A stretch of DNA of 64,000 bases from Candidatus Marinacidobacterales bacterium (GCA_965219415.1 CBDCNP010000002.1:2880001-2944000), one strand, 5' to 3'; counted from the first letter of the stretch, positions 1 through 64,000 are shown. The notes: generated from the sequence alone by a model not told the origin. Program-made: numbers and translations.

Positions 1-339
1 AGGAGGTCTTCGGGCAACTCTGGGATTACCGCACCGAACGCGGCGCTCGCGCCTTTTTCACTCGTTGGAAAGACAGCCTCAAATGGCAACGCCTGCATCC
101 GTACCAGAAGTTCGCCGGTATGATTGAGTCCCATTGGGATGGTATCGCCTCCTACTGTCATCCGGAGAACAAAGTCAGTCTCGGCCTAGTTGAAGGGGTC
201 AACAACAAAATCCGTGTTCTGCAACGACGCGCCTACGGCTATCGCGACGAGGAATATCTCAAGCTGAAGATCGTGGCGGCTTTCCTTCCGCCATTACCCA
301 GAAATGCAGTTTTCAACCCACACGAATCCGCGTAGACCC
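1..339 (+). mobile_element. ISL3-family insertion sequence, right part (transposase C-terminus 3..335 plus right end)
   Basis: The frame from position 3 reads EVFGQLWDY...HWDGIASY...VEGVNNKIRVLQRRAYGYRDEEYLKLKI, the typical ISL3 C-terminus. It ends at CCACACGAATCCGCGTAGACCC, which resembles an ISL3 terminal repeat. Confidence 0.88.
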
Positions 340-341
340 AG

Positions 342-494
342 AACTTCATCATTCTAATCATCGTCGAGTTGGACCTGGCCAAGTCCTTCGGCAAGGGGGT
401 GGGCTTCGCGATTGGGCTCATCCTGCTGGGCCCCATCTTCATCATGATCCTGGGGTTCGGTGACGCGAGGTATCAGGGTCCCGCCGCGGCGTAG
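342..494 (+). pseudogene. 3' remnant of a DUF5684-like small membrane protein, interrupted by the ISL3
   Basis: Not in the ORF track. Translates NFIILIIVELDLAKSFGKGVGFAIGLILLGPIFIMILGFGDARYQGPAAA*, starting immediately after the IS end. Confidence 0.7.
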
Positions 495-505
495 GGCGCC
501 CCTGC

Positions 506-1393
506 TCAAGTCGATGTAATCGCGAACTCGATCAAGATACCACCGACGAACTTGGTGGTAATCGTCCTGTCGTCCTGCGAATACGTGCGGGTCATGATTT
601 CCATGGAGCCTTGCTGCTCGGTGGCAGCCGTTCCCGCCGGCCCAAGGAGCCTCTCTACCTGCTGTAACGTCAACCCTTTCTTCAACTTGGTGACTTCGCG
701 CTCGGGAGGGTCGTTGGGCCGAGTCGTTTCGGTCGCGTCAGCGGCGGCCGGGATAGAAAGGTTTTCCTGAGCGGCGGGGAAGTCCACGAACTTGCTCAAG
801 GCCTCCACGATTCCATTAGGTGTGACTGCCTCCGGCGGAACGGCGTTGTGGTAACGGATGTTGAACCGGCTTCCCGACTGCGCTCGACGCGCCCGCTCGT
901 CGGCGGCTTGGGCTACTTTGGCCTGGGCGGACTGGGCGCTGGCCCAGGCGTTGTCCTGTCTCCGCTCCCGTCGAAGATCGTCTTGTTCGTCCTTGAGTTC
1001 CTTTCGCTTCTGAGGATCCGTTTCCCATTTCAGCTCTTGCTCTATGTTCTTTTCTCGTCTCGACTTCCCTTGGTTGTAGGAGCCAGATGAGTAGGTAGAG
1101 GCGCTCGCTAGGTTGTCGGCGAAGGTTCCGAAGCCACCACCTCCGAGCTGAAACTCGATATGCTTTTTCTTGATGTGCACCTTCGTCACCATGATGGATT
1201 GTCCCGCGTGGACTCCCGTGCCGTTGGTCTTGAGATTCTGCGCCAACTTGCGGAAATCGACCGGCATCGGCTCGTTAGGGTAGACGTCCACCCCGATTTG
1301 GCTGGCTGGCATGTCGAGCTTCACGACCACCGTCATGCCTTCGAAGTACTGGCGGAGGACGGATTCGCTCTGCGCTGAAGCGAAGCTCGACAC
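506..1393 (-). CDS. Hypothetical secreted protein with a coiled-coil and a C-terminal SmpA/BamE-like repeat; N-terminus apparently lost
   Basis: 295-aa ORF that begins at the tail of a signal peptide (VSSFASAQ). The C-terminal LKKGLTLQQVERLLGP motif is BamE-like. Confidence 0.6.
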   Translation of the reverse strand: MSSFASAQSESVLRQYFEGMTVVVKLDMPASQIGVDVYPNEPMPVDFRKLAQNLKTNGTGVHAGQSIMVTKVHIKKKHIEFQLGGGGFGTFADNLASASTYSSGSYNQGKSRREKNIEQELKWETDPQKRKELKDEQDDLRRERRQDNAWASAQSAQAKVAQAADERARRAQSGSRFNIRYHNAVPPEAVTPNGIVEALSKFVDFPAAQENLSIPAAADATETTRPNDPPEREVTKLKKGLTLQQVERLLGPAGTAATEQQGSMEIMTRTYSQDDRTITTKFVGGILIEFAITST

Positions 1394-1778
1394 CGACGAC
1401 TTGAACGCGATCCCCCAGCAAGGCCGTGCCGAGGTTCACGATCGATCCGCCACGCCGGCCGACCGCGGCTAGATAGTTATCTGTCCCGGTTCCTCCGGAG
1501 CTCTCCGTTAGCAGAACGATGGCTTCCTCGTGCCCGTCACCGTCCAGATCTCCTGTCAGCCGGAAGTCGCGGACGAGCCGCACCCTGGGACGAGACGCCA
1601 CCCCGGGAACGAAGGGCTCGCCTTCGAAGGAGCCGTTCTCGAGTTGTACTGCATGGTCGTAGATTCCTTGATAGGAACAGTTCGCAAGCTCATCCGGTGA
1701 AGGCGCTTCTGATTGTGCCAGAGCGAGACTGGCCGGGAACACTAGGATCGACAAGATTTGGATTCTAACGGCGATCAC
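1394..1778 (-). pseudogene. N-terminal part of a secreted protein of the type often fused to META domains, truncated at LGDRVQV
   Basis: Signal peptide, then GDLDGDGHEEAIVLLTESSGGTG...LGDRVQV, after which the frame runs out of phase into the downstream gene. Confidence 0.55.
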
Positions 1779-1956
1779 ATTCGTCTCCCGGAGTGATCAC
1801 GGAACCAGAACTAGAGAGAACTTCTTGAATGGCGGTTAATTTTCTGAGATGGGAATTCCTGGGAATCCTCTAGGGCAGAATATCAGAAGTGGAAAAAATG
1901 TTGGAGTCTCTGCTAGTCAAGGATGCAGAAGCGAGCGAGGCTTCCCAACGCCTATA

Positions 1957-2713
1957 TCAACGGCGCCACGTCAGCTCGAACTCGTAGGTATCCGCCCCGT
2001 TCTTGTCGTCCTCTATTCTCACTACCGCCGTGTAGTTATTCGAGGAGCTTGGGGCCTGAACGAGCTCCACCTCGCCCCGGCCGTCAATCTTGTGGAGCGA
2101 TACCGGCACCTCGCGTTCGGGAAGGGGAGACTGGAAGCGGGCGCGACGCTCCTGGGTCCCTTGACCACCCATGTCTTTCACGAGATGCTCGTCGCCGCGG
2201 ATCTCGATCTCGGCACCGATGTCGACGCGTCCTTCCCAACGGAAGACACCTTCTCGACGATTGTCGAAGTCGTCCCACTCATCGTCGTCATCCCAATCGT
2301 TGTTGTCCCAGTCATCCCAGTCATCGCGTCGCCAGACGAGCTCGAACTCATAGTAGTCGTCTCCCATCTGCTTCCCGTCGTCGAGTCGGACGACGGCTGT
2401 ATAGTCGTTCCACGAGCTCGGTTCCTCGATGAGCCGCACGTCTCCGCGCCCTTTGATCTTGTTGAGCTTGAGATGGATCTCGCGAGCTCGGGAGTGGCGC
2501 GCTGAACCGATGGTCCTGGCGCTGGATGGGCTTGGCTTCAATATGATTGATACGGATAGATTCGCCGCGGATCATAATCTCGTCCACGCCATCCACTTGT
2601 CCCCGCCACTGAAAACGCTCTTCCTTTGCGGTAGCTTCCGCAGGGACAGGTCCAGCGTCCATCCAGCAGCCGCTCACCAGCAAGAATTTCCCTAGAAAGA
2701 GTTTCGCATCCAT
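1957..2713 (-). CDS. Hypothetical secreted protein with two tandem beta-rich repeat domains, frameshifted near 2486
   Basis: ORFs 2348..2749 and 1957..2541 join into FxWxGxVD...F.SPLP.RE...GRG.V.L...PS..N.YTAVVR..D......YEFEL.W, present twice and separated by a D/W-rich linker. Confidence 0.7.
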
Positions 2714-2891
2714 CCTGATTTCTCCTTTACCACTATAGAACCACATCAAGGAGCCTGTCGCCAGGTCCCCGGCGCCTGGCTAGCCTGATTCTAGCCCCGC
2801 GCTATCTTGGCGCCTGAAGTGAGCTTCAGTACGGCCCTTGACGGGAGCGGGCTCACGGTTTAAAAGTGCTTCCGGACAGGAGGTATTCGGT

Positions 2892-4196
2892 ATGCAAAGG
2901 CTTACAAGCGTTCTGATCTTGGTGCTGTCGACGGCGGTGGGTGCGGCGGCACAATCAGGTGACTCCGACGTCAAGGCCATCGTGGGGGCCAACGTCGTGG
3001 ATATCGAAGGCGGGGAGCCGATCCGTGATGCGGTGGTGGTGATCGTGGACGAGCGGATTTCCGCCATTGGCCCGGCTTCGAGCACCCGGGTTCCGACCGG
3101 GGCGGAGGTGATCCATGCCGATGGTATGTGGCTCGTTCCCGGCCTCATGAACATGCACGTCCACTTCGGCCTGAAGCTGCCCGGGAAGATGGCGGCCGAA
3201 TTGGCCAATGAAAAGGACACCGAGCTCGCCCTCCGTGTGGCCGACAATGCTCGACAGTCGCTTTTGTCGGGCGTCACGACCATACGAAGCACCGGTGACA
3301 CGGGCGCCGCGTCGATTGCCCTCGATAAGGCGATCAAGAAGGGCCACGCCGTCGGGCCTCGCATCTGGAGCCCCAGCGACGCCGTGCCCATCTCCGGCGG
3401 CCATGGGGCGAGACATGGCAAAACCTACGATGGTCCTTACGAGCTCATGAAGGCGGTTAGAGAACGCGTGGCCGACGGGGCGAGCTGGATCAAGATAGCG
3501 ATTTCCGGAGGCATCGCGAGCCAAGGGGGCGCCATCGCGGAAGCCACCATGACGCCCGAGGAAATGGAAGCGGTGATCGATTCGGCCCACCGTTTCGGGC
3601 GCAAGGTAACTGCGCACTCCGGCTCCCCGCAGGCAACGTCAACGGCCGTCGACCTGGGCGTCGACTGCATCGAACATGGCTACTTTCTCGATCGTCCCAC
3701 GCTCGAGAAGATGAAGGCGAACGGTGTCTGGTTGGTGCCCACCATCGTGGTCAGTCAGCCGGCTACCGCGCCTTTCTTCGAGAAGATCGGTTCTCCCGAG
3801 TGGTATCTGAAGCGTCGGGACTCGGTCGGTAAGGATCATTGGAAGGCGCTCCAGACGGCGATTGAAGTCGGCGTCAACATCGGTCTGGGTACGGATCAAT
3901 TTCCTCATGAGCCGAACGATGGCACGACGGCCACCGTCCGTGAGGCTCAGTACTACGTCGAAGCGGGCATGACGCCGCTCCAAGCATTGCGGTCCGGGAC
4001 CATCGAAACGGCGAAGCTTCTCGGTGCCGAAAAAGACATCGGCTCCATCGAGGTCGGTAAGTACGCGGACATCCTGGCGGTGCCGAGGGATCCGACCGCG
4101 GACATCAAGGCTCTCCGCCAGATTCAGTTCGTGATGAAGGGCGGCGAGGTGTACCGCAACGACATGGCGGCCGGAGCTCGGGCTTCGGGCCGGTAG
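2892..4196 (+). CDS. Secreted metal-dependent amidohydrolase (prolidase/Xaa-Pro dipeptidase-like), copy 1
   Basis: Signal peptide; PGLMNMHVH, WIKI, VTAHS, CIEHG, GTD and GSIEVGKYAD motifs. Start placed at ATG 2892 after AGGAGG. Confidence 0.9.
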   Translation: MQRLTSVLILVLSTAVGAAAQSGDSDVKAIVGANVVDIEGGEPIRDAVVVIVDERISAIGPASSTRVPTGAEVIHADGMWLVPGLMNMHVHFGLKLPGKMAAELANEKDTELALRVADNARQSLLSGVTTIRSTGDTGAASIALDKAIKKGHAVGPRIWSPSDAVPISGGHGARHGKTYDGPYELMKAVRERVADGASWIKIAISGGIASQGGAIAEATMTPEEMEAVIDSAHRFGRKVTAHSGSPQATSTAVDLGVDCIEHGYFLDRPTLEKMKANGVWLVPTIVVSQPATAPFFEKIGSPEWYLKRRDSVGKDHWKALQTAIEVGVNIGLGTDQFPHEPNDGTTATVREAQYYVEAGMTPLQALRSGTIETAKLLGAEKDIGSIEVGKYADILAVPRDPTADIKALRQIQFVMKGGEVYRNDMAAGARASGR

Positions 4197-4216
4197 GTCG
4201 GTAAGGAAGTAATGAT

Positions 4217-5524
4217 ATGCGACAAATTCAGAACGCTCTGATTGGGCTGTCCGCGGCGCTTGCTTTATTGATGCCGCAGGCAGCGGAGTCTCAAGTAAAG
4301 GCCATTGTTGGCGCCAATGTCGTCGATCTCGATGGCGGGCCGGCGATCCGGGATGCCGTCGTCGTGATCGAAGGCGAGCGCATCTCCGCCCTCGGCCCAT
4401 CGGGAAGCGTACGCATTCCCTCGGGAGCGGAAGTCATTCCCGCCGATGGCATGTGGCTCACGCCTGGCCTCATGAACATGCACGTCCACTTCGCGCTGAT
4501 GCTGCCCGGCAAGATGCAAGCCGAGCTCGCCAACGAAAAGGAGACTGAGAAAGCACTCCGCGTCGCCCACAACGCGCGGCTATCTCTCCTTTCGGGTGTG
4601 ACCACGGTACGCCTCCCGGGAGATAAGCGCGAGACGGCGATCGCGCTCGATAAAGCCATCAAGAAGGGCCAGGCCGTGGGTCCGCGTATCTTCAGCGCCG
4701 GCGAATCGGTCCCTATCACCGCGGGACACGGTAGCCGCGGTGTAAGACGGACCTACGATGGGCCCAGCGAGCTCATCAAGGCGGTCCGTGAGCGGGTTAA
4801 TGCAGGGGCGAGCTGGATCAAGATTCTCATTTCCGGTGGCATCTCGACGCAAGGTGGCAACATTGCCGAGGCCACCATGACTCCAGGGGAGATGGAAGCC
4901 GTGATCGACGCCGCGCACCGGTTCGGGCGAAAAGTAACTGCACACTCCGGTTCTCCGCAGGCAACGTCAACAGCCGTCGACTTGGGCATTGACTGCATCG
5001 AACATGGGTATTTTCTCGATCGCCCCACGCTCGAGAAGATGAAGGCGAACGGTGTGTGGCTGGTGCCCACCATCGTCGTCAGCCAGCCAGCCACCGAGCC
5101 CTTCTTCAAGAAGATCGGTTCTCCCGAGTGGTATCTGAAGCGCCGGGACTCGGTGGGCAAGGAGCATTGGAAGGCGCTGCAGACGGCTATCGAGCTCGGG
5201 GTCAACATCGGTCTCGGTACGGATCAAATGCCTTATGAGCCCAACGCCGGGACAACCGCCACAATACGGGAGGTTCAGTACTACGCGGCGGCAGGGATGA
5301 CGCCGCTTCAGGCCTTGCGGGCGGGCACGATCGAGACGGCGAGAATGCTCGGTGCCGAAAAGGACATCGGCTCCATCGAGGTGGGCAAGTACGCGGACAT
5401 CCTGGCCGTCCCGAGTGATCCAACCGCGGACATCAAGGCGCTTCGTCAGATTCAGTTCGTGATGAAGGGCGGTGAGGTGTATCGCAACGACATGGTTACC
5501 GGAAGTCGACCTTCCGGCCAATAA
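4217..5524 (+). CDS. Secreted amidohydrolase, copy 2
   Basis: Same motifs (NMHVH, WIKI, AHS, EHG, GTD) and a signal peptide. Confidence 0.9.
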   Translation: MRQIQNALIGLSAALALLMPQAAESQVKAIVGANVVDLDGGPAIRDAVVVIEGERISALGPSGSVRIPSGAEVIPADGMWLTPGLMNMHVHFALMLPGKMQAELANEKETEKALRVAHNARLSLLSGVTTVRLPGDKRETAIALDKAIKKGQAVGPRIFSAGESVPITAGHGSRGVRRTYDGPSELIKAVRERVNAGASWIKILISGGISTQGGNIAEATMTPGEMEAVIDAAHRFGRKVTAHSGSPQATSTAVDLGIDCIEHGYFLDRPTLEKMKANGVWLVPTIVVSQPATEPFFKKIGSPEWYLKRRDSVGKEHWKALQTAIELGVNIGLGTDQMPYEPNAGTTATIREVQYYAAAGMTPLQALRAGTIETARMLGAEKDIGSIEVGKYADILAVPSDPTADIKALRQIQFVMKGGEVYRNDMVTGSRPSGQ

Positions 5525-5550
5525 GGAAGAGTAAGGTTAGGTATCAAAAG

Positions 5551-6855
5551 ATGCGACAAATTCAGAACGCTCTGATGGGGCTGTCTGCGGCGGCACTCGT
5601 GCTCTTGGCGCCGCAGACAGCGCAGTCTCAAGTGAAAGCGATCGTCGGCGCGAGCGTGGTGGATCTCGACGGCGGCCCCGCGATTCGAGATGCCGTCGTC
5701 GTCATCGATGGCGAGCGAATCTCCGCGATCGGTCCGTCGGGGAGTACGCGGGTTCCTTCGGGAGCGGAAGTGATCCGTGCCGACGGCATGTGGCTGCTTC
5801 CGGGCCTGATGAACATGCATCAGCACTTCGGGTTCATCCTTCCAGGCAAGATGCAGGCCGAGCTGGCGAACGAGAAAGATACCGAGCTGGCACTTCGCGT
5901 CGCCGACAATGCGCGCGGATCCCTTCTTGCCGGCGTGACTACGGTGCGGCCGCCCGGCGACAGTCGTTCGGCGGCGATTGCTCTCAAGAAGGCTATCGAC
6001 AAGGGGCAGGCCATCGGCCCGCGCATCTACAGTGCCGGTGAGGCAGTTCCCATTACCGCAGGCCACGGAGCCGGCGAAGTCACCTACGACGGTCCTTACG
6101 AGCTCATCAAGGCGGTTCGGGAGCGCGTCGCCGCCGGCGCTGTATGGATCAAGATCATGATCTCCGGAGGCATCGCGACCCAGAGCGGAGCGATCGGGAA
6201 AGCCACCATGACGCCGGAAGAGATGGGAGCGGTGATCGATGCCGCACACCGGTTCGGCAGGAAGGTTACTGCTCACTCCGGCTCCTCGCAAGCGACGACG
6301 ACGGCGGTCGAGTTGGGGATCGATTGCATCGAGCATGGTTACATGCTCGATCGCGAGACCCTGATGAAAATGAAGGAGCATGGTACGTGGCTGGTGCCGA
6401 CGATGGTAGTAACCCAGCCGGCCACACAACCGTTCTTCGAGAAGATCGGTTCCCCGGAGTGGTACCTCAAGCGGCGCGACTCGGTGGGCAAGGAGCACTG
6501 GAAGATGCTTCAAATGGCCATTGAGGTCGGAGTCAACATCGCGCTCGGCACCGACCAGCTTCCCCAAGAGCCCAACGATGGAACGATCGCAACGGTCCGG
6601 GAGGCCGAATACTACGTGGCGGCGGGGATGACGCCGCTTCAAGCATTGCGATCCGGCACCATCGAAACGGCCAAGCTTCTCGATGCCGACAGTGACATCG
6701 GCTCCATCGAAGTCGGCAAGTACGCCGACATCTTGGCGGTGCCGAGCGATCCGACGGCGAACATCAAAGCCCTCCGTCAGATTCAGTTCGTGATGAAGGG
6801 CGGCGAGGTGTACCGCAACGACATGGCTACCGGCGGTCGGGCCTCGGGGCGATAA
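5551..6855 (+). CDS. Secreted amidohydrolase, copy 3
   Basis: NMHQH variant; other metal ligands conserved. Confidence 0.9.
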   Translation: MRQIQNALMGLSAAALVLLAPQTAQSQVKAIVGASVVDLDGGPAIRDAVVVIDGERISAIGPSGSTRVPSGAEVIRADGMWLLPGLMNMHQHFGFILPGKMQAELANEKDTELALRVADNARGSLLAGVTTVRPPGDSRSAAIALKKAIDKGQAIGPRIYSAGEAVPITAGHGAGEVTYDGPYELIKAVRERVAAGAVWIKIMISGGIATQSGAIGKATMTPEEMGAVIDAAHRFGRKVTAHSGSSQATTTAVELGIDCIEHGYMLDRETLMKMKEHGTWLVPTMVVTQPATQPFFEKIGSPEWYLKRRDSVGKEHWKMLQMAIEVGVNIALGTDQLPQEPNDGTIATVREAEYYVAAGMTPLQALRSGTIETAKLLDADSDIGSIEVGKYADILAVPSDPTANIKALRQIQFVMKGGEVYRNDMATGGRASGR

Positions 6856-6868
6856 AGGGGGCACAACG

Positions 6869-8179
6869 ATGCGACGAATTCAGAACGTTTTGTCAATTTT
6901 CACAGCGGCGGCACTCGGGTTCTTGGCCCCGCAAACGGCGCAGTCTCAGGTGAAGGCGATCGTGGGCGCGACCGTGGTCGATCTCGACGGCGGAGCGCCG
7001 ATTCGAGACGCCGTCGTCGTCATCGATGGCGAGCGAATCTCCGCCATCGGTCCGTCGGGGAGTACGCGGGTTCCCTCTGGGGCGGAAGTGATTCGTGCCG
7101 ACGGCATGTGGCTCGTTCCCGGTCTGATGAACATGCACCATCACTTTGGTTACATGATGCCCGGCCCGATGACCGCTGAGCTGAGGAATGAGAAGAATAC
7201 CGAGCTGGTACTCCGCGTCGCCGACAACGCTCGACAAGCTCTACTCTCGGGAGTGACGACGGTAAGGCCTCCCGGCGATCGGCGCGAGGCTGCCATCGCA
7301 CTCAAGAAAGCCATCGACAAGGGCCAGGCGATCGGTCCCCGTATTTTCAGCGCCGGCGAAGCGATCCCTATCACCGCGGGTCACGGCAGCAACCACGTCA
7401 GGAGGACCTACGACGGGCCCGACGAGTTAACCGAGGCGGTCCGCAGCCGCGTCGCCGCCGGGGCGGTCTGGATCAAGATCATGGTTTCCGGAGGCATTGC
7501 CACTACTGGCGGCGATATCTCGGAAGCGCTCATGACGCCCGAGGAGATCGAAGCGGTCATCGACTCTGCCCATCGTTTCGGACGAAAGGTGACCGCCCAC
7601 TCCGGCTCGCCGAAGGCGACGATGACCGCGGTCGACTTGGGGATCGATTGCATCGAGCACGGCTACATGCTCAATCGTGAAGCCCTCGTCAAGATGAAAG
7701 AGAACGATGTCTGGCTCGTCCCGACAATGGTGGTTACACAGCCCGAGACGGACCCGCTCCACGAGACGTTCGATTTGCCGGCTTGGTACGTGGCGCGACG
7801 CGAGGCGGTCGGGAAGCTTCACCTCAAGGCGATCCAGATGGCCATCGAGGAGGGCGTCAACATTGCTCTGGGGACAGACTTCCTACCCGCAGAGCCCGCC
7901 AACGGAACCACCGTCACAGTGGTCGAGGCCGAGCTTTACGTCAAGGCGGGGATGACGTCGCTTCAGGCGTTGAGAGCAGCGACCATCGAGCCGGCGAGGC
8001 TTCTCGAAGCCGAAGAGGACATCGGTTCACTCGAGATCGGCAAGTACGCGGATATTCTTGCGGTGCCGAATGATCCCACGAAGGACATTTCGACTCTTCG
8101 CCAAATTCAGTTCGTGATGAAGGGCGGCGAGGTGTACCGCAACGACATGGCTACCGGAAGTCGGGCTTCCGACCAATAG
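6869..8179 (+). CDS. Secreted amidohydrolase, copy 4
   Basis: NMHHH and GTDFLP variants. Confidence 0.9.
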   Translation: MRRIQNVLSIFTAAALGFLAPQTAQSQVKAIVGATVVDLDGGAPIRDAVVVIDGERISAIGPSGSTRVPSGAEVIRADGMWLVPGLMNMHHHFGYMMPGPMTAELRNEKNTELVLRVADNARQALLSGVTTVRPPGDRREAAIALKKAIDKGQAIGPRIFSAGEAIPITAGHGSNHVRRTYDGPDELTEAVRSRVAAGAVWIKIMVSGGIATTGGDISEALMTPEEIEAVIDSAHRFGRKVTAHSGSPKATMTAVDLGIDCIEHGYMLNREALVKMKENDVWLVPTMVVTQPETDPLHETFDLPAWYVARREAVGKLHLKAIQMAIEEGVNIALGTDFLPAEPANGTTVTVVEAELYVKAGMTSLQALRAATIEPARLLEAEEDIGSLEIGKYADILAVPNDPTKDISTLRQIQFVMKGGEVYRNDMATGSRASDQ

Positions 8180-8203
8180 AGTAAAGTAAGGCTGGTGATT
8201 CGA

Positions 8204-9511
8204 ATGCGACAAGTTCAGAAAACTCTAATCGGGTTATTTGTGGCGGCAGTTGTTTTCTTGGCGCCGCATACTGCGCAGTCTCAAGTGAAGGCGATCGTCG
8301 GCGCGAGCATAGTCGATCTCGACCGCGGCTCCGCGGTCGGGGATGGCGTGGTGGTGATCGAAGGAGAGCGAATCTCTGCGATCGGCCCGTCGGGCAGCAC
8401 GCGTATTCCGGCGGGCGCGGAAGTCATTCGCGCCAACGGCATGTGGCTCGTTCCCGGCCTCATGAACATGCACACGCACCTCGGTGTCATCATGGCGGCG
8501 CAGAAGGCGGAACTGGCCAATGAAAAGACGACGGAGTTGGCCCTGCGGGTCGCCGCCAATGGGCGCAAAGTTCTCTTGTCGGGCGTGACGACGATTCGAT
8601 CACCCGGTGACAGGAAGGGTGCGGCTCTGGCTCTCAAGAAGGCGATCGCCAAGGGTCAAGCGGAGGGGCCGCGCATCTTCAGCGCGGGCGCGGGGCTGCC
8701 GATCACGGCTGGGCACGGCAGCGACAGTGGCGCGGAGACGTATGATGGTCCTTATGAGCTCATCAAGGCGGTCCGCAGTCGGGTTGCCGATGGGGCGGTT
8801 TGGATCAAGATCTTCACGTCCGGCGGCATCTCGACTCCGGGGGGTGACATTTCCGAGGCCCTGATGACGCCCGAGGAGATCGAAGCGGTGATCGACGCCG
8901 CCCATCGTTTCGGTCGAAAGGTGACCGCGCATTCGGGCTCTTCGAAAGCGACGAGTCTGGCGGTCGACGCGGGCATCGACTGCATCGAACACGGCTATAT
9001 GGTCGACCGTGAGACCCTATTAAAGATGAAGGCGAATGGCGTTTGGCTTGTTCCAACCATCACCGTGACTCAGCCGGCGAGCACACCCTTCTTCGAACAG
9101 CAAGGACCTCCTGCGTGGTACATGGCTCGCCGCGAAACAGTGGGAATAACGCATTGGCAGGCTCTCCGGACGGCGATCGCGGAAGGGCTCGACATCGCTC
9201 TGGGCACGGACTTCCTACCCTCGGAGCCGATCGATGGTACAACGGCCACCATCCGGGAGATCGAATACTACGTGGCGGCGGGGATGACACCGACTCAAGC
9301 CTTGCGAAGCGCGACAATCGAAACCGCTAAGCTTCTCGACGCCGATAAGGACATCGGTTCACTCGAAGTCGGCAAGTACGCGGACATCTTGGCGATGCCG
9401 AGCGATCCCACCAAAGACATCTCCGCCCTTCGCGAGATTCAGTTCGTGATGAAGGGGGGGACCGTCTACCGTAACGACATCGGCGGCGGGAGTCGAGCTT
9501 CCGGACGATAG
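8204..9511 (+). CDS. Secreted amidohydrolase, copy 5
   Basis: NMHTH and GTDFLP variants. Start MRQVQK chosen by alignment with the paralogs. Confidence 0.9.
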   Translation: MRQVQKTLIGLFVAAVVFLAPHTAQSQVKAIVGASIVDLDRGSAVGDGVVVIEGERISAIGPSGSTRIPAGAEVIRANGMWLVPGLMNMHTHLGVIMAAQKAELANEKTTELALRVAANGRKVLLSGVTTIRSPGDRKGAALALKKAIAKGQAEGPRIFSAGAGLPITAGHGSDSGAETYDGPYELIKAVRSRVADGAVWIKIFTSGGISTPGGDISEALMTPEEIEAVIDAAHRFGRKVTAHSGSSKATSLAVDAGIDCIEHGYMVDRETLLKMKANGVWLVPTITVTQPASTPFFEQQGPPAWYMARRETVGITHWQALRTAIAEGLDIALGTDFLPSEPIDGTTATIREIEYYVAAGMTPTQALRSATIETAKLLDADKDIGSLEVGKYADILAMPSDPTKDISALREIQFVMKGGTVYRNDIGGGSRASGR

Positions 9512-9519
9512 GCATCGCA

Positions 9520-10800
9520 GTGCGACAAATTCAGAATGTTCTGCCCGTCTTGTTTGTGGCAGCGCTCGGGTTCTTGGCGCCGCAGACGGCGCACCCTCAA
9601 GCAAAGGCCATCGTGGGGGGGAGCGTGGTGAGCCTCGACGGTGCAGCTCCCATCCAAGACGCCGTCGTGGTGATCGAAGGCGAACGAATCGCAGCGATGG
9701 GACCCGCGGGGAGCACGCGAGTTCCCACGGGGGCGGAAGTCATTCGTGCCGACGGCATGTGGCTCATTCCCGGCCTCGTCAATATGCACGTACACCTCGG
9801 CCTGGCATTGCCTGGCAAGGTGGCTACCGAGCTGGCCAACGAGACGGATACCGAGCTCGCTCTTCGTGTTGCGGATAACGCTCGTCAATCCCTGCTCTCC
9901 GGCGTGACCACCATACGGACGCCCGGGGATCGCCGAGCCGCGGCGATTGCGCTCGACAAGGCGGTCCAGAAAGGCCAAGCGGTGGGCCCGCGCATTTTCA
10001 GTGCCAGCGAGACTGTTGTGATCACCGGCCGTGGCTCCGGCCGTAGCGAAACCTATGACGGGCCCTACGAGCTCATCAAAGCCGTCCGTAGTCGAGTCCG
10101 CGACGGAGCCAGTTGGATCAAGATCGCGATCTCCGGCGGCATCGCTAGCCAAGGCGGAGCCATCGCGGAATCCATCATGACGCCTTCGGAGATCGAAGCG
10201 GTGATCGATGCCGCCCATCGTTTCGGCAGAAAAGTAACGGCACACTCCGGCTCGCCTCAAGCGACGAGCGTCGCCGTGGATGCGGGGGTCGATTGCATCG
10301 AGCACGGTTACCACCTCAATCGCGAGGTCTTGGTCAAGATGAAAGACAACGGGACCTGGCTGGTTCCCACCATCGTCGTGAGCCAACCGGCGACTGCACC
10401 TTTCTTCGAAAGGATTGGCTCTCCCGATTGGTATCTCGAGCGCTTGGCTTCAGTAGGAACAGATCATTGGAAGTCGCTTCAAATGGCCATCGAAGTGGGT
10501 GTCAACATCGCGCTCGGAACGGATCAATTCCCCTATGAGCCCAACGACGGAACGACCGCCACGGTGCGAGAAGCCGAATACTACGTGGCGGCGGGGATGA
10601 CGCCGACTCAAGCTCTACGCAGCGCGACTACCGAAACTGCCAAGCTTCTCGATGCCGATAAGGACATCGGCTCACTCGAAGTCGGCAAGTACGCGGATAT
10701 TCTTGCCGTGCCGAGCGATCCCACTAAAGACATCTCGGCCCTCCGCGAGATTCGGCTCGTCATGAAGGGTGGAACCGTCTACCGCAACGACATGCGTTAG
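9520..10800 (+). CDS. Secreted amidohydrolase, copy 6
   Basis: GTG start; NMHVH; the GHG loop is replaced by GRG. Confidence 0.9.
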   Translation: MRQIQNVLPVLFVAALGFLAPQTAHPQAKAIVGGSVVSLDGAAPIQDAVVVIEGERIAAMGPAGSTRVPTGAEVIRADGMWLIPGLVNMHVHLGLALPGKVATELANETDTELALRVADNARQSLLSGVTTIRTPGDRRAAAIALDKAVQKGQAVGPRIFSASETVVITGRGSGRSETYDGPYELIKAVRSRVRDGASWIKIAISGGIASQGGAIAESIMTPSEIEAVIDAAHRFGRKVTAHSGSPQATSVAVDAGVDCIEHGYHLNREVLVKMKDNGTWLVPTIVVSQPATAPFFERIGSPDWYLERLASVGTDHWKSLQMAIEVGVNIALGTDQFPYEPNDGTTATVREAEYYVAAGMTPTQALRSATTETAKLLDADKDIGSLEVGKYADILAVPSDPTKDISALREIRLVMKGGTVYRNDMR

Positions 10801-11987
10801 GGTTTGCGTGGCTTGGCGGTTCTGGAAGACGACCCACCCCCCGAAGAGTATCCTTTGGAGGTCGCGCTACCGCCTGACGAGGACGACGAGCCTTTAGACC
10901 TTGTCGAGCTTGCCGAAGAAGAGCCCTCTCGGGACCCCGAGCTCCCAAACGCCCCACCCCCACTGGTTCGGCCGACCCGTGTGTAGCCGCGACCCTTGAC
11001 GAGTCGCCCGCCGGCGATGCCTTGGTCGGGGATCCCGACCGGTCTCCGCACGTAGAAGGTGTCATAGGGCGTATACCAGTAGTAGTAACCGAAGGGGGCG
11101 AAGAAGAAACTGCTCCAGTAGTTGTAGCTTTGACCGAAACCCGCGCCTCCGCCCCCGTAGCTGCGGCCTTGGGTCTCCCGGGAGACCTCGAAGCGGTGGG
11201 GATAGGCGAGTGCCACCATTAAGTCGATCGTCTCGGGGGAGATGCCGGAATCCGCGAGTTGAACGAGCGTCTTGCCGTTCAAGTCGAAGGTGGAGCCACT
11301 CTCCACCAAAGCCGCCTCGACCGCCGCGGAGTCGATCTTGTTGCTCGCTTCGGCGAGATCGTCGATGGTGAGAGGCCTCGATATCGCCGCTCGCGCCGCC
11401 GTAACCGCGGTCGCCGTCTCGGGTGGCACTTCCTCGAATCCCAGCTTGCTCACCGCTTCCGATGGAGCGGGTCGGTAGCGCCGTATGACGACCTCGCGCC
11501 CGCTTCCGCCATCGAGCGCCTGTATGTCGACCCACGTGTTCCAGCGTCTAAAGAAACTCACCCCAGTGAAACTCTGTTGTTTCCCCGCCTTGCAGCTCAT
11601 TTCGGAACGCAGGAACAAGAGCGCCTGGTTCTTGGACCACTCGGTAACTTGATGACCGCTGCAGTCCGAGACCGCGAACGGGCGGCGGAGTCCGTCGGCG
11701 TACAAGGTCTCCTCCAAGAGTAGCTCGCCATCTGCGTAGGTGCTTAGTTTTGCTTCTCCCTCCGCGCCCGGGGTGACGCACACCAGCTGCTCGTCGGTGA
11801 CGCGATATTCTTTTTCGCTGGCCCCTTCGAGGACAGCCGGAAGCTTCACGACGTCGGCTACCAACTGCCAACAGCCGAGCCATGGCAACCAGGGGGAATC
11901 GGCAGAGTCTTTCGCCGGCTGCGCGAACGCCGTCGATGAAGTTGCGCAAAGCAACGCCGTAACCAGTGCAAGCTGTCGGAAGCTCAT
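10797..11987 (-). CDS. Hypothetical secreted protein with an aromatic-rich segment and a Gly/Ser-rich tail
   Basis: Start MSFRQLALV after a GAGG RBS; signal peptide; PWLPWLGCW motif; low-complexity C-terminus. Confidence 0.7.
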   Translation of the reverse strand: MSFRQLALVTALLCATSSTAFAQPAKDSADSPWLPWLGCWQLVADVVKLPAVLEGASEKEYRVTDEQLVCVTPGAEGEAKLSTYADGELLLEETLYADGLRRPFAVSDCSGHQVTEWSKNQALLFLRSEMSCKAGKQQSFTGVSFFRRWNTWVDIQALDGGSGREVVIRRYRPAPSEAVSKLGFEEVPPETATAVTAARAAISRPLTIDDLAEASNKIDSAAVEAALVESGSTFDLNGKTLVQLADSGISPETIDLMVALAYPHRFEVSRETQGRSYGGGGAGFGQSYNYWSSFFFAPFGYYYWYTPYDTFYVRRPVGIPDQGIAGGRLVKGRGYTRVGRTSGGGAFGSSGSREGSSSASSTRSKGSSSSSGGSATSKGYSSGGGSSSRTAKPRKP

Positions 11988-12001
11988 GGTCTTATCCTCT
12001 C

Positions 12002-12754
12002 TCAATTGAATATCCAGTATATCCCGGCCGTAACACCGAATCCTGTTAGGTCGATGGGATCGAAACCAATGAAGTCGTCCTTCAGCTTCGCATCGACCCA
12101 GGCGTAGCGGCCCTCGACGGTCAGGAACATCTTGCGGCTGAGCTTTACGTCGACCCCGCCCAAAACGTGCACCGTCGGGGCCCATCCACTCGACGTGAGC
12201 ATGGCCTCGAAGATGGACAGATCGTCGAAATCGACGAACTCACCAAACTGTTCGAACTTGTACCATTGAAGTCCGACTCCGGCGCCCACGTAGGGAGCGG
12301 CGCTCCTCGCCACCCAAGCATAGCGGCTTACCTCGTGTCCGCGCGGCACGAGATAAAACTTCGCACTAGCGGTCAAAGGAAACTGCGTGAGCGTGGTCTT
12401 CTGGACGATGGGGAGATCGTCGGTGCCCACGAAATCGCGGAACTCCGACGTCGTCGAAGAGCGGCTGTACTCGAATCCGAAGACGACGTCGAGGCGCTCT
12501 TTCAGCACTAAGGCGAAATCGACGCCGAGCGTCGGGGCATCGAAATCGCCGTCGCCCACAGTGAGCAGCTCGCGAGTGAAGTCGAAGAGGTCGCTCTCGG
12601 CTCTGGCTAGGCTCCAACCGGCGCGGAAGCCCGCCGAGAATCGGGGTGCGCCAAAGAGAAAATCGGGTTCCTGGGTCGCTGGCGGAGTGGCACTGACCTC
12701 CACGCCAACCAGGGACACGCCGGCAAGTACAAGGGCGACGAGGTTTTTTTGCAT
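12002..12754 (-). CDS. Outer-membrane beta-barrel protein (OmpW/OmpA-TM-like)
   Basis: Signal peptide, alternating amphipathic strands (PYVGAGVG, VEGRYAW) and a terminal aromatic motif (GIYWIFN). Confidence 0.78.
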   Translation of the reverse strand: MQKNLVALVLAGVSLVGVEVSATPPATQEPDFLFGAPRFSAGFRAGWSLARAESDLFDFTRELLTVGDGDFDAPTLGVDFALVLKERLDVVFGFEYSRSSTTSEFRDFVGTDDLPIVQKTTLTQFPLTASAKFYLVPRGHEVSRYAWVARSAAPYVGAGVGLQWYKFEQFGEFVDFDDLSIFEAMLTSSGWAPTVHVLGGVDVKLSRKMFLTVEGRYAWVDAKLKDDFIGFDPIDLTGFGVTAGIYWIFN

Positions 12755-12912
12755 GTCTTCTCATCACCCGTACGGGGGGAACGGGTTCGTTAGGCCCATC
12801 TTCCCACTTATGGTCGGCCCAGACAAATCGGGACCGGACGGATTCTTTCCCGAAATCGGACACCGGGCACGGTCTTCTTCGTGTGAAGGCGTGACTCTTG
12901 GGCGCATACCGG

Positions 12913-12928
12913 TGGCATACGTTTTGCT
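12913..12928 (+). promoter_or_regulatory. Sigma54 -24/-12 promoter
   Basis: TGGCATACGTTTTGCT has exact GG-N10-GC spacing and lies just upstream of the permease. Confidence 0.7.
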
Positions 12929-12944
12929 CCTATTATTGTCCGAC

Positions 12945-14448
12945 ATGATTCAAGACCTCTCGGTCGCGTTTCGAGTTCTCCGGAAACGACCCGGCGCCAG
13001 TGCCGTCGTCATCTTGATCCTGGCGTTGGGCATCGCCGTCAACGCCACGTTTTTTACTTTTTTCAACGGGATGATTCTTCATCCCTTGCCGTTCGAGGAT
13101 GCGGAGAGGCTCGTCTATTTGAGTGAGTCGCAACCGAAGCTCGGCAAGAGCCGGCAAGAGATCTCGGGGCCCAATCTGCAAGACTGGCAGGAAGAAAGCA
13201 GTGTTTTCGCGGCCATCGCACCGTACGCGAATCGAAGCTTCAACCTTCATACCGAAGAGGACCCCGAGCGGGTCCGAGGCACCAGGATCTCGGCTTCCTT
13301 GTTCCCGCTGCTCGGTGTCGAACCCATCTTAGGCCGCAACTTCACCGAGGAAGACGACCGGCCCGGAGCGGCCGAGGTAGCGCTCATCAGTCACACGATG
13401 TGGCAAAGACGTTTCGACGCCGATCCCGCCGTTTTGGGGCGCACGGTTCATTTGAACGAGCGGGTACACGAAGTCGTGGGGGTGATGCCGCCTGGATTCC
13501 GCTTCGAGAACTTTTCCGAGGTCTGGACACCGTTGAGGCTCGCTCCGCAAGACACCGCTCGCGACAATCGTTGGCTTGCCGCGATCGCGCGACTGAAACC
13601 CGGCGTGACAGCCGAAGAGGCACAGCTCGAGATGGAACTCATCGGAGAGCGACTCGAGGGCCGTTACCCGGAGACGAACACGGGCTGGAACGTGCGAGTG
13701 CGCCCCCTCCGCGATGCTTGGCTTCCCCCGGTCACGCAGTTGAGCTCCTACATCCAGCAGGTGGCGGTGTTCTTCGTCCTTCTCATCGTGTGCGCCAACG
13801 TCGCCAATCTCATGTTGGCGCAAGCGACGGCACGTCGTCAGGAGACCGCACTTCGCGCCGCACTCGGCGCGGGCCGCACACGTCTGATGCCGCAATTCCT
13901 CACTGAGAGCACCCTACTCGCCATCACTGCGGGCGTCGTGGGAACGATCCTGGCTCTTTGGGGAGTCGTTTGGGTCAAGGAGCTCGTACTCGTTCCCATT
14001 CCGTATTGGCTTCATTTCGAGCTCGACGCTGCCACGCTTGCCTACTCGGTCCTCGTCACCCTGAGCGTCGGCTTGGCGTTCGGACTGGTTCCGGCGCTTC
14101 GCGGAACCGGCGGCGATCTCCACCATGCCCTCAAGTCGGGAGGAGGCGGACGGGCCGATGACGGCGCAAGCGGTAACCGCCTACGGAGTCTACTCGTCGT
14201 CTCACAGTTTGCGATGTCGCTCGTTCTTTTAGTTGGCGCGCTGATGATGGTCAAGAGCATCGTTCGCATACAGAACGTGGACGTGGGGTACGAAACCGAG
14301 AGGGTTCTCACGTTGCGGTTGTCCTTGACGGGCGAGTCGTACCGTGAGTCGGGTCGGCGAGGTCGATTCTTGAATGACGCGCTCGAGAGGATTTCGAGCA
14401 TCAGCACGGTGGATGCGGTGGGCGGAGTGAACTATCTACCGTCGAGTT
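12945..14448 (+). pseudogene. ADOP/MacB-FtsX-type ABC permease, 3'-truncated by IS5
   Basis: QDLSVAFRVLRKRPG...LALGIAVNA, LIVCANVANL...R..E.ALR.ALGAGR and LVVSQFAMSLVLLVGA. Ends abruptly after NYLP at the IS end. Confidence 0.88.
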
Positions 14449-15420
14449 GCCTTGGTGCACAACTCCGATAGAGGCCGAGAGCTCGCTTGGCCCCGACTCC
14501 CATCATCCGATCATCTCGGTATCAGGCATCCCGAGCGCCGTCATGGTGTTGAGAATCTTGCACCCGATCCTTGCCTCACCTCTCTGTGCCGCCAACCCTC
14601 TCGCTCGCATCGCTGAGCCCACGATAGCCTTGTAGCGATGGAACGTTGTCTCGACTTTGCTCCGTTTGCTGTAGCCCGATTCTGTGTGCCACTTTCGTTT
14701 GCCGAGCCGAGCTTGTGCTGCAATGTTGCGATTGCGCTGTCGGCTGCTCGCCGGCCCCGATGCGAGCAGGGCGCCCTTGCGCGGCGGTATCAGCACCCTC
14801 GGCGAGCGATGAGCGCTGTGATTCTCGATTGCCTCATAGACGCCGCCGGCGTCGTATGCGGTGTCAGCTCTGGCCGATGAGATGGGACTGTCGATCTGTC
14901 CGACAAGCGATGCAACCCGCGATGAATCGCGGGCTCTTTTGCTCGTCAGCTCGCCGGCGACGACTTCGCCACTCTGCTCGTCGACACACAGATGGAGCTT
15001 GCGATAGTCCCTGCTCTTTTGTGCTCTGCGCAGCTGGCCGGCGTGGACAGCGAGACCGCTGCTGTCGAACAAGATGTGCAACGGCGTCTTCTGCTTGACT
15101 GGGTAGAAGGGGACCTTACCCAGCTTCGGCTTGCGCCTCGAGATCGTGGTGTGATCGGGCACATCATTGTCTAGCTTCATCAGAGCGAACAACGACCGCA
15201 GCAATCCCTCGCTCTGCCTAGATGACAGATGAAACACCATGCCCAGGGTGACAGCCGTCTCGATGGCGTGGTTCGAGTATTTGCGTTGACGGCCCGGTTT
15301 CCTCCTCCTTGGCCGGGGCGCGTCCCAGTTCACAAGCTTGCCGGCGGTGAGCGAGATCCAGACGGTCAGGCTCCCGCGGTTGCGTAGACCCGCCTCATAT
15401 TCACGCCAATTCCTCACCTT
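14449..15420 (-). mobile_element. IS5-family (IS903-group) element, 5'-truncated; transposase 14503..15417
   Basis: NWREYEAGLRNRGSLT, PDHTTISRR, DSSGL, RKLHL, ADTAYD, GYSKRSKVET motifs. Terminal GCCTTGGTGCA at 14449. The left end and start are missing. Confidence 0.88.
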
Positions 15421-16600
15421 TTAGGACTTCCCCCAAGCCATCCATGTCCATGTCCATATCCATATCCGTCCCCACGGTTGCCGGCGATTTGGCCTCAGGC
15501 TGGGCCTTCCCAGGCTCCGGCGCGGCGGCTGGCTCGTAGATCTCGGCAGGCTGGGCAGGCTGGGCGGTGGAATCCTCACCGACGTCCGAGGATACGATCG
15601 GTTCCGCTGCGATAGGCGGCGAGTCGAGCGAGGGGAGCGCTACGGTCTGTTCGTTGAATTGGGGAAACGCAGGCTCACACTCCCAGGGCTGGGCGCCTCC
15701 ACTTCCTGTACCGGCTGTCCTGGCGCGGCTTCCACGATGGGCTCGACCATGGCGGGAAGTGGAGCGGGCTCAGCGTCACCCGCTGGCGATTCCTGTGAAG
15801 ACTCCGGCTTTGGGGCGGGAGCGGCTTCGGTCTTGTCCCACTGATCCAATAACGAAGCGCCATCGTCCTCGACCGCCTCCACCCAACCCAACGAGCGAAA
15901 CGCCCACGATTAGCTTGCACACATCCAACTCTTTGAGCGAGGATTCGGTGCAGGCTTCCGTCACACCTTTGGGCCGCCTGAGCATGGCGAGAAGCTCGAG
16001 CGCCGGAGTCTCCAGCTCGATGGAACGAAGAGATCCTTCGGTCCCGGAAACTGCCTGGTACGTGGAGTCAAGATCGCCGATGCCCCGTGATATGCGCCAC
16101 CAACTATCGATCTCACGGATTCCATCCACGATGAGCTGGGGGGTAGGCATGTCCAAGGTGATCGTCTCCTTGCTCGGAAGGTCTTGAGCCACGAACTCGT
16201 AGTGCGCCTTAGTCCAGTTGAAAAGACTCAAGATGATGGAGCGCACTTGGCCGACAACCGACTTAACGAGCTCTTTCGGATCCAAGTATCCGCTTTCGAC
16301 CAGCAGCGCGCCAAGCCGCTTGCCCGGCTTGATTAGTTTGCTAGCAGCTTCGAGATCTTTGAGTCCGACGCGCCCACTCCGCAGTAAGTACTCACCTAAG
16401 CGATCATCGATGGCAGAGGACTTGGCGAAAACGAAGGCGCCGTCCCGCACGAACAGAGTCTTTTCTGCCTGCGGATTGGAGAAGCTCAATAGACCCGTCC
16501 CCTTGGTTTCGCAGACGGCTAGGAGGATATCGGGCAGATCGTAGTCTGCGGTCGAGCTTTCGAACTCTCCCTGGAGAGGGATTTCCGTGCGGACTGGCAC
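15421..16600 (-). CDS. DUF4388 domain protein with a Pro/Ala/Glu-rich tail, frameshifted (about 15907 and 15690)
   Basis: LPDILL...GTGLL...KTLFVRDG..FAKSS..DDRLGEYLL, RLGALLVE, LFNW...YEF. The frame continues as WAFRSLGWVE after an indel. Confidence 0.8.
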
Positions 16601-16674
16601 CGATGTTTTCTGGAGGTACCCAAGCGATTGAGAATAGACTGTTTAAGGCATTATAACCCACTTGGTGCATTGAG

Positions 16675-17388
16675 TTAAACGCCAACTCTCGCGGCCAGCT
16701 GCCTATCAATCCGTCCCCGCACCTCTTCCGCTAACCTCTGCCGATCCTTGTGGTTGAGTCCCGCTGTGGGCACGGGGTCCCCAAAGAAGATCTCGATAGT
16801 ACCTGGGCGAATCGCAAAGGTCCCCGGCGGCATGAGCTCGAACGCGCCCCTGACCGTGATCGGGAGGATTGGAACCTCAGAGTCAATGGCGAGGTAGAAA
16901 CCCCCCTTTTTGAAAGGGAGCAGCTTACCGGTTCGGCTTCGGGTACCTTCGGGTGCCAGAAGAAACGATGCCCCCTCACGCGCGACTCGGGCCGCGAACC
17001 ACATACTCCTGACCGCCCGCTCTCGATTGCTGCGATCGATGGGAATGAAACCTCCCATTTTCATGGCCGTAGCGAGTACCGGCAGCTTGAAGAGCTCCTT
17101 TTTTCCGAGTGCCCGGACCTCCCCCGGAAGGATGAGGAATACCGCCGGAACGTCCAGATTGCTGGAGTGGTTCATCATGTAGACGAAGTGAGGGTTTTCT
17201 GGAAGTTTCTCTTGGCCGCGAACGACCAAACGAATCCCGGCGAGGAGGAACCCGATCCGGACGCCCAGCCGCCCTAGACGGTAGAGGAGGAAGCTCGAGC
17301 CCGACAGGGCGGCGATAGGGATTGCAATCAAGCCCGCGAGGAGCGTGTAAAACGGAAGGACGACCAGAAGAATCAGCGACCGGAACAT
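16675..17388 (-). CDS. plsC: 1-acyl-sn-glycerol-3-phosphate acyltransferase
   Basis: NHSSNLD (HxxxxD), FIPIDR and PEGTRS..LLPFKKG motifs. Confidence 0.92.
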   Translation of the reverse strand: MFRSLILLVVLPFYTLLAGLIAIPIAALSGSSFLLYRLGRLGVRIGFLLAGIRLVVRGQEKLPENPHFVYMMNHSSNLDVPAVFLILPGEVRALGKKELFKLPVLATAMKMGGFIPIDRSNRERAVRSMWFAARVAREGASFLLAPEGTRSRTGKLLPFKKGGFYLAIDSEVPILPITVRGAFELMPPGTFAIRPGTIEIFFGDPVPTAGLNHKDRQRLAEEVRGRIDRQLAARVGV

Positions 17389-17502
17389 GGGCTCGACGAA
17401 GTCACCGACCAGATTTCGCCGCGGGCTCGAATGGGAACGGCTGCACTTAGTCGGTCAAACCCGAGATACGCGGTACTCGCTGCTCCGCCTCTTTGGACCG
17501 AC

Positions 17503-17877
17503 TCAGGAGTTGATCAGGTAGTGGATAAAGTATACCGAGTTGCCCTTTCGCACTCTCACCCTGAAGTATTCACCACCACTATCACCCGGGAGAATCTCGG
17601 ACTGCATGCCCTGAGTGGGGAGCTCCTTGGCCGGCCATTCAATGGCGATGTCCTTGGATACTTCCTTGCCGGATTTGCTGAGCACGAACCAGGCTTCACC
17701 TTCCGCCTCGGTCAGAACGAGTTGGTAGCTTCCTCGGGCCAAATTGTGATCACCGAAGTCGACATCGCGAGGGAGACGAATATTACCCTTGAAGAGGACG
17801 TTCGCATCCTGTGCCGTAGCAACAGCGCAGACGAGGAGCATTACCGTAAGAGCGAGGGGCTTGGCAAATTGTCGCAT
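17503..17877 (-). CDS. Small hypothetical secreted protein (DUF2911-like GxY motif)
   Basis: AGGAGG RBS, signal peptide, LARGSYQL. Confidence 0.6.
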   Translation of the reverse strand: MRQFAKPLALTVMLLVCAVATAQDANVLFKGNIRLPRDVDFGDHNLARGSYQLVLTEAEGEAWFVLSKSGKEVSKDIAIEWPAKELPTQGMQSEILPGDSGGEYFRVRVRKGNSVYFIHYLINS

Positions 17878-17959
17878 GAGAACCTCCTAACAGGCACGCG
17901 GTTTTCTTTAATCCACTATATAAAACAGTCTCGCGAACTATGCAATCGGCACGGCAGAC

Positions 17960-18000
17960 AAAAAAACCCCCGGCCTCCCACGATCGCGGGAGCCGGGAGG
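17960..18000 (-). terminator. Intrinsic terminator after carD
   Basis: On the minus strand, the GC stem CCCGGCTCCC...GGGAGGCCGGG is followed by a T run. Confidence 0.75.
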
Positions 18001-18017
18001 TATCGTCATTCAGACGA

Positions 18018-18695
18018 TTAGCAAAAGCGGTTGATGGAAATCGAGATCGGACTCCGTGGACGTCCCTTGCCCTTGGCCTGCCCGGTGCCGCTCGCACGGC
18101 TCTTGGGCTTCCTGGTGGACTTGGGTTTGGCGACATAGGCTCCCTCAGCCTTCGCCGCCGCAAGGGTTGTTTTCCGGAGTAGGGACTTCAAGCTGATCCG
18201 GCTCTTCCTCTTGGAATCCATCCCGCGGGAAAGAGCGAGATCGATCTTTTGCTCGACGAGATCCTGGGACTCGCCGGCAACCTCGGCTACCTCGCTAACG
18301 ATGAGGAACCGAGCCCGATCAAGCATCCTCTTCTCGCGAAACGAAAGACTCTTGCGTTTGCTCAAGAACGAAAGGCTCTTCAGAACCCCCGCCACGTCGT
18401 AGATGGAGCCACTCCGCATCTTGTCGGAGTTATCTTTGTAGCGCCCCTTCCAGTTGGCGTGCTGCTCAACCCTTTTGTTCTCGAGCTGATCGAAAATGCG
18501 GTCGACATCCCTGTTGGTGATGACCCTTCTCAACCCAACACCATCCACATTGGCCACGGGCACCATGACTTTGGTGGCGTTCGAAAGAATGCGGAGTTTG
18601 TAGAACTGCGACTCCCTCGCTGGCTCAAGAATGTCCTCAACAACTCCAATCCCATGGTTGGGATATACGACCTTGTCCCCGATTTGAAAGGCCAT
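18018..18695 (-). CDS. carD: CarD-family transcriptional regulator with a basic C-terminal tail
   Basis: FQIGDKVVYPNHGIG, VMVPV..GLR, NWKGRY and LSFREKRML motifs. Confidence 0.92.
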   Translation of the reverse strand: MAFQIGDKVVYPNHGIGVVEDILEPARESQFYKLRILSNATKVMVPVANVDGVGLRRVITNRDVDRIFDQLENKRVEQHANWKGRYKDNSDKMRSGSIYDVAGVLKSLSFLSKRKSLSFREKRMLDRARFLIVSEVAEVAGESQDLVEQKIDLALSRGMDSKRKSRISLKSLLRKTTLAAAKAEGAYVAKPKSTRKPKSRASGTGQAKGKGRPRSPISISINRFC

Positions 18696-19131
18696 TAACA
18701 CCTCACTTTCTAATAAAAAGTGCGGCAATTCTATCACATCTAGGCGAGAATAGCAACCAATTATTGTGCCGAGAAGTCTTTTCTTCGTGTTAGTTTAGAG
18801 GGACTCCACCAGCCAAATAGAAACATAAGGTGGAAATCCCACACCTCCTACTATTTTCGGGTTCCAAAAGAAATGCCCCTTATTAAGACGGGTGGGTAAG
18901 GAAACACAAAGGCTTCTTGGACTATAACTACAATCTAGTCAATGAGTTGAAATGTGTATAAGACTACCGCCCGCCTTTGCCGCGGCATCGAACGGGCCCA
19001 CGAGTCCAAAATAGCACTTTCTCTTTCTTCTCGCCACAAAGTCGGTCCCGCCCCGTGCGAGGCGAGAGAGTATTCCATGGTAGACTTTGCTCCGCGCCCC
19101 ATTCCCATGCCGAATGCGCAAGAGCGGAATA

Positions 19132-19219
19132 GCCGGAGTGGCGGAACTGGTAGACGCACGGGATTCAAAATCCCGCGGGGCTTAGCTCTGTAAGGGTTCG
19201 ACTCCCTTCTCCGGCACCA
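19132..19219 (+). tRNA. tRNA-Leu (anticodon CAA)
   Basis: Acceptor GCCGGAG/CTCCGGC-ACCA, anticodon arm CGGGA-TTCAAAA-TCCCG, long variable arm, GGTTCGACTCC T-arm. Confidence 0.96.
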
Positions 19220-19342
19220 ACACAGCCTGGAATTTTCTCCGGCTCGCTTACGCGCAAAATGCGGCGTCCAAGGTGGTAGAGGGAGGAGGGCTACCCGGAA
19301 CAGGTTGGGGTGGAAAGCCTCCTCCCTAACCGGCGGTCTCTA

Positions 19343-20395
19343 CTAATTGTAGTACTCAGCGCCGGTTTGGTTCGCCGCCAACGCCATGTTGCGGAGGCTG
19401 ACGGTTGTCGCGAAGGTCTTGCGAACGTGCGTGTCGTCGGGATCGAAGACTCCCTCCGAGGCCCCTTGCAGGTTGGTGCTTTCGCTCCGCCCCACGACCG
19501 ATAGTCGCACCTTGGTAATCCAACTTGTCGGGTCGTCGGGATCGGGTACCGCGGGCTCGTCTACGAAATTCATCGAATTCCCCAACGCGTACTGTAGCTG
19601 CAAGTTCTCGATGTTGATGGCCACTGGAATCCAGGGCTCTCCGTTGCTCAGGTCGCGGCGCTCGAGTGTCGGGGTGGGCGATGGCGGCAGCGGGCTCACG
19701 CGGTATTGAATCACCTTGAACCTTCCGATAACCGCGCAGTCGGGATGCACCTCACCATTGAACCCTCCGGGCAGGTTCATCCCCGTGGCGCTCTGGCCGG
19801 GATTGTGCGTGATTTTTAGAGTAGGACTGCCGCCGGCGCTGGTCATCGTCGGGGGAAGGCTAACCTCGAAAGGATAGATCCCGTACTCGCCGTCCCCGTT
19901 ACAATCCCCGGTCTCAAGGGCGAAGAGGATCATCCCTTCGTTGTACGCATTCTCCGGGTAGGTTTGATACGGATCGAGCGTCCCCGGATCGATGTTGAGC
20001 GTTGAGGATTGGTCGATGGTATTGCAAGGACCGCCTCCTCCTCCACTACCCGCCACGCCGCACTTCAGCGGCTCCGATATCGGGACATCGGGATCGGCGA
20101 AGATGATGGTGACCTCGTCCGGGTCGATCAAACCGCCGTCATTCCAGAGAACCGCGGACTGCGCCGGCGTTTTGTAGCCTGCCATGAGCAAATCACGGCT
20201 GATGTTCTCCACGCCGGAGCGCGTGTTGTGGTTCATGTCGCTGATCTCGGGCTCACGTCGAAAGCTTTCTTGACCACGTTGCAGCAGCCCAAAAACGGAT
20301 GCCATCACGTTTACCATGAGCAAGAGCGCGATCATCACTTCCACTAGAGTGAATCCCCGCTCGGTCATCGAAAAGTCGGTTCGGACCGGTTTCAT
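19343..20395 (-). CDS. Prepilin-type N-methylation domain protein (PilW-like minor pilin)
   Basis: RG|FTLVEVMIALLL type III signal, plus the C-terminal IENLQLQY...KVRLSVVGRS...TTVSLRN typical of PilW. Confidence 0.85.
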   Translation of the reverse strand: MKPVRTDFSMTERGFTLVEVMIALLLMVNVMASVFGLLQRGQESFRREPEISDMNHNTRSGVENISRDLLMAGYKTPAQSAVLWNDGGLIDPDEVTIIFADPDVPISEPLKCGVAGSGGGGGPCNTIDQSSTLNIDPGTLDPYQTYPENAYNEGMILFALETGDCNGDGEYGIYPFEVSLPPTMTSAGGSPTLKITHNPGQSATGMNLPGGFNGEVHPDCAVIGRFKVIQYRVSPLPPSPTPTLERRDLSNGEPWIPVAINIENLQLQYALGNSMNFVDEPAVPDPDDPTSWITKVRLSVVGRSESTNLQGASEGVFDPDDTHVRKTFATTVSLRNMALAANQTGAEYYN

Positions 20396-20707
20396 GGAGC
20401 ACCTCCCGTGAGAAACGTCCGGGGTTGGGGTTCCCCGGACTCCCCTTCGCTCGTCCGGACTGTGGGGAATCTCGATCACGCGGTTAGTTTTTCAGGTATT
20501 TTGCGCTCCATGGAATGGGCTAAATCACACGGATAACCCCCCAACGCTGTGGGGGGAATTTCCCACAATCCCGCAAACGGCATCCTCGTCCCTTACACTA
20601 TTCTGCGTTCGGCTTGGACTCCGGGTAGATTCAAGATACGATAGTAGGTTCGGATCCGCCGAGTCGCACCAGGAAGAATTCAACGCGCCGTTCGCACAGA
20701 AAACCCC

Positions 20708-21793
20708 ATGACTTTCCGTGTTCTCGCATTGTCCATGCTCGCGGCGGGACTCGTCCTGTCCGGTGCGATCCCTGTGTCTGCTCAAGAGTGGCCGGCCAGC
20801 CCGGTCCGCTATACGGAAGCCAAGGAGTATCCGGTCCATCGCCTGATCGAGCTCCCCGGATCGGTCGAGTCGCGTACCGAAAGCTTGGTGGCCAGCGAAG
20901 TAGCCGGCCTGGTCGTTGAGCTTGCGGCCCGTGAAGGACAAACGGTACGCAAAGGCGAGACCCTCGCCAAGCTCCGAAGCGATCAGCTGGAGTTACAGCT
21001 CCAGGCCGCGGAGGCCGAGCTCCGCGAGGCGGAAGCGCGTCGGACGCAGGCAGAGAGTAATCTGGAGCGCTCCAAAGATCTCTTCGACTCCGAAGTGCTG
21101 TCCCAACGACAGCTCGACGAGGCCATTTCTGAATTCGATGCATGGCGCGGGCGGACGGAGCGCCTCACCGTCATGATTGCCCGCATCAAGCTCGACATCG
21201 AGCGCTCGGCTGTACGAGCGCCCTTCGCGGGCGTCATCGTCGCCGAACGGTGCGAGGTCGGAGAATGGGTCGACAAGGGAGATCCGGTGGTCGAGCTCAT
21301 CTCACTCTACGACCTCGAAGTTCGGGTCGATGTTCCGGAGCGTTACTTCAGCAACATGAACCCGGGGGCCGAGGCGACCGTCCGCTTCGAATCCTTACCG
21401 GGATACGAGTTGACCGGAAAGGTGAGCGCCATTGTTCCCCGAGCCAACGCTCGGTCCCGAACCTTCCCGCTCAAGATCCGCATTAAGAATAAGGATGGGA
21501 AGGTGGGCGCGGGGATGCTGGCCAAAGTGTCATTTCCCGCTGGAGAGTCCTACTCCGCCACCGTCGTTCCCAAGGATGCGGTCATCACACGGGGAGCAGA
21601 ACGCTACGTCTACCTCGTCAACGGAGACAGCACCGTGAGTCAGGTATCCGTCGAGACCGGTGTCGCCATGGGCCCCTGGGTCGAGATTCAGAGCGAGGTG
21701 AGGCCGGGTGCGAAGGTCGTCACCCGCGGGAACGAGCGCTTGCAGCCGGGGCAGAGAGTCCAAGGCGAGCCACTAGAGTACGCTCTGCCATAG
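20708..21793 (+). CDS. RND efflux periplasmic adaptor (MFP)
   Basis: VASEVAG..EGQTVRKG, VRAPFAG, SRTF and VVPKDAV motifs. Confidence 0.92.
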   Translation: MTFRVLALSMLAAGLVLSGAIPVSAQEWPASPVRYTEAKEYPVHRLIELPGSVESRTESLVASEVAGLVVELAAREGQTVRKGETLAKLRSDQLELQLQAAEAELREAEARRTQAESNLERSKDLFDSEVLSQRQLDEAISEFDAWRGRTERLTVMIARIKLDIERSAVRAPFAGVIVAERCEVGEWVDKGDPVVELISLYDLEVRVDVPERYFSNMNPGAEATVRFESLPGYELTGKVSAIVPRANARSRTFPLKIRIKNKDGKVGAGMLAKVSFPAGESYSATVVPKDAVITRGAERYVYLVNGDSTVSQVSVETGVAMGPWVEIQSEVRPGAKVVTRGNERLQPGQRVQGEPLEYALP

Positions 21794-21797
21794 TGCC

Positions 21798-24700
21798 ATG
21801 AAGATCATCAACGAAGCCGTACGCTACCCGGTCACGACCGCGGTAGGGGTGCTGTTCTTGTTGCTCTTCGGCGCCATCGCTCTCTTCCGCATTCCCGTCC
21901 AACTCACACCCGACGTCGACGAGCCGAACGTCACCGTCAGCACGTTTTGGCCGGGAGCCAGTCCTCAAGAGATCGAGCGGGAAATCGTCGACGAACAGGA
22001 AGAACAGCTCAAAGCCATTGAGGGTCTCGTCAGAATGGAGAGCTCGAGCTCCGACAGCTCCGCCACCATCGTACTGACCTTCCCGGTGGGAACCGATTTG
22101 GACGCCGCCGTTTTGAGAGTCTCGAACCGATTGCAGCAGGTCCCCGAATATCCCTCCGACGCGGATAAGCCGATCATCACGACGGTCGGTTTCGAAGAAA
22201 ACGCCGTCGCCTGGTTCATTCTCAAGAAAACCGAGGAGAACCCTTACCAGGAAGACATCTCGACCCTGTACAACTTCGTCGACGACTACATAAAGCCCGA
22301 GATCGAGAGAGTCGAGGGCGTGGGGCAGTCTAACTTCTTCGGTGGCCGCGAGCGAGAGATGCAAGTGATCGTCGACCCTGCCAAGTTGGCGGCTCGCAGT
22401 GTGACGTTCAACGAGCTCGGGGAGGCCCTCGAAAAAGAGAACCGCAACTACAGCGGTGGGGACTTCGACGAAGGCAAACGCCGCTACGTCGTGCGCACCG
22501 TGGGCGAGTATCAATCGGCGGAAGACATCGAGAACATCGTTGTTGCGGTGCGGGACGGTGTTCCCATCTACGTTCGTGACGTCGGCCGTGCCGAGCTCGG
22601 CTACCGAAAGCCCCGGGCCGAGGTCTACGAGTGGGACGAGAAGACCATCGCCATCAACGCCATCGCGGAGCCGGGAACCAATGTCCTCGAAGTCATGGCG
22701 GGGTTGCAAGAAACCACCGACCGACTGAATCGGGACCTACTGCACCCTCGGGGGCTCGACCTTTGGTTGGCCTACGACGAGACCGAGTATATCGATAGCG
22801 CCATCGCTCTCGTTCGACAAAGCCTCATAATCGGCGGCCTACTCGCCGTCGTCATCCTACTGCTTTACCTGCGGAGCGGCACCAGCACGTTGGTCATCGC
22901 GGTCGCCATCCCCATTTGCATCGTCGGTACGTTCTTGATGATGTACCTGTTCGGGCGCACGTTGAACGTCGTGAGCCTGGCGGGAATGGCCTTCGCGGTG
23001 GGCATGGTGGTCGATAACTCCATCGTGGTGCTCGAGAACATCTACCGCCACAGCCAGATGGGCAAGCCTCGATTCACGGCCGCCTACGACGGCGCGAGAG
23101 AGGTCTGGGGAGCAGTCCTGGCCAGTACACTCACCACCATCGCAGTCTTCGTACCGGTGGTGTTCATCCAGGAAGAGGCGGGGCAGCTCTTCGCCGATAT
23201 TGCGATCGCCATCAGCTGTGCGGTGGCACTCAGCCTCATCGTCTCGATCACCGTCATCCCCAGCCTTTCGGCGCGCATTCTTCGCACCGCCCATCAGGAC
23301 AACGAGGACAAGGGATTCCACAATCTTTGGGGGGCAATGAATCGCGCCGCCGACTTCGCCCACTGGGTTCGCGACACGGTGACCTGGATCAACGCAACCA
23401 CCAAGCGCCGGCTCACGGTTGTTGTCGGACTCACCACGGTTTCCATCGGCCTGAGCGTCCTCATCATGCCCAAGGCCGAGTACCTCCCGGTCGGCAACAA
23501 CAATTTCTTGTTCGGGATCCTGTCGCCACCGCCGGGATACACGCTGGACGAAGTCTCCGAGCTCCGTAAGGTTTACGAGGAGGGTCTGCGTTCGCTGTGG
23601 GAGTCTGAACCTGGGTCTCCGGCGGCATTGGCACAGCCTGGAGGCGGGGTCAAAAACTTTTTCTTTGTGAGTCTCCACAGCAGTGTCTTCATGGGTGCGC
23701 GCGCTCGAGATCCTCTGCGCGTCCGAGAGCTCATCCCCGAGTTTCAAAGGTTGGGCTTCTCGAGTCCCGGCGTGATCGCGGTCGTCAATCAGGCCAGCAT
23801 TTTTCAGGGAGGCTTCGACGAGGGGCGCAACATCGACATCGACATCACCGGCCCCGATCTCGAGCGGCTCATGCAGCTAGGTGGGGAGATGTTCGGCAAA
23901 GTTTTTCAAGCCCTGCCCGGAGCGCAGGGTCGACCCATACCGGGACTCGATTTGGACAATCCAGAAATTCAAGTGATCACCCATCGTCGGCGAGCCGCCG
24001 AAATGGGGCTCTCGAACCGCGAGCTCGGTTTTGCGGTGAGTGCGCTGGTGGACGGTGCCAAGGCTAGCGACTACCAATTTGAGGGGAGAGAGATCGACCT
24101 CAGGGTCATGACCGAGGAGAGCTACGAGCACCGCACTCACCTGCTCGAGCAGCTTCCCATCGCCACACCCTATGGCCGGCTCGTCACGCTCGGTTCGGTG
24201 GCCGAGGTCGTCGAGGCGAACGGGCCGGTGCAGATCAATCACCGCGAGCGCGAACGCTCTATCACTCTGCGCATCACACCGCATGAACAGATGCCGTTGG
24301 AGACCGCGATGGAAGCGGTGCAGACCCAGATCATCGCTCCGATGCAACAAGAAGGAAAACTCGGTGGCCTCTATCGTGTTGCCTTGAGCGGAAGCGCCGA
24401 CAAACTCTCCCAAACCGGCCGTTCTTTGAGGTGGAACTTCCTTCTCGCCATCGTCATTACGTATTTGCTGATGGCGGCGCTCTTCGAAAGTTTTCTCTAC
24501 CCTTTCGTCATCATGTTCAGTGTGCCGCTAGCCGCTCTGGGAGGGTTCTTGGGGCTGGCGGTCGTGAACCTGTTCACCTACCAGGCCCTCGACGTGCTCA
24601 CCATGTTGGGCTTCATCATCCTCGTTGGCACAGTGGTCAATAACGCTATTCTCATCGTGCATCAGTCCCTGAACCACATGCGCGAGGAAGCCATGGAGCC

Positions 24701-24980
24701 ACGCCTCGCGATTAGCGAGTCGGTGAAGACACGCATCCGTCCCATCTTCATGAGCGTGAGCACATCGGTCTGCGGCATGTTGCCGCTCATCCTATTCCCC
24801 GGCGCCGGCTCGGAGCTCTATCGCGGACTGGGAAGCGTCGTGGTCGGCGGCCTGGTGCTGTCGACGCTGTTTACTTTGTTCCTTGTCCCTGCATTGTTTA
24901 GCCTGGTGATGGACGCTCGTGCCTACCTCGCCGAGCGGGCGGTGCGAGTATTGAAGCCCGCCCAGCACACGAGCGACTAG
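21798..24980 (+). CDS. RND efflux permease (AcrB/MdtBC-like)
   Basis: 1060 aa with GMVVDNSIVVLENI, GTVVNNAIL and RIRPIFM motifs. Confidence 0.93.
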   Translation: MKIINEAVRYPVTTAVGVLFLLLFGAIALFRIPVQLTPDVDEPNVTVSTFWPGASPQEIEREIVDEQEEQLKAIEGLVRMESSSSDSSATIVLTFPVGTDLDAAVLRVSNRLQQVPEYPSDADKPIITTVGFEENAVAWFILKKTEENPYQEDISTLYNFVDDYIKPEIERVEGVGQSNFFGGREREMQVIVDPAKLAARSVTFNELGEALEKENRNYSGGDFDEGKRRYVVRTVGEYQSAEDIENIVVAVRDGVPIYVRDVGRAELGYRKPRAEVYEWDEKTIAINAIAEPGTNVLEVMAGLQETTDRLNRDLLHPRGLDLWLAYDETEYIDSAIALVRQSLIIGGLLAVVILLLYLRSGTSTLVIAVAIPICIVGTFLMMYLFGRTLNVVSLAGMAFAVGMVVDNSIVVLENIYRHSQMGKPRFTAAYDGAREVWGAVLASTLTTIAVFVPVVFIQEEAGQLFADIAIAISCAVALSLIVSITVIPSLSARILRTAHQDNEDKGFHNLWGAMNRAADFAHWVRDTVTWINATTKRRLTVVVGLTTVSIGLSVLIMPKAEYLPVGNNNFLFGILSPPPGYTLDEVSELRKVYEEGLRSLWESEPGSPAALAQPGGGVKNFFFVSLHSSVFMGARARDPLRVRELIPEFQRLGFSSPGVIAVVNQASIFQGGFDEGRNIDIDITGPDLERLMQLGGEMFGKVFQALPGAQGRPIPGLDLDNPEIQVITHRRRAAEMGLSNRELGFAVSALVDGAKASDYQFEGREIDLRVMTEESYEHRTHLLEQLPIATPYGRLVTLGSVAEVVEANGPVQINHRERERSITLRITPHEQMPLETAMEAVQTQIIAPMQQEGKLGGLYRVALSGSADKLSQTGRSLRWNFLLAIVITYLLMAALFESFLYPFVIMFSVPLAALGGFLGLAVVNLFTYQALDVLTMLGFIILVGTVVNNAILIVHQSLNHMREEAMEPRLAISESVKTRIRPIFMSVSTSVCGMLPLILFPGAGSELYRGLGSVVVGGLVLSTLFTLFLVPALFSLVMDARAYLAERAVRVLKPAQHTSD

Positions 24981-24983
24981 CCC

Positions 24984-25014
24984 CCGCCTTCGCCAAGGCT
25001 ACGGCGAGGCAAGC
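24984..25014. repeat. REP-like palindromic element
   Basis: CCGCCTTCGCCAAGGCTACGGCGAGGCAAGC forms a hairpin right after the RND stop and resembles a widespread intergenic REP type. Only one copy is in this window. Confidence 0.5.
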
Positions 25015-25036
25015 GCCGTTTCACTACAATAAGGCG

Positions 25037-26703
25037 ATGCGAAAGTGTCCGGCCGCCAACGTTCTCCCGTTTCTCTTGCTCCTCACGGCGTGCGAGGGTC
25101 GGGAGCCCGAACCGTTGGTAGTGCTCTTCTGCCTCGACGGCGCCAGTCCCGAAGCCTTCGACCGGCTTCGCTCGGAGGGGAAGCTACCCAACATCGACCG
25201 CCTGATCCGCTCGGGTAGCTGGGGCCCATTGGAGTCCTTGGGTGCGAAGCGGGTACTCCAGGCCCACCCGCGACGGGGGTATTGGTCTCCGATCATTTGG
25301 GCGTCCGTCGCGACGGGCATGATCCCCGAGAAGCACGGGATTCTCGATTTTCTTCTACCAATGCCGGGGACGTCGTTCGCGTGGATTGGAAACGATGCCG
25401 GCCCGCCGCGAGCCGATCTCAAGCTGCCTCAGGTGAACGGTCGTCCACCGTACACTCTGCGCCTTCGGTTGCGCTCGTTTCCGGCGAACGGCCCGCAGGA
25501 TGTCCAAGTCCTCTTGAACGGCGCCCCCGTCGCATCGACCACGGTTCCGGTCAAGTGGAAGGACTTCACCGTGGATTTATCGGAGGAGCTCTTTCGCCCG
25601 CACAGAATCGGGTCGAGCTTGTTTTCTCGAAACAAAGCAAGCCATCGGACCGAGGCAAATCGAAAGATCACCGTTCCCTCGCCGGGGCCTTCGCCTCGCT
25701 TACGGTGGAAGATTCGCGGGGAAAGATCGTGGCTTCCTTCGACCCGGTCTACCAACGCTTCTCGCTCGGCAGGGGTTTTCATCTTCCCGAGGCCGAGCTG
25801 GTCGAAGCGCAGAGCGCTCACTTCAAGACACGACCGGTGTGGAGTCTCCTGGGGGATCTGGGGCATCGGATCGGGGTGGTGGGCTATTGGTCCACTTGGC
25901 CCGCCTACGAGGTGAACGGCTTTCTCGTCAGCTCGCGCATGGGAATGCGTGGAAGACGACAAGGCACGCGCGAGCATCTCACCTGGCCGGCCGAGCTCGC
26001 GGGAGAGCTCCAGCCGCTGAAGCCAACCGAGGCCGAGATGAAAGAGGTCGTCACCGACCTCTACCCGCCTTCCTGCTCACCGGCCAAACCCAAGAGCCTC
26101 TCGGTCTTCGAGCAAGTCGTGTGGCAAGACGAGTTCTATTTCCGAATCGCGCGGAAGCTCTTACCCACTCTCGACGAAGGATTTTTCACCGTTTACTTCG
26201 AGTCCATCGATGTGGGAAGCCATGCGTTTTTGCCTTATCGTCACGGAGCAGAGCTTCCTCCCGATTGTCCCGAGTCGGTGAGAGAAGTGGCCGACAAGAC
26301 GTACGCACGGATCGACGGATGGATCGGCGAGTTGATTGAAGATCTCCCCGCCCACGCAACCGTGGTCGTGATCTCGGACCACGGCATGGTGACCGCCGAC
26401 AACGCCGGCTACCACGCTCCCTATGGGGTCTTTATCGCGTCTGGACCGGCGGTCCGGCATGCCGAGTTGAGGGGTGCGACGGTCTTGGACATTGCGCCGA
26501 CTATCCTTCAGCTCATTGGCGTCCCCATTCCTTTCGAGATGGACGGCAAAGTACTGGTGCAGGCCTTCAAGCCGGAGTGGTTCGCGGCGCACGTCCCGCG
26601 ATATTTAGACGTAGAGACGGCACGCGCCGAGGAGAATGCACCTCTCGCGGAAGACACCGAAGACGTGATCGAGCGGCTAAAATCGATTGGCTATATAGAG
26701 TGA
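25037..26703 (+). CDS. Alkaline phosphatase superfamily / nucleotide pyrophosphatase-like lipoprotein, frameshifted near 25598
   Basis: Lipobox LTAC, LDGA, SPIIWASVATG..PEKHGI, SIDVGSH, ISDHG, DIAPTIL and RLKSIGYI. The two ORFs join if one C is restored. Confidence 0.85.
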
Positions 26704-26830
26704 AGATTCGCCTGCATCACTGGAAAGCTTGAGGCCAAGTTGAGTCGGCTGTCGGCCGCCAAACTACTTGGTTGCTCTGACCGGAGCTAGCCAGGCGGCG
26801 GTGGGGCCCCGCGCGCACTAACTATTTCCG

Positions 26831-28831
26831 CTACACGCGTGACACTTCCACCCGGGCGTCGTTGAAGCAAGCACCCGCGCCCACGTTGTCGACTGTCGGT
26901 GGGCAGAGAGCGGTTGCGGTGCGGTCGTTTTCCGAAGACTTCATCCAGGCACCCTTCGGGATGCTGACCACCCCGACCTTGGTGCTGTCACTCACCCGAG
27001 CGTGACAACGTACTTCTCCTAGCCGATTGTGTACGCGCACAATGTTGCCAGCATCGATACCCCTCGTCGAGGCATCTTCCGGATGGATGGTGACCTCCAA
27101 GGTGGGATAGCTCCACTCACCGAAGGTGCTGTTCGTCATCCTTGACATTGCCGGAGTGAGAAGCGCCAGCGGGTAATCCGGATCTTGGACCGGTCGATAC
27201 TCGTACGACCGCGGTCCGAGTGCTGCGGGTGTGAGGTGGATCTTCTGATCCGAAGTCTGCGGGAACACCGACTCGAACTGCACCGGTGCATCCCCAGGAA
27301 AGCTGTACCTCTGCTGCTTGCCCGCTTCGAGTAAGACGGGATCCGCTTGCTTCCCGTTCAACCGCATCGTGGCGGCGACTCTTCTGAGCGCTTCGGCGCC
27401 TTCCCAAGAAAACGCCTCGTCCTCGAAGCCCATCGCGCGACCGAGCGCCGAGAAGACGTCGTGGTTGGACCGAGACTCGCCACGTGCTGCGATGGCGGCC
27501 CGAACACCGCCGACAACATAGGCACCGTAGCCAGCCCGGATGTCCTCGTGCTCGAGAAACGTCGTGGCGGGCAGGAGAATGTCCGCGTAACGAGCCGTGT
27601 CCGTCATGACCTGATCGAAAACGACCGTAAACAGGTCTTCGCGGCCGAGACCGGTAAGCACCGCGTTTTGATCCGGTACCGTAGCAGCGGGATTGGCGTT
27701 GTACACGAAGAGGCCCTTGATGGGCGGTGAGAAGTCACCCTTCAGGACCTTGCCTAGCTCGGTCATATTGATGATGCGGGTCTGCCAGCTCGACTCGTCC
27801 CATATCTGATTCGGTTCCACATGTAACGCGCCTCGATTGCTCAACGTATAGCCGCCACCGCGAGGCCCGAACTTGCCGAGCAGCGCCGGCATCGCCAGAA
27901 CCGCGGCGACCGCCTGCCCTCCGTTCTGGTTCCTCTCGATGCCCCATCCGCACCGCATCACCGCTGGAGAAGCTGCGGCGTACTGATCCGCCAGCCGTCG
28001 AATCGCTTCCGGATCGACGCGTGCCTCTACCGCCGCTCGGTCGATAGACCATGGAGCCGCCTTCTCCAAGAGTGCATCGAGACCGACGCTGTGGCCGTCC
28101 AGAAACTGCCGGTCGAGCCTTCCCTGCTCGCTCCAGTAACGGATCATCGAAAGCGCTACCGGGAGATCGGCCCCCGGGAAGATCGGAAGGTGCAGATCCA
28201 CGAGGTCCGCGGACAGGTTCCTCCTGGGATCGACGACCGCTATGAACGCGCCCCGGCGTTTCGCCTCCTGTAGAAACGGCACCAGATGGATGTTGGATGC
28301 CCTGGGATTCGCGCCCCATACAATGATGCACTTGGCTTCGGGGTAATCTTCGAAGGCCACTCCCGGCATCTTGCCGTACATGCCCTGGGAGACTTCGGAA
28401 GTCGGCGCCGCGCAAATCGTCTTCGCGAGGCGGGAGGCGCCCAGACGCGCGAAGTATAGGCTGTCGGAAAAACCGTCGGTAAGCGCGCCGTTCGAGCCGC
28501 CGTAGTGATAGGGCAGAACGGCTTCCGGCCCCCACTCGGCCGCGATTGTCCGAAACTGATCCGTGATATCGCCGATCGCCGCCTCCCATGAGATCCGCTC
28601 GAACTCCTCATCTCCCTTTGCACCCTTGCGCCTCATCGGGTAGAGAGGCCGCGAGTCATGATAGACGCGGCGTGAGAACTGCGTAACCTTGGAGCAAATG
28701 AAGCCCCCGCTTGTCGGATGGTCGTCGTGACCCCGAATCTCTTCGATGATGTCGTCCTTGACGGTCACTTCGAGCGAGCACGCGTCCGGGCAATCCATGG
28801 CGCAAGTGGTATCGACGAGCTTAGTGGTCAC
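26831..28831 (-). CDS. Cytoplasmic molybdopterin-dependent oxidoreductase (YyaE-like)
   Basis: CxxDCPDxC...GFICSK Fe-S motif, WGANP, ADILLPA and a C-terminal molydop-binding domain. No Tat signal. GTG start after GGAGG. Confidence 0.9.
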   Translation of the reverse strand: MTTKLVDTTCAMDCPDACSLEVTVKDDIIEEIRGHDDHPTSGGFICSKVTQFSRRVYHDSRPLYPMRRKGAKGDEEFERISWEAAIGDITDQFRTIAAEWGPEAVLPYHYGGSNGALTDGFSDSLYFARLGASRLAKTICAAPTSEVSQGMYGKMPGVAFEDYPEAKCIIVWGANPRASNIHLVPFLQEAKRRGAFIAVVDPRRNLSADLVDLHLPIFPGADLPVALSMIRYWSEQGRLDRQFLDGHSVGLDALLEKAAPWSIDRAAVEARVDPEAIRRLADQYAAASPAVMRCGWGIERNQNGGQAVAAVLAMPALLGKFGPRGGGYTLSNRGALHVEPNQIWDESSWQTRIINMTELGKVLKGDFSPPIKGLFVYNANPAATVPDQNAVLTGLGREDLFTVVFDQVMTDTARYADILLPATTFLEHEDIRAGYGAYVVGGVRAAIAARGESRSNHDVFSALGRAMGFEDEAFSWEGAEALRRVAATMRLNGKQADPVLLEAGKQQRYSFPGDAPVQFESVFPQTSDQKIHLTPAALGPRSYEYRPVQDPDYPLALLTPAMSRMTNSTFGEWSYPTLEVTIHPEDASTRGIDAGNIVRVHNRLGEVRCHARVSDSTKVGVVSIPKGAWMKSSENDRTATALCPPTVDNVGAGACFNDARVEVSRV

Positions 28832-28942
28832 CTTTTTTCCTCCTATCATCTCATAGAGGATTCTAGCTTCCATCCCTGTCCCCCGTAAGAGCCACTCTGG
28901 CGTGTACGGAAGGATCCAGCGCGAAAGGCCATCAACAGGCCG

Positions 28943-29719
28943 TCAACCCCTCTTTTTCGCCACGATGCGGAGCCCCAATGGCACAATGGCCCCATCGTCT
29001 ATCAAGCCTCGCTCGAGCTCCAGGAGCTTGAGGGCAGCATCGTACCCTCGCTGGCTCGGCTCTAAAGCGGCGGCAAAGTCCGCGAACAAGGTCGGGACCC
29101 TTTCCGAATTCACGATGTCGAAACGGCGCTCGACTCCGTCGAGCATTTCTTTGCCCTTGTGGAGGGGGGGTTCGTGGTGGTGCTCTTCGATCCATTCTTC
29201 CAGTGGCGTCGTCGGCACCGGCCGTTCGTCCACGTGGTCCCGGTGCGAATGGTGGTGGTGCTCTTCGTCTCCCCGCTCTTCCGTTAGTACTCCGCACGAC
29301 TCGAGCAGAGACCACATCGCGTAGAACCATCGCGCCGTACTCTCATCGATTTCATCCCACGAGAATTCTTCTGCGAGAAGGAGCCCGCCGGGAACGAGGA
29401 GGCGCCCGGTGTGCTCCAACGCATCTCCCAACGGAAAGATATGGTGGAGCGAAAAACCAAAGACGATGGCGTCGAAAGTTTCTCCTTCGAGGTGGAGAAA
29501 ATCCGTTTGCCTCGCTTCGACGCCGAGAGCTCGGGCCTTGTCGACCGCCCCCTCATCCACATCCAAGCCGATGACACGATGGCCGGCTTCTTTTAGTTCG
29601 CCCGCTAGCTCGCCGGCCCCGCATCCGGCGTCCATGATCCGCGAGTCGGCGGGTAAATAATCCTCGAGGTAGCAAAGCGTCCCTGAGATCGTAAGGTCGG
29701 TGGGTTTCCGGGCACCCAT
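28943..29719 (-). CDS. Class I SAM-dependent methyltransferase with a His-rich insert
   Basis: MDAGCGAG motif I, FDAIV..SLHHI, L.PGG. The start overlaps the sbcC stop. Confidence 0.85.
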   Translation of the reverse strand: MGARKPTDLTISGTLCYLEDYLPADSRIMDAGCGAGELAGELKEAGHRVIGLDVDEGAVDKARALGVEARQTDFLHLEGETFDAIVFGFSLHHIFPLGDALEHTGRLLVPGGLLLAEEFSWDEIDESTARWFYAMWSLLESCGVLTEERGDEEHHHHSHRDHVDERPVPTTPLEEWIEEHHHEPPLHKGKEMLDGVERRFDIVNSERVPTLFADFAAALEPSQRGYDAALKLLELERGLIDDGAIVPLGLRIVAKKRG

Positions 29720-32700
29720 TACAAGCGCTCCTGGCGGATACGGGAGCCTTCGGCGTGCTTCTCGACGCGGATAGTGGCCGGCAGTCGCTCGGTCAGCTCG
29801 GGAATGTGAGTGATGATGCCGACCATGCGACCTCCGACATGTAGAGACTCGATGGCGCTGGCCACGGTGTCTAATGTCTCGGGATCGAGAGTCCCGAAAC
29901 CTTCGTCGATGAAGAGACTATCCAAATTCACCGCGCCCGCGGCGCGTTGTATTTGCTCGCTGAGCTCGAGTGCCAAAGCCAGCGAAGCGAGAAAAGTTTC
30001 GCCGCCGCTGAGCGTGTCGGCGCTTCTTCGCTCGCGGGCGTTGTCGTGGTCGAGCACGTGGAAGGCGTCTTGCTGATACTCCAAGGAGTAGCGTCCGCTC
30101 AACTTCTCGAGCCGCAGCGAGGCCCCGCCAACCAACTCTCGAAAGGCTTCCTCGAGCAAATACGCCTGGAAGTTCTCGCTTCGGAGATCCGTTGCAAGCC
30201 GCTGATAGACGGAAAATTCTTGTTGCAGGCTCTTTTTTTGGGCCGAGAGCTCGGCGGCTCTCTCCATTCGGCGCTCGATCTCTTTGGCCTGCTGCTCGAG
30301 CTCTGCCTTTTTTTTATGCCGTCCTCGTAATCGAGACGCTTGAGTACCGCTTCCTCCTCCGCGTGTCGCTGGGCCTGGTCGGTGACCGCCTCACCCCCGA
30401 GCTCCGTCTCGAGCTCCGACACTCTTTGCTCGGTCGTATGGCGCTCTTGACGATAGGTCTGGATCTCTTCTTGCAGACGATTCAACTCTGCGGCCGGGAG
30501 AGCAGCCCCACGAATCGCTTCCCTCTTGATCCTCGCGGACTGGAGTGCTCCTTCGACCTTCCTCTGAGCCTCCAGCAAGGCTCGGGTGGATACCTGTGCG
30601 GAACGCTCCGCCTCCTCGAGCGCCTTTCTAGCGGATGAAAACTCCGCCCCGGTCTTTCGCTCGGCTTGCTCCGCCGCCTTGCGGTTGCGCTCGATTCGTG
30701 TTTTCTCTTCAGCGAGTCGAGCACGCTCCTCCGCCGGATCCGAATCCCCGGCAACCTTGGTAATCTTTTCGTCGAGCCCGACGAGCTCCTCTCCCGCTTC
30801 CATAGCCCGCGATGCAGCGTCCCCCATTTGCTGCTCGAAACTTCGCGACTCCTCAGTCACCCTTTCGAGAGCGCTCCGTGTCTTCAGAAGCTCCTTCTCC
30901 GCTTTTTCCTGCTCCCTCGTCGCCAGTTGATAAATCTCGCGCGCTTTCGCAACCCGGCTGACCGCGGAAAGGATTCGGTCTTCTACATGGTCGCCTCGAT
31001 CGCCGACAGTTCCCTCACCGACTTTCTTCTGAAGGGCGCGTTCGGCACGCTCGATCGCGCTCTGCAGTCTGGAACACCTCTTGCTGGCCTTGGCGCGCTC
31101 TTTCTCGGACGCCCGTGCGGCGGCACGTACTTCCGCCTCCGCTTTGGCCCCCTCTTCGAGAAGGGAGCGCGCCTCCGCCTCGGCGCGAAGCGCCTCGTCC
31201 AATCGTGACGCGGTGTCGTCTAAGAGCGCCACCCGGATCGCCGGAGGAAGCTTCGACACCGGTTGCTCACAGACGGGGCATCTCTTTCCTTTGCCGAGCT
31301 CACCGCGAAGATGGGCGGCCGCATGTTTCGCTTCCGCCTTCCGACGCTCGGTTTCGATCTTCTCCGAGCTCGCTCGCATTTGTGGAGCGATTGGCGCAAT
31401 TTATCCAATGCGGCCTCTTGTTTCGACGCGCTTTCTTGTGCGCGAGCGGCGCGCTCTTCGGTTTCTTCCACTTCTGCCAAACCTTGCCGGGCCGTCCTAC
31501 GGTCAACAGCAAGCGAGGCGGCCTCGTCACGAGCGGCATCTAGTCGTCGATCCAGGTCCTGGTCATAGCCCGAGGCCTCGCGCTTCTTGTTAGCAACTTC
31601 CACGTCGCTCTCAAACGTGTCTACCCGCGGGCGGAGTCGTGTCCGGTCTTTGTCGGCCCGGTGGACCTCCTGCTGCAGTTTCTCCTGCTGCCCGCGGGCC
31701 TCGTCTCTTCGGCGCCGAGCGGCCTCTCTCGGAGCGAGAAGGCCTTTGAGCTCGTCGAGGGCTCGGATTTTCTCTTGCAACCCGGGCAGCTCTTCTGCGT
31801 GTCGAACCGCCTCTGCAAGCTTCTCGCTCGCCCCTTGGTGCGCTTGGCGAATCTCACCGAGCTCCGTACTCGCCTCGAGGGCCCGCTTGCGGTCTTCTTC
31901 CGCCCGCCCTTCGCTCGCTGCCGCGGCATCCAGGAGCGGAACCAGCGGTGCGACCTCCCTAGCCGCGGCCAGCTTGTTTTCATCGGACCCAATTTTCGAT
32001 TCGCGTTTATTCAAATCTGTGAGCCTCCCCTTCTTCTCCACGAGCTCCTTTGATTTCGCGTAGCGGACCCGGATCTCTTCGAGCTTTTTCTGAAGCGACG
32101 CTAGCTCTTCGGAGGCCTTATGAGTTTGCTTTTCGAGCACCCGCACCTGTCGGCGAAGCTCCTCCGCTCGCTCCGGCTTCACTTCACCATAGTCCTCGTT
32201 CAGCCGCTCACGGACACCTCTCAGCTTGAGCTCTAGCTCTTTGGCACGCTCGGCGGCCCGCCTCCTCATCGTCTCGTATATCTGAAGCCGTAAGAGATCG
32301 CGAAGGATCTCTCTACGCTCACGCGGTTGACTCTTCAGGAAACGGGCGAAGTCTCCTTGGGGAAGGACGACCGCCTGCGTGAACGCTTCGTAGCGAAGAC
32401 CCAGAAGCTTCACGATTCCAGAGTCCACACCGTGAACGCCACCCGCGACCGAGCGCTCGGTCCCGTTCACCAACTCATCCAGTTGAGCCCCGGCCGAGCG
32501 CCCTCGACGTCCGGTTCGGGTAACTCGAAACTCCCTCCGCCCGACGCGGAAATCCAACATCACCGACATGCGATCGAGACCGAGCGAAATGAGCTCCGAG
32601 TATCCCTTCCTCATTCGAGGGACCCGGCCGTAGAGAGCGAAGATGATGGCATCGAGTAGGCTCGACTTGCCCGCACCGGTTGGGCCGGAAATGGCAAAGA

Positions 32701-32782
32701 GCTCGAGCTCGGAGAAATCCAGCGGATCCTGGCGCTCCTTGAAGCAGGTGAAACCCTCGACGGTAAGTCGCAGCGGTCTCAC
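29719..32782 (-). CDS. sbcC: SbcC/Rad50 SMC-family ATPase, split by two frameshifts (about 31381 and 30310)
   Basis: Walker A GPTGAGKS, LPQGDF Q-loop, CPVC zinc hook, LSGGE, FIDEGFGTLD and IITH, distributed over three ORFs. Confidence 0.9.
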
Positions 32783-32870
32783 GAGCGTCGGGCCGCTGGT
32801 TGGGGTGACGCCACCGCGGGTCTTGGCTTTGTGGTCTTTGAGGCGGGCGCCCTAGTTTCAAAAAGCCTTG

Positions 32871-33226
32871 CTATTTTTCTACCTCGAACTCCTCGATGCG
32901 GGTTCCCTTGTCGGAATCGGGATACTCCGTTCGGTACCGAGTCATGTCTCGGAGTATACCCCGATGAGCCGATTGGTACTCCTCGGGCACCATCTCGGTC
33001 AACCTCTCCAAGCCGTTGAGGCAGCCCTCGACGGCGAGGTCCTGCATCCAGAGAGGGCTCGTTCCACCTCTCCTTCACGAATGGCCTTGGCGGCCATTAG
33101 ATGGACTCTCCCGTGGTCGATGTTCGAGGTAATGGTCTGAGAAACAAAACCGGTATACCAACCATAACCATAAAGATGTGAAAGATAACCAACCAGTAGG
33201 AGTCCGCCGGCGTACAAGGTAGCCAA
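32871..33226 (-). CDS. Small hypothetical membrane protein between sbcD and sbcC, probably frameshifted near 33052
   Basis: Hydrophobic N-terminus LATLYAGGLLLVGYL. After a TC indel the frame continues WMQDLAVEGCL...EVEK*. Confidence 0.4.
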
Positions 33227-33331
33227 AAGATAACGCTTAACGAAACTCGGCCCCGGTGAACCCCGTGCCGATTCTACTGTCGTGTAACACCCCCGATCTC
33301 GGGTCTCGGCGCGCTTGCGTTTCTGCTTTGG

Positions 33332-34501
33332 TCATCCGGTATTGCCCTGCTCCGCGTCGGCCAGCAGTCTGTCGAAGGCCTCGACCACCCGCGCCTCGGT
33401 CTCCGAACCGTGCTCCTTCCGAAAGTAGGCTTGATAGAGCTCCCGTGGCAGGGAGCCGCCGGGAGGACGCGAGCCGTCTTTTTCTTCAGCTTTCTCTGGA
33501 AGCTCCATCTCGACTGCCACCGCATTTGGAATCAACCGCCGGACTTTACTATTGACGTCTGGGTCCGCCACTTTTAGAGGCACTCTCACCCGCAGCCAAC
33601 CTCTTGCGGATAAACTCCCCGCCTCTCGCTCAAGCGCTTCCAGCCCCTTGCGAATCGATCGGAGCGGCAGCCCCCCTTGATATGGAATTTGCTCGACTTG
33701 GACTGGCTGCCGTGGGCGGGCATCGATCAAAACGAAGCTTTTCTCCTCACCGGCCTCGCCGAAATCTAGCTGCAGCGGAGAGCCGGCGTAGTAAGCAGGA
33801 GCCGGTGCGGCCTCGACCTTCTGCGGTCGGTGGATATGACCGAGCGCAATGTAGTGTGCGGTGGAAGGTAGAGCCTGCGGCGTGGTCGCCCATTCCTCTT
33901 CGAGGTGGACTTGCCGCTCCGATCCGGAGAAGACCGCGCCCTGGAGGTGAGTGTGAGCCATAACCAGATTGATGGTCTCTTGCCCGAAACCACCCACCAA
34001 ATGCGCGATGATCTGCCTCATCCCCTGGTCGTACTTTTGCCTAACCCGTGTCTCTTCACCGGAAAGGTCGAGGGCACTGACCAGACGGCGCGGGGCCGCG
34101 AACGGGACAGCCGCCACGCGGGCTCGCTCACCGGATTTCGCTTCGACCTCCACGAGGCCGCCGTTATCCAAGCGCCGCGGAAAAGCGACGGTTTGTACGT
34201 CTACGAGTTCGGCCAGCGTACCCCATGCTTGAAGCCGCGCCGGACTATCGTGGTTCCCGGCGATGACCACGGTCTTGATGCCGGCCCGCCCGATCCGCTT
34301 GAAGAAGCCGAAGACAAACCGCTCGGCCGCCGGGTTGGGCGCACCGCTGTCGAAGACATCCCCGGACATCAAGAGGAGGTCGATGCGCTCTCGCTCAAGG
34401 AAGTCTCCCAGGTTTTCTAGAACGTTGGCCAGTTCCGGAAGTCGATCGATGCGCTTCCAGAGCCGCCCGGCGTGCCAGTCGCTTGTGTGAACGATGCGCA
34501 T
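33332..34501 (-). CDS. sbcD: SbcD/Mre11 nuclease
   Basis: HTSDWH, GDVFD, AGNHD, LGHIH and YAGSPLQLDFGE motifs. Confidence 0.93.
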   Translation of the reverse strand: MRIVHTSDWHAGRLWKRIDRLPELANVLENLGDFLERERIDLLLMSGDVFDSGAPNPAAERFVFGFFKRIGRAGIKTVVIAGNHDSPARLQAWGTLAELVDVQTVAFPRRLDNGGLVEVEAKSGERARVAAVPFAAPRRLVSALDLSGEETRVRQKYDQGMRQIIAHLVGGFGQETINLVMAHTHLQGAVFSGSERQVHLEEEWATTPQALPSTAHYIALGHIHRPQKVEAAPAPAYYAGSPLQLDFGEAGEEKSFVLIDARPRQPVQVEQIPYQGGLPLRSIRKGLEALEREAGSLSARGWLRVRVPLKVADPDVNSKVRRLIPNAVAVEMELPEKAEEKDGSRPPGGSLPRELYQAYFRKEHGSETEARVVEAFDRLLADAEQGNTG

Positions 34502-34713
34502 AACTTCCTGCCCAGGCTTCACATAGGTAAGGAGAAACCCAGCCGAGGGGGCATCATATATCCGACTCCAAGGGCGTGTCTTTGCGCAGCATCACAGTTT
34601 TCAGGAAAACATCCGCGGCGAGAACCCCCTATCCCGCCGTTATGAGTCGACTTGCTTCTGGGGGTTTCTTCAAGCTACGCTCCATCAACCAGCCCAACAA
34701 TGAGGAACGATTC

Positions 34714-35079
34714 TTGAATGCCAAGGTAGCGGACGTCATGGCTGCCGATGTCATCGTGGCCACACCGGGCGACCTCGTCGGAGGGGTTCGCGAGCTCATG
34801 AGTGCTCACGACATCCACTCCCTGCCTGTAGTGGACGAGGAGAAGCAGCTGGTCGGCATGATCACCTCGACCGACCTCGTCCCGGGTTTCTCAGCTAAAA
34901 TCCCGGTCTCCCGAATCATGAGCACCCATGTCTACACCGTGACTCCCCAAGCCGACGTTCGCACCGCCGCACAGATGATGAGGCAATATGGCGTGCACCA
35001 TTTGGTAGCGACCGACGGAGAGAAGGTCGTAGGCGTCTTGAGCTCTCTGGACCTACTGCGTCTGCCGGCAGAGGGTTAG
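34714..35079 (+). CDS. CBS domain pair protein
   Basis: VADVM...SLPVVD...LVGMITSTDL and VVGVLSSLDL. TTG start after GAGG. Confidence 0.85.
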   Translation: MNAKVADVMAADVIVATPGDLVGGVRELMSAHDIHSLPVVDEEKQLVGMITSTDLVPGFSAKIPVSRIMSTHVYTVTPQADVRTAAQMMRQYGVHHLVATDGEKVVGVLSSLDLLRLPAEG

Positions 35080-35567
35080 AGTTCTCTCGGACGCCAGACG
35101 TGGATCAGCCTTCCATCCGTCCCGGGAGTGAGCTCGTCCCAACGGTCGACGGGAAGCTCTATCTGGGCCAAGGCCGCGGTGGGAAAGACTTCCCTTTGCC
35201 CAGTCAGAATCTTGACCAGCTCTCCGAATCCCGGGTTGTGCCCAATGATCAGGATTGTCTCAGCCGACGCCGGAGCTGATCGTTGAACCAGCTCGACAAT
35301 GGTCGTCGGTCGCGCAAGATATAGGCCCTCCTCGAACTGAATCTCGCCCGAGAACTTGCTGGCGTCAGCGACCATCTCCGCGGTTTTTCGTGCTCGAAGG
35401 GCGGTGGAGCTCAGGATCCAATCCGGTTGCAGCTTCTCGTTCTTGATGAGCTTTCCCACGACCGGGGCGTCCGTTTTTCCCCGCTTGTTGAGAGGCCGAT
35501 CGTGGTCCTCTAAGTCCGGATCCTTCCAACTCGATTTAGCATGGCGAAGCACGAGGAACGTCTTCAC
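35076..35567 (-). CDS. sixA: SixA-like phosphohistidine phosphatase
   Basis: RHAKSSW, DRPLNKRG, SSTALRA and GHNP motifs. Confidence 0.88.
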   Translation of the reverse strand: MKTFLVLRHAKSSWKDPDLEDHDRPLNKRGKTDAPVVGKLIKNEKLQPDWILSSTALRARKTAEMVADASKFSGEIQFEEGLYLARPTTIVELVQRSAPASAETILIIGHNPGFGELVKILTGQREVFPTAALAQIELPVDRWDELTPGTDGRLIHVWRPREL

Positions 35568-35570
35568 AGC

Positions 35571-36437
35571 CTATTTCTCTTTCTGGGCTCCGTAGTTCTT
35601 CCAAAGATACATGGCCGCGTAGGCACGGAAGGGTCTCCACTTTTCGGCACGCCGCAGGAGCGTCTTCGGCTTCAACCCCCGGCTTCCGCTCGAAGCACCG
35701 CGCAAGAGGCCCAGGTCCGTCTCGGGAAAGGCATCAGGATGACTCAGAGCACGCATCGCAACGTACTGCGCCGTCCACTCACCGATTCCCGGCACGTCTT
35801 TCATCTGCCCCACGAACGTACGGAGCTCCGACCGACCGTTGAAGGAAAGCTCCCCCTGGCATACCGCGCGAGCTAAGCGCGGGATGGCTCGAGCTCTCGC
35901 CATGGGGAGTCCGAGCCTGCCTGGATCCACTTTCGCAAGAACCTCTGAAGTTGGGAACAACACTCCCAACTCCCCCGTCCGCACTCTCCGTCCGTAGGCA
36001 AGAGCGAGCCGGCCGGCGATAGTCGTGGCCCCCTTCACGGAAACTTGCTGTCCGAGGATGGCTCGAACCGCGAGCTCGAAACCATCCCACGCCCCAGGTA
36101 GGCGGAGGCCGGGATACGCATCCACCAGCGCGAGGAGCCGCCTGTCCTGTCGAAGATGCCGTGCAACTTCCGCTGGATCGGTATCAACGTCGAAGATGCG
36201 ACGCGCCCTTTGAACGATGTAAGGAAAACTCTGCGGGTTAGGAAAGTCGATTCCGAGCTCGAGATAGTTGCGCCTAGCCACTCGGCGGACTTCGAAAGTA
36301 CCCCAGAATGCTCCGAGTGAAATAGTCCGGCGATAGGAGCTCTCGTCGACCACCTCGACGCCCGGGGTCGCTCGTACCGAAATGAACTCGACCAACGAGT
36401 GCCAATCATATGGTGGGCGAAAAGAAAGCCGAATCAT
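35571..36437 (-). CDS. alkA: DNA-3-methyladenine glycosylase AlkA (no Ada domain)
   Basis: AlkA N-terminus PPYDW...[17 protein letters not shown], Hh[12 protein letters not shown] and WRPFRAYA. Confidence 0.9.
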
Positions 36438-38174
36438 TTTGGCCGATCAATTCTCGAGTCATTCTCGAATCTGGCGAAGGGGTCGGTTACTTCTTCCGTA
36501 CCCGCCTCACTCTGCCGAGTAGCCCAAGCGGGAAACGGGAAGCGGAGAAGAATGGGAGTCGGGATCTCGGGCTGGGCGACGATCATGCTTCCCGGCTGCA
36601 GCATTTTCGCACGCAAGCGGGCGACACTGGTTAGAAATCCATATTGCGCCCTCTCCGCCTCTGCTGGGTCAAGACGCCCTACGACCTTGAGCGCAGCGTT
36701 CGCGATGACGCGCCGCTCCACTTCGCTTGCCGTTTGCTGCGCGCCGAATAAAGAAACGCCTAGCGAGCGCCCCCTTTCGGCGATGTCGAGTAACACGTCG
36801 CGAATGGGACTCCATCCTTCACGCGGCGCGTACTTGTTCATTTCATCCAGTACGACGAAAACCAATGGGCGCGAAGTCCCCTGTGCCTCTTTTCTTTCCA
36901 TCATCCGCTTCAGCAGAACTCCCACCACAAACATCTGTGCCGTGGAGTGGAGGGTATGGATATCCACGACCGTCACCTGCCGTTCTCCCCAGCTGATCCC
37001 ACACCCCGTGGCAGACGCATCGCCGCGCACCAGGTGCCCCATGTGCGAGGCGGCGGCGTGCAGTCGTCGACGGAAAGCATCGAGGGTGCCGGAGGCGACA
37101 TTACGAGGCACCATGCGATCCAGCGCTTCGTCGCCTAGAAGATCCACCAGCTCAGCGAAGCTCCGAAGTGAAACACCGTCCAGCTCGATCTCCGGAGCGT
37201 CGCTATCGCCTTGAGCCGCCGCGCGCTGCAGTGCCGACTCCACTATAGATGACGAAGGAAAGCTGAGCACGGCCGTCCTCCCCCTCGGCGAAGACGAACC
37301 GCAGCAATCGCTCGCGGGCGAACTCGCCGAGCGTCCAGAGGTAAGGCATCACGCCTTGTTGTCTTCCCCCGGTGTCGGGCATCGGCACGACGCTCGCGCG
37401 CTTGGCGGGAGCGAAGAGCCCAACGCTGCGAAACGGCCCCGCCTCGAGCCCTAAGCGTGCGTACTCCGCCTTTCCCTGTTCCGTCAACTTGACGTTCGGC
37501 TTATCGAGCCAGAGCAGATCCTCACCCTTTACGTTGAAGATGAGCGCTTTGGAATTGATTGAGTCTGCGCCCAGCCCTTCCGATTGGAACAGAGAGTACA
37601 GGAGGAACGTGGCATACGAGGTCTTGGTGGCGACACCGGGTACTCCGCTGATGGAGGCATGCGCGCCACGCGTACCGTCCAGAAACTCTAGATTCGCGTA
37701 CACCGGCTCGTTCGTCCGCGTCATTCCGATCGCCACACGACGTTCCATCTGATCGAAGTAGAGCGCCCGTTGGAAGTCCTCGCCCCGCACGACCCGAGCT
37801 TCATCGCCAGGATGCGGTGGTACGAAGACCTCCGGGTCGATACGAGTCACCTGCACGTGTGCGCCATAGGAAACTTCCACCGGTAGCGTCCCCGCAGCAG
37901 CCCGAAAGACATCGGAGTCGAACTGTGTGCCTTCGTAGCGCTTCCTGACGACGTCGACCATGCCGTAGAAGCGGATTCGTTGGCCGTCGGCGGTCACCGT
38001 TTCCACAACGACCAGATCGTCGAGTTGAACACGGCGCCCTTCCTCGACGCCGATCCAAAACTCGAGCGGCGTCGCGTCCACCGAGCCCAGCACCAGCCCG
38101 GCGCGCTCGCTGCTTGCGGGCTTCGAGGCCTTTTTCGTTTCGGATGGAACTGTTTTGGGTTTGGCCATGGGCAC
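36434..38174 (-). CDS. herA: HerA-family ATPase/helicase, frameshifted near 37248
   Basis: HAS-barrel N-terminus, variant Walker [29 protein letters not shown] and ERGRSLG...AQQ. Confidence 0.88.
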
Positions 38175-38186
38175 CTGGCCGGTATC

Positions 38187-38276
38187 TTACGCCCGTCGAG
38201 AGTGAGACGCGAGGTCGAGCGTCACCATCACCGGAACATGATAGTCGACATTCCAGCTGATGACTCGGAGAGACAT
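38187..38276 (-). pseudogene. 29-aa internally deleted remnant of an endonuclease/exonuclease/phosphatase (ExoIII-like) gene
   Basis: MSLRVISWNV (first EEP strand) is joined directly to DYHVPVMVTLDL (like the terminal SDHxPV motif). The ATG overlaps the nurA stop. Confidence 0.55.
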
Positions 38277-39130
38277 CAATTGAGAGCTAGCAGCGTTTGA
38301 ATATGGCGGCGGATGAGTCGGGCGTCTCCGAGGTGTCGACGTAGCCGATTTTCCAGAGCACCGATCGGCAAGAGGTTTTGAGGGGCGCGGGGGTCGCGGC
38401 TGCGTCCGGGCGCGAACTGGGGGAGCGAGTGGGCGGTTGCGTCGGCGAGCTCCTTCGCGGTCTGCACACCCACGGACTCGGAAACTTCGAGGCGTACTAG
38501 GCCCGACAACTCCGATTCGCCGGGATGAGGCGCCACCAAACGAAGGAACCAAGTGTAACGAGCGAACCGTTTGCTCGATCGCAGACCGAACAGTGGTGTC
38601 CGTGACCCGGCGGGTAAACGGGAAAGAAGATCGAGCTTGTCGTCGGGAATATAGAGTTTCTGGAGGCGCTTGATATAACCGACCGCGCCGCCCCGCAACG
38701 GATCTCCGAACGTGAGCGGGCCGTCCGCAACCACGAGCGTGTTCTCCTCATCGGCAAGCTCGCGGGCCAAACGCTCCTCAGCCAGTCGCATTTGCTCGAG
38801 GATGCCACGAAGCGGTGCGTCTACGTCTTGAGACGAGACGCTCATGGGTCGGTAGGTCAGCGCCGGCGCCAGACGCATCAGGCGGATCGGCTCGGGAAGA
38901 GACTCTCCGGAACCAACCACGATCACCCGGTCCGCTCTCACCTCACTTATCGTCGCATCGCCATGCGTCGCTAGGACGGAACCCACCGCGTAGCTTCCGA
39001 ATGCACCCCGACAAAGCTTGTCGCCGCGGCGTACGACAACACGCGCCTCCAGCCTTCGCACACCGTCAACGAAGAGGATACGCTCCGGCATCGTCGAGGG
39101 CGCAGGCTCGATCGGATCCCATCGATCGGC
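38276..39130 (-). pseudogene. nurA: NurA-family nuclease, 5' end removed by IS5
   Basis: FVDGVRR, VVADGPL, GYIK, WFLRL and DPRAPQNLLPIGALE..LR..LGD. The frame stays open up to the IS boundary. Confidence 0.85.
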
Positions 39131-40217
39131 GGCGTTGTTGCACCGCTCTTGGCTGAGCGCGAAATCTACCTATGGTGGTGGCCGAGGTAATGTTCGACCA
39201 TGAAGTATCCCAAGCGCAGCCAGTACAAACACGCGAAACAGAAGAAGTACCACGTTTCCAACTGGGCGGAATACAACGAAGGGCTGCGCCGCCGGGGCGA
39301 TTTGACGGTCTGGTTTGACGAGGAGGCAATCGCGAACTGGAAGGCCGACAAGAGCGGTAAGCCTGGCGGTCAACGGGTCTATTCAGAGATGGCGATTGAA
39401 ACGGGCCTGGTTGTCCGGATGGTGTACAAGCTTGCCTACCGCCAAACCGAAGGCTTCTTGCACTCGATCGCCTCGCTTCTCCGGCTGTGTATCGAGATCC
39501 CGGACTACTCGACGTTGTGTCGGCGGTCGAGGCTGCTCCGCAAGAAGCTGCGGATTCGAAAAGCCGCAAGCAATCAACCAATCCACCTGATGATCGATAG
39601 CACGGGCTTGAGGATTCATGTTGGAACCACCCGCAAACCGCCAAAGCAGCGCGCCTGGCGCAAGTTGCACATCGCCGTTGATCGCAAGACCGGCAACATT
39701 GTTGCGTCCGAACTGACGGCGTCACGAGCTTGCGACGCAACGCGAGTCCCCCCTTTGCTAACACAGATTCAAGCACCTATAGCGTCGGTGGCGGCGGACA
39801 GTGCATACGACAAGGAAGCGGTCTACGAAGCCATCGAAGCGCACAGCCCTGGACGAAGGACGCGCGTGGTGATTCCGCCGCAACGAAACGCCACGCTCAG
39901 TCAGAATTCGAACACCGCCATGCGGGAACGCGACCGCCATATTCGTGCAATCGAAAGACACGGCCGACGTGAATGGTACAAGCTCTCAGGCTGCACCGAG
40001 CGAAGCATGGTGGAGAACGCGGTCTATCGTTACAAGGCGATCATGGGGCCCGAGATGCGGGCTCGAACGTTGGCGAGGCAACGAGTTGAACACCGAATTG
40101 GGTGTGAGATACTCAACAAGATGACCGCGCTCGGCATGCCCGATACTTACTGCGCCGGGTGACTCTCCGACCGGCACAGGGAGGTCAGCGATTTGCGCCG
40201 GGCCGTGCAACAACGCC
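39131..40217 (+). mobile_element. IS5-family (IS903-group) insertion sequence with both ends
   Basis: Perfect 13-bp inverted repeats GGCGTTGTTGCAC (39131) and GTGCAACAACGCC (ending 40217). No flanking direct repeat. Confidence 0.93.
39200..40162 (+). CDS. IS5-family DDE transposase
   Basis: NWAEYNEGLRRRGDLT, PDYSTLCRR, IDSTGL, WRKLH, ADSAYD and RSMVENA motifs. Confidence 0.93.
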   Translation: MKYPKRSQYKHAKQKKYHVSNWAEYNEGLRRRGDLTVWFDEEAIANWKADKSGKPGGQRVYSEMAIETGLVVRMVYKLAYRQTEGFLHSIASLLRLCIEIPDYSTLCRRSRLLRKKLRIRKAASNQPIHLMIDSTGLRIHVGTTRKPPKQRAWRKLHIAVDRKTGNIVASELTASRACDATRVPPLLTQIQAPIASVAADSAYDKEAVYEAIEAHSPGRRTRVVIPPQRNATLSQNSNTAMRERDRHIRAIERHGRREWYKLSGCTERSMVENAVYRYKAIMGPEMRARTLARQRVEHRIGCEILNKMTALGMPDTYCAG

Positions 40218-40528
40218 TATTAGACTTGAAAAACTCTATAAATACCTTTTACCGAGACCGGATAGCTCCGAACTGCACCATCCGCCACCTAGTCTGGCCA
40301 ATTGTGGCACTGCAGAGACGGATGAGATTTTCCGCGCGGTTGGCGGGGTTTTGCAGGGGTAGGTGGCACCAGAGACGCGCTAGAAGGGCGGAACGGGCCT
40401 CATTTTCTGCATTCGTCTCTAATCGCGATTTTCGAGTGCCACGTTTGCGCCCAGTAGGAGAACGACGTCGAGACGTTCTCCGGCATTGTGAAGGATATCG
40501 AGATATTGGGAGCGCTGGAGAGTATCTT

Positions 40529-41884
40529 CTAGGACAGTCCGTACTTCTGCATCCGATAGATGAGCGTGTTGCGGGTGATGTTCAAGAACTTCGCGGCCCG
40601 CGTTTGATTGCCCACGTTTCGACGTAGCGACTCTCGTATGAGGTACTCCTCGACTTTGTCGAGCGCGATCCCGTCTCGTGGCAGGTTCAGCACGAAATCG
40701 TCGACGTCCGAGGACCGTCGAGTCAAGAACTCGGGCAGGTCTTCCATGGTCACCACGGAAGTTTCCGTGAGGGCGGCGAGCCTCTCCATCAGATTCTCGA
40801 GCTCCCTGATATTGCCCGGCCAGGGATAGCTTTCGAGAGTCTTCAAGACGTTTCGGTCAAGCTTGAGCGCTTTACCGAACTGGTGAGCGTATTTGTCGAG
40901 AAACATTCTCGCGAGCAAAGGGATGTCCTCTCGGCGCTCTCTCAGGGGAGGGAGCGTGATGGGGATGACGCTCAGCCGATAGTAGAGGTCTTCGCGAAAC
41001 TCGTTCCCTCGAGCGAGCTTTTCCAGCGGTCGATGGGTGGCGGCGATGATGCGCACATCGACTTTGATGGGGTGGGTGGTGCCGATCTTGTCGATCTCTT
41101 TCTCCTGCAGAAGACGGAGTAGTTTCACCTGGGTGGCGGACTCCAAATCTCCGACCTCGTCGAGAAAAATAGTGCCAGCTTGGCCCGCCTCGATCTTTCC
41201 CTTTCGATCGGAAGTGGCTCCGGTGAAGGAGCCTCTCGTATGGCCGAATAGCTCGGACTCGAGGAGGGTTTCCGGTATCGCACCGCAATTGACGACGACA
41301 AACGGCCGATCTTTTCTCGGTCCGTTGAAGTGGATTGCCTTGGCGAGGAGCTCCTTTCCGGTTCCACTCTCGCCGAGGATGAGAACCGTCGAATCGAAAC
41401 GGGCCGCTTGCGCCGCCGTCGCGAATACCTTCTGAACTGGCTTGGAAGCGCCGATCATGTTCTGGAAGGAGAGGCGTTCGGAGACGGCCTGCTTGAGCTG
41501 CCGATTTTCGTCGCGCAGTTCTCTCAGCTCGAGAGCCCGAGCCACTAGCAGCTTGAGCTCGTCTCGATTGACAGGCTTTTGCAGATAGTCGAACGCGCCT
41601 TTCCGCATCGCTTCGACGGCGTTGTCGATGTCGGCGTGTCCGGTCACGATGATGACGGGGGTATCAGGAGCTATCGCCTGCATGTGGGTGAGTAGCTCGA
41701 GGCCACTCAACTTGGGCATGCGCATATCGCAGATGACGAGGGCGAACTGAGAGTCACGGAAGGCTTCGAGAGCTTCTTCCGCGTCCGCGAAAGAGGAAAG
41801 CTCATACCCCTGGCCTTCGAGGGTGTACTCGACGATGCGCCGAAAGCTCCGGTCATCGTCCACGACGAGAATGCGCTCAGCCAT
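40529..41884 (-). CDS. Sigma54-dependent response regulator (NtrC/ZraR/AtoC type)
   Basis: REC domain (ILVVDDD, CDMRMP), GESGTGKE, ESELFGH..GSFTGA, FLDEV, WPGNIREL and a Fis-type HTH. Confidence 0.94.
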   Translation of the reverse strand: MAERILVVDDDRSFRRIVEYTLEGQGYELSSFADAEEALEAFRDSQFALVICDMRMPKLSGLELLTHMQAIAPDTPVIIVTGHADIDNAVEAMRKGAFDYLQKPVNRDELKLLVARALELRELRDENRQLKQAVSERLSFQNMIGASKPVQKVFATAAQAARFDSTVLILGESGTGKELLAKAIHFNGPRKDRPFVVVNCGAIPETLLESELFGHTRGSFTGATSDRKGKIEAGQAGTIFLDEVGDLESATQVKLLRLLQEKEIDKIGTTHPIKVDVRIIAATHRPLEKLARGNEFREDLYYRLSVIPITLPPLRERREDIPLLARMFLDKYAHQFGKALKLDRNVLKTLESYPWPGNIRELENLMERLAALTETSVVTMEDLPEFLTRRSSDVDDFVLNLPRDGIALDKVEEYLIRESLRRNVGNQTRAAKFLNITRNTLIYRMQKYGLS

Positions 41885-43031
41885 CGCGGCCTCCCTTGTC
41901 AGGGAGATCGATGACGAACGTGCTACCGCTGGAGCCGTGAGACGCAAGTCGAATGTCGCCACCCTGGGCCTCGATGAGCTTGCGCGCGATGGCGAGTCCG
42001 AGTCCGGTCCCCCGCGCTTTGGTCGTGAAGAACGGTTCGAATATTCGAGCGGCGTCGCCGGCGTCGATGCCCGGGCCTTGATCGTGAACGCGAGTCACGA
42101 CGCCTCCCGGCCTCCCTTCGATTTCGATCTTGAGCGATCCCCCGGACGGCATGGCCTGAATAGCGTTCAGCACGATGTTCAACAGCGCTTGCTGTACCTG
42201 CGAAGCGTCCACCTCGATCTCGGGTAGAGTTTGCGGGATCGAAATATCGAGCTCGACTGCATGCCGCTGCGCTTCTTGTGAGCAGAGCGTCTTGAGAGAG
42301 GCCACGACGTCGCCGAGGTCGCAGGGCTCGCGAAGAACGGGCTTCGGCGTCCTGGCGAACTGGAGGAACTCGTCGACGGTATTCTGGAGCTGCCCCAGCT
42401 CTCTCTCGACGATCTCAGCGAACTCGCGTTTCCCGCGATCAAGCGGGAGCTCCGTGAAGAGAATCTCCAGAGACGCCTTGATCGAAGCCAGAGGGTTCTT
42501 GATCTCGTGCGCGAGTCCCGCCGAAAGCTTCCCGAGCGACGTCAGCCGATCGGCCCGGAGGAGCTGCTCGAAGCTCTCTCGAAGTTTCTCATAGGCTTCG
42601 GCGAGTTCCGAGGCCGTGCGTTCTTGCCGGTCACGCGAACGCCGCTCGGACTCGGCCAGAGCTCCCACGACGATGGCCACGACCTGGAACATGAAAAGCT
42701 CCGCGTACTGCGCCTGGAGATACTCGCCGTGCACGCCGTGCATGCCTCCCCAATCCATAAGAATGTGGGGAAAGTAGCTCGCCGCCGAGAGGAACGACGC
42801 GGCGACCGCTCCGCGGAGTCCGAACCAGTGGGCCGCCGCGAAGATCGGCAAGTAGTAGAGGCGTTGATAGACGTTGTGGAGCGCGAAGACGCCGACGGGA
42901 GTCACGTGGTGCGCGATCGCGGTCACCGCGATCGCAACCCCGATGAACGTCAGTTTTCCGAGCGAAGCTTTCTTGAGAGCTGGCTCCGAGAGTGTGATCT
43001 GGCGCGGCGTCGGATCGAGTTGCTCGTTCAC
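41877..43031 (-). CDS. Membrane sensor histidine kinase with a His-rich transmembrane input region
   Basis: LAHEIKNPL H-box, N box, DQGPG, FEPFFTTK, GTGLGL. About four N-terminal TM segments. Confidence 0.9.
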   Translation of the reverse strand: MNEQLDPTPRQITLSEPALKKASLGKLTFIGVAIAVTAIAHHVTPVGVFALHNVYQRLYYLPIFAAAHWFGLRGAVAASFLSAASYFPHILMDWGGMHGVHGEYLQAQYAELFMFQVVAIVVGALAESERRSRDRQERTASELAEAYEKLRESFEQLLRADRLTSLGKLSAGLAHEIKNPLASIKASLEILFTELPLDRGKREFAEIVERELGQLQNTVDEFLQFARTPKPVLREPCDLGDVVASLKTLCSQEAQRHAVELDISIPQTLPEIEVDASQVQQALLNIVLNAIQAMPSGGSLKIEIEGRPGGVVTRVHDQGPGIDAGDAARIFEPFFTTKARGTGLGLAIARKLIEAQGGDIRLASHGSSGSTFVIDLPDKGGRDG

Positions 43032-43138
43032 GTCTTTCTCGCGGTTTGGGCTCGATTGTAGCACTTCGCACACTCTCAGCTGGATTTCCAACGATTCGGA
43101 ACCCACTGCGACTCAGGTATCGACCACAAGTAACACAA

Positions 43139-43182
43139 TATAAACAACTTAGTTCCGATCGTCTTGTGGTCCGCATCTTGCT
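43139..43182 (+). promoter_or_regulatory. IHF-like site (43139..43151) plus sigma54 promoter (43167..43182) for the metal-efflux operon
   Basis: TATAAACAACTTA has one mismatch to WATCAANNNNTTR. TGGTCCGCATCTTGCT has GG-N10-GC spacing and ends just upstream of the ATG at 43206. Confidence 0.7.
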
Positions 43183-43205
43183 TTTCCCTTACGTGAGAAG
43201 AGACT

Positions 43206-44534
43206 ATGCGCAAGTCATGCCATCCAGGAGTCTCGTTCGCCGTTGCCGCTCTGCTGTCGGGATCGGTGATGGCTTCCGCTGCGCAGGACCCTGAAGAACC
43301 GTCGGGCCAACCCGAGTTCTACGCGCCGGACGAGCCGCTGCGGGCTTACGTCGAGCGAGCCCTTGAGACGAACCCCACGATCCGGGAGAATCTTGCTCGC
43401 TATCGGGGGGCGCTCGAAAGAGTTCCCCAAGTGGATACCCTGCCCGACCTGCAGTTCTCGTTCACCCAGGCGATTCGGAGCGTCGAGACACGCGTGGGAC
43501 CTCAGCGAAATGCCTTCACCCTGTCTCAAGCCTTCCCCTGGTTCGGCAAGCTCGATCTGCGCGGTCAGGTGGCACTTCAGGAAGCCCTCGCGGCCCGAGA
43601 GCTCTATGGCGCGCGGCAGCAAGAGGTCATCCTGCAGGTCAAGCGCTCCTACTACGAGCTCGCCTACCTCGACCAGTCCCTCACGATCACTCGAGAGGAG
43701 CGAATGCTGCTCGAGTACTACGCGGAGCTCGCCGAGACGCGCTATGCCACCGGTCAAGGCTTGCAGGTGGCCGTCATCAAGCTTCAAGCGGAGATAACGC
43801 GGGTGATGAATCGGCTCGATCTGCTCGAGCAGCAGCGAAGCTCCGTTATGGCACGTTTGAACACCTTGATGGATCGGCCCCCGCAGGATCCGATCCCAAT
43901 AGTCGGGCGCCCCAGTCTTCCCGAGGTCACGCTCGAGCTGGCGGAGCTGTATCAGATCGGCCTCGAGCATCGCCAGGAGCTCAAGGCCACGAAGGAGCGC
44001 ATCGAGAAGAACGAAAGGGCCATCGACCTCGCGAAGCGGAATTCATGGCCCGACTTCTTCGTCGGCGTCAGCTTCGTCAACGTCGGCACTCGGTCGGACC
44101 CAGACGGGGTCTCCATGCCGCCTCCCGACAACGGGAAGAACGCCTTCAGTATCTCGGCAGGAATCAGTCTCCCTATCTGGCGTGAGAAGTACGACGCTGA
44201 CGTTCGCGAGGCGAGCGAGATGCTCCTCGCCGAGCGCAGCAATTACGCGAACGTCGTGAACGAAATGGAGTTTTCCATCCGCGATCAGGCCGTTCGTCTC
44301 GACACGCTTCGCGAACAGGTCCGCCTTTTCGACAGCGCGCTCATTCCCCAGTCCGAGGACGTGCTCCGTGCTACGGAAGCGGCTTACGAGGCCGGTCAGG
44401 TAGGCGTCCTCCACCTCCTCGACAGCGAACGGGTGCTTCTGAACGTGCGGCTGGTCCACGCGCGGTACTACGCCGACATCCTCGTCGCCCTCGCCGAGCT
44501 CGAGCGGGCCCTTGGCGCGAAGTTTCCAAGATGA
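43206..44534 (+). CDS. TolC-family outer membrane efflux protein (CusC role)
   Basis: Signal peptide, LSQAFPWFGKL, YYEL and AYEAG motifs; first gene of the CBA operon. Confidence 0.88.
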   Translation: MRKSCHPGVSFAVAALLSGSVMASAAQDPEEPSGQPEFYAPDEPLRAYVERALETNPTIRENLARYRGALERVPQVDTLPDLQFSFTQAIRSVETRVGPQRNAFTLSQAFPWFGKLDLRGQVALQEALAARELYGARQQEVILQVKRSYYELAYLDQSLTITREERMLLEYYAELAETRYATGQGLQVAVIKLQAEITRVMNRLDLLEQQRSSVMARLNTLMDRPPQDPIPIVGRPSLPEVTLELAELYQIGLEHRQELKATKERIEKNERAIDLAKRNSWPDFFVGVSFVNVGTRSDPDGVSMPPPDNGKNAFSISAGISLPIWREKYDADVREASEMLLAERSNYANVVNEMEFSIRDQAVRLDTLREQVRLFDSALIPQSEDVLRATEAAYEAGQVGVLHLLDSERVLLNVRLVHARYYADILVALAELERALGAKFPR

Positions 44535-44544
44535 GAGGTCACTC

Positions 44545-45951
44545 ATGAGAAAGACCATCGCCGTTGCGCTCGTCACCTTTGTCCTGGGGATGGGCGCGAG
44601 CTTTCTCGTGCTAGCGAATCCGTTTCAGTGGGAGTGGATCCACCATCTGGGTCACGCTCTCATGGATCGCACGGGGGCCTCGGACGAGGTGAACCTCGTG
44701 CCTGCCGAAGGTAGGGGGGTTAGGGTGACGTCGGTCGAAACGGAGGGTGAGAGGAAGGCCAAGTACTGGCAGGCTCCGATGGATCCGACCTTCATCTCCG
44801 ACCAGCCAGGGAAGTCACCAATGGGAATGGACCTGGTGCCGGTCTACGAGGACGAAGAGGACGCGGTCGACTCCGGCGCCATCCGGATCGACCCGACCTT
44901 CGTCCAGAACATCGGCGTGCAATCCGAGACCGTAGGCCGGACCGACATCCCCTTCACCATCCGTACGGTGGGCAGCTTCACATACGACGACAGCCAGATC
45001 GCCTGGGTCAATACCAAGTACGAGGGTTGGATCGAGACGGTCTATGTGAATTACGTCGGGGAGCCCGTCGAAAAGGGGCAAAAGCTCTTCGAGATCTACA
45101 GCCCGCAGCTCGTGACGACGCAGAAGGAGTACCTCCAGGCTCTCGACTACGCCGAACGCATGGCGAGCTCGAGCTATCCCGAGATCGCGAAGCGAGCCCA
45201 ATCGCTCGTCGCCGCGGCGCGCGAAAGGCTCTCAAATTGGGATGTCTCGGAAGATCAGATCGAGGCCCTCGGGTCCACCCGCGAGCTCCGTCGCACCCTC
45301 GCGGTGGTCTCTCCCGTCAAGGGTGTCGTCGTTGAAAAGATGGACCAGGCTCTCGAGGGCACGTTCGTTCGCACGGGAATGAACCTCTACAAGCTCGTCA
45401 ACCTTTCGATGATTTGGCTCGAGGCGAACGTCTACGAGAACCAGCTGCCTTGGCTTCGGGTCGGGACCACGGCCCGCATCACCCTTCCCTACGAGCCGGG
45501 CCTTGTTTACACAGGCCGCATCCGCTACCTGTTTCCGTTCTTCGAGGAGAAGACCCGGACTTTGAAGGTCTCGGTTTCGGTTCCCAATCCGAACGGGAAG
45601 CTCAGAGCGGACATGTACGCCAATGTCACCTTCGACGTGCCATCCGCTCGCGACGTGATCGCGGCGCCGGAGGAGGCCGTCATTATGAGCGGCCAAAGGA
45701 ACGTTGTCGTTCTCGATCTGGGAAACGGGATCTTTCAGGCGCGAGAGGTGACCTTGGGCGTCAACGGCGGCGGTCTCTGGGAGGTCAAGGAAGGCCTTCG
45801 GGATGGTGATCGCGTCGTCGTCTCGGCGCAGTTTCTAATCGACTCGGAGAGCAACCTGAGAGAAGCCTTTCGCAAGATCACCTCGAGCAAGGCGGAGGGT
45901 GCGAAGGGCTCGAACGAGACGGCGACGAAAATGCCGGACCCCATGCGCTGA
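44545..45951 (+). CDS. cusB: CusB-like periplasmic adaptor with a Met-rich heavy-metal binding domain
   Basis: YWQAPMDP....PGKSPMGMDLVPVY, YSPQL..Q.EY and QFLIDSESNL motifs. Confidence 0.88.
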   Translation: MRKTIAVALVTFVLGMGASFLVLANPFQWEWIHHLGHALMDRTGASDEVNLVPAEGRGVRVTSVETEGERKAKYWQAPMDPTFISDQPGKSPMGMDLVPVYEDEEDAVDSGAIRIDPTFVQNIGVQSETVGRTDIPFTIRTVGSFTYDDSQIAWVNTKYEGWIETVYVNYVGEPVEKGQKLFEIYSPQLVTTQKEYLQALDYAERMASSSYPEIAKRAQSLVAAARERLSNWDVSEDQIEALGSTRELRRTLAVVSPVKGVVVEKMDQALEGTFVRTGMNLYKLVNLSMIWLEANVYENQLPWLRVGTTARITLPYEPGLVYTGRIRYLFPFFEEKTRTLKVSVSVPNPNGKLRADMYANVTFDVPSARDVIAAPEEAVIMSGQRNVVVLDLGNGIFQAREVTLGVNGGGLWEVKEGLRDGDRVVVSAQFLIDSESNLREAFRKITSSKAEGAKGSNETATKMPDPMR

Positions 45952-45966
45952 GTCGAGCCTCGAGTC

Positions 45967-48900
45967 ATGCTGGAAAAGATCATCGACTGGTCGATCGCGA
46001 ACAAGCTCATGGTGATCCTCGCGACCGTTCTCGTCTCGGTCGCGGGGCTCTACGCGGTTCGAACGATGCCACTCGACGCGATCCCCGACCTCTCGGACGT
46101 TCAGGTCATCATCTTCACGGACTATCCAGGCCAGTCGCCGCAGGTCGTCGAAGATCAGATCACCTATCCGATCACCACGCAGATGCTCGCGGTGCCCTTC
46201 GCGAAAGTCGTCCGGGGTTATTCCTTCTTCGGCTTCTCCTTCGTCTATGTAATTTTCGAGGACGGCACCGATATGTATTGGGCCCGAAGTCGCGTGCTCG
46301 AGTACATGAACTACGTCAGTGGGCGTCTGCCGAAAGGCGTTGCGCCCACTCTGGGTCCCGACGCGACCGGCGTGGGCTGGGCCTATATCTATGCGCTCCG
46401 ATCGAAGACGCTCAACCTCGGAGATTTGAGAAGCATCCAGGATTGGTTCTTGAAGTATGAGCTCACCTCCGTACCCGGCGTCTCCGAGGTCGCGAGCATT
46501 GGAGGGTTCGTCAAGCAGTATCAGATCACGGTCGATCCCGTGAAGCTGAGAGCCTACGACATCCCGATTGGCAAGATCCGAGCCGCTGTCGAGCGTAGCA
46601 ACAATGAGGTCGGCGGGCGTGTCCTGGAGATGGCCGAGGCCGAGTTCATGATTCGAGGTGAGGGCTATATCCAGGAGGTCGCGCACCTCGAGAAGGTCGC
46701 GCTCGGTGTGGATCGCAACGGCGCGCCGATCCTGCTGCAGGACGTTGGCACGGTGCAGCGGGGGCCCGACATGCGTCGCGGTCTCGCGGAGCTGAACGGT
46801 GACGGCGAGGTCGTCGGCGGGATCATCGTCGTACGATATGGCGCCAACGCCTATGACGTCATCCAGCGCGTCAAGGCAAAGCTTGAGGAGCTGAAGCAAG
46901 GACTTCCCGAGGGCGTCGAGGTCGTGCCCGTCTACGACCGCACGATCCTGATCGAAGCTTCGATCGAGACGCTGCGCGAGAAACTGATCGAGGAAAGTCT
47001 CGTCGTCGCGCTCGTTTGCATGATATTTCTCCTCCACGTTCGCTCGGCTCTCGTCGTGATTCTGACCCTCCCGATCGCGATTCTGATCTCTTTCATCGTC
47101 ATGGGTCAGCAGGGGCTGAACTCCAACATTATGTCGCTCGGCGGGATCGCGATCGCGATTGGCGCCATGGTCGATGCCGCGATCGTCATGATCGAGAATG
47201 CGCACAAGCACCTCGAAAAGGACTACGGCGGGATGGATCATTGGAAGATCATCGGCGACGCCGCGAAGGAAGTGGGGCCGACTCTCTTCTATGCGCTCCT
47301 CGTCATCACCGTGTCTTTCGCGCCCGTCTTCACGCTTCAGGCCCAGGAGGGGCGGCTCTTCAAGCCGCTGGCCTTTACCAAAACCTATGCCATGGCGGCC
47401 TCGTCGCTTCTGGCCATTACGCTCGTCCCCGTGCTGATGGGGTTTTGGATTCGAGGAAGGCTCCGGCCCGAGGAGAAGAACCCTCTCAGCCGTATTCTCA
47501 TCAAAATCTACGATCCCATTCTACACTTTGTACTGCGATGGAAATGGTCGGTCGTGATCCTGGCCGTCGTCATCTTGGCCCTGACCGTCGTGCCTATCGG
47601 CGAGATCGGCTCCGAGTTCATGCCGCCGCTCTGGGAGGGAGACCTCCTTTATATGCCCACCACGCTTCCCGGGATCTCCATCACCAAGGCGCGCGAACTC
47701 CTCCAGCAGACGGACAAGATCATCCGTCAGTTTCCCGAAGTGCGCCACGTCTTCGGCAAGGTCGGAAGGGCGGATACCGCGACAGATCCGGCTCCGCTCT
47801 CGATGATCGAGACCACGATCATGCTGAAGCCACAGTCGGAGTGGCGGCCCGGGATGACGCGGGACAAGCTCACGCGCGAGCTCAATCAGGCGATTCGATT
47901 CCCGGGACTGACGAACGCGTGGACCATGCCGATCAAGACCCGCATCGACATGCTCTCGACGGGCATCAAGACGCCCGTCGGTATCAAGGTCTCGGGGCCC
48001 GATCTCGGAACGCTCCAGCAGATCGGCGAGGAGGTGGAAGCCGTCATCGGCCGCGTGCCGGGCACGCTGTCCGTATTCTCCGAGCGCGTCATGGGCGGGA
48101 ACTATCTCATCTTCGGTCCCAACCGCGACGAAATCGCGCGCTACGGCTTGACAGTCGGGGACGTCCAAGACGTCATTCAGTCCGCGATCGGCGGGATGAA
48201 CATCACTACGACCGTTGAGGGCCTCGAGCGCTATCCGGTCAACCTTCGCTACAGTCGCGAGCTCCGGCACAATATTCCCGCGCTCAAAGAGATTCTGGTC
48301 CCGACGCCGGCGGGCCAGCATATTCCACTCGGCCTCCTCGCCGACATCCGGGTCGAGAAGGGCCCACCCGCGATCAAGAGCGAAAACTCGCGACCCAACG
48401 CCTGGATTTACGTGGATATCAGCGACAGCGACGTCGGCGGCTACGTCGAGCGGGCCCAGCGGGCGGTGGCAGAGAGGGTCGAGATTCCGGCCGGGTACAA
48501 CGTCGCCTGGAGTGGGGAGTACGAGTACATGCAGCGCGCCAAGGAGCGGCTTCGATTGATCGTTCCGATGACGCTCGTCATCATCTTCATCATTATTTAT
48601 CTGAGCACGAAGTCGTTTCTCGAGACCGCCATCGTGCTGCTCGCGGTACCCTTTTCGCTCGTCGGGGTGTTCTGGCTCATGTGGTGGTTGGACTACAATC
48701 TGAGCATCGCCGTCTGGGTAGGCATCATCGCGCTCGCTGGTGTGAGCGCGGAGACGGGGGTCGTGATGCTCCTCTACCTCGACGTGTCCTACAAGGACGC
48801 GGTGAAACAGGGAAAGATGCGGCACCGCAAGGATCTCGTCGAGGCCGTCTATCACGGCGCAGTGAGTCGAGTGCGTCCGAAGCTCATGACGGCGATCACG

Positions 48901-49071
48901 ACCATGGCGTGCCTACTTCCGATCATGTGGAGCACGGGCACCGGCGCGGACGTCATGAAGCGGATCGCGACGCCCATGGTCGGGGGCATGATGACATCGG
49001 TGGCGGTGGTGTTGCTCGTCTACCCTGCGATCTACTACATTTGGAAAGGCTGGAGGCTCACCGAGGAGTGA
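45967..49071 (+). CDS. cusA: CusA/SilA heavy-metal (Cu/Ag) RND permease
   Basis: LDAIPDLSDVQVII, YWARSRVLEY, LGPDATGVGW, EFMPPL.EGDLLYMP, TDPAPLSMIET and GADVMKRIA motifs. Confidence 0.94.
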   Translation: MLEKIIDWSIANKLMVILATVLVSVAGLYAVRTMPLDAIPDLSDVQVIIFTDYPGQSPQVVEDQITYPITTQMLAVPFAKVVRGYSFFGFSFVYVIFEDGTDMYWARSRVLEYMNYVSGRLPKGVAPTLGPDATGVGWAYIYALRSKTLNLGDLRSIQDWFLKYELTSVPGVSEVASIGGFVKQYQITVDPVKLRAYDIPIGKIRAAVERSNNEVGGRVLEMAEAEFMIRGEGYIQEVAHLEKVALGVDRNGAPILLQDVGTVQRGPDMRRGLAELNGDGEVVGGIIVVRYGANAYDVIQRVKAKLEELKQGLPEGVEVVPVYDRTILIEASIETLREKLIEESLVVALVCMIFLLHVRSALVVILTLPIAILISFIVMGQQGLNSNIMSLGGIAIAIGAMVDAAIVMIENAHKHLEKDYGGMDHWKIIGDAAKEVGPTLFYALLVITVSFAPVFTLQAQEGRLFKPLAFTKTYAMAASSLLAITLVPVLMGFWIRGRLRPEEKNPLSRILIKIYDPILHFVLRWKWSVVILAVVILALTVVPIGEIGSEFMPPLWEGDLLYMPTTLPGISITKARELLQQTDKIIRQFPEVRHVFGKVGRADTATDPAPLSMIETTIMLKPQSEWRPGMTRDKLTRELNQAIRFPGLTNAWTMPIKTRIDMLSTGIKTPVGIKVSGPDLGTLQQIGEEVEAVIGRVPGTLSVFSERVMGGNYLIFGPNRDEIARYGLTVGDVQDVIQSAIGGMNITTTVEGLERYPVNLRYSRELRHNIPALKEILVPTPAGQHIPLGLLADIRVEKGPPAIKSENSRPNAWIYVDISDSDVGGYVERAQRAVAERVEIPAGYNVAWSGEYEYMQRAKERLRLIVPMTLVIIFIIIYLSTKSFLETAIVLLAVPFSLVGVFWLMWWLDYNLSIAVWVGIIALAGVSAETGVVMLLYLDVSYKDAVKQGKMRHRKDLVEAVYHGAVSRVRPKLMTAITTMACLLPIMWSTGTGADVMKRIATPMVGGMMTSVAVVLLVYPAIYYIWKGWRLTEE

Positions 49072-49128
49072 ACGACCTGAGGGATACCCTGTTTCACGCC
49101 GTGCGCTCACTCACCTGGGGTGCGGGCT

Positions 49129-49152
49129 GAAATCTTGCCCGCGCAAGATTTC
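49129..49152 (+). terminator. Palindromic hairpin downstream of cusA (possible terminator)
   Basis: GAAATCTTGC-CCGC-GCAAGATTTC is a perfect 10-bp stem. Confidence 0.45.
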
Positions 49153-49396
49153 TGTCGCGACTGGCTAGCGGTCCCCGTCCTGTGCCAAAACTCGGCCCTT
49201 TTGAAATAGGCCATAAATCAGCAACTTAGTGTCTGTGTTTGCGACCGGGCCAAGGGCCGTGGGCTTTACAATCGTCTTGGGCGGGCGGGTCGTCACCATG
49301 CAGATGACCACCTAGTCGAGAGCGAATATCGAAGCGTAGCTGTTTCCACGCTACGCCGGTCGAGCCCGCCGAGGGGCTACCGTCGCCGCCGACAAT

Positions 49397-49810
49397 CTAC
49401 GCGGCACGGCAGTAGTAGTTGAGAATGCCCCCAAGTCGCTCTCGCGACACGATGGGGCCAGTGTCATTCGCGCTTACCGGCAGAGGTGTGAGGAGCTCGT
49501 TGCCGAGACCTTGGTGGTTCCGTTCTGTGTGATAGTGCACTACGTATTCGGTTACCGCTGTGCGCAGGTGTCGCTCACTGAGAGGTACGAAGCGGTCGAG
49601 ACACTCTCGACGTATGGAGAGAACGAATCTTTCCGCGTATGCGTTCAGATTCGGACTATTGGCGGGAAGGCGCAGGGGCTTCACGCCTGAATCTCTCAAC
49701 AGCCCACGTACCGCCTCGGTGAATAGTGGGTCCCAGTCGTGGATGAGGTATCGCTTGCCAAGGAGGAAACCATCCCACATGTCAGTGAGGTTTCTTGCCA
49801 CCTGCTTCAT
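49397..49810 (-). pseudogene. Integrase core domain (rve) transposase, C-terminal fragment
   Basis: [41 protein letters not shown] and [13 protein letters not shown] motifs. Confidence 0.88.
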
Positions 49811-49869
49811 CCACTCCCCGTTGGGGTCCGACGTTGACCCGCTGGGCGTTCGAATATTTTAACCAGACG

Positions 49870-50427
49870 GCCGGATACTGAGTCGGTCAGTGGGTCATGG
49901 ACGGGTTCGACTTCAACCGGGCTGGCGCCAGTTAGTCCCTCAACCGCTTGAGCAAGGCGGGCAGATGTCAGGAGGACGTGGCACAGATGGAAGCGGAGGT
50001 CGCGGTTAAACGAGAACGCCGTTAATCCGTGCTTATGGATGTCAGGATCAGGCCCAACTCCCCCGTCCGCGAGACCGACGGCGACGAAATACCCTGCGAA
50101 AGAGCTTGCGCCAAGTCGGGCAGTCAGCAGGGTGAGACGACCCTGCCGATGCTTGATTCGATCGGCCACTTTGCCAATGTGGGATCGGTATGGGTCAACA
50201 GCCCGACGATAGACCTTCACATGGCGGCTCTTGTCGAAGTCTCGACGGTCGACTGTGAAGCCCCTCAGAATGTTGATGCAATCGTCCATGTGCTGCATCA
50301 GGCCCTGGACCCACGAGATGATGGGCCGAGAAGCTATCGAGTACACGCGGGGCAAGGAAGTTGCGGATGCGCTAGACACCTTCCTAGCCGAGTACGACAA
50401 GACCACGACATCTAGTGAGCGGTCCAA
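49870..50427 (-). pseudogene. Fragment of a hypothetical protein bounded by element ends
   Basis: Protein-like stretch (YSIASRPIISWVQGLMQHMDDC...VGPDPDIH...FSFNRDLRFHL) cut at end type 2. Confidence 0.4.
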
Positions 50428-50713
50428 CCAAGAGATATAGTAGCGTAAAATCGCATGATGGAGACGTTGCGTGCTTAGCCTGCGGTTGTGCCTTCTATTT
50501 ATTCATCCGCCAGCCCATGGGTCGGAAGTCAGCCCTGCGGCGCGAAATACCCTGGATTCTGCGCGGATTCCAAGGGCGTCTAAGCTGCTGATTTGTGGTC
50601 CATTTCAAAAGGTTCGAGTTTTGGCACAGGACGCGATGGGGCCAGCGTCATTCGCGCTTGCCGGCAGAGGTGTGAGGAACTCGTTGCCGAGACCTTGGTG
50701 GTTCCGTTCTGTG

Positions 50714-50899
50714 TATGCGGACCGGTATAATATTCTTTGCCGGAAACTGATGCAGGAACAGCTCTACACGGCGGCATCGGTTCTGATGTCGCCGCGTTCG
50801 GCCGAAGGCGGAGAGTATTCAGAGCTAAGCGAGCTGACGGTACTCCGGACCTTCATCACCGAATTGGCCGGTCACATTGCGGCTGAGGGGGCACGATAA
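50714..50899 (+). pseudogene. C-terminal remnant of a PaeR7I/XhoI-family type II restriction endonuclease
   Basis: YADRYNILCRKLMQEQLYTAAS...YSELSELT.LRTF.T.LAGHIAAE.AR matches the recalled C-terminus of this family. Confidence 0.7.
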
Positions 50900-51700
50900 T
50901 GCGATGTATGGCACCCACCATCGAGAACCTTCGAGAGGGTTGTCCATCATCATTGATTAGTCCGGGACTGGACTCTAGGCCCGGACTGCCCTCGAGCACA
51001 TGCTGGAGAGCGTGGTCAGCGCGCGAGGGAAGGTGCTGAGGACGAACTTCTCGGCGACCAGCCGAGTAACGCGAGCGACCAAGCTGACTCAGGCTGCCTC
51101 TCGCCACTCGTATCGGTGGTGCAGTCCACCGACTCGCGGCAGTGCGACGACTTTCGCCGTAGGAGACGGTCAGTGCGTGACCGCTCTCAAGCTCGGTGTG
51201 TCCTTGTTCAGCCCCAAGTGGCAACGGTCCTCGTGATAGTAGCTGATGTAAGCTCGCACGAGCCGGATGAGATGACATGCACCGAGAACCACGACGTGCT
51301 CAAGGAGCTCGCGACGGCAGCTGCCGACCCACCGCTCCGCGGTTCCGTTTTGCCATGGGCGGTGCTTCCGCCATCAAGTGTTGGTGAGATGACGCTAAGA
51401 CTTTACAGTGCATTAAGTTACAGTCAAAATAGCGCTTGTGACCTTCCCCGCGCGCTAAATGGAGCGTAAGTGCCTCTTTTGCAAAGGGATGCGTACATAT
51501 TACCAACAGTAAACAGCGGAAGCACCGTGTGAATCGCCCGGATCTTCTCAAGCAACTCCGCATCCGACACCGCGCGGGCCGACGGGGCACGCTCAAGCCA
51601 CGCATAGTAGCCGCTGGCGGAGACGTCCAGCTGTGCCTTCTATTTATTCATCCGGGCGCCCCGAACTTGATTAGTCTCCGGTCTGTCGGCACCATACCTG

Positions 51701-51850
51701 CTTGATTTCGTCGTTTGTTCGCGCTCTCATCTCCGCCTTCAAGGCTCATCGCGAGCTGGCTCTCGACAATGTCGCTCTTCGGCAGCAGTTCGCCGTCCTC
51801 TGCCGTCCGGTGAAACGGCCGCGGCTCTCGAAGGTCGACCGCGGGTTGGG
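51701..51850 (+). pseudogene. N-terminal fragment of an integrase-core transposase
   Basis: Translates ...ELALDNVALRQQFAVLCRPVKRPRLSKVDR, a degenerate ENLALRQQLAVL motif. Confidence 0.6.
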
Positions 51851-52718
51851 TAACTGTAAAGCCTAGGGGGCTGTGCCTTCTATTTATTCATCCGCGCGCA
51901 CCGAACTTGATTAGTCTCCGGTCGGTGCTTCCGCCATTAAGTGTTGGCGGCCAGCCCTGAACCGCTCCGGGTTTTCCGGAGACTGTTTTAGTTGAGTTTC
52001 GCCATCTCCAGCGAGCCTTCCTGCGACCGATAGTAGTTCATCTTTAATCTTTAGGAAAATCAAAATCTCATTTCTGATGCGCGCCAGAGCGAGCGCCACA
52101 GTCGTGCAGGGAGGGGACCTAACCCCGTTTTACCTGTGGTCTCTCCCCCTGGGGGGGCGCATAATCCGCGTTTTTCTTAGATCCTGCTGAGGGGAGGGGG
52201 GATGACCCCGTCCTGTGCCAAAACTCGGCCCTTTTGAAATAGACCGCAAATCAGCAGCTTAGACGCCCTTGGAATCCGCGCAGAATCCAGGGTATTTCGC
52301 GCCGCAGGACTGGCTTCCGACCCCTGGGCTGCGGGTGGCGGGCGACAGGCCCACCGGGGGTTGCGCACGGCTGGCTCAAATCGGCTGCCGGGGCGAGCTT
52401 CAGGCAACGAACTGCGCACCCGGAAGAAATACGTATCCGACCGCGGTGCCAGATTCAAGCAGCCCTCGGAAAGGTGCAAACTGCTGACCCGCTGGGCGTT
52501 CGAGTATTTTGACCAGACGACATCAGCTCCTCAAACTTCGACGATAGGCGTATTCTATACGGGATTATGGGTGGTTGCTCCGTCTACTGTTGCCGGCTCG
52601 TCCACGTCGTCGTGCGAGGACGGCATTTATGCACAGTTTGGCGCAAGCTGAACTCCGGTGACGTCTAAGCTGCTGATTTATGGTCTATTTCAAAAGAGCC
52701 GAGTTTTGGCACAGGACG

Positions 52719-53734
52719 AGGTGGTCATCTCCTTCCGCGAAGAAGACCCGCTTCCAGAGCGAGTGTTGAATCAGATCTTGGTGGGGGTATCGACCCGAAA
52801 TTACGAATCGAGTCTGGACAAACCCGCGGCCAAGTTGAAGTCTCGTGGCACGAGTAAGAGTGCCGCCAGCCGTCACCTCGTGAGCCAGACGACTAAGAAG
52901 CTCGAGGAATACCTGTCTCGGCGGCTAGAGGAGTTCGAGCTTGCGGCACTGATGCTGGATGGCCTTGAGGTGGCCGGACAGACCGTCGTCGTAACTCTAG
53001 GTATCACAATAGATGGAACGAAGGTGCCCCTGGGTATATGGCTGGGCTCGACGGAGAACTCTCGGGTGTGCACCGCGATGTTGCAGGACCTTCTCGAGCG
53101 AGGCTTGCGCGTCGATGAGTCGATTCTCTGCGTAGTGGACGGAGGCAAAGGCATCCGCAAGGCACTCGTCGACGTTTTGGGGGACCTCGCGGTCATCCAA
53201 AGGTGCCAGATCCATAAACTCCGGAATCTTCGCTCGTACCTTCCCAAGTCTCGTCACGCCTACGTGCTCCAGACGATGAAGGAAGCCTACAAGTGCAAGA
53301 GTGCCGACAAGGCGCGCAAGCGACTTCAGGCATTGGTGTCGTGGCTCGAGCGAAACGGCTACGACGAAGCTGCCGGAAGCCTTCGTGAAGGGATGGAAGA
53401 GACACTCACGGTCGTGAAGCTCGCGCTGCCCGCCTTACTTCGCTAGTCTCTTGCCACGACGAACGCCATTGAGAATCTCAACGGAACCATTCGCAGAGTA
53501 TCGAGAAACGTCAAGCGTTGGAAGAGTCCTTACATGGTTCGCCGATGGACCGCTCTTGGCGTCGTCACCGCGCAGAAAAAGTTCCGGCGTATCAAAGGCT
53601 ATCGCCATATGGGCGCTCTCGTTCACGCGCTTAGAAGCAAACAGAAATCTCTTGACAGCGATGAGTTTGCTGCCTAAGAGTATTCACAGGTGCCGCCGCT
53701 ACCCGACCAAATTCAACAGCGGCCGGGACATCCC
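52719..53734 (+). mobile_element. IS256-family element, 5'-truncated, with an in-frame stop at 53444
   Basis: GVSTRNY, LMLDG, VVDGGKG, QRCQIHK.RN, SLREGMEETLTV, then TTNAIENLN...RNVKRW to TAA 53677. Right end TTCAACAGCGGCCGGGACATCCC. Confidence 0.88.
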
Positions 53735-53736
53735 CA

Positions 53737-54010
53737 TACCTCATTCACGACCGGGACTCGAAGTTTTGCGAGTCGTTCCACCGGACCATCGATGCGGTTG
53801 GCGTTGCGCCCGTCAAGCTGCCTGCACGGAGCCCGGATTTGAACTCGTTCGCGGAGCGCTGGGTGAAGTCAGTCAAATAGGAATGTCTCTCGAAGCTCAT
53901 CCTGTTCGGCGAGAAGTCGCTCCGTCATGCGCTTAGGGAGTACGTCGTCTACTATCACCACGAGAGGAATCATCTAGGCAAGGAGAATCTACTGCTGTTC
54001 CCAGCCATCG
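53737..54010 (+). pseudogene. Second integrase-core transposase fragment
   Basis: YLIHDRDSKF...[31 protein letters not shown].SLR...HHERNH.GK, with a stop and indels. Confidence 0.8.
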
Positions 54011-54020
54011 AACAGTTACC

Positions 54021-55163
54021 TCAGTCCGAGCGCAAGGAAGGCTTGCCTTCTACGGGAGCCACGAGCCAACCGGTTCTCGGGTTACCTCTAGTGATGCGCT
54101 GAGGCTTGATCCCCGGAAGGACCCGCTCGAAGTCACTGAAAAGCGAAGGGACACCGTGGGCCTTGAGCCATTCGCCGTCGTTCATCATGTTGAAATGAAC
54201 GAGGCCGGCCTTTCCCACCTTTCCGATCACCTGTCCGGCGTTCACGCGGTCACCGATATCCACCGTCACGCTTCCCGGTAACAGGTGACAGGTCAGCGTG
54301 TACTCACTGTTACCATGATCGATGGTGACGAGATTACCCGCGAACACATCCCCATCTTCTTCGAGGAGCTCGCGAGCCGGCCTTGCGCCCCGACCGTAAT
54401 CTTCGATGTCGTTGCGCACGTCGACGACGACACCGTCACCGGCCGCCAGCACGGATTCCCCGAAGCTCTCCTCGTCGGCCTTAGCAAAGTCCCATCCCAT
54501 CGTCGTGAGGTTTCGAAAACCGGTGCGCCGGTGGCCGGAGTTGACGTCGTTCCCTTTGAGCACTGCCCAGGTTCCGGAGAAGGGAAGCCGCAGTCTCGCT
54601 TTCTGCTCGTGGCGCGTGAGGGAGATGGAGTGTTCGAGAGTTCGCAACTCACCCTGCGCATTGCGGAGATGAAACATAAGGTGAATGTTGTCGACATCCG
54701 CATAGGCGGGTCGGACGAACGGAATTCGGATCCAAGTGATCCTTTCACCGGCCGGAAGCTCAGGCTCGGTGGCCACTTCCTTTCCGAACATCACGTTGTC
54801 GAGAAAATAGCCCGTGTCCAGTTGGTAGGCTCCTTCGATCCATTCCATGCTTTCCAGATATTTCCGCGGCAGGGCTTCATGCCAAAGAGTTTTCTCGCCG
54901 CGCTTGAAGGAAATGTGCGCTTCGTCGAAACTCAGCGGCTCGTCTTCGCGCGATTCGAAGGCCAGGTGAAAGAGCCAGCTGAGGTCTTGGGTTTCTGCGG
55001 TGTCCCCGCTTTTCTTTGGAACCCCCTCGACGACGGTGTAGACGGTTTCCGGAACGGTCGTGACTTGGACTTTGGCCGGTGGTGGCACTTCAGTCCCGCC
55101 ACATCCCATCCATCCCACCGAGAGCAACGAGATGATCAGAGCAACCAGGCTCTTATCTTTCAT
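54021..55163 (-). CDS. M23-family metallopeptidase-like lipoprotein
   Basis: Lipobox MGC; H...WDF, VLAAGDG.V, GN.V.IDHG..EY...HL, V..GQ.IG..G. The HxH motif is degenerate (LVHF). Confidence 0.8.
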   Translation of the reverse strand: MKDKSLVALIISLLSVGWMGCGGTEVPPPAKVQVTTVPETVYTVVEGVPKKSGDTAETQDLSWLFHLAFESREDEPLSFDEAHISFKRGEKTLWHEALPRKYLESMEWIEGAYQLDTGYFLDNVMFGKEVATEPELPAGERITWIRIPFVRPAYADVDNIHLMFHLRNAQGELRTLEHSISLTRHEQKARLRLPFSGTWAVLKGNDVNSGHRRTGFRNLTTMGWDFAKADEESFGESVLAAGDGVVVDVRNDIEDYGRGARPARELLEEDGDVFAGNLVTIDHGNSEYTLTCHLLPGSVTVDIGDRVNAGQVIGKVGKAGLVHFNMMNDGEWLKAHGVPSLFSDFERVLPGIKPQRITRGNPRTGWLVAPVEGKPSLRSD

Positions 55164-55346
55164 GATCCATCCTCCTGGGGACTGCTCGTGGCCTGACATC
55201 TACCAAAGCTTCCGGGCGCGAAGCAAACGGCCAGCGGAATCATTGCGTTTTGACCAAGCTTTCCGGCGTGCTGCAAGCGAGGGCGTCGCCTGACTCTTAG
55301 CGGCCCTGGACTTCGGCCAATCGACGATACGGAATGTTGGCGTCAG

Positions 55347-55559
55347 TTACTCGTTGGACGATCGCCCACCCACCACGCTCCATCCACCCCGACAGTGCTT
55401 GCGGCGATACAGCAGCGGCCCGACGCTCGAGTCGGCGGCAGAAGTCGGCAGCGTGTCCGTCGTCACGGCAACGGCACCTTTCGGTTGGACGAGCGGTAGC
55501 AGAGGCGCAGTTGCTAAAGTGAGCAGCACCCGCCTCCGAGTCAGCGTTAGCTTCTCCAT
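55347..55559 (-). CDS. Small protein with a twin-arginine signal (3' end uncertain)
   Basis: AGGAGG RBS, then MEKLTLTRRRVLLTLATA. Confidence 0.5.
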   Translation of the reverse strand: MEKLTLTRRRVLLTLATAPLLPLVQPKGAVAVTTDTLPTSAADSSVGPLLYRRKHCRGGWSVVGGRSSNE

Positions 55560-55585
55560 TATCGCAGTTCCTCCTGAGTTGCCCC

Positions 55586-57256
55586 TTACTGTGGGTGCCA
55601 GTCGCCACCGACCGGAAACGTTATGTGGCCGTCGACGGTTTCCGGTGCAAGCGATGGAATACCGCCGAGGCGAGACAGTATGTTGTGTGTCATTTTCTCG
55701 ACATACCAGTCGCGTTTGATCAAACCCTGAACCCATTCGCAGGTACCCGCATTGAAGCCGGTTCCCCCAACGCGCTGGTAGGTCACCATACATGCCATCC
55801 TCGGGGTCGGATTGTTGTCCTGGGGGGCAATCGGAAACCCTGTGTTCAAAGGGGCCATACCTTCCCAGCGGTCCTCGTCGCCGAGCGGGATCGGCAGCAT
55901 ACCGATGATCTCCAGATTCTCAATGTGTGGATAGTTCGCAGTCACGACAGGGAGGCCGTCCTTCATCTGCCAATCGTCGTTCAAAATGCCGTCGAGCTCG
56001 AAGGCCGCGATGCCAACCGGGACGCCGCCCAACAGGTCGCCATAATAAAGATCCGTGCCCGAGAGCGTCCAATGGTTTGGCCGATAGATAAGGTACCCCG
56101 CCGGCGAGCGCGGCCCCGTGTTTCCGTAACGCAGATAGCCGGTGGCGTGGAGTCCGAAGGTGCTGTTGACCGGCTCCGCGAATCCCTCTTGCGGTGCCGA
56201 GCCGTCTGCTCTCGAGCCGCGCGCCTGCGTCGTTCCGTTGTTGCCCAACGTCATGCGCGCCGCGTTGAAGATGTTGCCGCCGAATCGCGCGAAGTTGTTG
56301 CCCGCTTCGAGAAACTTGTCGAGCACGCTGCGCATCTTCTCGCTGTAGTACTCGTCGTGTCCAACGGCGATTGCGCAGCGATGACCGTCGAGTATGTTCG
56401 GGTCTTCGTCGAGGTCCTGCTGCGTAATAATGTCCAGCTCGTAGCCCACTTCTTCCATCCATACCACAAAAGGACGTTCATAGGTTGCCCAAAAGGCGTC
56501 GTTGAAGTGGGGCGAGTAGCCGTGGAACCGGGCCCACTCATAGACCGGAAAGCGAACCCGCCAGAATGGCGGCTTATCGCTGTAATCCGCCTCGCGCGGA
56601 TAACCCGGCGGCAGGCGCAGCATGCCGCGCGCCAGCGGACGCTGCGTGGAGACCACGGCCGCCCCGATATTCTTTCGAGGATCGGGATTGTCGAGTGGTA
56701 GTCCTTGATACAGGTTCGCCCCGCCCCAGTCGTTATAGGCGTTCATCGTAGACGTGGTCATGATCAGGACCAGCGGTCGCCGCTCCTCGGGCCGCGGTCG
56801 CAACACGAAGAAATGCTCGCGCTCGAAGAGCTCGCCTTGCTCATCCCATGTCTTGACGATAATGAGATAGAAACCGCTCTCCCATTGCGGATCGATGAGC
56901 ACGGTCAACAGCACGGGCCATCCAGAGCCGATCTGGTAGCAATCTCTCGGTGTTTCCGTGTAGCGGCCCGGCACGTTTGTGCGCTCGAACACCGTCGTCG
57001 GTCGCGCGCCGTCCTTCACAATCGTGACGTCGAACGTCTTGGTCGTCGAAGTGGCATGGATCTGGATCGTCTCACCGTGCGCGTAGCTGTATTTATCGGT
57101 GTAACAGTAGACCTGTGGTCCGTCTTCGATGGTGCCCGGAAACTCAATCGGCCAACCTCTTTGCGACCAGGCGTATTCCGGGTCGCGGCGTGGACGAGTC
57201 GACGGACGATCGATCAGGAAATCTTGCATAGGCCACCTCCGCGCTTTGGTCGCCAT
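55586..57256 (-). CDS. N,N-dimethylformamidase beta-subunit family protein
   Basis: YTDKYSY..GE, W.SGFY, T..AYNDWGG.NLY, VGHDEYYS, FGGN and FNAGTCEW motifs. Start MATKARR after GAGG. Confidence 0.85.
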   Translation of the reverse strand: MATKARRWPMQDFLIDRPSTRPRRDPEYAWSQRGWPIEFPGTIEDGPQVYCYTDKYSYAHGETIQIHATSTTKTFDVTIVKDGARPTTVFERTNVPGRYTETPRDCYQIGSGWPVLLTVLIDPQWESGFYLIIVKTWDEQGELFEREHFFVLRPRPEERRPLVLIMTTSTMNAYNDWGGANLYQGLPLDNPDPRKNIGAAVVSTQRPLARGMLRLPPGYPREADYSDKPPFWRVRFPVYEWARFHGYSPHFNDAFWATYERPFVVWMEEVGYELDIITQQDLDEDPNILDGHRCAIAVGHDEYYSEKMRSVLDKFLEAGNNFARFGGNIFNAARMTLGNNGTTQARGSRADGSAPQEGFAEPVNSTFGLHATGYLRYGNTGPRSPAGYLIYRPNHWTLSGTDLYYGDLLGGVPVGIAAFELDGILNDDWQMKDGLPVVTANYPHIENLEIIGMLPIPLGDEDRWEGMAPLNTGFPIAPQDNNPTPRMACMVTYQRVGGTGFNAGTCEWVQGLIKRDWYVEKMTHNILSRLGGIPSLAPETVDGHITFPVGGDWHPQ

Positions 57257-57463
57257 CCTACCTCTTTTTGGTATTCGCGAAATCTCGGCCGTGCCGCACC
57301 ACGAGATCGGCACGATCGGGAAGGTTCGGGCGAGTTGGTCCTGTTCATGCGTTGGGATTGTGATGATGGTTCCCTGGGTGCACACGCCTTGGACGGCGGC
57401 TTGCGATCGCATCGGGTGGGAGGATCACGACGCCAACTCTTCGGTTGGCCGACGCGGCTGGAC

Positions 57464-58417
57464 CTATGAGTGATAGCAGACTCCGGGCAAGATGCACAGC
57501 ATTTCATAGAGCAGGTTTGCGGCCAGGAGTGCAGTGTTTCCCGACGTGTCGTAGGGTGGGGCCACCTCGACCAAGTCGCAACCCACCACGTCCAGGCCTC
57601 GGCAACCGCGGATGACCTCGATACCTTGCACAACCGTGAGGCCGCCGATTTCCGGTGTCCCTGTACCAGGGGCGTGCGCCGGATCCAGACCGTCCACGTC
57701 GAAGCTAATGTAAACGGGCCCTTTTCCCAGCTGGTCTCGAACTTCGGCCATGAGTGGGTTCAACGAGCGATGCCAGCAGTCATGGGCGGGCACAACCCGG
57801 AACCCCTGAGCTCGCGACCAATCGAAATCTTCGGCGGTGTAGCCGGTGCCTCGCAAACCGATTTGAACGACTCGCGGGCCGTCGACCAAGCCCTCCTCGA
57901 CAAGCCTCCGGAAGGGGGTCCCGTGGGTGACCTTCTCCCCAAACATCTCTGCGTTGGCGTCGGCGTGGGCATCCACGTGCACGACTCCCAGTGGTCCATG
58001 TTTCTCATGAAGCGCTCTCAATACCGGAAGCACAATAGTGTGGTCTCCTCCTAGGGTCAGGGGCCGGCAGCCGTTGGAGCAGATAGCGTGATAGGCCTCC
58101 TCGATGATGGCCATGCTTTTGTCGATGTTGAAAGTATTGATCGCGACATCCCCCAGATCGGCAACTTGAAGGCTATCAAAGGGCGCAGCACCGGTGGCCA
58201 GGTTGTAGGGGCGAATCAGGCAGGACTCGGCTCGGATTTGCCGAGGGCCAAAGCGTGCACCGCTCCGATTCGAAGTTCCGATATCGAAGGGTATGCCGAC
58301 GAAGCAAGCATCGAGCCCTTTCGATGTCGTCTGAGACGGCAGCCGCATCATCGTGGCGGGTCCCCCAAAGCGGGGCATCTCGTTTCCACTCAGAGGTTGG
58401 TTGAATTGTTTACTCAT
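57464..58417 (-). CDS. Ureohydrolase, guanidinobutyrase (GbuA)/agmatinase-like
   Basis: QPLSGNEMPRFGG.ATMMRLP, GGDH, HVDAHAD, HGTPF, SFDVDGLDP..APGTGTPE and LLYEMLC.LPG, closely resembling Pseudomonas GbuA. Confidence 0.92.
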   Translation of the reverse strand: MSKQFNQPLSGNEMPRFGGPATMMRLPSQTTSKGLDACFVGIPFDIGTSNRSGARFGPRQIRAESCLIRPYNLATGAAPFDSLQVADLGDVAINTFNIDKSMAIIEEAYHAICSNGCRPLTLGGDHTIVLPVLRALHEKHGPLGVVHVDAHADANAEMFGEKVTHGTPFRRLVEEGLVDGPRVVQIGLRGTGYTAEDFDWSRAQGFRVVPAHDCWHRSLNPLMAEVRDQLGKGPVYISFDVDGLDPAHAPGTGTPEIGGLTVVQGIEVIRGCRGLDVVGCDLVEVAPPYDTSGNTALLAANLLYEMLCILPGVCYHS

Positions 58418-58446
58418 CTACGGGTCATTCCGCTCGCTCAGGGTGG

Positions 58447-59871
58447 TCATCCTCGAACGTAACCGCCGCGACCGGCGGGCATCACGAACAGACGGGTCAG
58501 CAGGTAGTAGGAGCACATGGTGACCACCATCGCCGGCAGCGACGCCGAAAGGTGTTGAAAAGCACTACCGTTGGCAAAGGTGAAGGGGTCGAACAACAAA
58601 AAGTAGGTAGCAACGCCCAATCCAACTGACAGGATTGCCAGAAGATTGACACCTGCCCAGAAGAAGTAGGGACTAGACCGAGAGGTGTTAAAGATCTTCC
58701 GAATGTCAATCCGCTGTCCTCGCAACAAGAAGAAGTCGACCAACCACAGGCCGGCGAGCGGACTCATCAATGTACCGGTGATAGCCAGCAGAGTACCGAA
58801 GTGAGAGTACACCCATTGGGAGAACAGCGTCAGCACAGCACAGGGCACGATGAAGACAGTAAGCAGGCGAGTCCAACTCATATGTTGAAACAATTTCCTT
58901 TGTCTCAGTGCCACGCAGGCCACGTAGACTGTTGAAACCGTTGCCGTGATGTTGCCGAATCCGATGAACAACAGCACGATGACGCCTAGGCCCACGCCCG
59001 CCATTGGAACCATCCATTGGGTGGGGTCACTGCTGCCGAAGCGAAGACCCGCGATCAAACCAACCACGCTTCCCATCACCGCAAAAAGGTTGAGACCAAT
59101 CATGTTGGGCCAAAAGGCCGACCGCCTGGACTTGGAAAGACGTGACAGGTTCCCCATGAAGCACCACCAGCCGAACCCGGCACCAAGATTCAACTCGAAG
59201 ACGATGATGTATCCTTCCCACCGGTCCACGGATGGATCCAACGGCGGTAATGCCAAAAGCTCCGCGATTGACAGCTCCCTGAGGATAATCACCACCATCA
59301 GAACCAGGATGACGCCGAGACCGGGAGCTACAAAACGGTTCAGCTCGCGAATAGACTTGGCCCCGCGTCTCAAAACGAGCCACACGAAACCTAGCCCTAG
59401 CAATGCGCAAGAGACAGTAATCCAGGTCTCCAGAACTTGGGATACGTCCACCAGCGTTCTTAGAATATTGAGGAAGACGTTCCCCAGCATGGCCATCAAG
59501 ACGGCTGTCCATCCGACCCAGATGACCTCTGCGAACGTCAGTGGGAAGAGCGTCCCCCTATGACCGAACACACTGCGAAGGAGAGTAAACTGTTCAATGC
59601 CATACTTATTGGAGACGATGGTAGTGGACAATGCCATCAACAAGACGGCGACTGAGTTGCCCGCCAGGATGGCGGCGATACCCATTTTCACACCGACGTA
59701 GTTTGCGCAAATGCCGCCGATCAAGAACACCCAGGTAGCGATCGCCAAACCGATGGTAATCAGCGTATAGTCGAGAAATCCCCAAATTCTCGCTTCCGGC
59801 AGGATGGGTAGAACTTCATTCCAACTCTCGCGAGTTATCTCCTCCTCTACGCTCAACTCCTGCTCGCCCAT
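58447..59871 (-). CDS. NCS1 (cytosine/purine/allantoin) family permease
   Basis: About 12 TM segments, KYGI....LRSVFG.RG, LSR, DFF.LR and Y.FW.GVN motifs. Confidence 0.85.
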   Translation of the reverse strand: MGEQELSVEEEITRESWNEVLPILPEARIWGFLDYTLITIGLAIATWVFLIGGICANYVGVKMGIAAILAGNSVAVLLMALSTTIVSNKYGIEQFTLLRSVFGHRGTLFPLTFAEVIWVGWTAVLMAMLGNVFLNILRTLVDVSQVLETWITVSCALLGLGFVWLVLRRGAKSIRELNRFVAPGLGVILVLMVVIILRELSIAELLALPPLDPSVDRWEGYIIVFELNLGAGFGWWCFMGNLSRLSKSRRSAFWPNMIGLNLFAVMGSVVGLIAGLRFGSSDPTQWMVPMAGVGLGVIVLLFIGFGNITATVSTVYVACVALRQRKLFQHMSWTRLLTVFIVPCAVLTLFSQWVYSHFGTLLAITGTLMSPLAGLWLVDFFLLRGQRIDIRKIFNTSRSSPYFFWAGVNLLAILSVGLGVATYFLLFDPFTFANGSAFQHLSASLPAMVVTMCSYYLLTRLFVMPAGRGGYVRG

Positions 59872-59892
59872 GATTTCTTTCTCGAGAGAACC

Positions 59893-60117
59893 TCAGTGCC
59901 ATCCCCAAAACATTGCCAGGATGGGAAGCACGAGTCCCAACAGCACCATCAACAGATAGTCGAATCTGTTGAACTTTCCAAGGGGTGTAACGTCGCGCCC
60001 CTCCGGTGCCAGGATGGTGAGCCTCCTTTCAAGCTCTTGGTGAAAGGCGCTCCCGAGCGTATCAGCGGAGCCGTCCGCGTCGGACGACGAGCTCTGATTG
60101 TGATCCTTCATTATCAT
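59893..60117 (-). CDS. Small single-pass membrane protein upstream of the permease
   Basis: ELERRL...DYLLMVLLGLVLPILAMFWGW. Confidence 0.6.
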   Translation of the reverse strand: MIMKDHNQSSSSDADGSADTLGSAFHQELERRLTILAPEGRDVTPLGKFNRFDYLLMVLLGLVLPILAMFWGWH

Positions 60118-60259
60118 GGTTACTCACTGTCGCTGGTCGGGACCGCGACGGACCGCGCATCTTGCCGTGCGAGCAAATAGCGAGTCCCGTGCGTGAAGCT
60201 GAGTGCTGGACTTGAAAGACTGGCCGGCGGACCGGATCAAAGTGAGGCTTCGGCGTCGA

Positions 60260-61087
60260 TTACGCTGCGCCGCTCGTCTCCCGTGCTCCTCGCTTGTGTT
60301 CGGCGACGGGCCGATGGCCGAGCTCACCCGAAATCTTCCAAGCCGCACTCGTTGCGAGTGAAATGAGTCGCTCACGTTCATTGGGAGAGAAACGGCTCTT
60401 GGGAACCGTGAGGCTTATCCCGGCTACCAGGGCGCCCTTCTCGTTAAACACCGGCGCACCGACCGCACAGACGCCATCTTCGTACTCCTCTTCCTCTACG
60501 GAATGACCGCATTCACGGATCTTCCTGAGCCGCTTCCTCAGGTCCGAAACATTAGTAAGGGTGCGAGAGGTGAATTGCTCGAGATGAATGCTCTTCAGCA
60601 GTTCCTCGCTTTCGCTATCCTGCGCGAACGCGAGAAAGAGTTTAGGCGAAGCTCCTACGTGCAACGGCAGCATCTCCCCCACTCGGTCTGAGACACGGAG
60701 CCTCCGGCCGCTCTCGCGATGGCCCACACAGACGGCATGATGACCGCGCCGTACGAGCAGATGTGCGACCTCCTGGCTCTCTTGCGCGAGCGATTCGAGA
60801 TGAGGAGATACGAAGGAGAAAAACTCGAAGTGTCGAGGTACGTGATGGGCCAACCGCATGAGAGTCACGCCAACTTGGTAGGCCTGCGTCTCGGGATCCT
60901 TTCTGAAATAGCCCCGAGCCTCGAGGGTTTGGAGAATCCGGAACGTGCGGTTCTTGCTGAGCCCAACCCTCCTGCTGAGCTCGCTCACTCCTTGCGAGGC
61001 CTGTGGCCATTCCAGAGTGCTCTCGAGCAACATTAGGGCCGCGTCCACGCTTGCGATCCGATTCTGTCTTGGGCGTCGTGGTGGCAT
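60260..61087 (-). CDS. IclR-family transcriptional regulator
   Basis: SVD.AL.LL, GVSELSRRVGLSK....RILQTL..GY, PLH.GAS.K.FLA and G...VGAPV motifs. Confidence 0.92.
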   Translation of the reverse strand: MPPRRPRQNRIASVDAALMLLESTLEWPQASQGVSELSRRVGLSKNRTFRILQTLEARGYFRKDPETQAYQVGVTLMRLAHHVPRHFEFFSFVSPHLESLAQESQEVAHLLVRRGHHAVCVGHRESGRRLRVSDRVGEMLPLHVGASPKLFLAFAQDSESEELLKSIHLEQFTSRTLTNVSDLRKRLRKIRECGHSVEEEEYEDGVCAVGAPVFNEKGALVAGISLTVPKSRFSPNERERLISLATSAAWKISGELGHRPVAEHKRGARETSGAA

Positions 61088-61138
61088 ATCAATCGGTGAC
61101 TACTAAATTAACTTTCAGGCTCGTGACGCCACTCCTTT

Positions 61139-62572
61139 TCACTGCGTGCCCGGTGCTTTGTCGGATGCTGAGGGTGGTGGCTCGTTTGCCTCCGGACGAA
61201 CTCCCCAACCCCAACGGGCAGCGTAGTCTCGAACCTGGTTGAGCAGGTCTGGAGGAAAACGGTCTGGAAAAGACACGGTAAGATCGTCGGCAAGCCGTTT
61301 AGCGAGCATCGCGCCCATCAGTAACCCGTCAGCAAGCCCGACCGGACCGCACCATTTGAGGTTGTCCTCAGGGGTGTGGTGGCCACCGCCGCTGTGGCTC
61401 TGCCCGAACGATACGGCCGGCACCTCCAGCGCGGCAAAGTTCGTACTGTCGGTCCCCGACGGCCCAACGCTCCACGCCGCTTCCAGACCCGACTCTTCCA
61501 TGACTTCTTCGACAAACTGTACCCACTCGTTCGGCCCGGCTCCGCGCCAGCGAGGGGTTCCCAAGATGGAGCCTTGACCATCGAAGTTTAATACTGCGAC
61601 GATCCGCTCGACGTCCTCAGGGTGAGCTCGCAGGTAGGCTTCGCTACCGTGGAGCCCGGTCTCGTGCCCTCCCCAGGCAACGAACCGAAGCGTTCTCTCT
61701 AGCGCTGAACCTTGGGAGAACGCACGGGCCAACTCCATCACGATCGCGACTCCGCCACCGTCGTCGGCGGCGCCGGGGCTGGTGATCGCCGAATCATTGT
61801 GACCCCCGATAAGGACAATCTCCTCGGGCCTCGAACGTCCCCGAATATCACCAATCACGTTACGTGATTCACCCCAGGTCACCTCGGCCTCCACCGCCAT
61901 TCCCACCCGGCGCGGCCCGCTCTTCAGTAGCCGCACCGCGTCCTGGTAGGTGATATCTACCGAAGGCGGAGTATCCTCTTCGAGGGACCGTTTGAAGTTG
62001 TAATAAGCCATAGGCATCCCACCGGGATGCCCGGCGCGCGAGTAGAAGATCATTCCCGCGATGTTGTGCGGTAACAGCCGCTCGGTGAGCCAGTAGTCGG
62101 GATAGTCGGCCGCGACGTCTCGTTTGATGAGAACGATCTTTCCGCTCAGGTCCTTTCCTTCGAGATGATGGGCGCTCGCGTTGCCTAGATCGACCAATTC
62201 TCCGGTGACCCCTTCCGGTGGCGTGGTGCCCCCAAACCCGATCGCTTTACTCGGTAAGTAGAGTGACTCCTCGCCCTCGGTCCACACTCGCGCCGACCGA
62301 GGGTGCCAAAGGGGTTGGCGAAACGTCTCGATCCGTGCGTCGAGACCCCAGCCCTCGAATTGGTCAAGAATGTACTCGGCGGCGCGGGCCTCTTCCTCCG
62401 AACCGGCGGGGCGTTCTCCGATTGCACCGGCGAGGACCACCAGGTGATCAAACGCCTTTTCCGGCGAAATCGGCGGTAGCTCAGCTTTCTCCTGACCCGG
62501 CTCTCCCGCCGCCGCTAGAAAGACCGCGAAAAGAATAGTGGTTGGAATGGAGAGTGACGCAAGGCGTATCAT
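61139..62572 (-). CDS. Secreted M28-family aminopeptidase/carboxypeptidase with a PA domain
   Basis: Signal peptide, GGHNDS, GAADDGGG, WGGHETGLHGS (HE in place of EE), NFD, TD...F and HTPED. Confidence 0.88.
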   Translation of the reverse strand: MIRLASLSIPTTILFAVFLAAAGEPGQEKAELPPISPEKAFDHLVVLAGAIGERPAGSEEEARAAEYILDQFEGWGLDARIETFRQPLWHPRSARVWTEGEESLYLPSKAIGFGGTTPPEGVTGELVDLGNASAHHLEGKDLSGKIVLIKRDVAADYPDYWLTERLLPHNIAGMIFYSRAGHPGGMPMAYYNFKRSLEEDTPPSVDITYQDAVRLLKSGPRRVGMAVEAEVTWGESRNVIGDIRGRSRPEEIVLIGGHNDSAITSPGAADDGGGVAIVMELARAFSQGSALERTLRFVAWGGHETGLHGSEAYLRAHPEDVERIVAVLNFDGQGSILGTPRWRGAGPNEWVQFVEEVMEESGLEAAWSVGPSGTDSTNFAALEVPAVSFGQSHSGGGHHTPEDNLKWCGPVGLADGLLMGAMLAKRLADDLTVSFPDRFPPDLLNQVRDYAARWGWGVRPEANEPPPSASDKAPGTQ

Positions 62573-62574
62573 AT

Positions 62575-62973
62575 TTAGTCTCCGACTGCGTCGACCTGGA
62601 CCTCGACCAACCAGTCCGGATCGACGAGCCTGCTGACTTCCACCAGGGTCGAGGCCGGCGGCTTCTCGCCAAAGGCCGCCTTGGCAATCGGCTTCTCGTA
62701 CTTCATATATTCATCCATGTCCGTCGTGAACGTATAGATATGAATAACGTTGTCCCAGGTGAGGTCGACCGATTCCAAGGCTTTGCTGGCCATGTCGTAA
62801 ACGAACTCGAGCTGGCGTTTCATGTCCCCCTTGCCAACGTTTTCCCGACCAAGCCCAACCGCCACCTGCCCCGAGATTCGATAAAATCGCTTCCCCTCGC
62901 ACCGCACGATCTGCGCATAGAGATTGTCGAAGGGCTCATGCAAAACTTCTGGATTAATCGTTTCGATTTTCAT
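62575..62973 (-). CDS. RidA/YjgF family protein
   Basis: ISGQV and PPASTLVEVSRL..P.WLVEV motifs. It lacks the catalytic Arg (PAS in place of PAR), so it is Rid4-7-like. Confidence 0.85.
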   Translation of the reverse strand: MKIETINPEVLHEPFDNLYAQIVRCEGKRFYRISGQVAVGLGRENVGKGDMKRQLEFVYDMASKALESVDLTWDNVIHIYTFTTDMDEYMKYEKPIAKAAFGEKPPASTLVEVSRLVDPDWLVEVQVDAVGD

Positions 62974-63035
62974 TCATATCCACCCGGGAGCCGCCCACCT
63001 GGCCCTTGGACGGCTCCGCTTATATGGCAGGGCAG

Positions 63036-64000
63036 CTAGAACTCGAGGCGAAGACCGATCTGCACGCGCCGCGGCCTGAAGATCGAACTGGGCACCAGGA
63101 AGTTCTCCGAATCCCCAACGCTACTGATTACATCCAATGCGGCATCCTCATTGAAGAGATTGAAGAAGTCTCCTCGGACCGCGAACCTCGCATCGCTTCC
63201 CAGGTTAAACACCTTTTCCAGCCGAATGTCGAGGAGGGCCTGGGACGGCATGCGCAGGCCGCCACGCGGCGCCGTGAGTATGGACAGCGACGGTTGACTG
63301 ACCTGTGTCAAAACGAGCGTGCGTGCAAACGGAATCCCCGTTTGCGCTGTGAGGTTGACTGCGGCTCGGATCCCGTAAGGAAATTCATATCCGCCGAACA
63401 GCTTGAATAGGTAGGTTCGGTCTCCCTGAAGTGGTCCTTCGTTGTTGACCAGCATGTTGGGATCGCGGAACTCGTCGGCGCCGGGCAGCGCGGTGTTCCC
63501 CTGCCGGGTACGGCTTGTGGCACCGAGCCCGTCGGAACGTGAGATGGTAAGCGAGGACGTCAAATACCAGTTGTCTGACGGGCGTTTCTTAACCTCCAGC
63601 ACCACGCCGCGGTACTTCTGCTTGTATTCGTCGATATTCGTGACGACGTAGAGGTCCTCATCGATCGGATTGATCTGGTTGAACACCTGAATATCAGTAT
63701 TGCCAACTTCGTCCCGGATTGTCTGGGGTTCGTAGACACCTGTATCGTTCCAAAAGGAGACGATGTTGCTGGTGCGCTTGTAGACGCCGGTCACCGACAC
63801 CGCCAGGTTGGGCAAGATTTCCCGCTCGAACGCGACGGAAAAGGCATTCGCCCGAGGAGCGCGCAGATCGGGACTGATAGCTGTGTTCGACACGGGATCG
63901 ACAACCTGGAAAATGATGTCGTATTCTCCGGTGTCGGGGTTGAAACCATTAATGAATAGCGGCGCAATGGTCGGCGCCGAACCCTCCAGGTGGGAAACCT
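63036..64000 (-). CDS. TonB-dependent receptor (Oar-like), C-terminal part; continues beyond the window
   Basis: Beta-barrel strands, LDIRLEK.F, D.FNLFN and terminal PRRVQIGLRLEF. Confidence 0.88.
   Translation of the reverse strand, partial: VSHLEGSAPTIAPLFINGFNPDTGEYDIIFQVVDPVSNTAISPDLRAPRANAFSVAFEREILPNLAVSVTGVYKRTSNIVSFWNDTGVYEPQTIRDEVGNTDIQVFNQINPIDEDLYVVTNIDEYKQKYRGVVLEVKKRPSDNWYLTSSLTISRSDGLGATSRTRQGNTALPGADEFRDPNMLVNNEGPLQGDRTYLFKLFGGYEFPYGIRAAVNLTAQTGIPFARTLVLTQVSQPSLSILTAPRGGLRMPSQALLDIRLEKVFNLGSDARFAVRGDFFNLFNEDAALDVISSVGDSENFLVPSSIFRPRRVQIGLRLEF

Follow-up and report, generated by a model that had tools for sequence, protein, structure and literature searches.

The window analysed here, a 64,000-nucleotide stretch of DNA from a Candidatus Marinacidobacterales bacterium (GCA_965219415.1, CBDCNP010000002.1:2880001-2944000), carries six amidohydrolase genes called as open reading frames of 426–436 codons, arranged head-to-tail on the plus strand between positions 2892 and 10800 (Table 1). 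The spacers between them measure 20, 26, 13, 24 and 8 nt in order, and the six proteins are 67–82% identical in pairwise comparison. For gene E an alternative GTG start at 8195 would yield a protein of 438 residues. The gene upstream of the array is divergent and the one downstream convergent, the stop of the latter overlapping that of gene F. The product of this boundary gene returned no match (0) in a Pfam search, and is 78–86% identical to its counterparts in G001 and G002, two congeneric genomes of the Vicinamibacteria (Acidobacteriota). The reading of the open frames bears out an earlier note on this DNA, which had described six intact head-to-tail paralogues of 426–436 residues with spacers of 8–26 nt, and the motifs quoted there are found as stated in the alignment, both for the six loops following the HxH motif and for the series KI-A/L/M/M/F/A and GTD-QF/QM/QL/FL/FL/QF in copies 1–6.

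Table 1. Features of the amidohydrolase array and its borders (positions counted from the first nucleotide of the window).
Feature	Position	Strand	Description
Promoter-like block	2838-2866	+	TTGACG, 17 nt, TAAAAG; read by eye, putative function
Shine-Dalgarno of gene A	2878-2883	+	AGGAGG; conserved in three genomes
Gene A (copy 1)	2892-4196	+	434 aa, predicted exported amidohydrolase; post-HxH loop FGLKLPG
Gene B (copy 2)	4217-5524	+	435 aa; post-HxH loop FALMLPG
Gene C (copy 3)	5551-6855	+	434 aa; HxH is HQH; loop FGFILPG
Gene D (copy 4)	6869-8179	+	436 aa; HxH is HHH; loop FGYMMPG; GTDFL
Gene E (copy 5)	8204-9511	+	435 aa from ATG 8204; loop LGVIMAA; GTDFL
Gene F (copy 6)	9520-10800	+	426 aa, GTG start; loop LGLALPG
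Convergent boundary gene	10797-11987	-	signal-peptide-bearing protein, Gly/Ser/Tyr-rich tail

Several features point to transcription as a single unit. The genes share one strand, their spacers (8–26 nt) contain purine-rich, ribosome-binding-like stretches, and a single conserved promoter-like block precedes gene A, so that the six are probably co-transcribed. Among the 24 public runs listed as containing this DNA, none is an RNA run. This block lies inside the sole upstream stretch conserved across all three genomes, the DNA further upstream in G002 being unrelated, and it also precedes a truncated seventh copy. A scan for consensus promoters and terminators found nothing above chance and did not report the block; terminator-like sites numbered three, against 7.1 expected by chance, with one on the plus strand inside gene D. 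An Rfam scan of positions 1–16000 gave 0 matches.

Each N-terminus contains a basic residue and a hydrophobic run of 12 residues (mean Kyte-Doolittle value 2.1–3.1), with a small-x-small site preceding the mature domain, and neither a lipobox cysteine nor a twin-arginine consensus occurs in any of the six. Judged by inspection and a hydropathy heuristic rather than by SignalP, all six N-termini resemble type I signal peptides, as the earlier note had proposed for every copy, and the proteins are probably exported by the Sec route. A hydrophobic N-terminus is likewise found in 95 of 97 close database relatives, which rules out acquisition of the signal peptide after duplication. The family is abundant in the genome of the window, with 71 full-length open reading frames, 59 of them with a hydrophobic N-terminus, and more than 2,200 database proteins reach E ≤ 1e-50 among 8,000 candidates scored; by these sequence comparisons the array belongs to a widespread subfamily predicted to be exported. 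In the array's sister family the four single-copy genes, and these alone, appear to have no hydrophobic N-terminus.

All six proteins match Pfam Amidohydro_1 (PF01979) with E-values of 1e-41 to 1e-45 and 140–154 bits, against a cut-off of 25. The HxH motif after strand 1, the bridging lysine following strand 4, the two histidines following strands 5 and 6 and the aspartate following strand 8 form invariant columns in the six copies, in the 18 array genes of the three genomes and in 50 subfamily members. A full set of metal ligands in every copy, claimed at the outset, is thus present, and the array genes are assigned to the binuclear subtype I of the amidohydrolase superfamily, all six being predicted to be catalytically competent. 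An AlphaFold model of an array protein (pLDDT 89, pTM 0.87) adopts a (beta/alpha)8 barrel with a small beta-sandwich domain, a fold which Foldseek aligns with solved members at TM 0.77–0.91, the matches including 3mtw (TM 0.85/0.91), 2qs8, 9kov, 3n2c, 3be7, 8ihs and 4c5y. By sequence the top solved relatives are 2qs8 (E 2e-55) and 3mtw (E 1e-52), with the closest at 32% identity. Scores against the NCBIfam equivalog NF051886, a Caulobacter-type Xaa-Pro dipeptidase, amount to 264–290 bits and do not reach its cut-off of 500; at the level of sequence the array proteins are therefore related to that enzyme but distinct from it.

Two positions in the predicted active site set the array proteins apart. 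One, the second residue beyond the strand-5 histidine, is a ligand of the substrate α-carboxylate in PmAcy/3MKV, where it is a tyrosine (PMC10781821), and of the substrate carboxylate in MbAmh1 (PMC12147602) and AnOTA (PMC11342369, in excerpt), where it is a histidine. In all six copies, and in 50 of 50 aligned subfamily sequences, it is an invariant glycine within the motif H-S-G-S, and the analogy with carboxypeptidases and dipeptidases may therefore fail. The other is a histidine of the loop that follows strand 3, equated by residue spacing with the oxyanion-hole residue H162 of PmAcy (PMC10781821). It occurs as GHG in copies A–E and is at least 90% conserved across the subfamily; in gene F of all three species it is replaced by arginine, together with a one-residue deletion (ITGR-G/A-S).

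The array is old. G001 and G002 each have the six genes at the locus syntenic to the array, and in an IQ-TREE tree of 24 rows the genes fall into six orthogroups, each containing one member from every genome, with support of 99–100. A larger tree of 141 rows unites the six copies in one clade (SH-aLRT 86). Gene F is the first of the six to branch and, in most loops, the one nearest to the outgroup. Gene order is not identical, orthologues of gene B occupying position 3 and those of gene C position 2 in G001 and G002. At the DNA level orthologues are 84–92% and paralogues 70–81% identical. Paralogue dS lies at 0.9–1.7, near synonymous saturation, and this, together with the six shared orthogroups, rules out a recent amplification. 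Orthologue dN/dS is 0.065–0.148 in all 18 pairs, at dS of 0.27–0.69, and pairwise comparison gave no sign of positive selection, with paralogue dN/dS at 0.09–0.20.

Along the barrel paralogue pS is about 0.6–0.68, and within residues 222–251, where the protein is invariant, it is still 0.63; gene conversion is ruled out as the source of this invariant core, which must therefore be maintained by selection. Both gene ends show lower paralogue pS (0.41–0.53), and in a few windows of the nucleotide comparison the nearest neighbour is a paralogue, suggesting limited gene conversion near the junctions.

What distinguishes one copy from another is unevenly distributed. Of 412 alignment columns, 55 are constant within each orthogroup and different between orthogroups. 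Within residues 27–424, 26 of 53 such diagnostic sites fall in catalytic-face loops (odds ratio 3.5, Fisher p 5e-5), these loops being 101 of the 398 residues as defined by DSSP on one predicted model rather than by three-dimensional distances. Variable sites within orthogroups (166) show no such enrichment (odds ratio 0.89, p 0.64). A clustering of the differences in loops had been described in the earlier note. The remaining 27 of the 53 map to helices near residues 140–145, 310–322 and 347–355, outside the loops. Departures fixed in a copy, scored at 238 positions at least 90% conserved among 101 outgroup sequences, number 30 in E, 27 in D, 22 in C, 16 in A and 14 each in B and F, and the loops hold 34 of the 63 positions concerned. 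In solved relatives the substrate pocket is built from the loops that follow the barrel strands at their C-terminal ends. The differing sites include the GHG-type histidine, the residues seven and eight places after the lysine and a segment some 25 residues beyond the strand-6 histidine, all of them pocket positions in relatives (PMC11342369, PMC12147602 and PMC10781821, in excerpts), transferred to the array genes by residue spacing.

These observations are best accounted for, with a probability of roughly 0.68, by a single operon encoding six exported binuclear amidohydrolases that form a fixed panel with diverged specificities for amides or peptides. The proteins would be placed in the cog1228/MEROPS M38 group, together with Cc2672, the Sgx prolidases and carboxypeptidases, and ochratoxinase. 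They would derive from one ancestral gene for an exported protein, duplicated in tandem within this lineage of Vicinamibacteria long before the split of the three sampled species. Every copy has since been retained through purifying selection, and the changes distinguishing the copies lie preferentially in the loops that follow the barrel strands. Since these loops form the pocket in solved relatives, the copies most likely act on different substrates, cleaving amide bonds plausibly of peptides or N-acyl amino acids that differ in their side chains. Such a panel would broaden the organic nitrogen that can be cleaved outside the cytoplasm, and the substrates of its members would bear on organic nitrogen use by Vicinamibacteria.

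The earlier note, whose interpretation is partly supported, had envisaged one operon of graded specificity, a proposal for which the six orthogroups in three species, the signature of purifying selection and the loop-concentrated diagnostic substitutions provide evolutionary support. Its further description of a diversified "library" is overstated, because every copy is fixed as well as conserved, and the loops, the fastest part between paralogues (dN 0.246, against 0.150 in the rest of the protein), are the slowest between orthologues (0.036 against 0.050). The locus is better regarded as a natural series, one scaffold in six long-constant versions whose differences are focused on the pocket loops, and as such would lend itself to studying how specificity is encoded in the loops of amidohydrolases, and in what ways tandem copies of an oligomeric enzyme avoid cross-assembly or turn it to use.

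A possible, though rather unlikely, alternative retains the differing specificities and takes the substrates to be other amides, ureas, carbamates or natural products that lack a free α-carboxylate. The glycine found across the subfamily at the carboxylate-binding Tyr/His position would fit such substrates, and molinate hydrolase and phenylurea hydrolase lie in the same structural neighbourhood, as do bile-salt-cleaving metallohydrolases (PMC13081902, in excerpt). However, the nearest solved relatives, in sequence and in fold, are dipeptidases or carboxypeptidases, the oxyanion histidine is present in five of the six copies, and the enrichment of COG1228 in one acidobacterium has been tied to growth on protein (PMC4644332, in excerpt).

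It is also conceivable, but unlikely, that the six gene products combine into hetero-oligomers, such as mixed octamers, functioning as a combinatorial unit. Paralogous subunits of this kind would be expected to cross-assemble by default unless their interfaces have diverged, and these copies, at 67–82% identity, are predicted to share an operon and a compartment and have been kept together in three species. Characterised relatives are homo-octamers or, in one case, a dodecamer (PMC11511702, from a table of the review), AnOTA is a D4 octamer (PMC11342369, in excerpt), and many solved entries of relatives contain eight chains. Joint retention is nevertheless equally expected if the enzymes are separate, and with a full metal site in all six none resembles a degenerate scaffold subunit. 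One metagenome contig, moreover, seemingly carries only A-like, C and E copies in a row, which, if real, argues against an obligatory six-part complex. The more specific proposal that the paralogues derive from a homo-octameric ancestor and co-assemble into mixed oligomers, with active sites varying by subunit to give a combinatorial hydrolase particle of multiple specificities, is quite unlikely; if true, its requirement for co-assembly would explain why all six copies are retained jointly.

Retention of redundant copies for dosage, that is, for more of one enzyme, is highly improbable here. Dosage-driven tandem amplification is common in bacteria, and the catalytic residues are intact in every copy, but one would expect an array of that kind to be of recent origin, nearly identical in its copies and unstable. 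The paralogues of this array, on the contrary, are close to synonymous saturation, every one of them is matched by a separate orthologue conserved across the three species, and copy-specific residues have become fixed at sites whose conservation among 101 relatives is 90% or more, those of the pocket loops included. An assembly artefact, in which mis-assembled repeats inflated or reordered the copies, can be dismissed: the array is not crossed in full by any single public contig among those listed, and run X10 contains a joint from 5594 to 6999 besides other low-depth joints elsewhere, but the DNA of the copies differs by 19–30%, contigs of four public runs from four studies cover all 30 bins of positions 2500–11300, exact contigs of runs X1 and X2 (two studies) bridge junctions 1/2, 2/3 and 5/6, a contig of run X7 with 12 differing bases spans 4/5 and 5/6, and the six syntenic copies recur in two further assemblies, one of them a single contig of 6.3 Mb, so that the copy number first reported is upheld at the four bridged junctions (1/2, 2/3, 4/5 and 5/6) and by both relatives.

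Among known systems, a literature search found no described array of this kind and nothing on this locus or under the name of the order, in agreement with the earlier note, which knew of none. A smaller precedent is offered by Bilophila wadsworthia, in which secreted metal-dependent bile salt hydrolases, two or three of them in tandem or colocalised, carry Sec signal peptides (bioRxiv 2026, PMC13081902, in excerpt). As described there, these too are adjacent paralogues of the metal-dependent amidohydrolase superfamily with Sec signals, but they number two or three rather than six, belong to another branch of the superfamily, are multidomain proteins of about 945 residues with some 51% mutual identity, and adjoin a type II secretion system. 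The ability of Pyrinomonas methylaliphatogenes to grow on proteinaceous media has been connected with its raised number of COG1228 amidohydrolases; this abundance is shared with the genome of the window, tandem arrangement and copy-wise conservation falling outside the passage concerned (PMC4644332, in excerpt).

Further parallels come from the structural relatives. Cc2672 of Caulobacter crescentus (PDB 3MTW), a cog1228 dipeptidase or carboxypeptidase acting on L-Xaa-L-Arg/Lys, has the same two-domain fold (TM 0.85/0.91, 32% identity), six identical metal-site residues and a GGH-type histidine loop, but is encoded by a single gene rather than an array, and has histidine in place of glycine two residues after the strand-5 histidine. 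AnOTA (4C5Y) and bacterial ADH3-type amidohydrolases (8IHQ/8IHS), from the same subfamily neighbourhood, hydrolyse an N-acyl-Phe amide and have described pocket residues (PMC11342369 and PMC12147602, in excerpts); they are 27–30% identical to the array proteins, which do not have the carboxylate ligand at that same position. The Sgx enzymes 2QS8, 3BE7/3DUG, 3MKV and 3N2C/3FEQ comprise dipeptidases, an arginine carboxypeptidase and hydrolases of Xaa-Pro and N-acyl-Pro, and have the fold and metal centre of the array proteins. Several of them are octamers (PMC11511702). At 26–32% identity to the array proteins, they come from unrelated genomes and are not paralogues of one operon. Their subunits are nevertheless near-superimposable and their specificities markedly different, depending on features that surround the pocket (PMC11342369, in excerpt), and it is this principle that is invoked for the six copies of the array.

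Six intact head-to-tail paralogues of 426–436 aa with spacers of 8–26 bp, as described in an earlier note, are borne out by ORF reading (copies A–F in the table), the successive spacers being 20, 26, 13, 24 and 8 nt long and most of them carrying a purine-rich, ribosome-binding-like stretch. The proteins are 67–82% identical to one another and all six match Pfam Amidohydro_1 (140–154 bits). The metal ligands claimed to be complete in every copy (HxH, bridging Lys, two His and Asp) are invariant columns of the alignment, which also reads the loop motifs exactly as quoted in that note. A signal peptide on each copy is likewise supported, by inspection rather than by a trained predictor: every N-terminus combines a basic residue with a 12-residue hydrophobic stretch of mean hydropathy 2.1–3.1, a small-x-small site stands directly ahead of the mature domain, and inspection found Cys in none of the six.

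Features of the array and its surroundings (window coordinates)
Feature	Position	Strand	Remarks
ISL3 transposase fragment	3-335		
Conserved gene	1957-2541	-	divergent, upstream of array
Copy A	2892-4196	+	434 aa ORF
Copy B	4217-5524	+	435 aa ORF
Copy C	5551-6855	+	434 aa ORF
Copy D	6869-8179	+	436 aa ORF
Copy E	8204-9511, or from GTG 8195	+	435 aa (438 aa)
Copy F	9520-10800	+	GTG start, 426 aa ORF
Signal-peptide-bearing protein, long Gly/Ser/Tyr-rich C-terminal tail	10797-11987	-	convergent, downstream of array
MacB/FtsX-type permease	12387-14471		
IS4/IS5-type DDE transposase	14503-15417		
RND efflux pair (HlyD-like + AcrB-like)	20708-24980		

The array is a real six-gene unit, old and conserved, and neither an artefact nor recent. 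Among 40 relatives searched, both congeneric genomes (G001 and G002) carry six tandem copies, and the locus is collinear with theirs over 10–11.7 kb at ~84% DNA identity, flanks included. The window lies at C3:2880001-2944000 of a genome of 8.05 Mb (G000; 3 contigs, 96% completeness, 8.5% contamination). Public contigs cover each of the 30 bins of window 2500–11300 in four runs, one per study; these are not all independent, as one of them may be the source of the window itself. Junctions 1|2, 2|3 and 5|6 are bridged by 0-difference contigs in runs X1 and X2, and 4|5 together with 5|6 by a contig of run X7 with 12 differing bases; no public contig listed spans the whole array. The copy number given earlier is upheld by junction-bridging contigs and by the two congeners. 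There are a few low-depth joints, notably from 5594 to 6999 in run X10, where a contig of depth 5.4 passes from the beginning of gene C, by way of 31 other letters, into the early part of gene D; this joint would be a strain variant or else an artefact of the assembly graph.

In a maximum-likelihood tree of 24 rows (18 array genes, four single-copy outgroups, a truncated copy, and a distant own-genome paralogue as root), the copies sort into six orthogroups with 99–100 support, every species contributing one gene to each; F branches first, and D and E, and A and B, form pairs. A wider tree of 141 rows recovers the six groups as one clade (SH-aLRT 86), whose sisters are a small clade including a Vicinamibacteria-labelled protein and then sister-family singles. 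Additional database proteins nest within single orthogroups; one 7.07 Mb contig, for instance, supplies members of D, E and F. These orthogroup trees place the duplications within the lineage (Candidatus Marinacidobacterales is an order within Vicinamibacteria, Acidobacteriota) and before the sampled species. Gene order is A-B-C-D-E-F in the window versus A-C-B-D-E-F in both congeners (window 4217–6855 against L011 and L012, the congeners' loci), and exact public contigs bridge both A|B and B|C in the window; two adjacent tandem paralogues are swapped, with all six types retained.

Five genomes from the family's other genera (73–96% complete) gave no match at E≤1e-60, and six sister-family genomes spanning four genera have one close full-length copy, 63–68% identical. 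Sister-family singles (L004, L006, L007, L009) seemingly begin at the first β-strand, without a signal peptide; of 97 further close relatives, 95 are hydrophobic at the N-terminus. Across 79 genome loci encoding relatives, six copies occur only at the G001 locus and two at five loci. In a metagenome set of 33 loci, three copies in a row occur on one short contig and the rest have a single close-subfamily copy, five of these single-copy loci also having a distant family member nearby (26–29% identical). On that 4.3 kb contig (L093) the successive tandem copies are closest to A (88%), C (92%) and E (94%); it represents either a shorter array in which B and D are missing, or a chimera of short reads joined at the similar gene ends. 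A close match was found in two of 400 further genomes of the phylum, a search that does not give copy numbers because the best four candidates per genome were scored.

G000 itself holds 71 full-length cog1228-type ORFs (44 single, six pairs, three triples and one sextet), 59 of which a crude test scores as hydrophobic at the N-terminus, and the sextet is its only close-paralogue cluster; distant members also form clusters of two to three, such as those at C3:426913-440989, C3:965805-971637 and C3:4006621-4045467. A truncated, A-type seventh copy lies ~1.08 Mb from the array (G000:C3:3962632-3963444; L125:3633-4445), comprising, at ~90% DNA identity, the promoter-like block, the Shine-Dalgarno sequence and some 245 codons from the gene's start, and breaking off just past the strand-5 His motif. 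Its neighbours are an adjoining IS256/Mutator-family transposase and, upstream, IS-type genes; a loose end of run X2 at window 3627 coincides with the breakpoint of this copy.

Pairwise Nei-Gojobori dN/dS is 0.065–0.148 in all 18 orthologue pairs (dS 0.27–0.69) and 0.09–0.20 in the window's 15 paralogue pairs (dS 0.9–1.7). Paralogue pS is 0.6–0.68 across the barrel, protein-invariant residues 222–251 included, so that this invariance reflects selection, and gene conversion as its source is ruled out. At both gene ends pS drops to 0.41–0.53, and in a few 150-nt windows the nearest neighbour is a paralogue, which suggests that limited conversion may have acted near the junctions.

The alignment has 412 columns: 182 invariant, 175 variable inside some orthogroup and 55 diagnostic (fixed inside each orthogroup, differing among them). 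With catalytic-face loops defined as barrel strand to next helix, from the DSSP string of one predicted model, these loops hold 26 of the 53 diagnostic sites in residues 27–424 while taking up 101 of the 398 residues (odds ratio 3.5, p 5e-5), an enrichment not seen at ordinary variable sites (odds ratio 0.89, p 0.64). The densest diagnostic runs are residues 92–100 after HxH (8/9) and 286–301 after strand 7 (8/16). Between orthologues the loops change less than the remaining sequence (dN 0.036 vs 0.050), between paralogues more (0.246 vs 0.150). The earlier claim that differences cluster in loops holds as an enrichment; the other 27 diagnostic sites lie elsewhere, partly on helices ~140–145, 310–322 and 347–355, and, on the modelled fold, count against a purely pocket-focused picture. 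At 238 positions ≥90% conserved in an outgroup of 101 (97 database relatives and four singles), fixed departures number 30 in E, 27 in D, 22 in C, 16 in A and 14 each in B and F.

Among solved structures, 2qs8 and Cc2672 (3mtw, Caulobacter) are the best relatives, followed by ADH3-type and Aspergillus ochratoxinases, Sgx prolidases/carboxypeptidases, molinate hydrolase and phenylurea hydrolase. Near-superimposable members of this cog1228-type group have very different specificities, according to PMC11342369; in the Aspergillus ochratoxinase AnOTA, by the same paper, His191, His287 and His289 are turned toward the substrate carboxylate, and Val253, Val332, Ile333 and Leu355 make up the side-chain pocket. 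In PmAcy/3MKV, H162 is the oxyanion-hole residue and Y255 binds the α-carboxylate (PMC10781821), and His202, Val264, Leu265 and His300 are named for MbAmh1 (PMC12147602). Mapped by spacing from the metal ligands, these residues correspond to the array's GHG loop, the bridging Lys +7–8 and the post-strand-7 stretch, all of which vary among copies A–F. Two departures are notable: two positions past the strand-5 His, Gly is invariant throughout the subfamily, and copy F, in each of the three species, has Arg in place of the GHG His and lacks one residue there. The family assignment is secure, the substrate assignment not.

The sole upstream stretch conserved in the three genomes (~55 nt) contains the promoter-like block (TTGACG, 17 nt and TAAAAG) plus a Shine-Dalgarno sequence; a ~60-nt insertion directly upstream of that block (window about 2772–2831) is missing from G001 and G002. 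The six-gene unit includes no transporter or regulator. The stop of the convergent downstream gene overlaps that of gene F; its product is conserved (78–86% identical in congeners) and has no Pfam match.

The unit is most likely a fixed panel of exported amide/peptide hydrolases with diverged pockets. Hetero-oligomers mixed from the six copies are the boldest reading, and an unlikely one. Specialisation after tandem duplication is familiar, and the enzyme superfamily is a well-known one; what is new is the six-fold arrangement, conserved copy by copy, and the uncharacterised subfamily. Literature searches turned up no published description of this array, in agreement with the earlier note. COG1228 enrichment in an acidobacterium has been published (PMC4644332). 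The array proteins are related to the Cc2672-type enzyme, yet miss its NCBIfam equivalog widely, scoring 264–290 bits against a cut-off of 500. The nearest precedent found is Bilophila (PMC13081902), with two to three adjacent secreted metallo-hydrolases versus six in the array.
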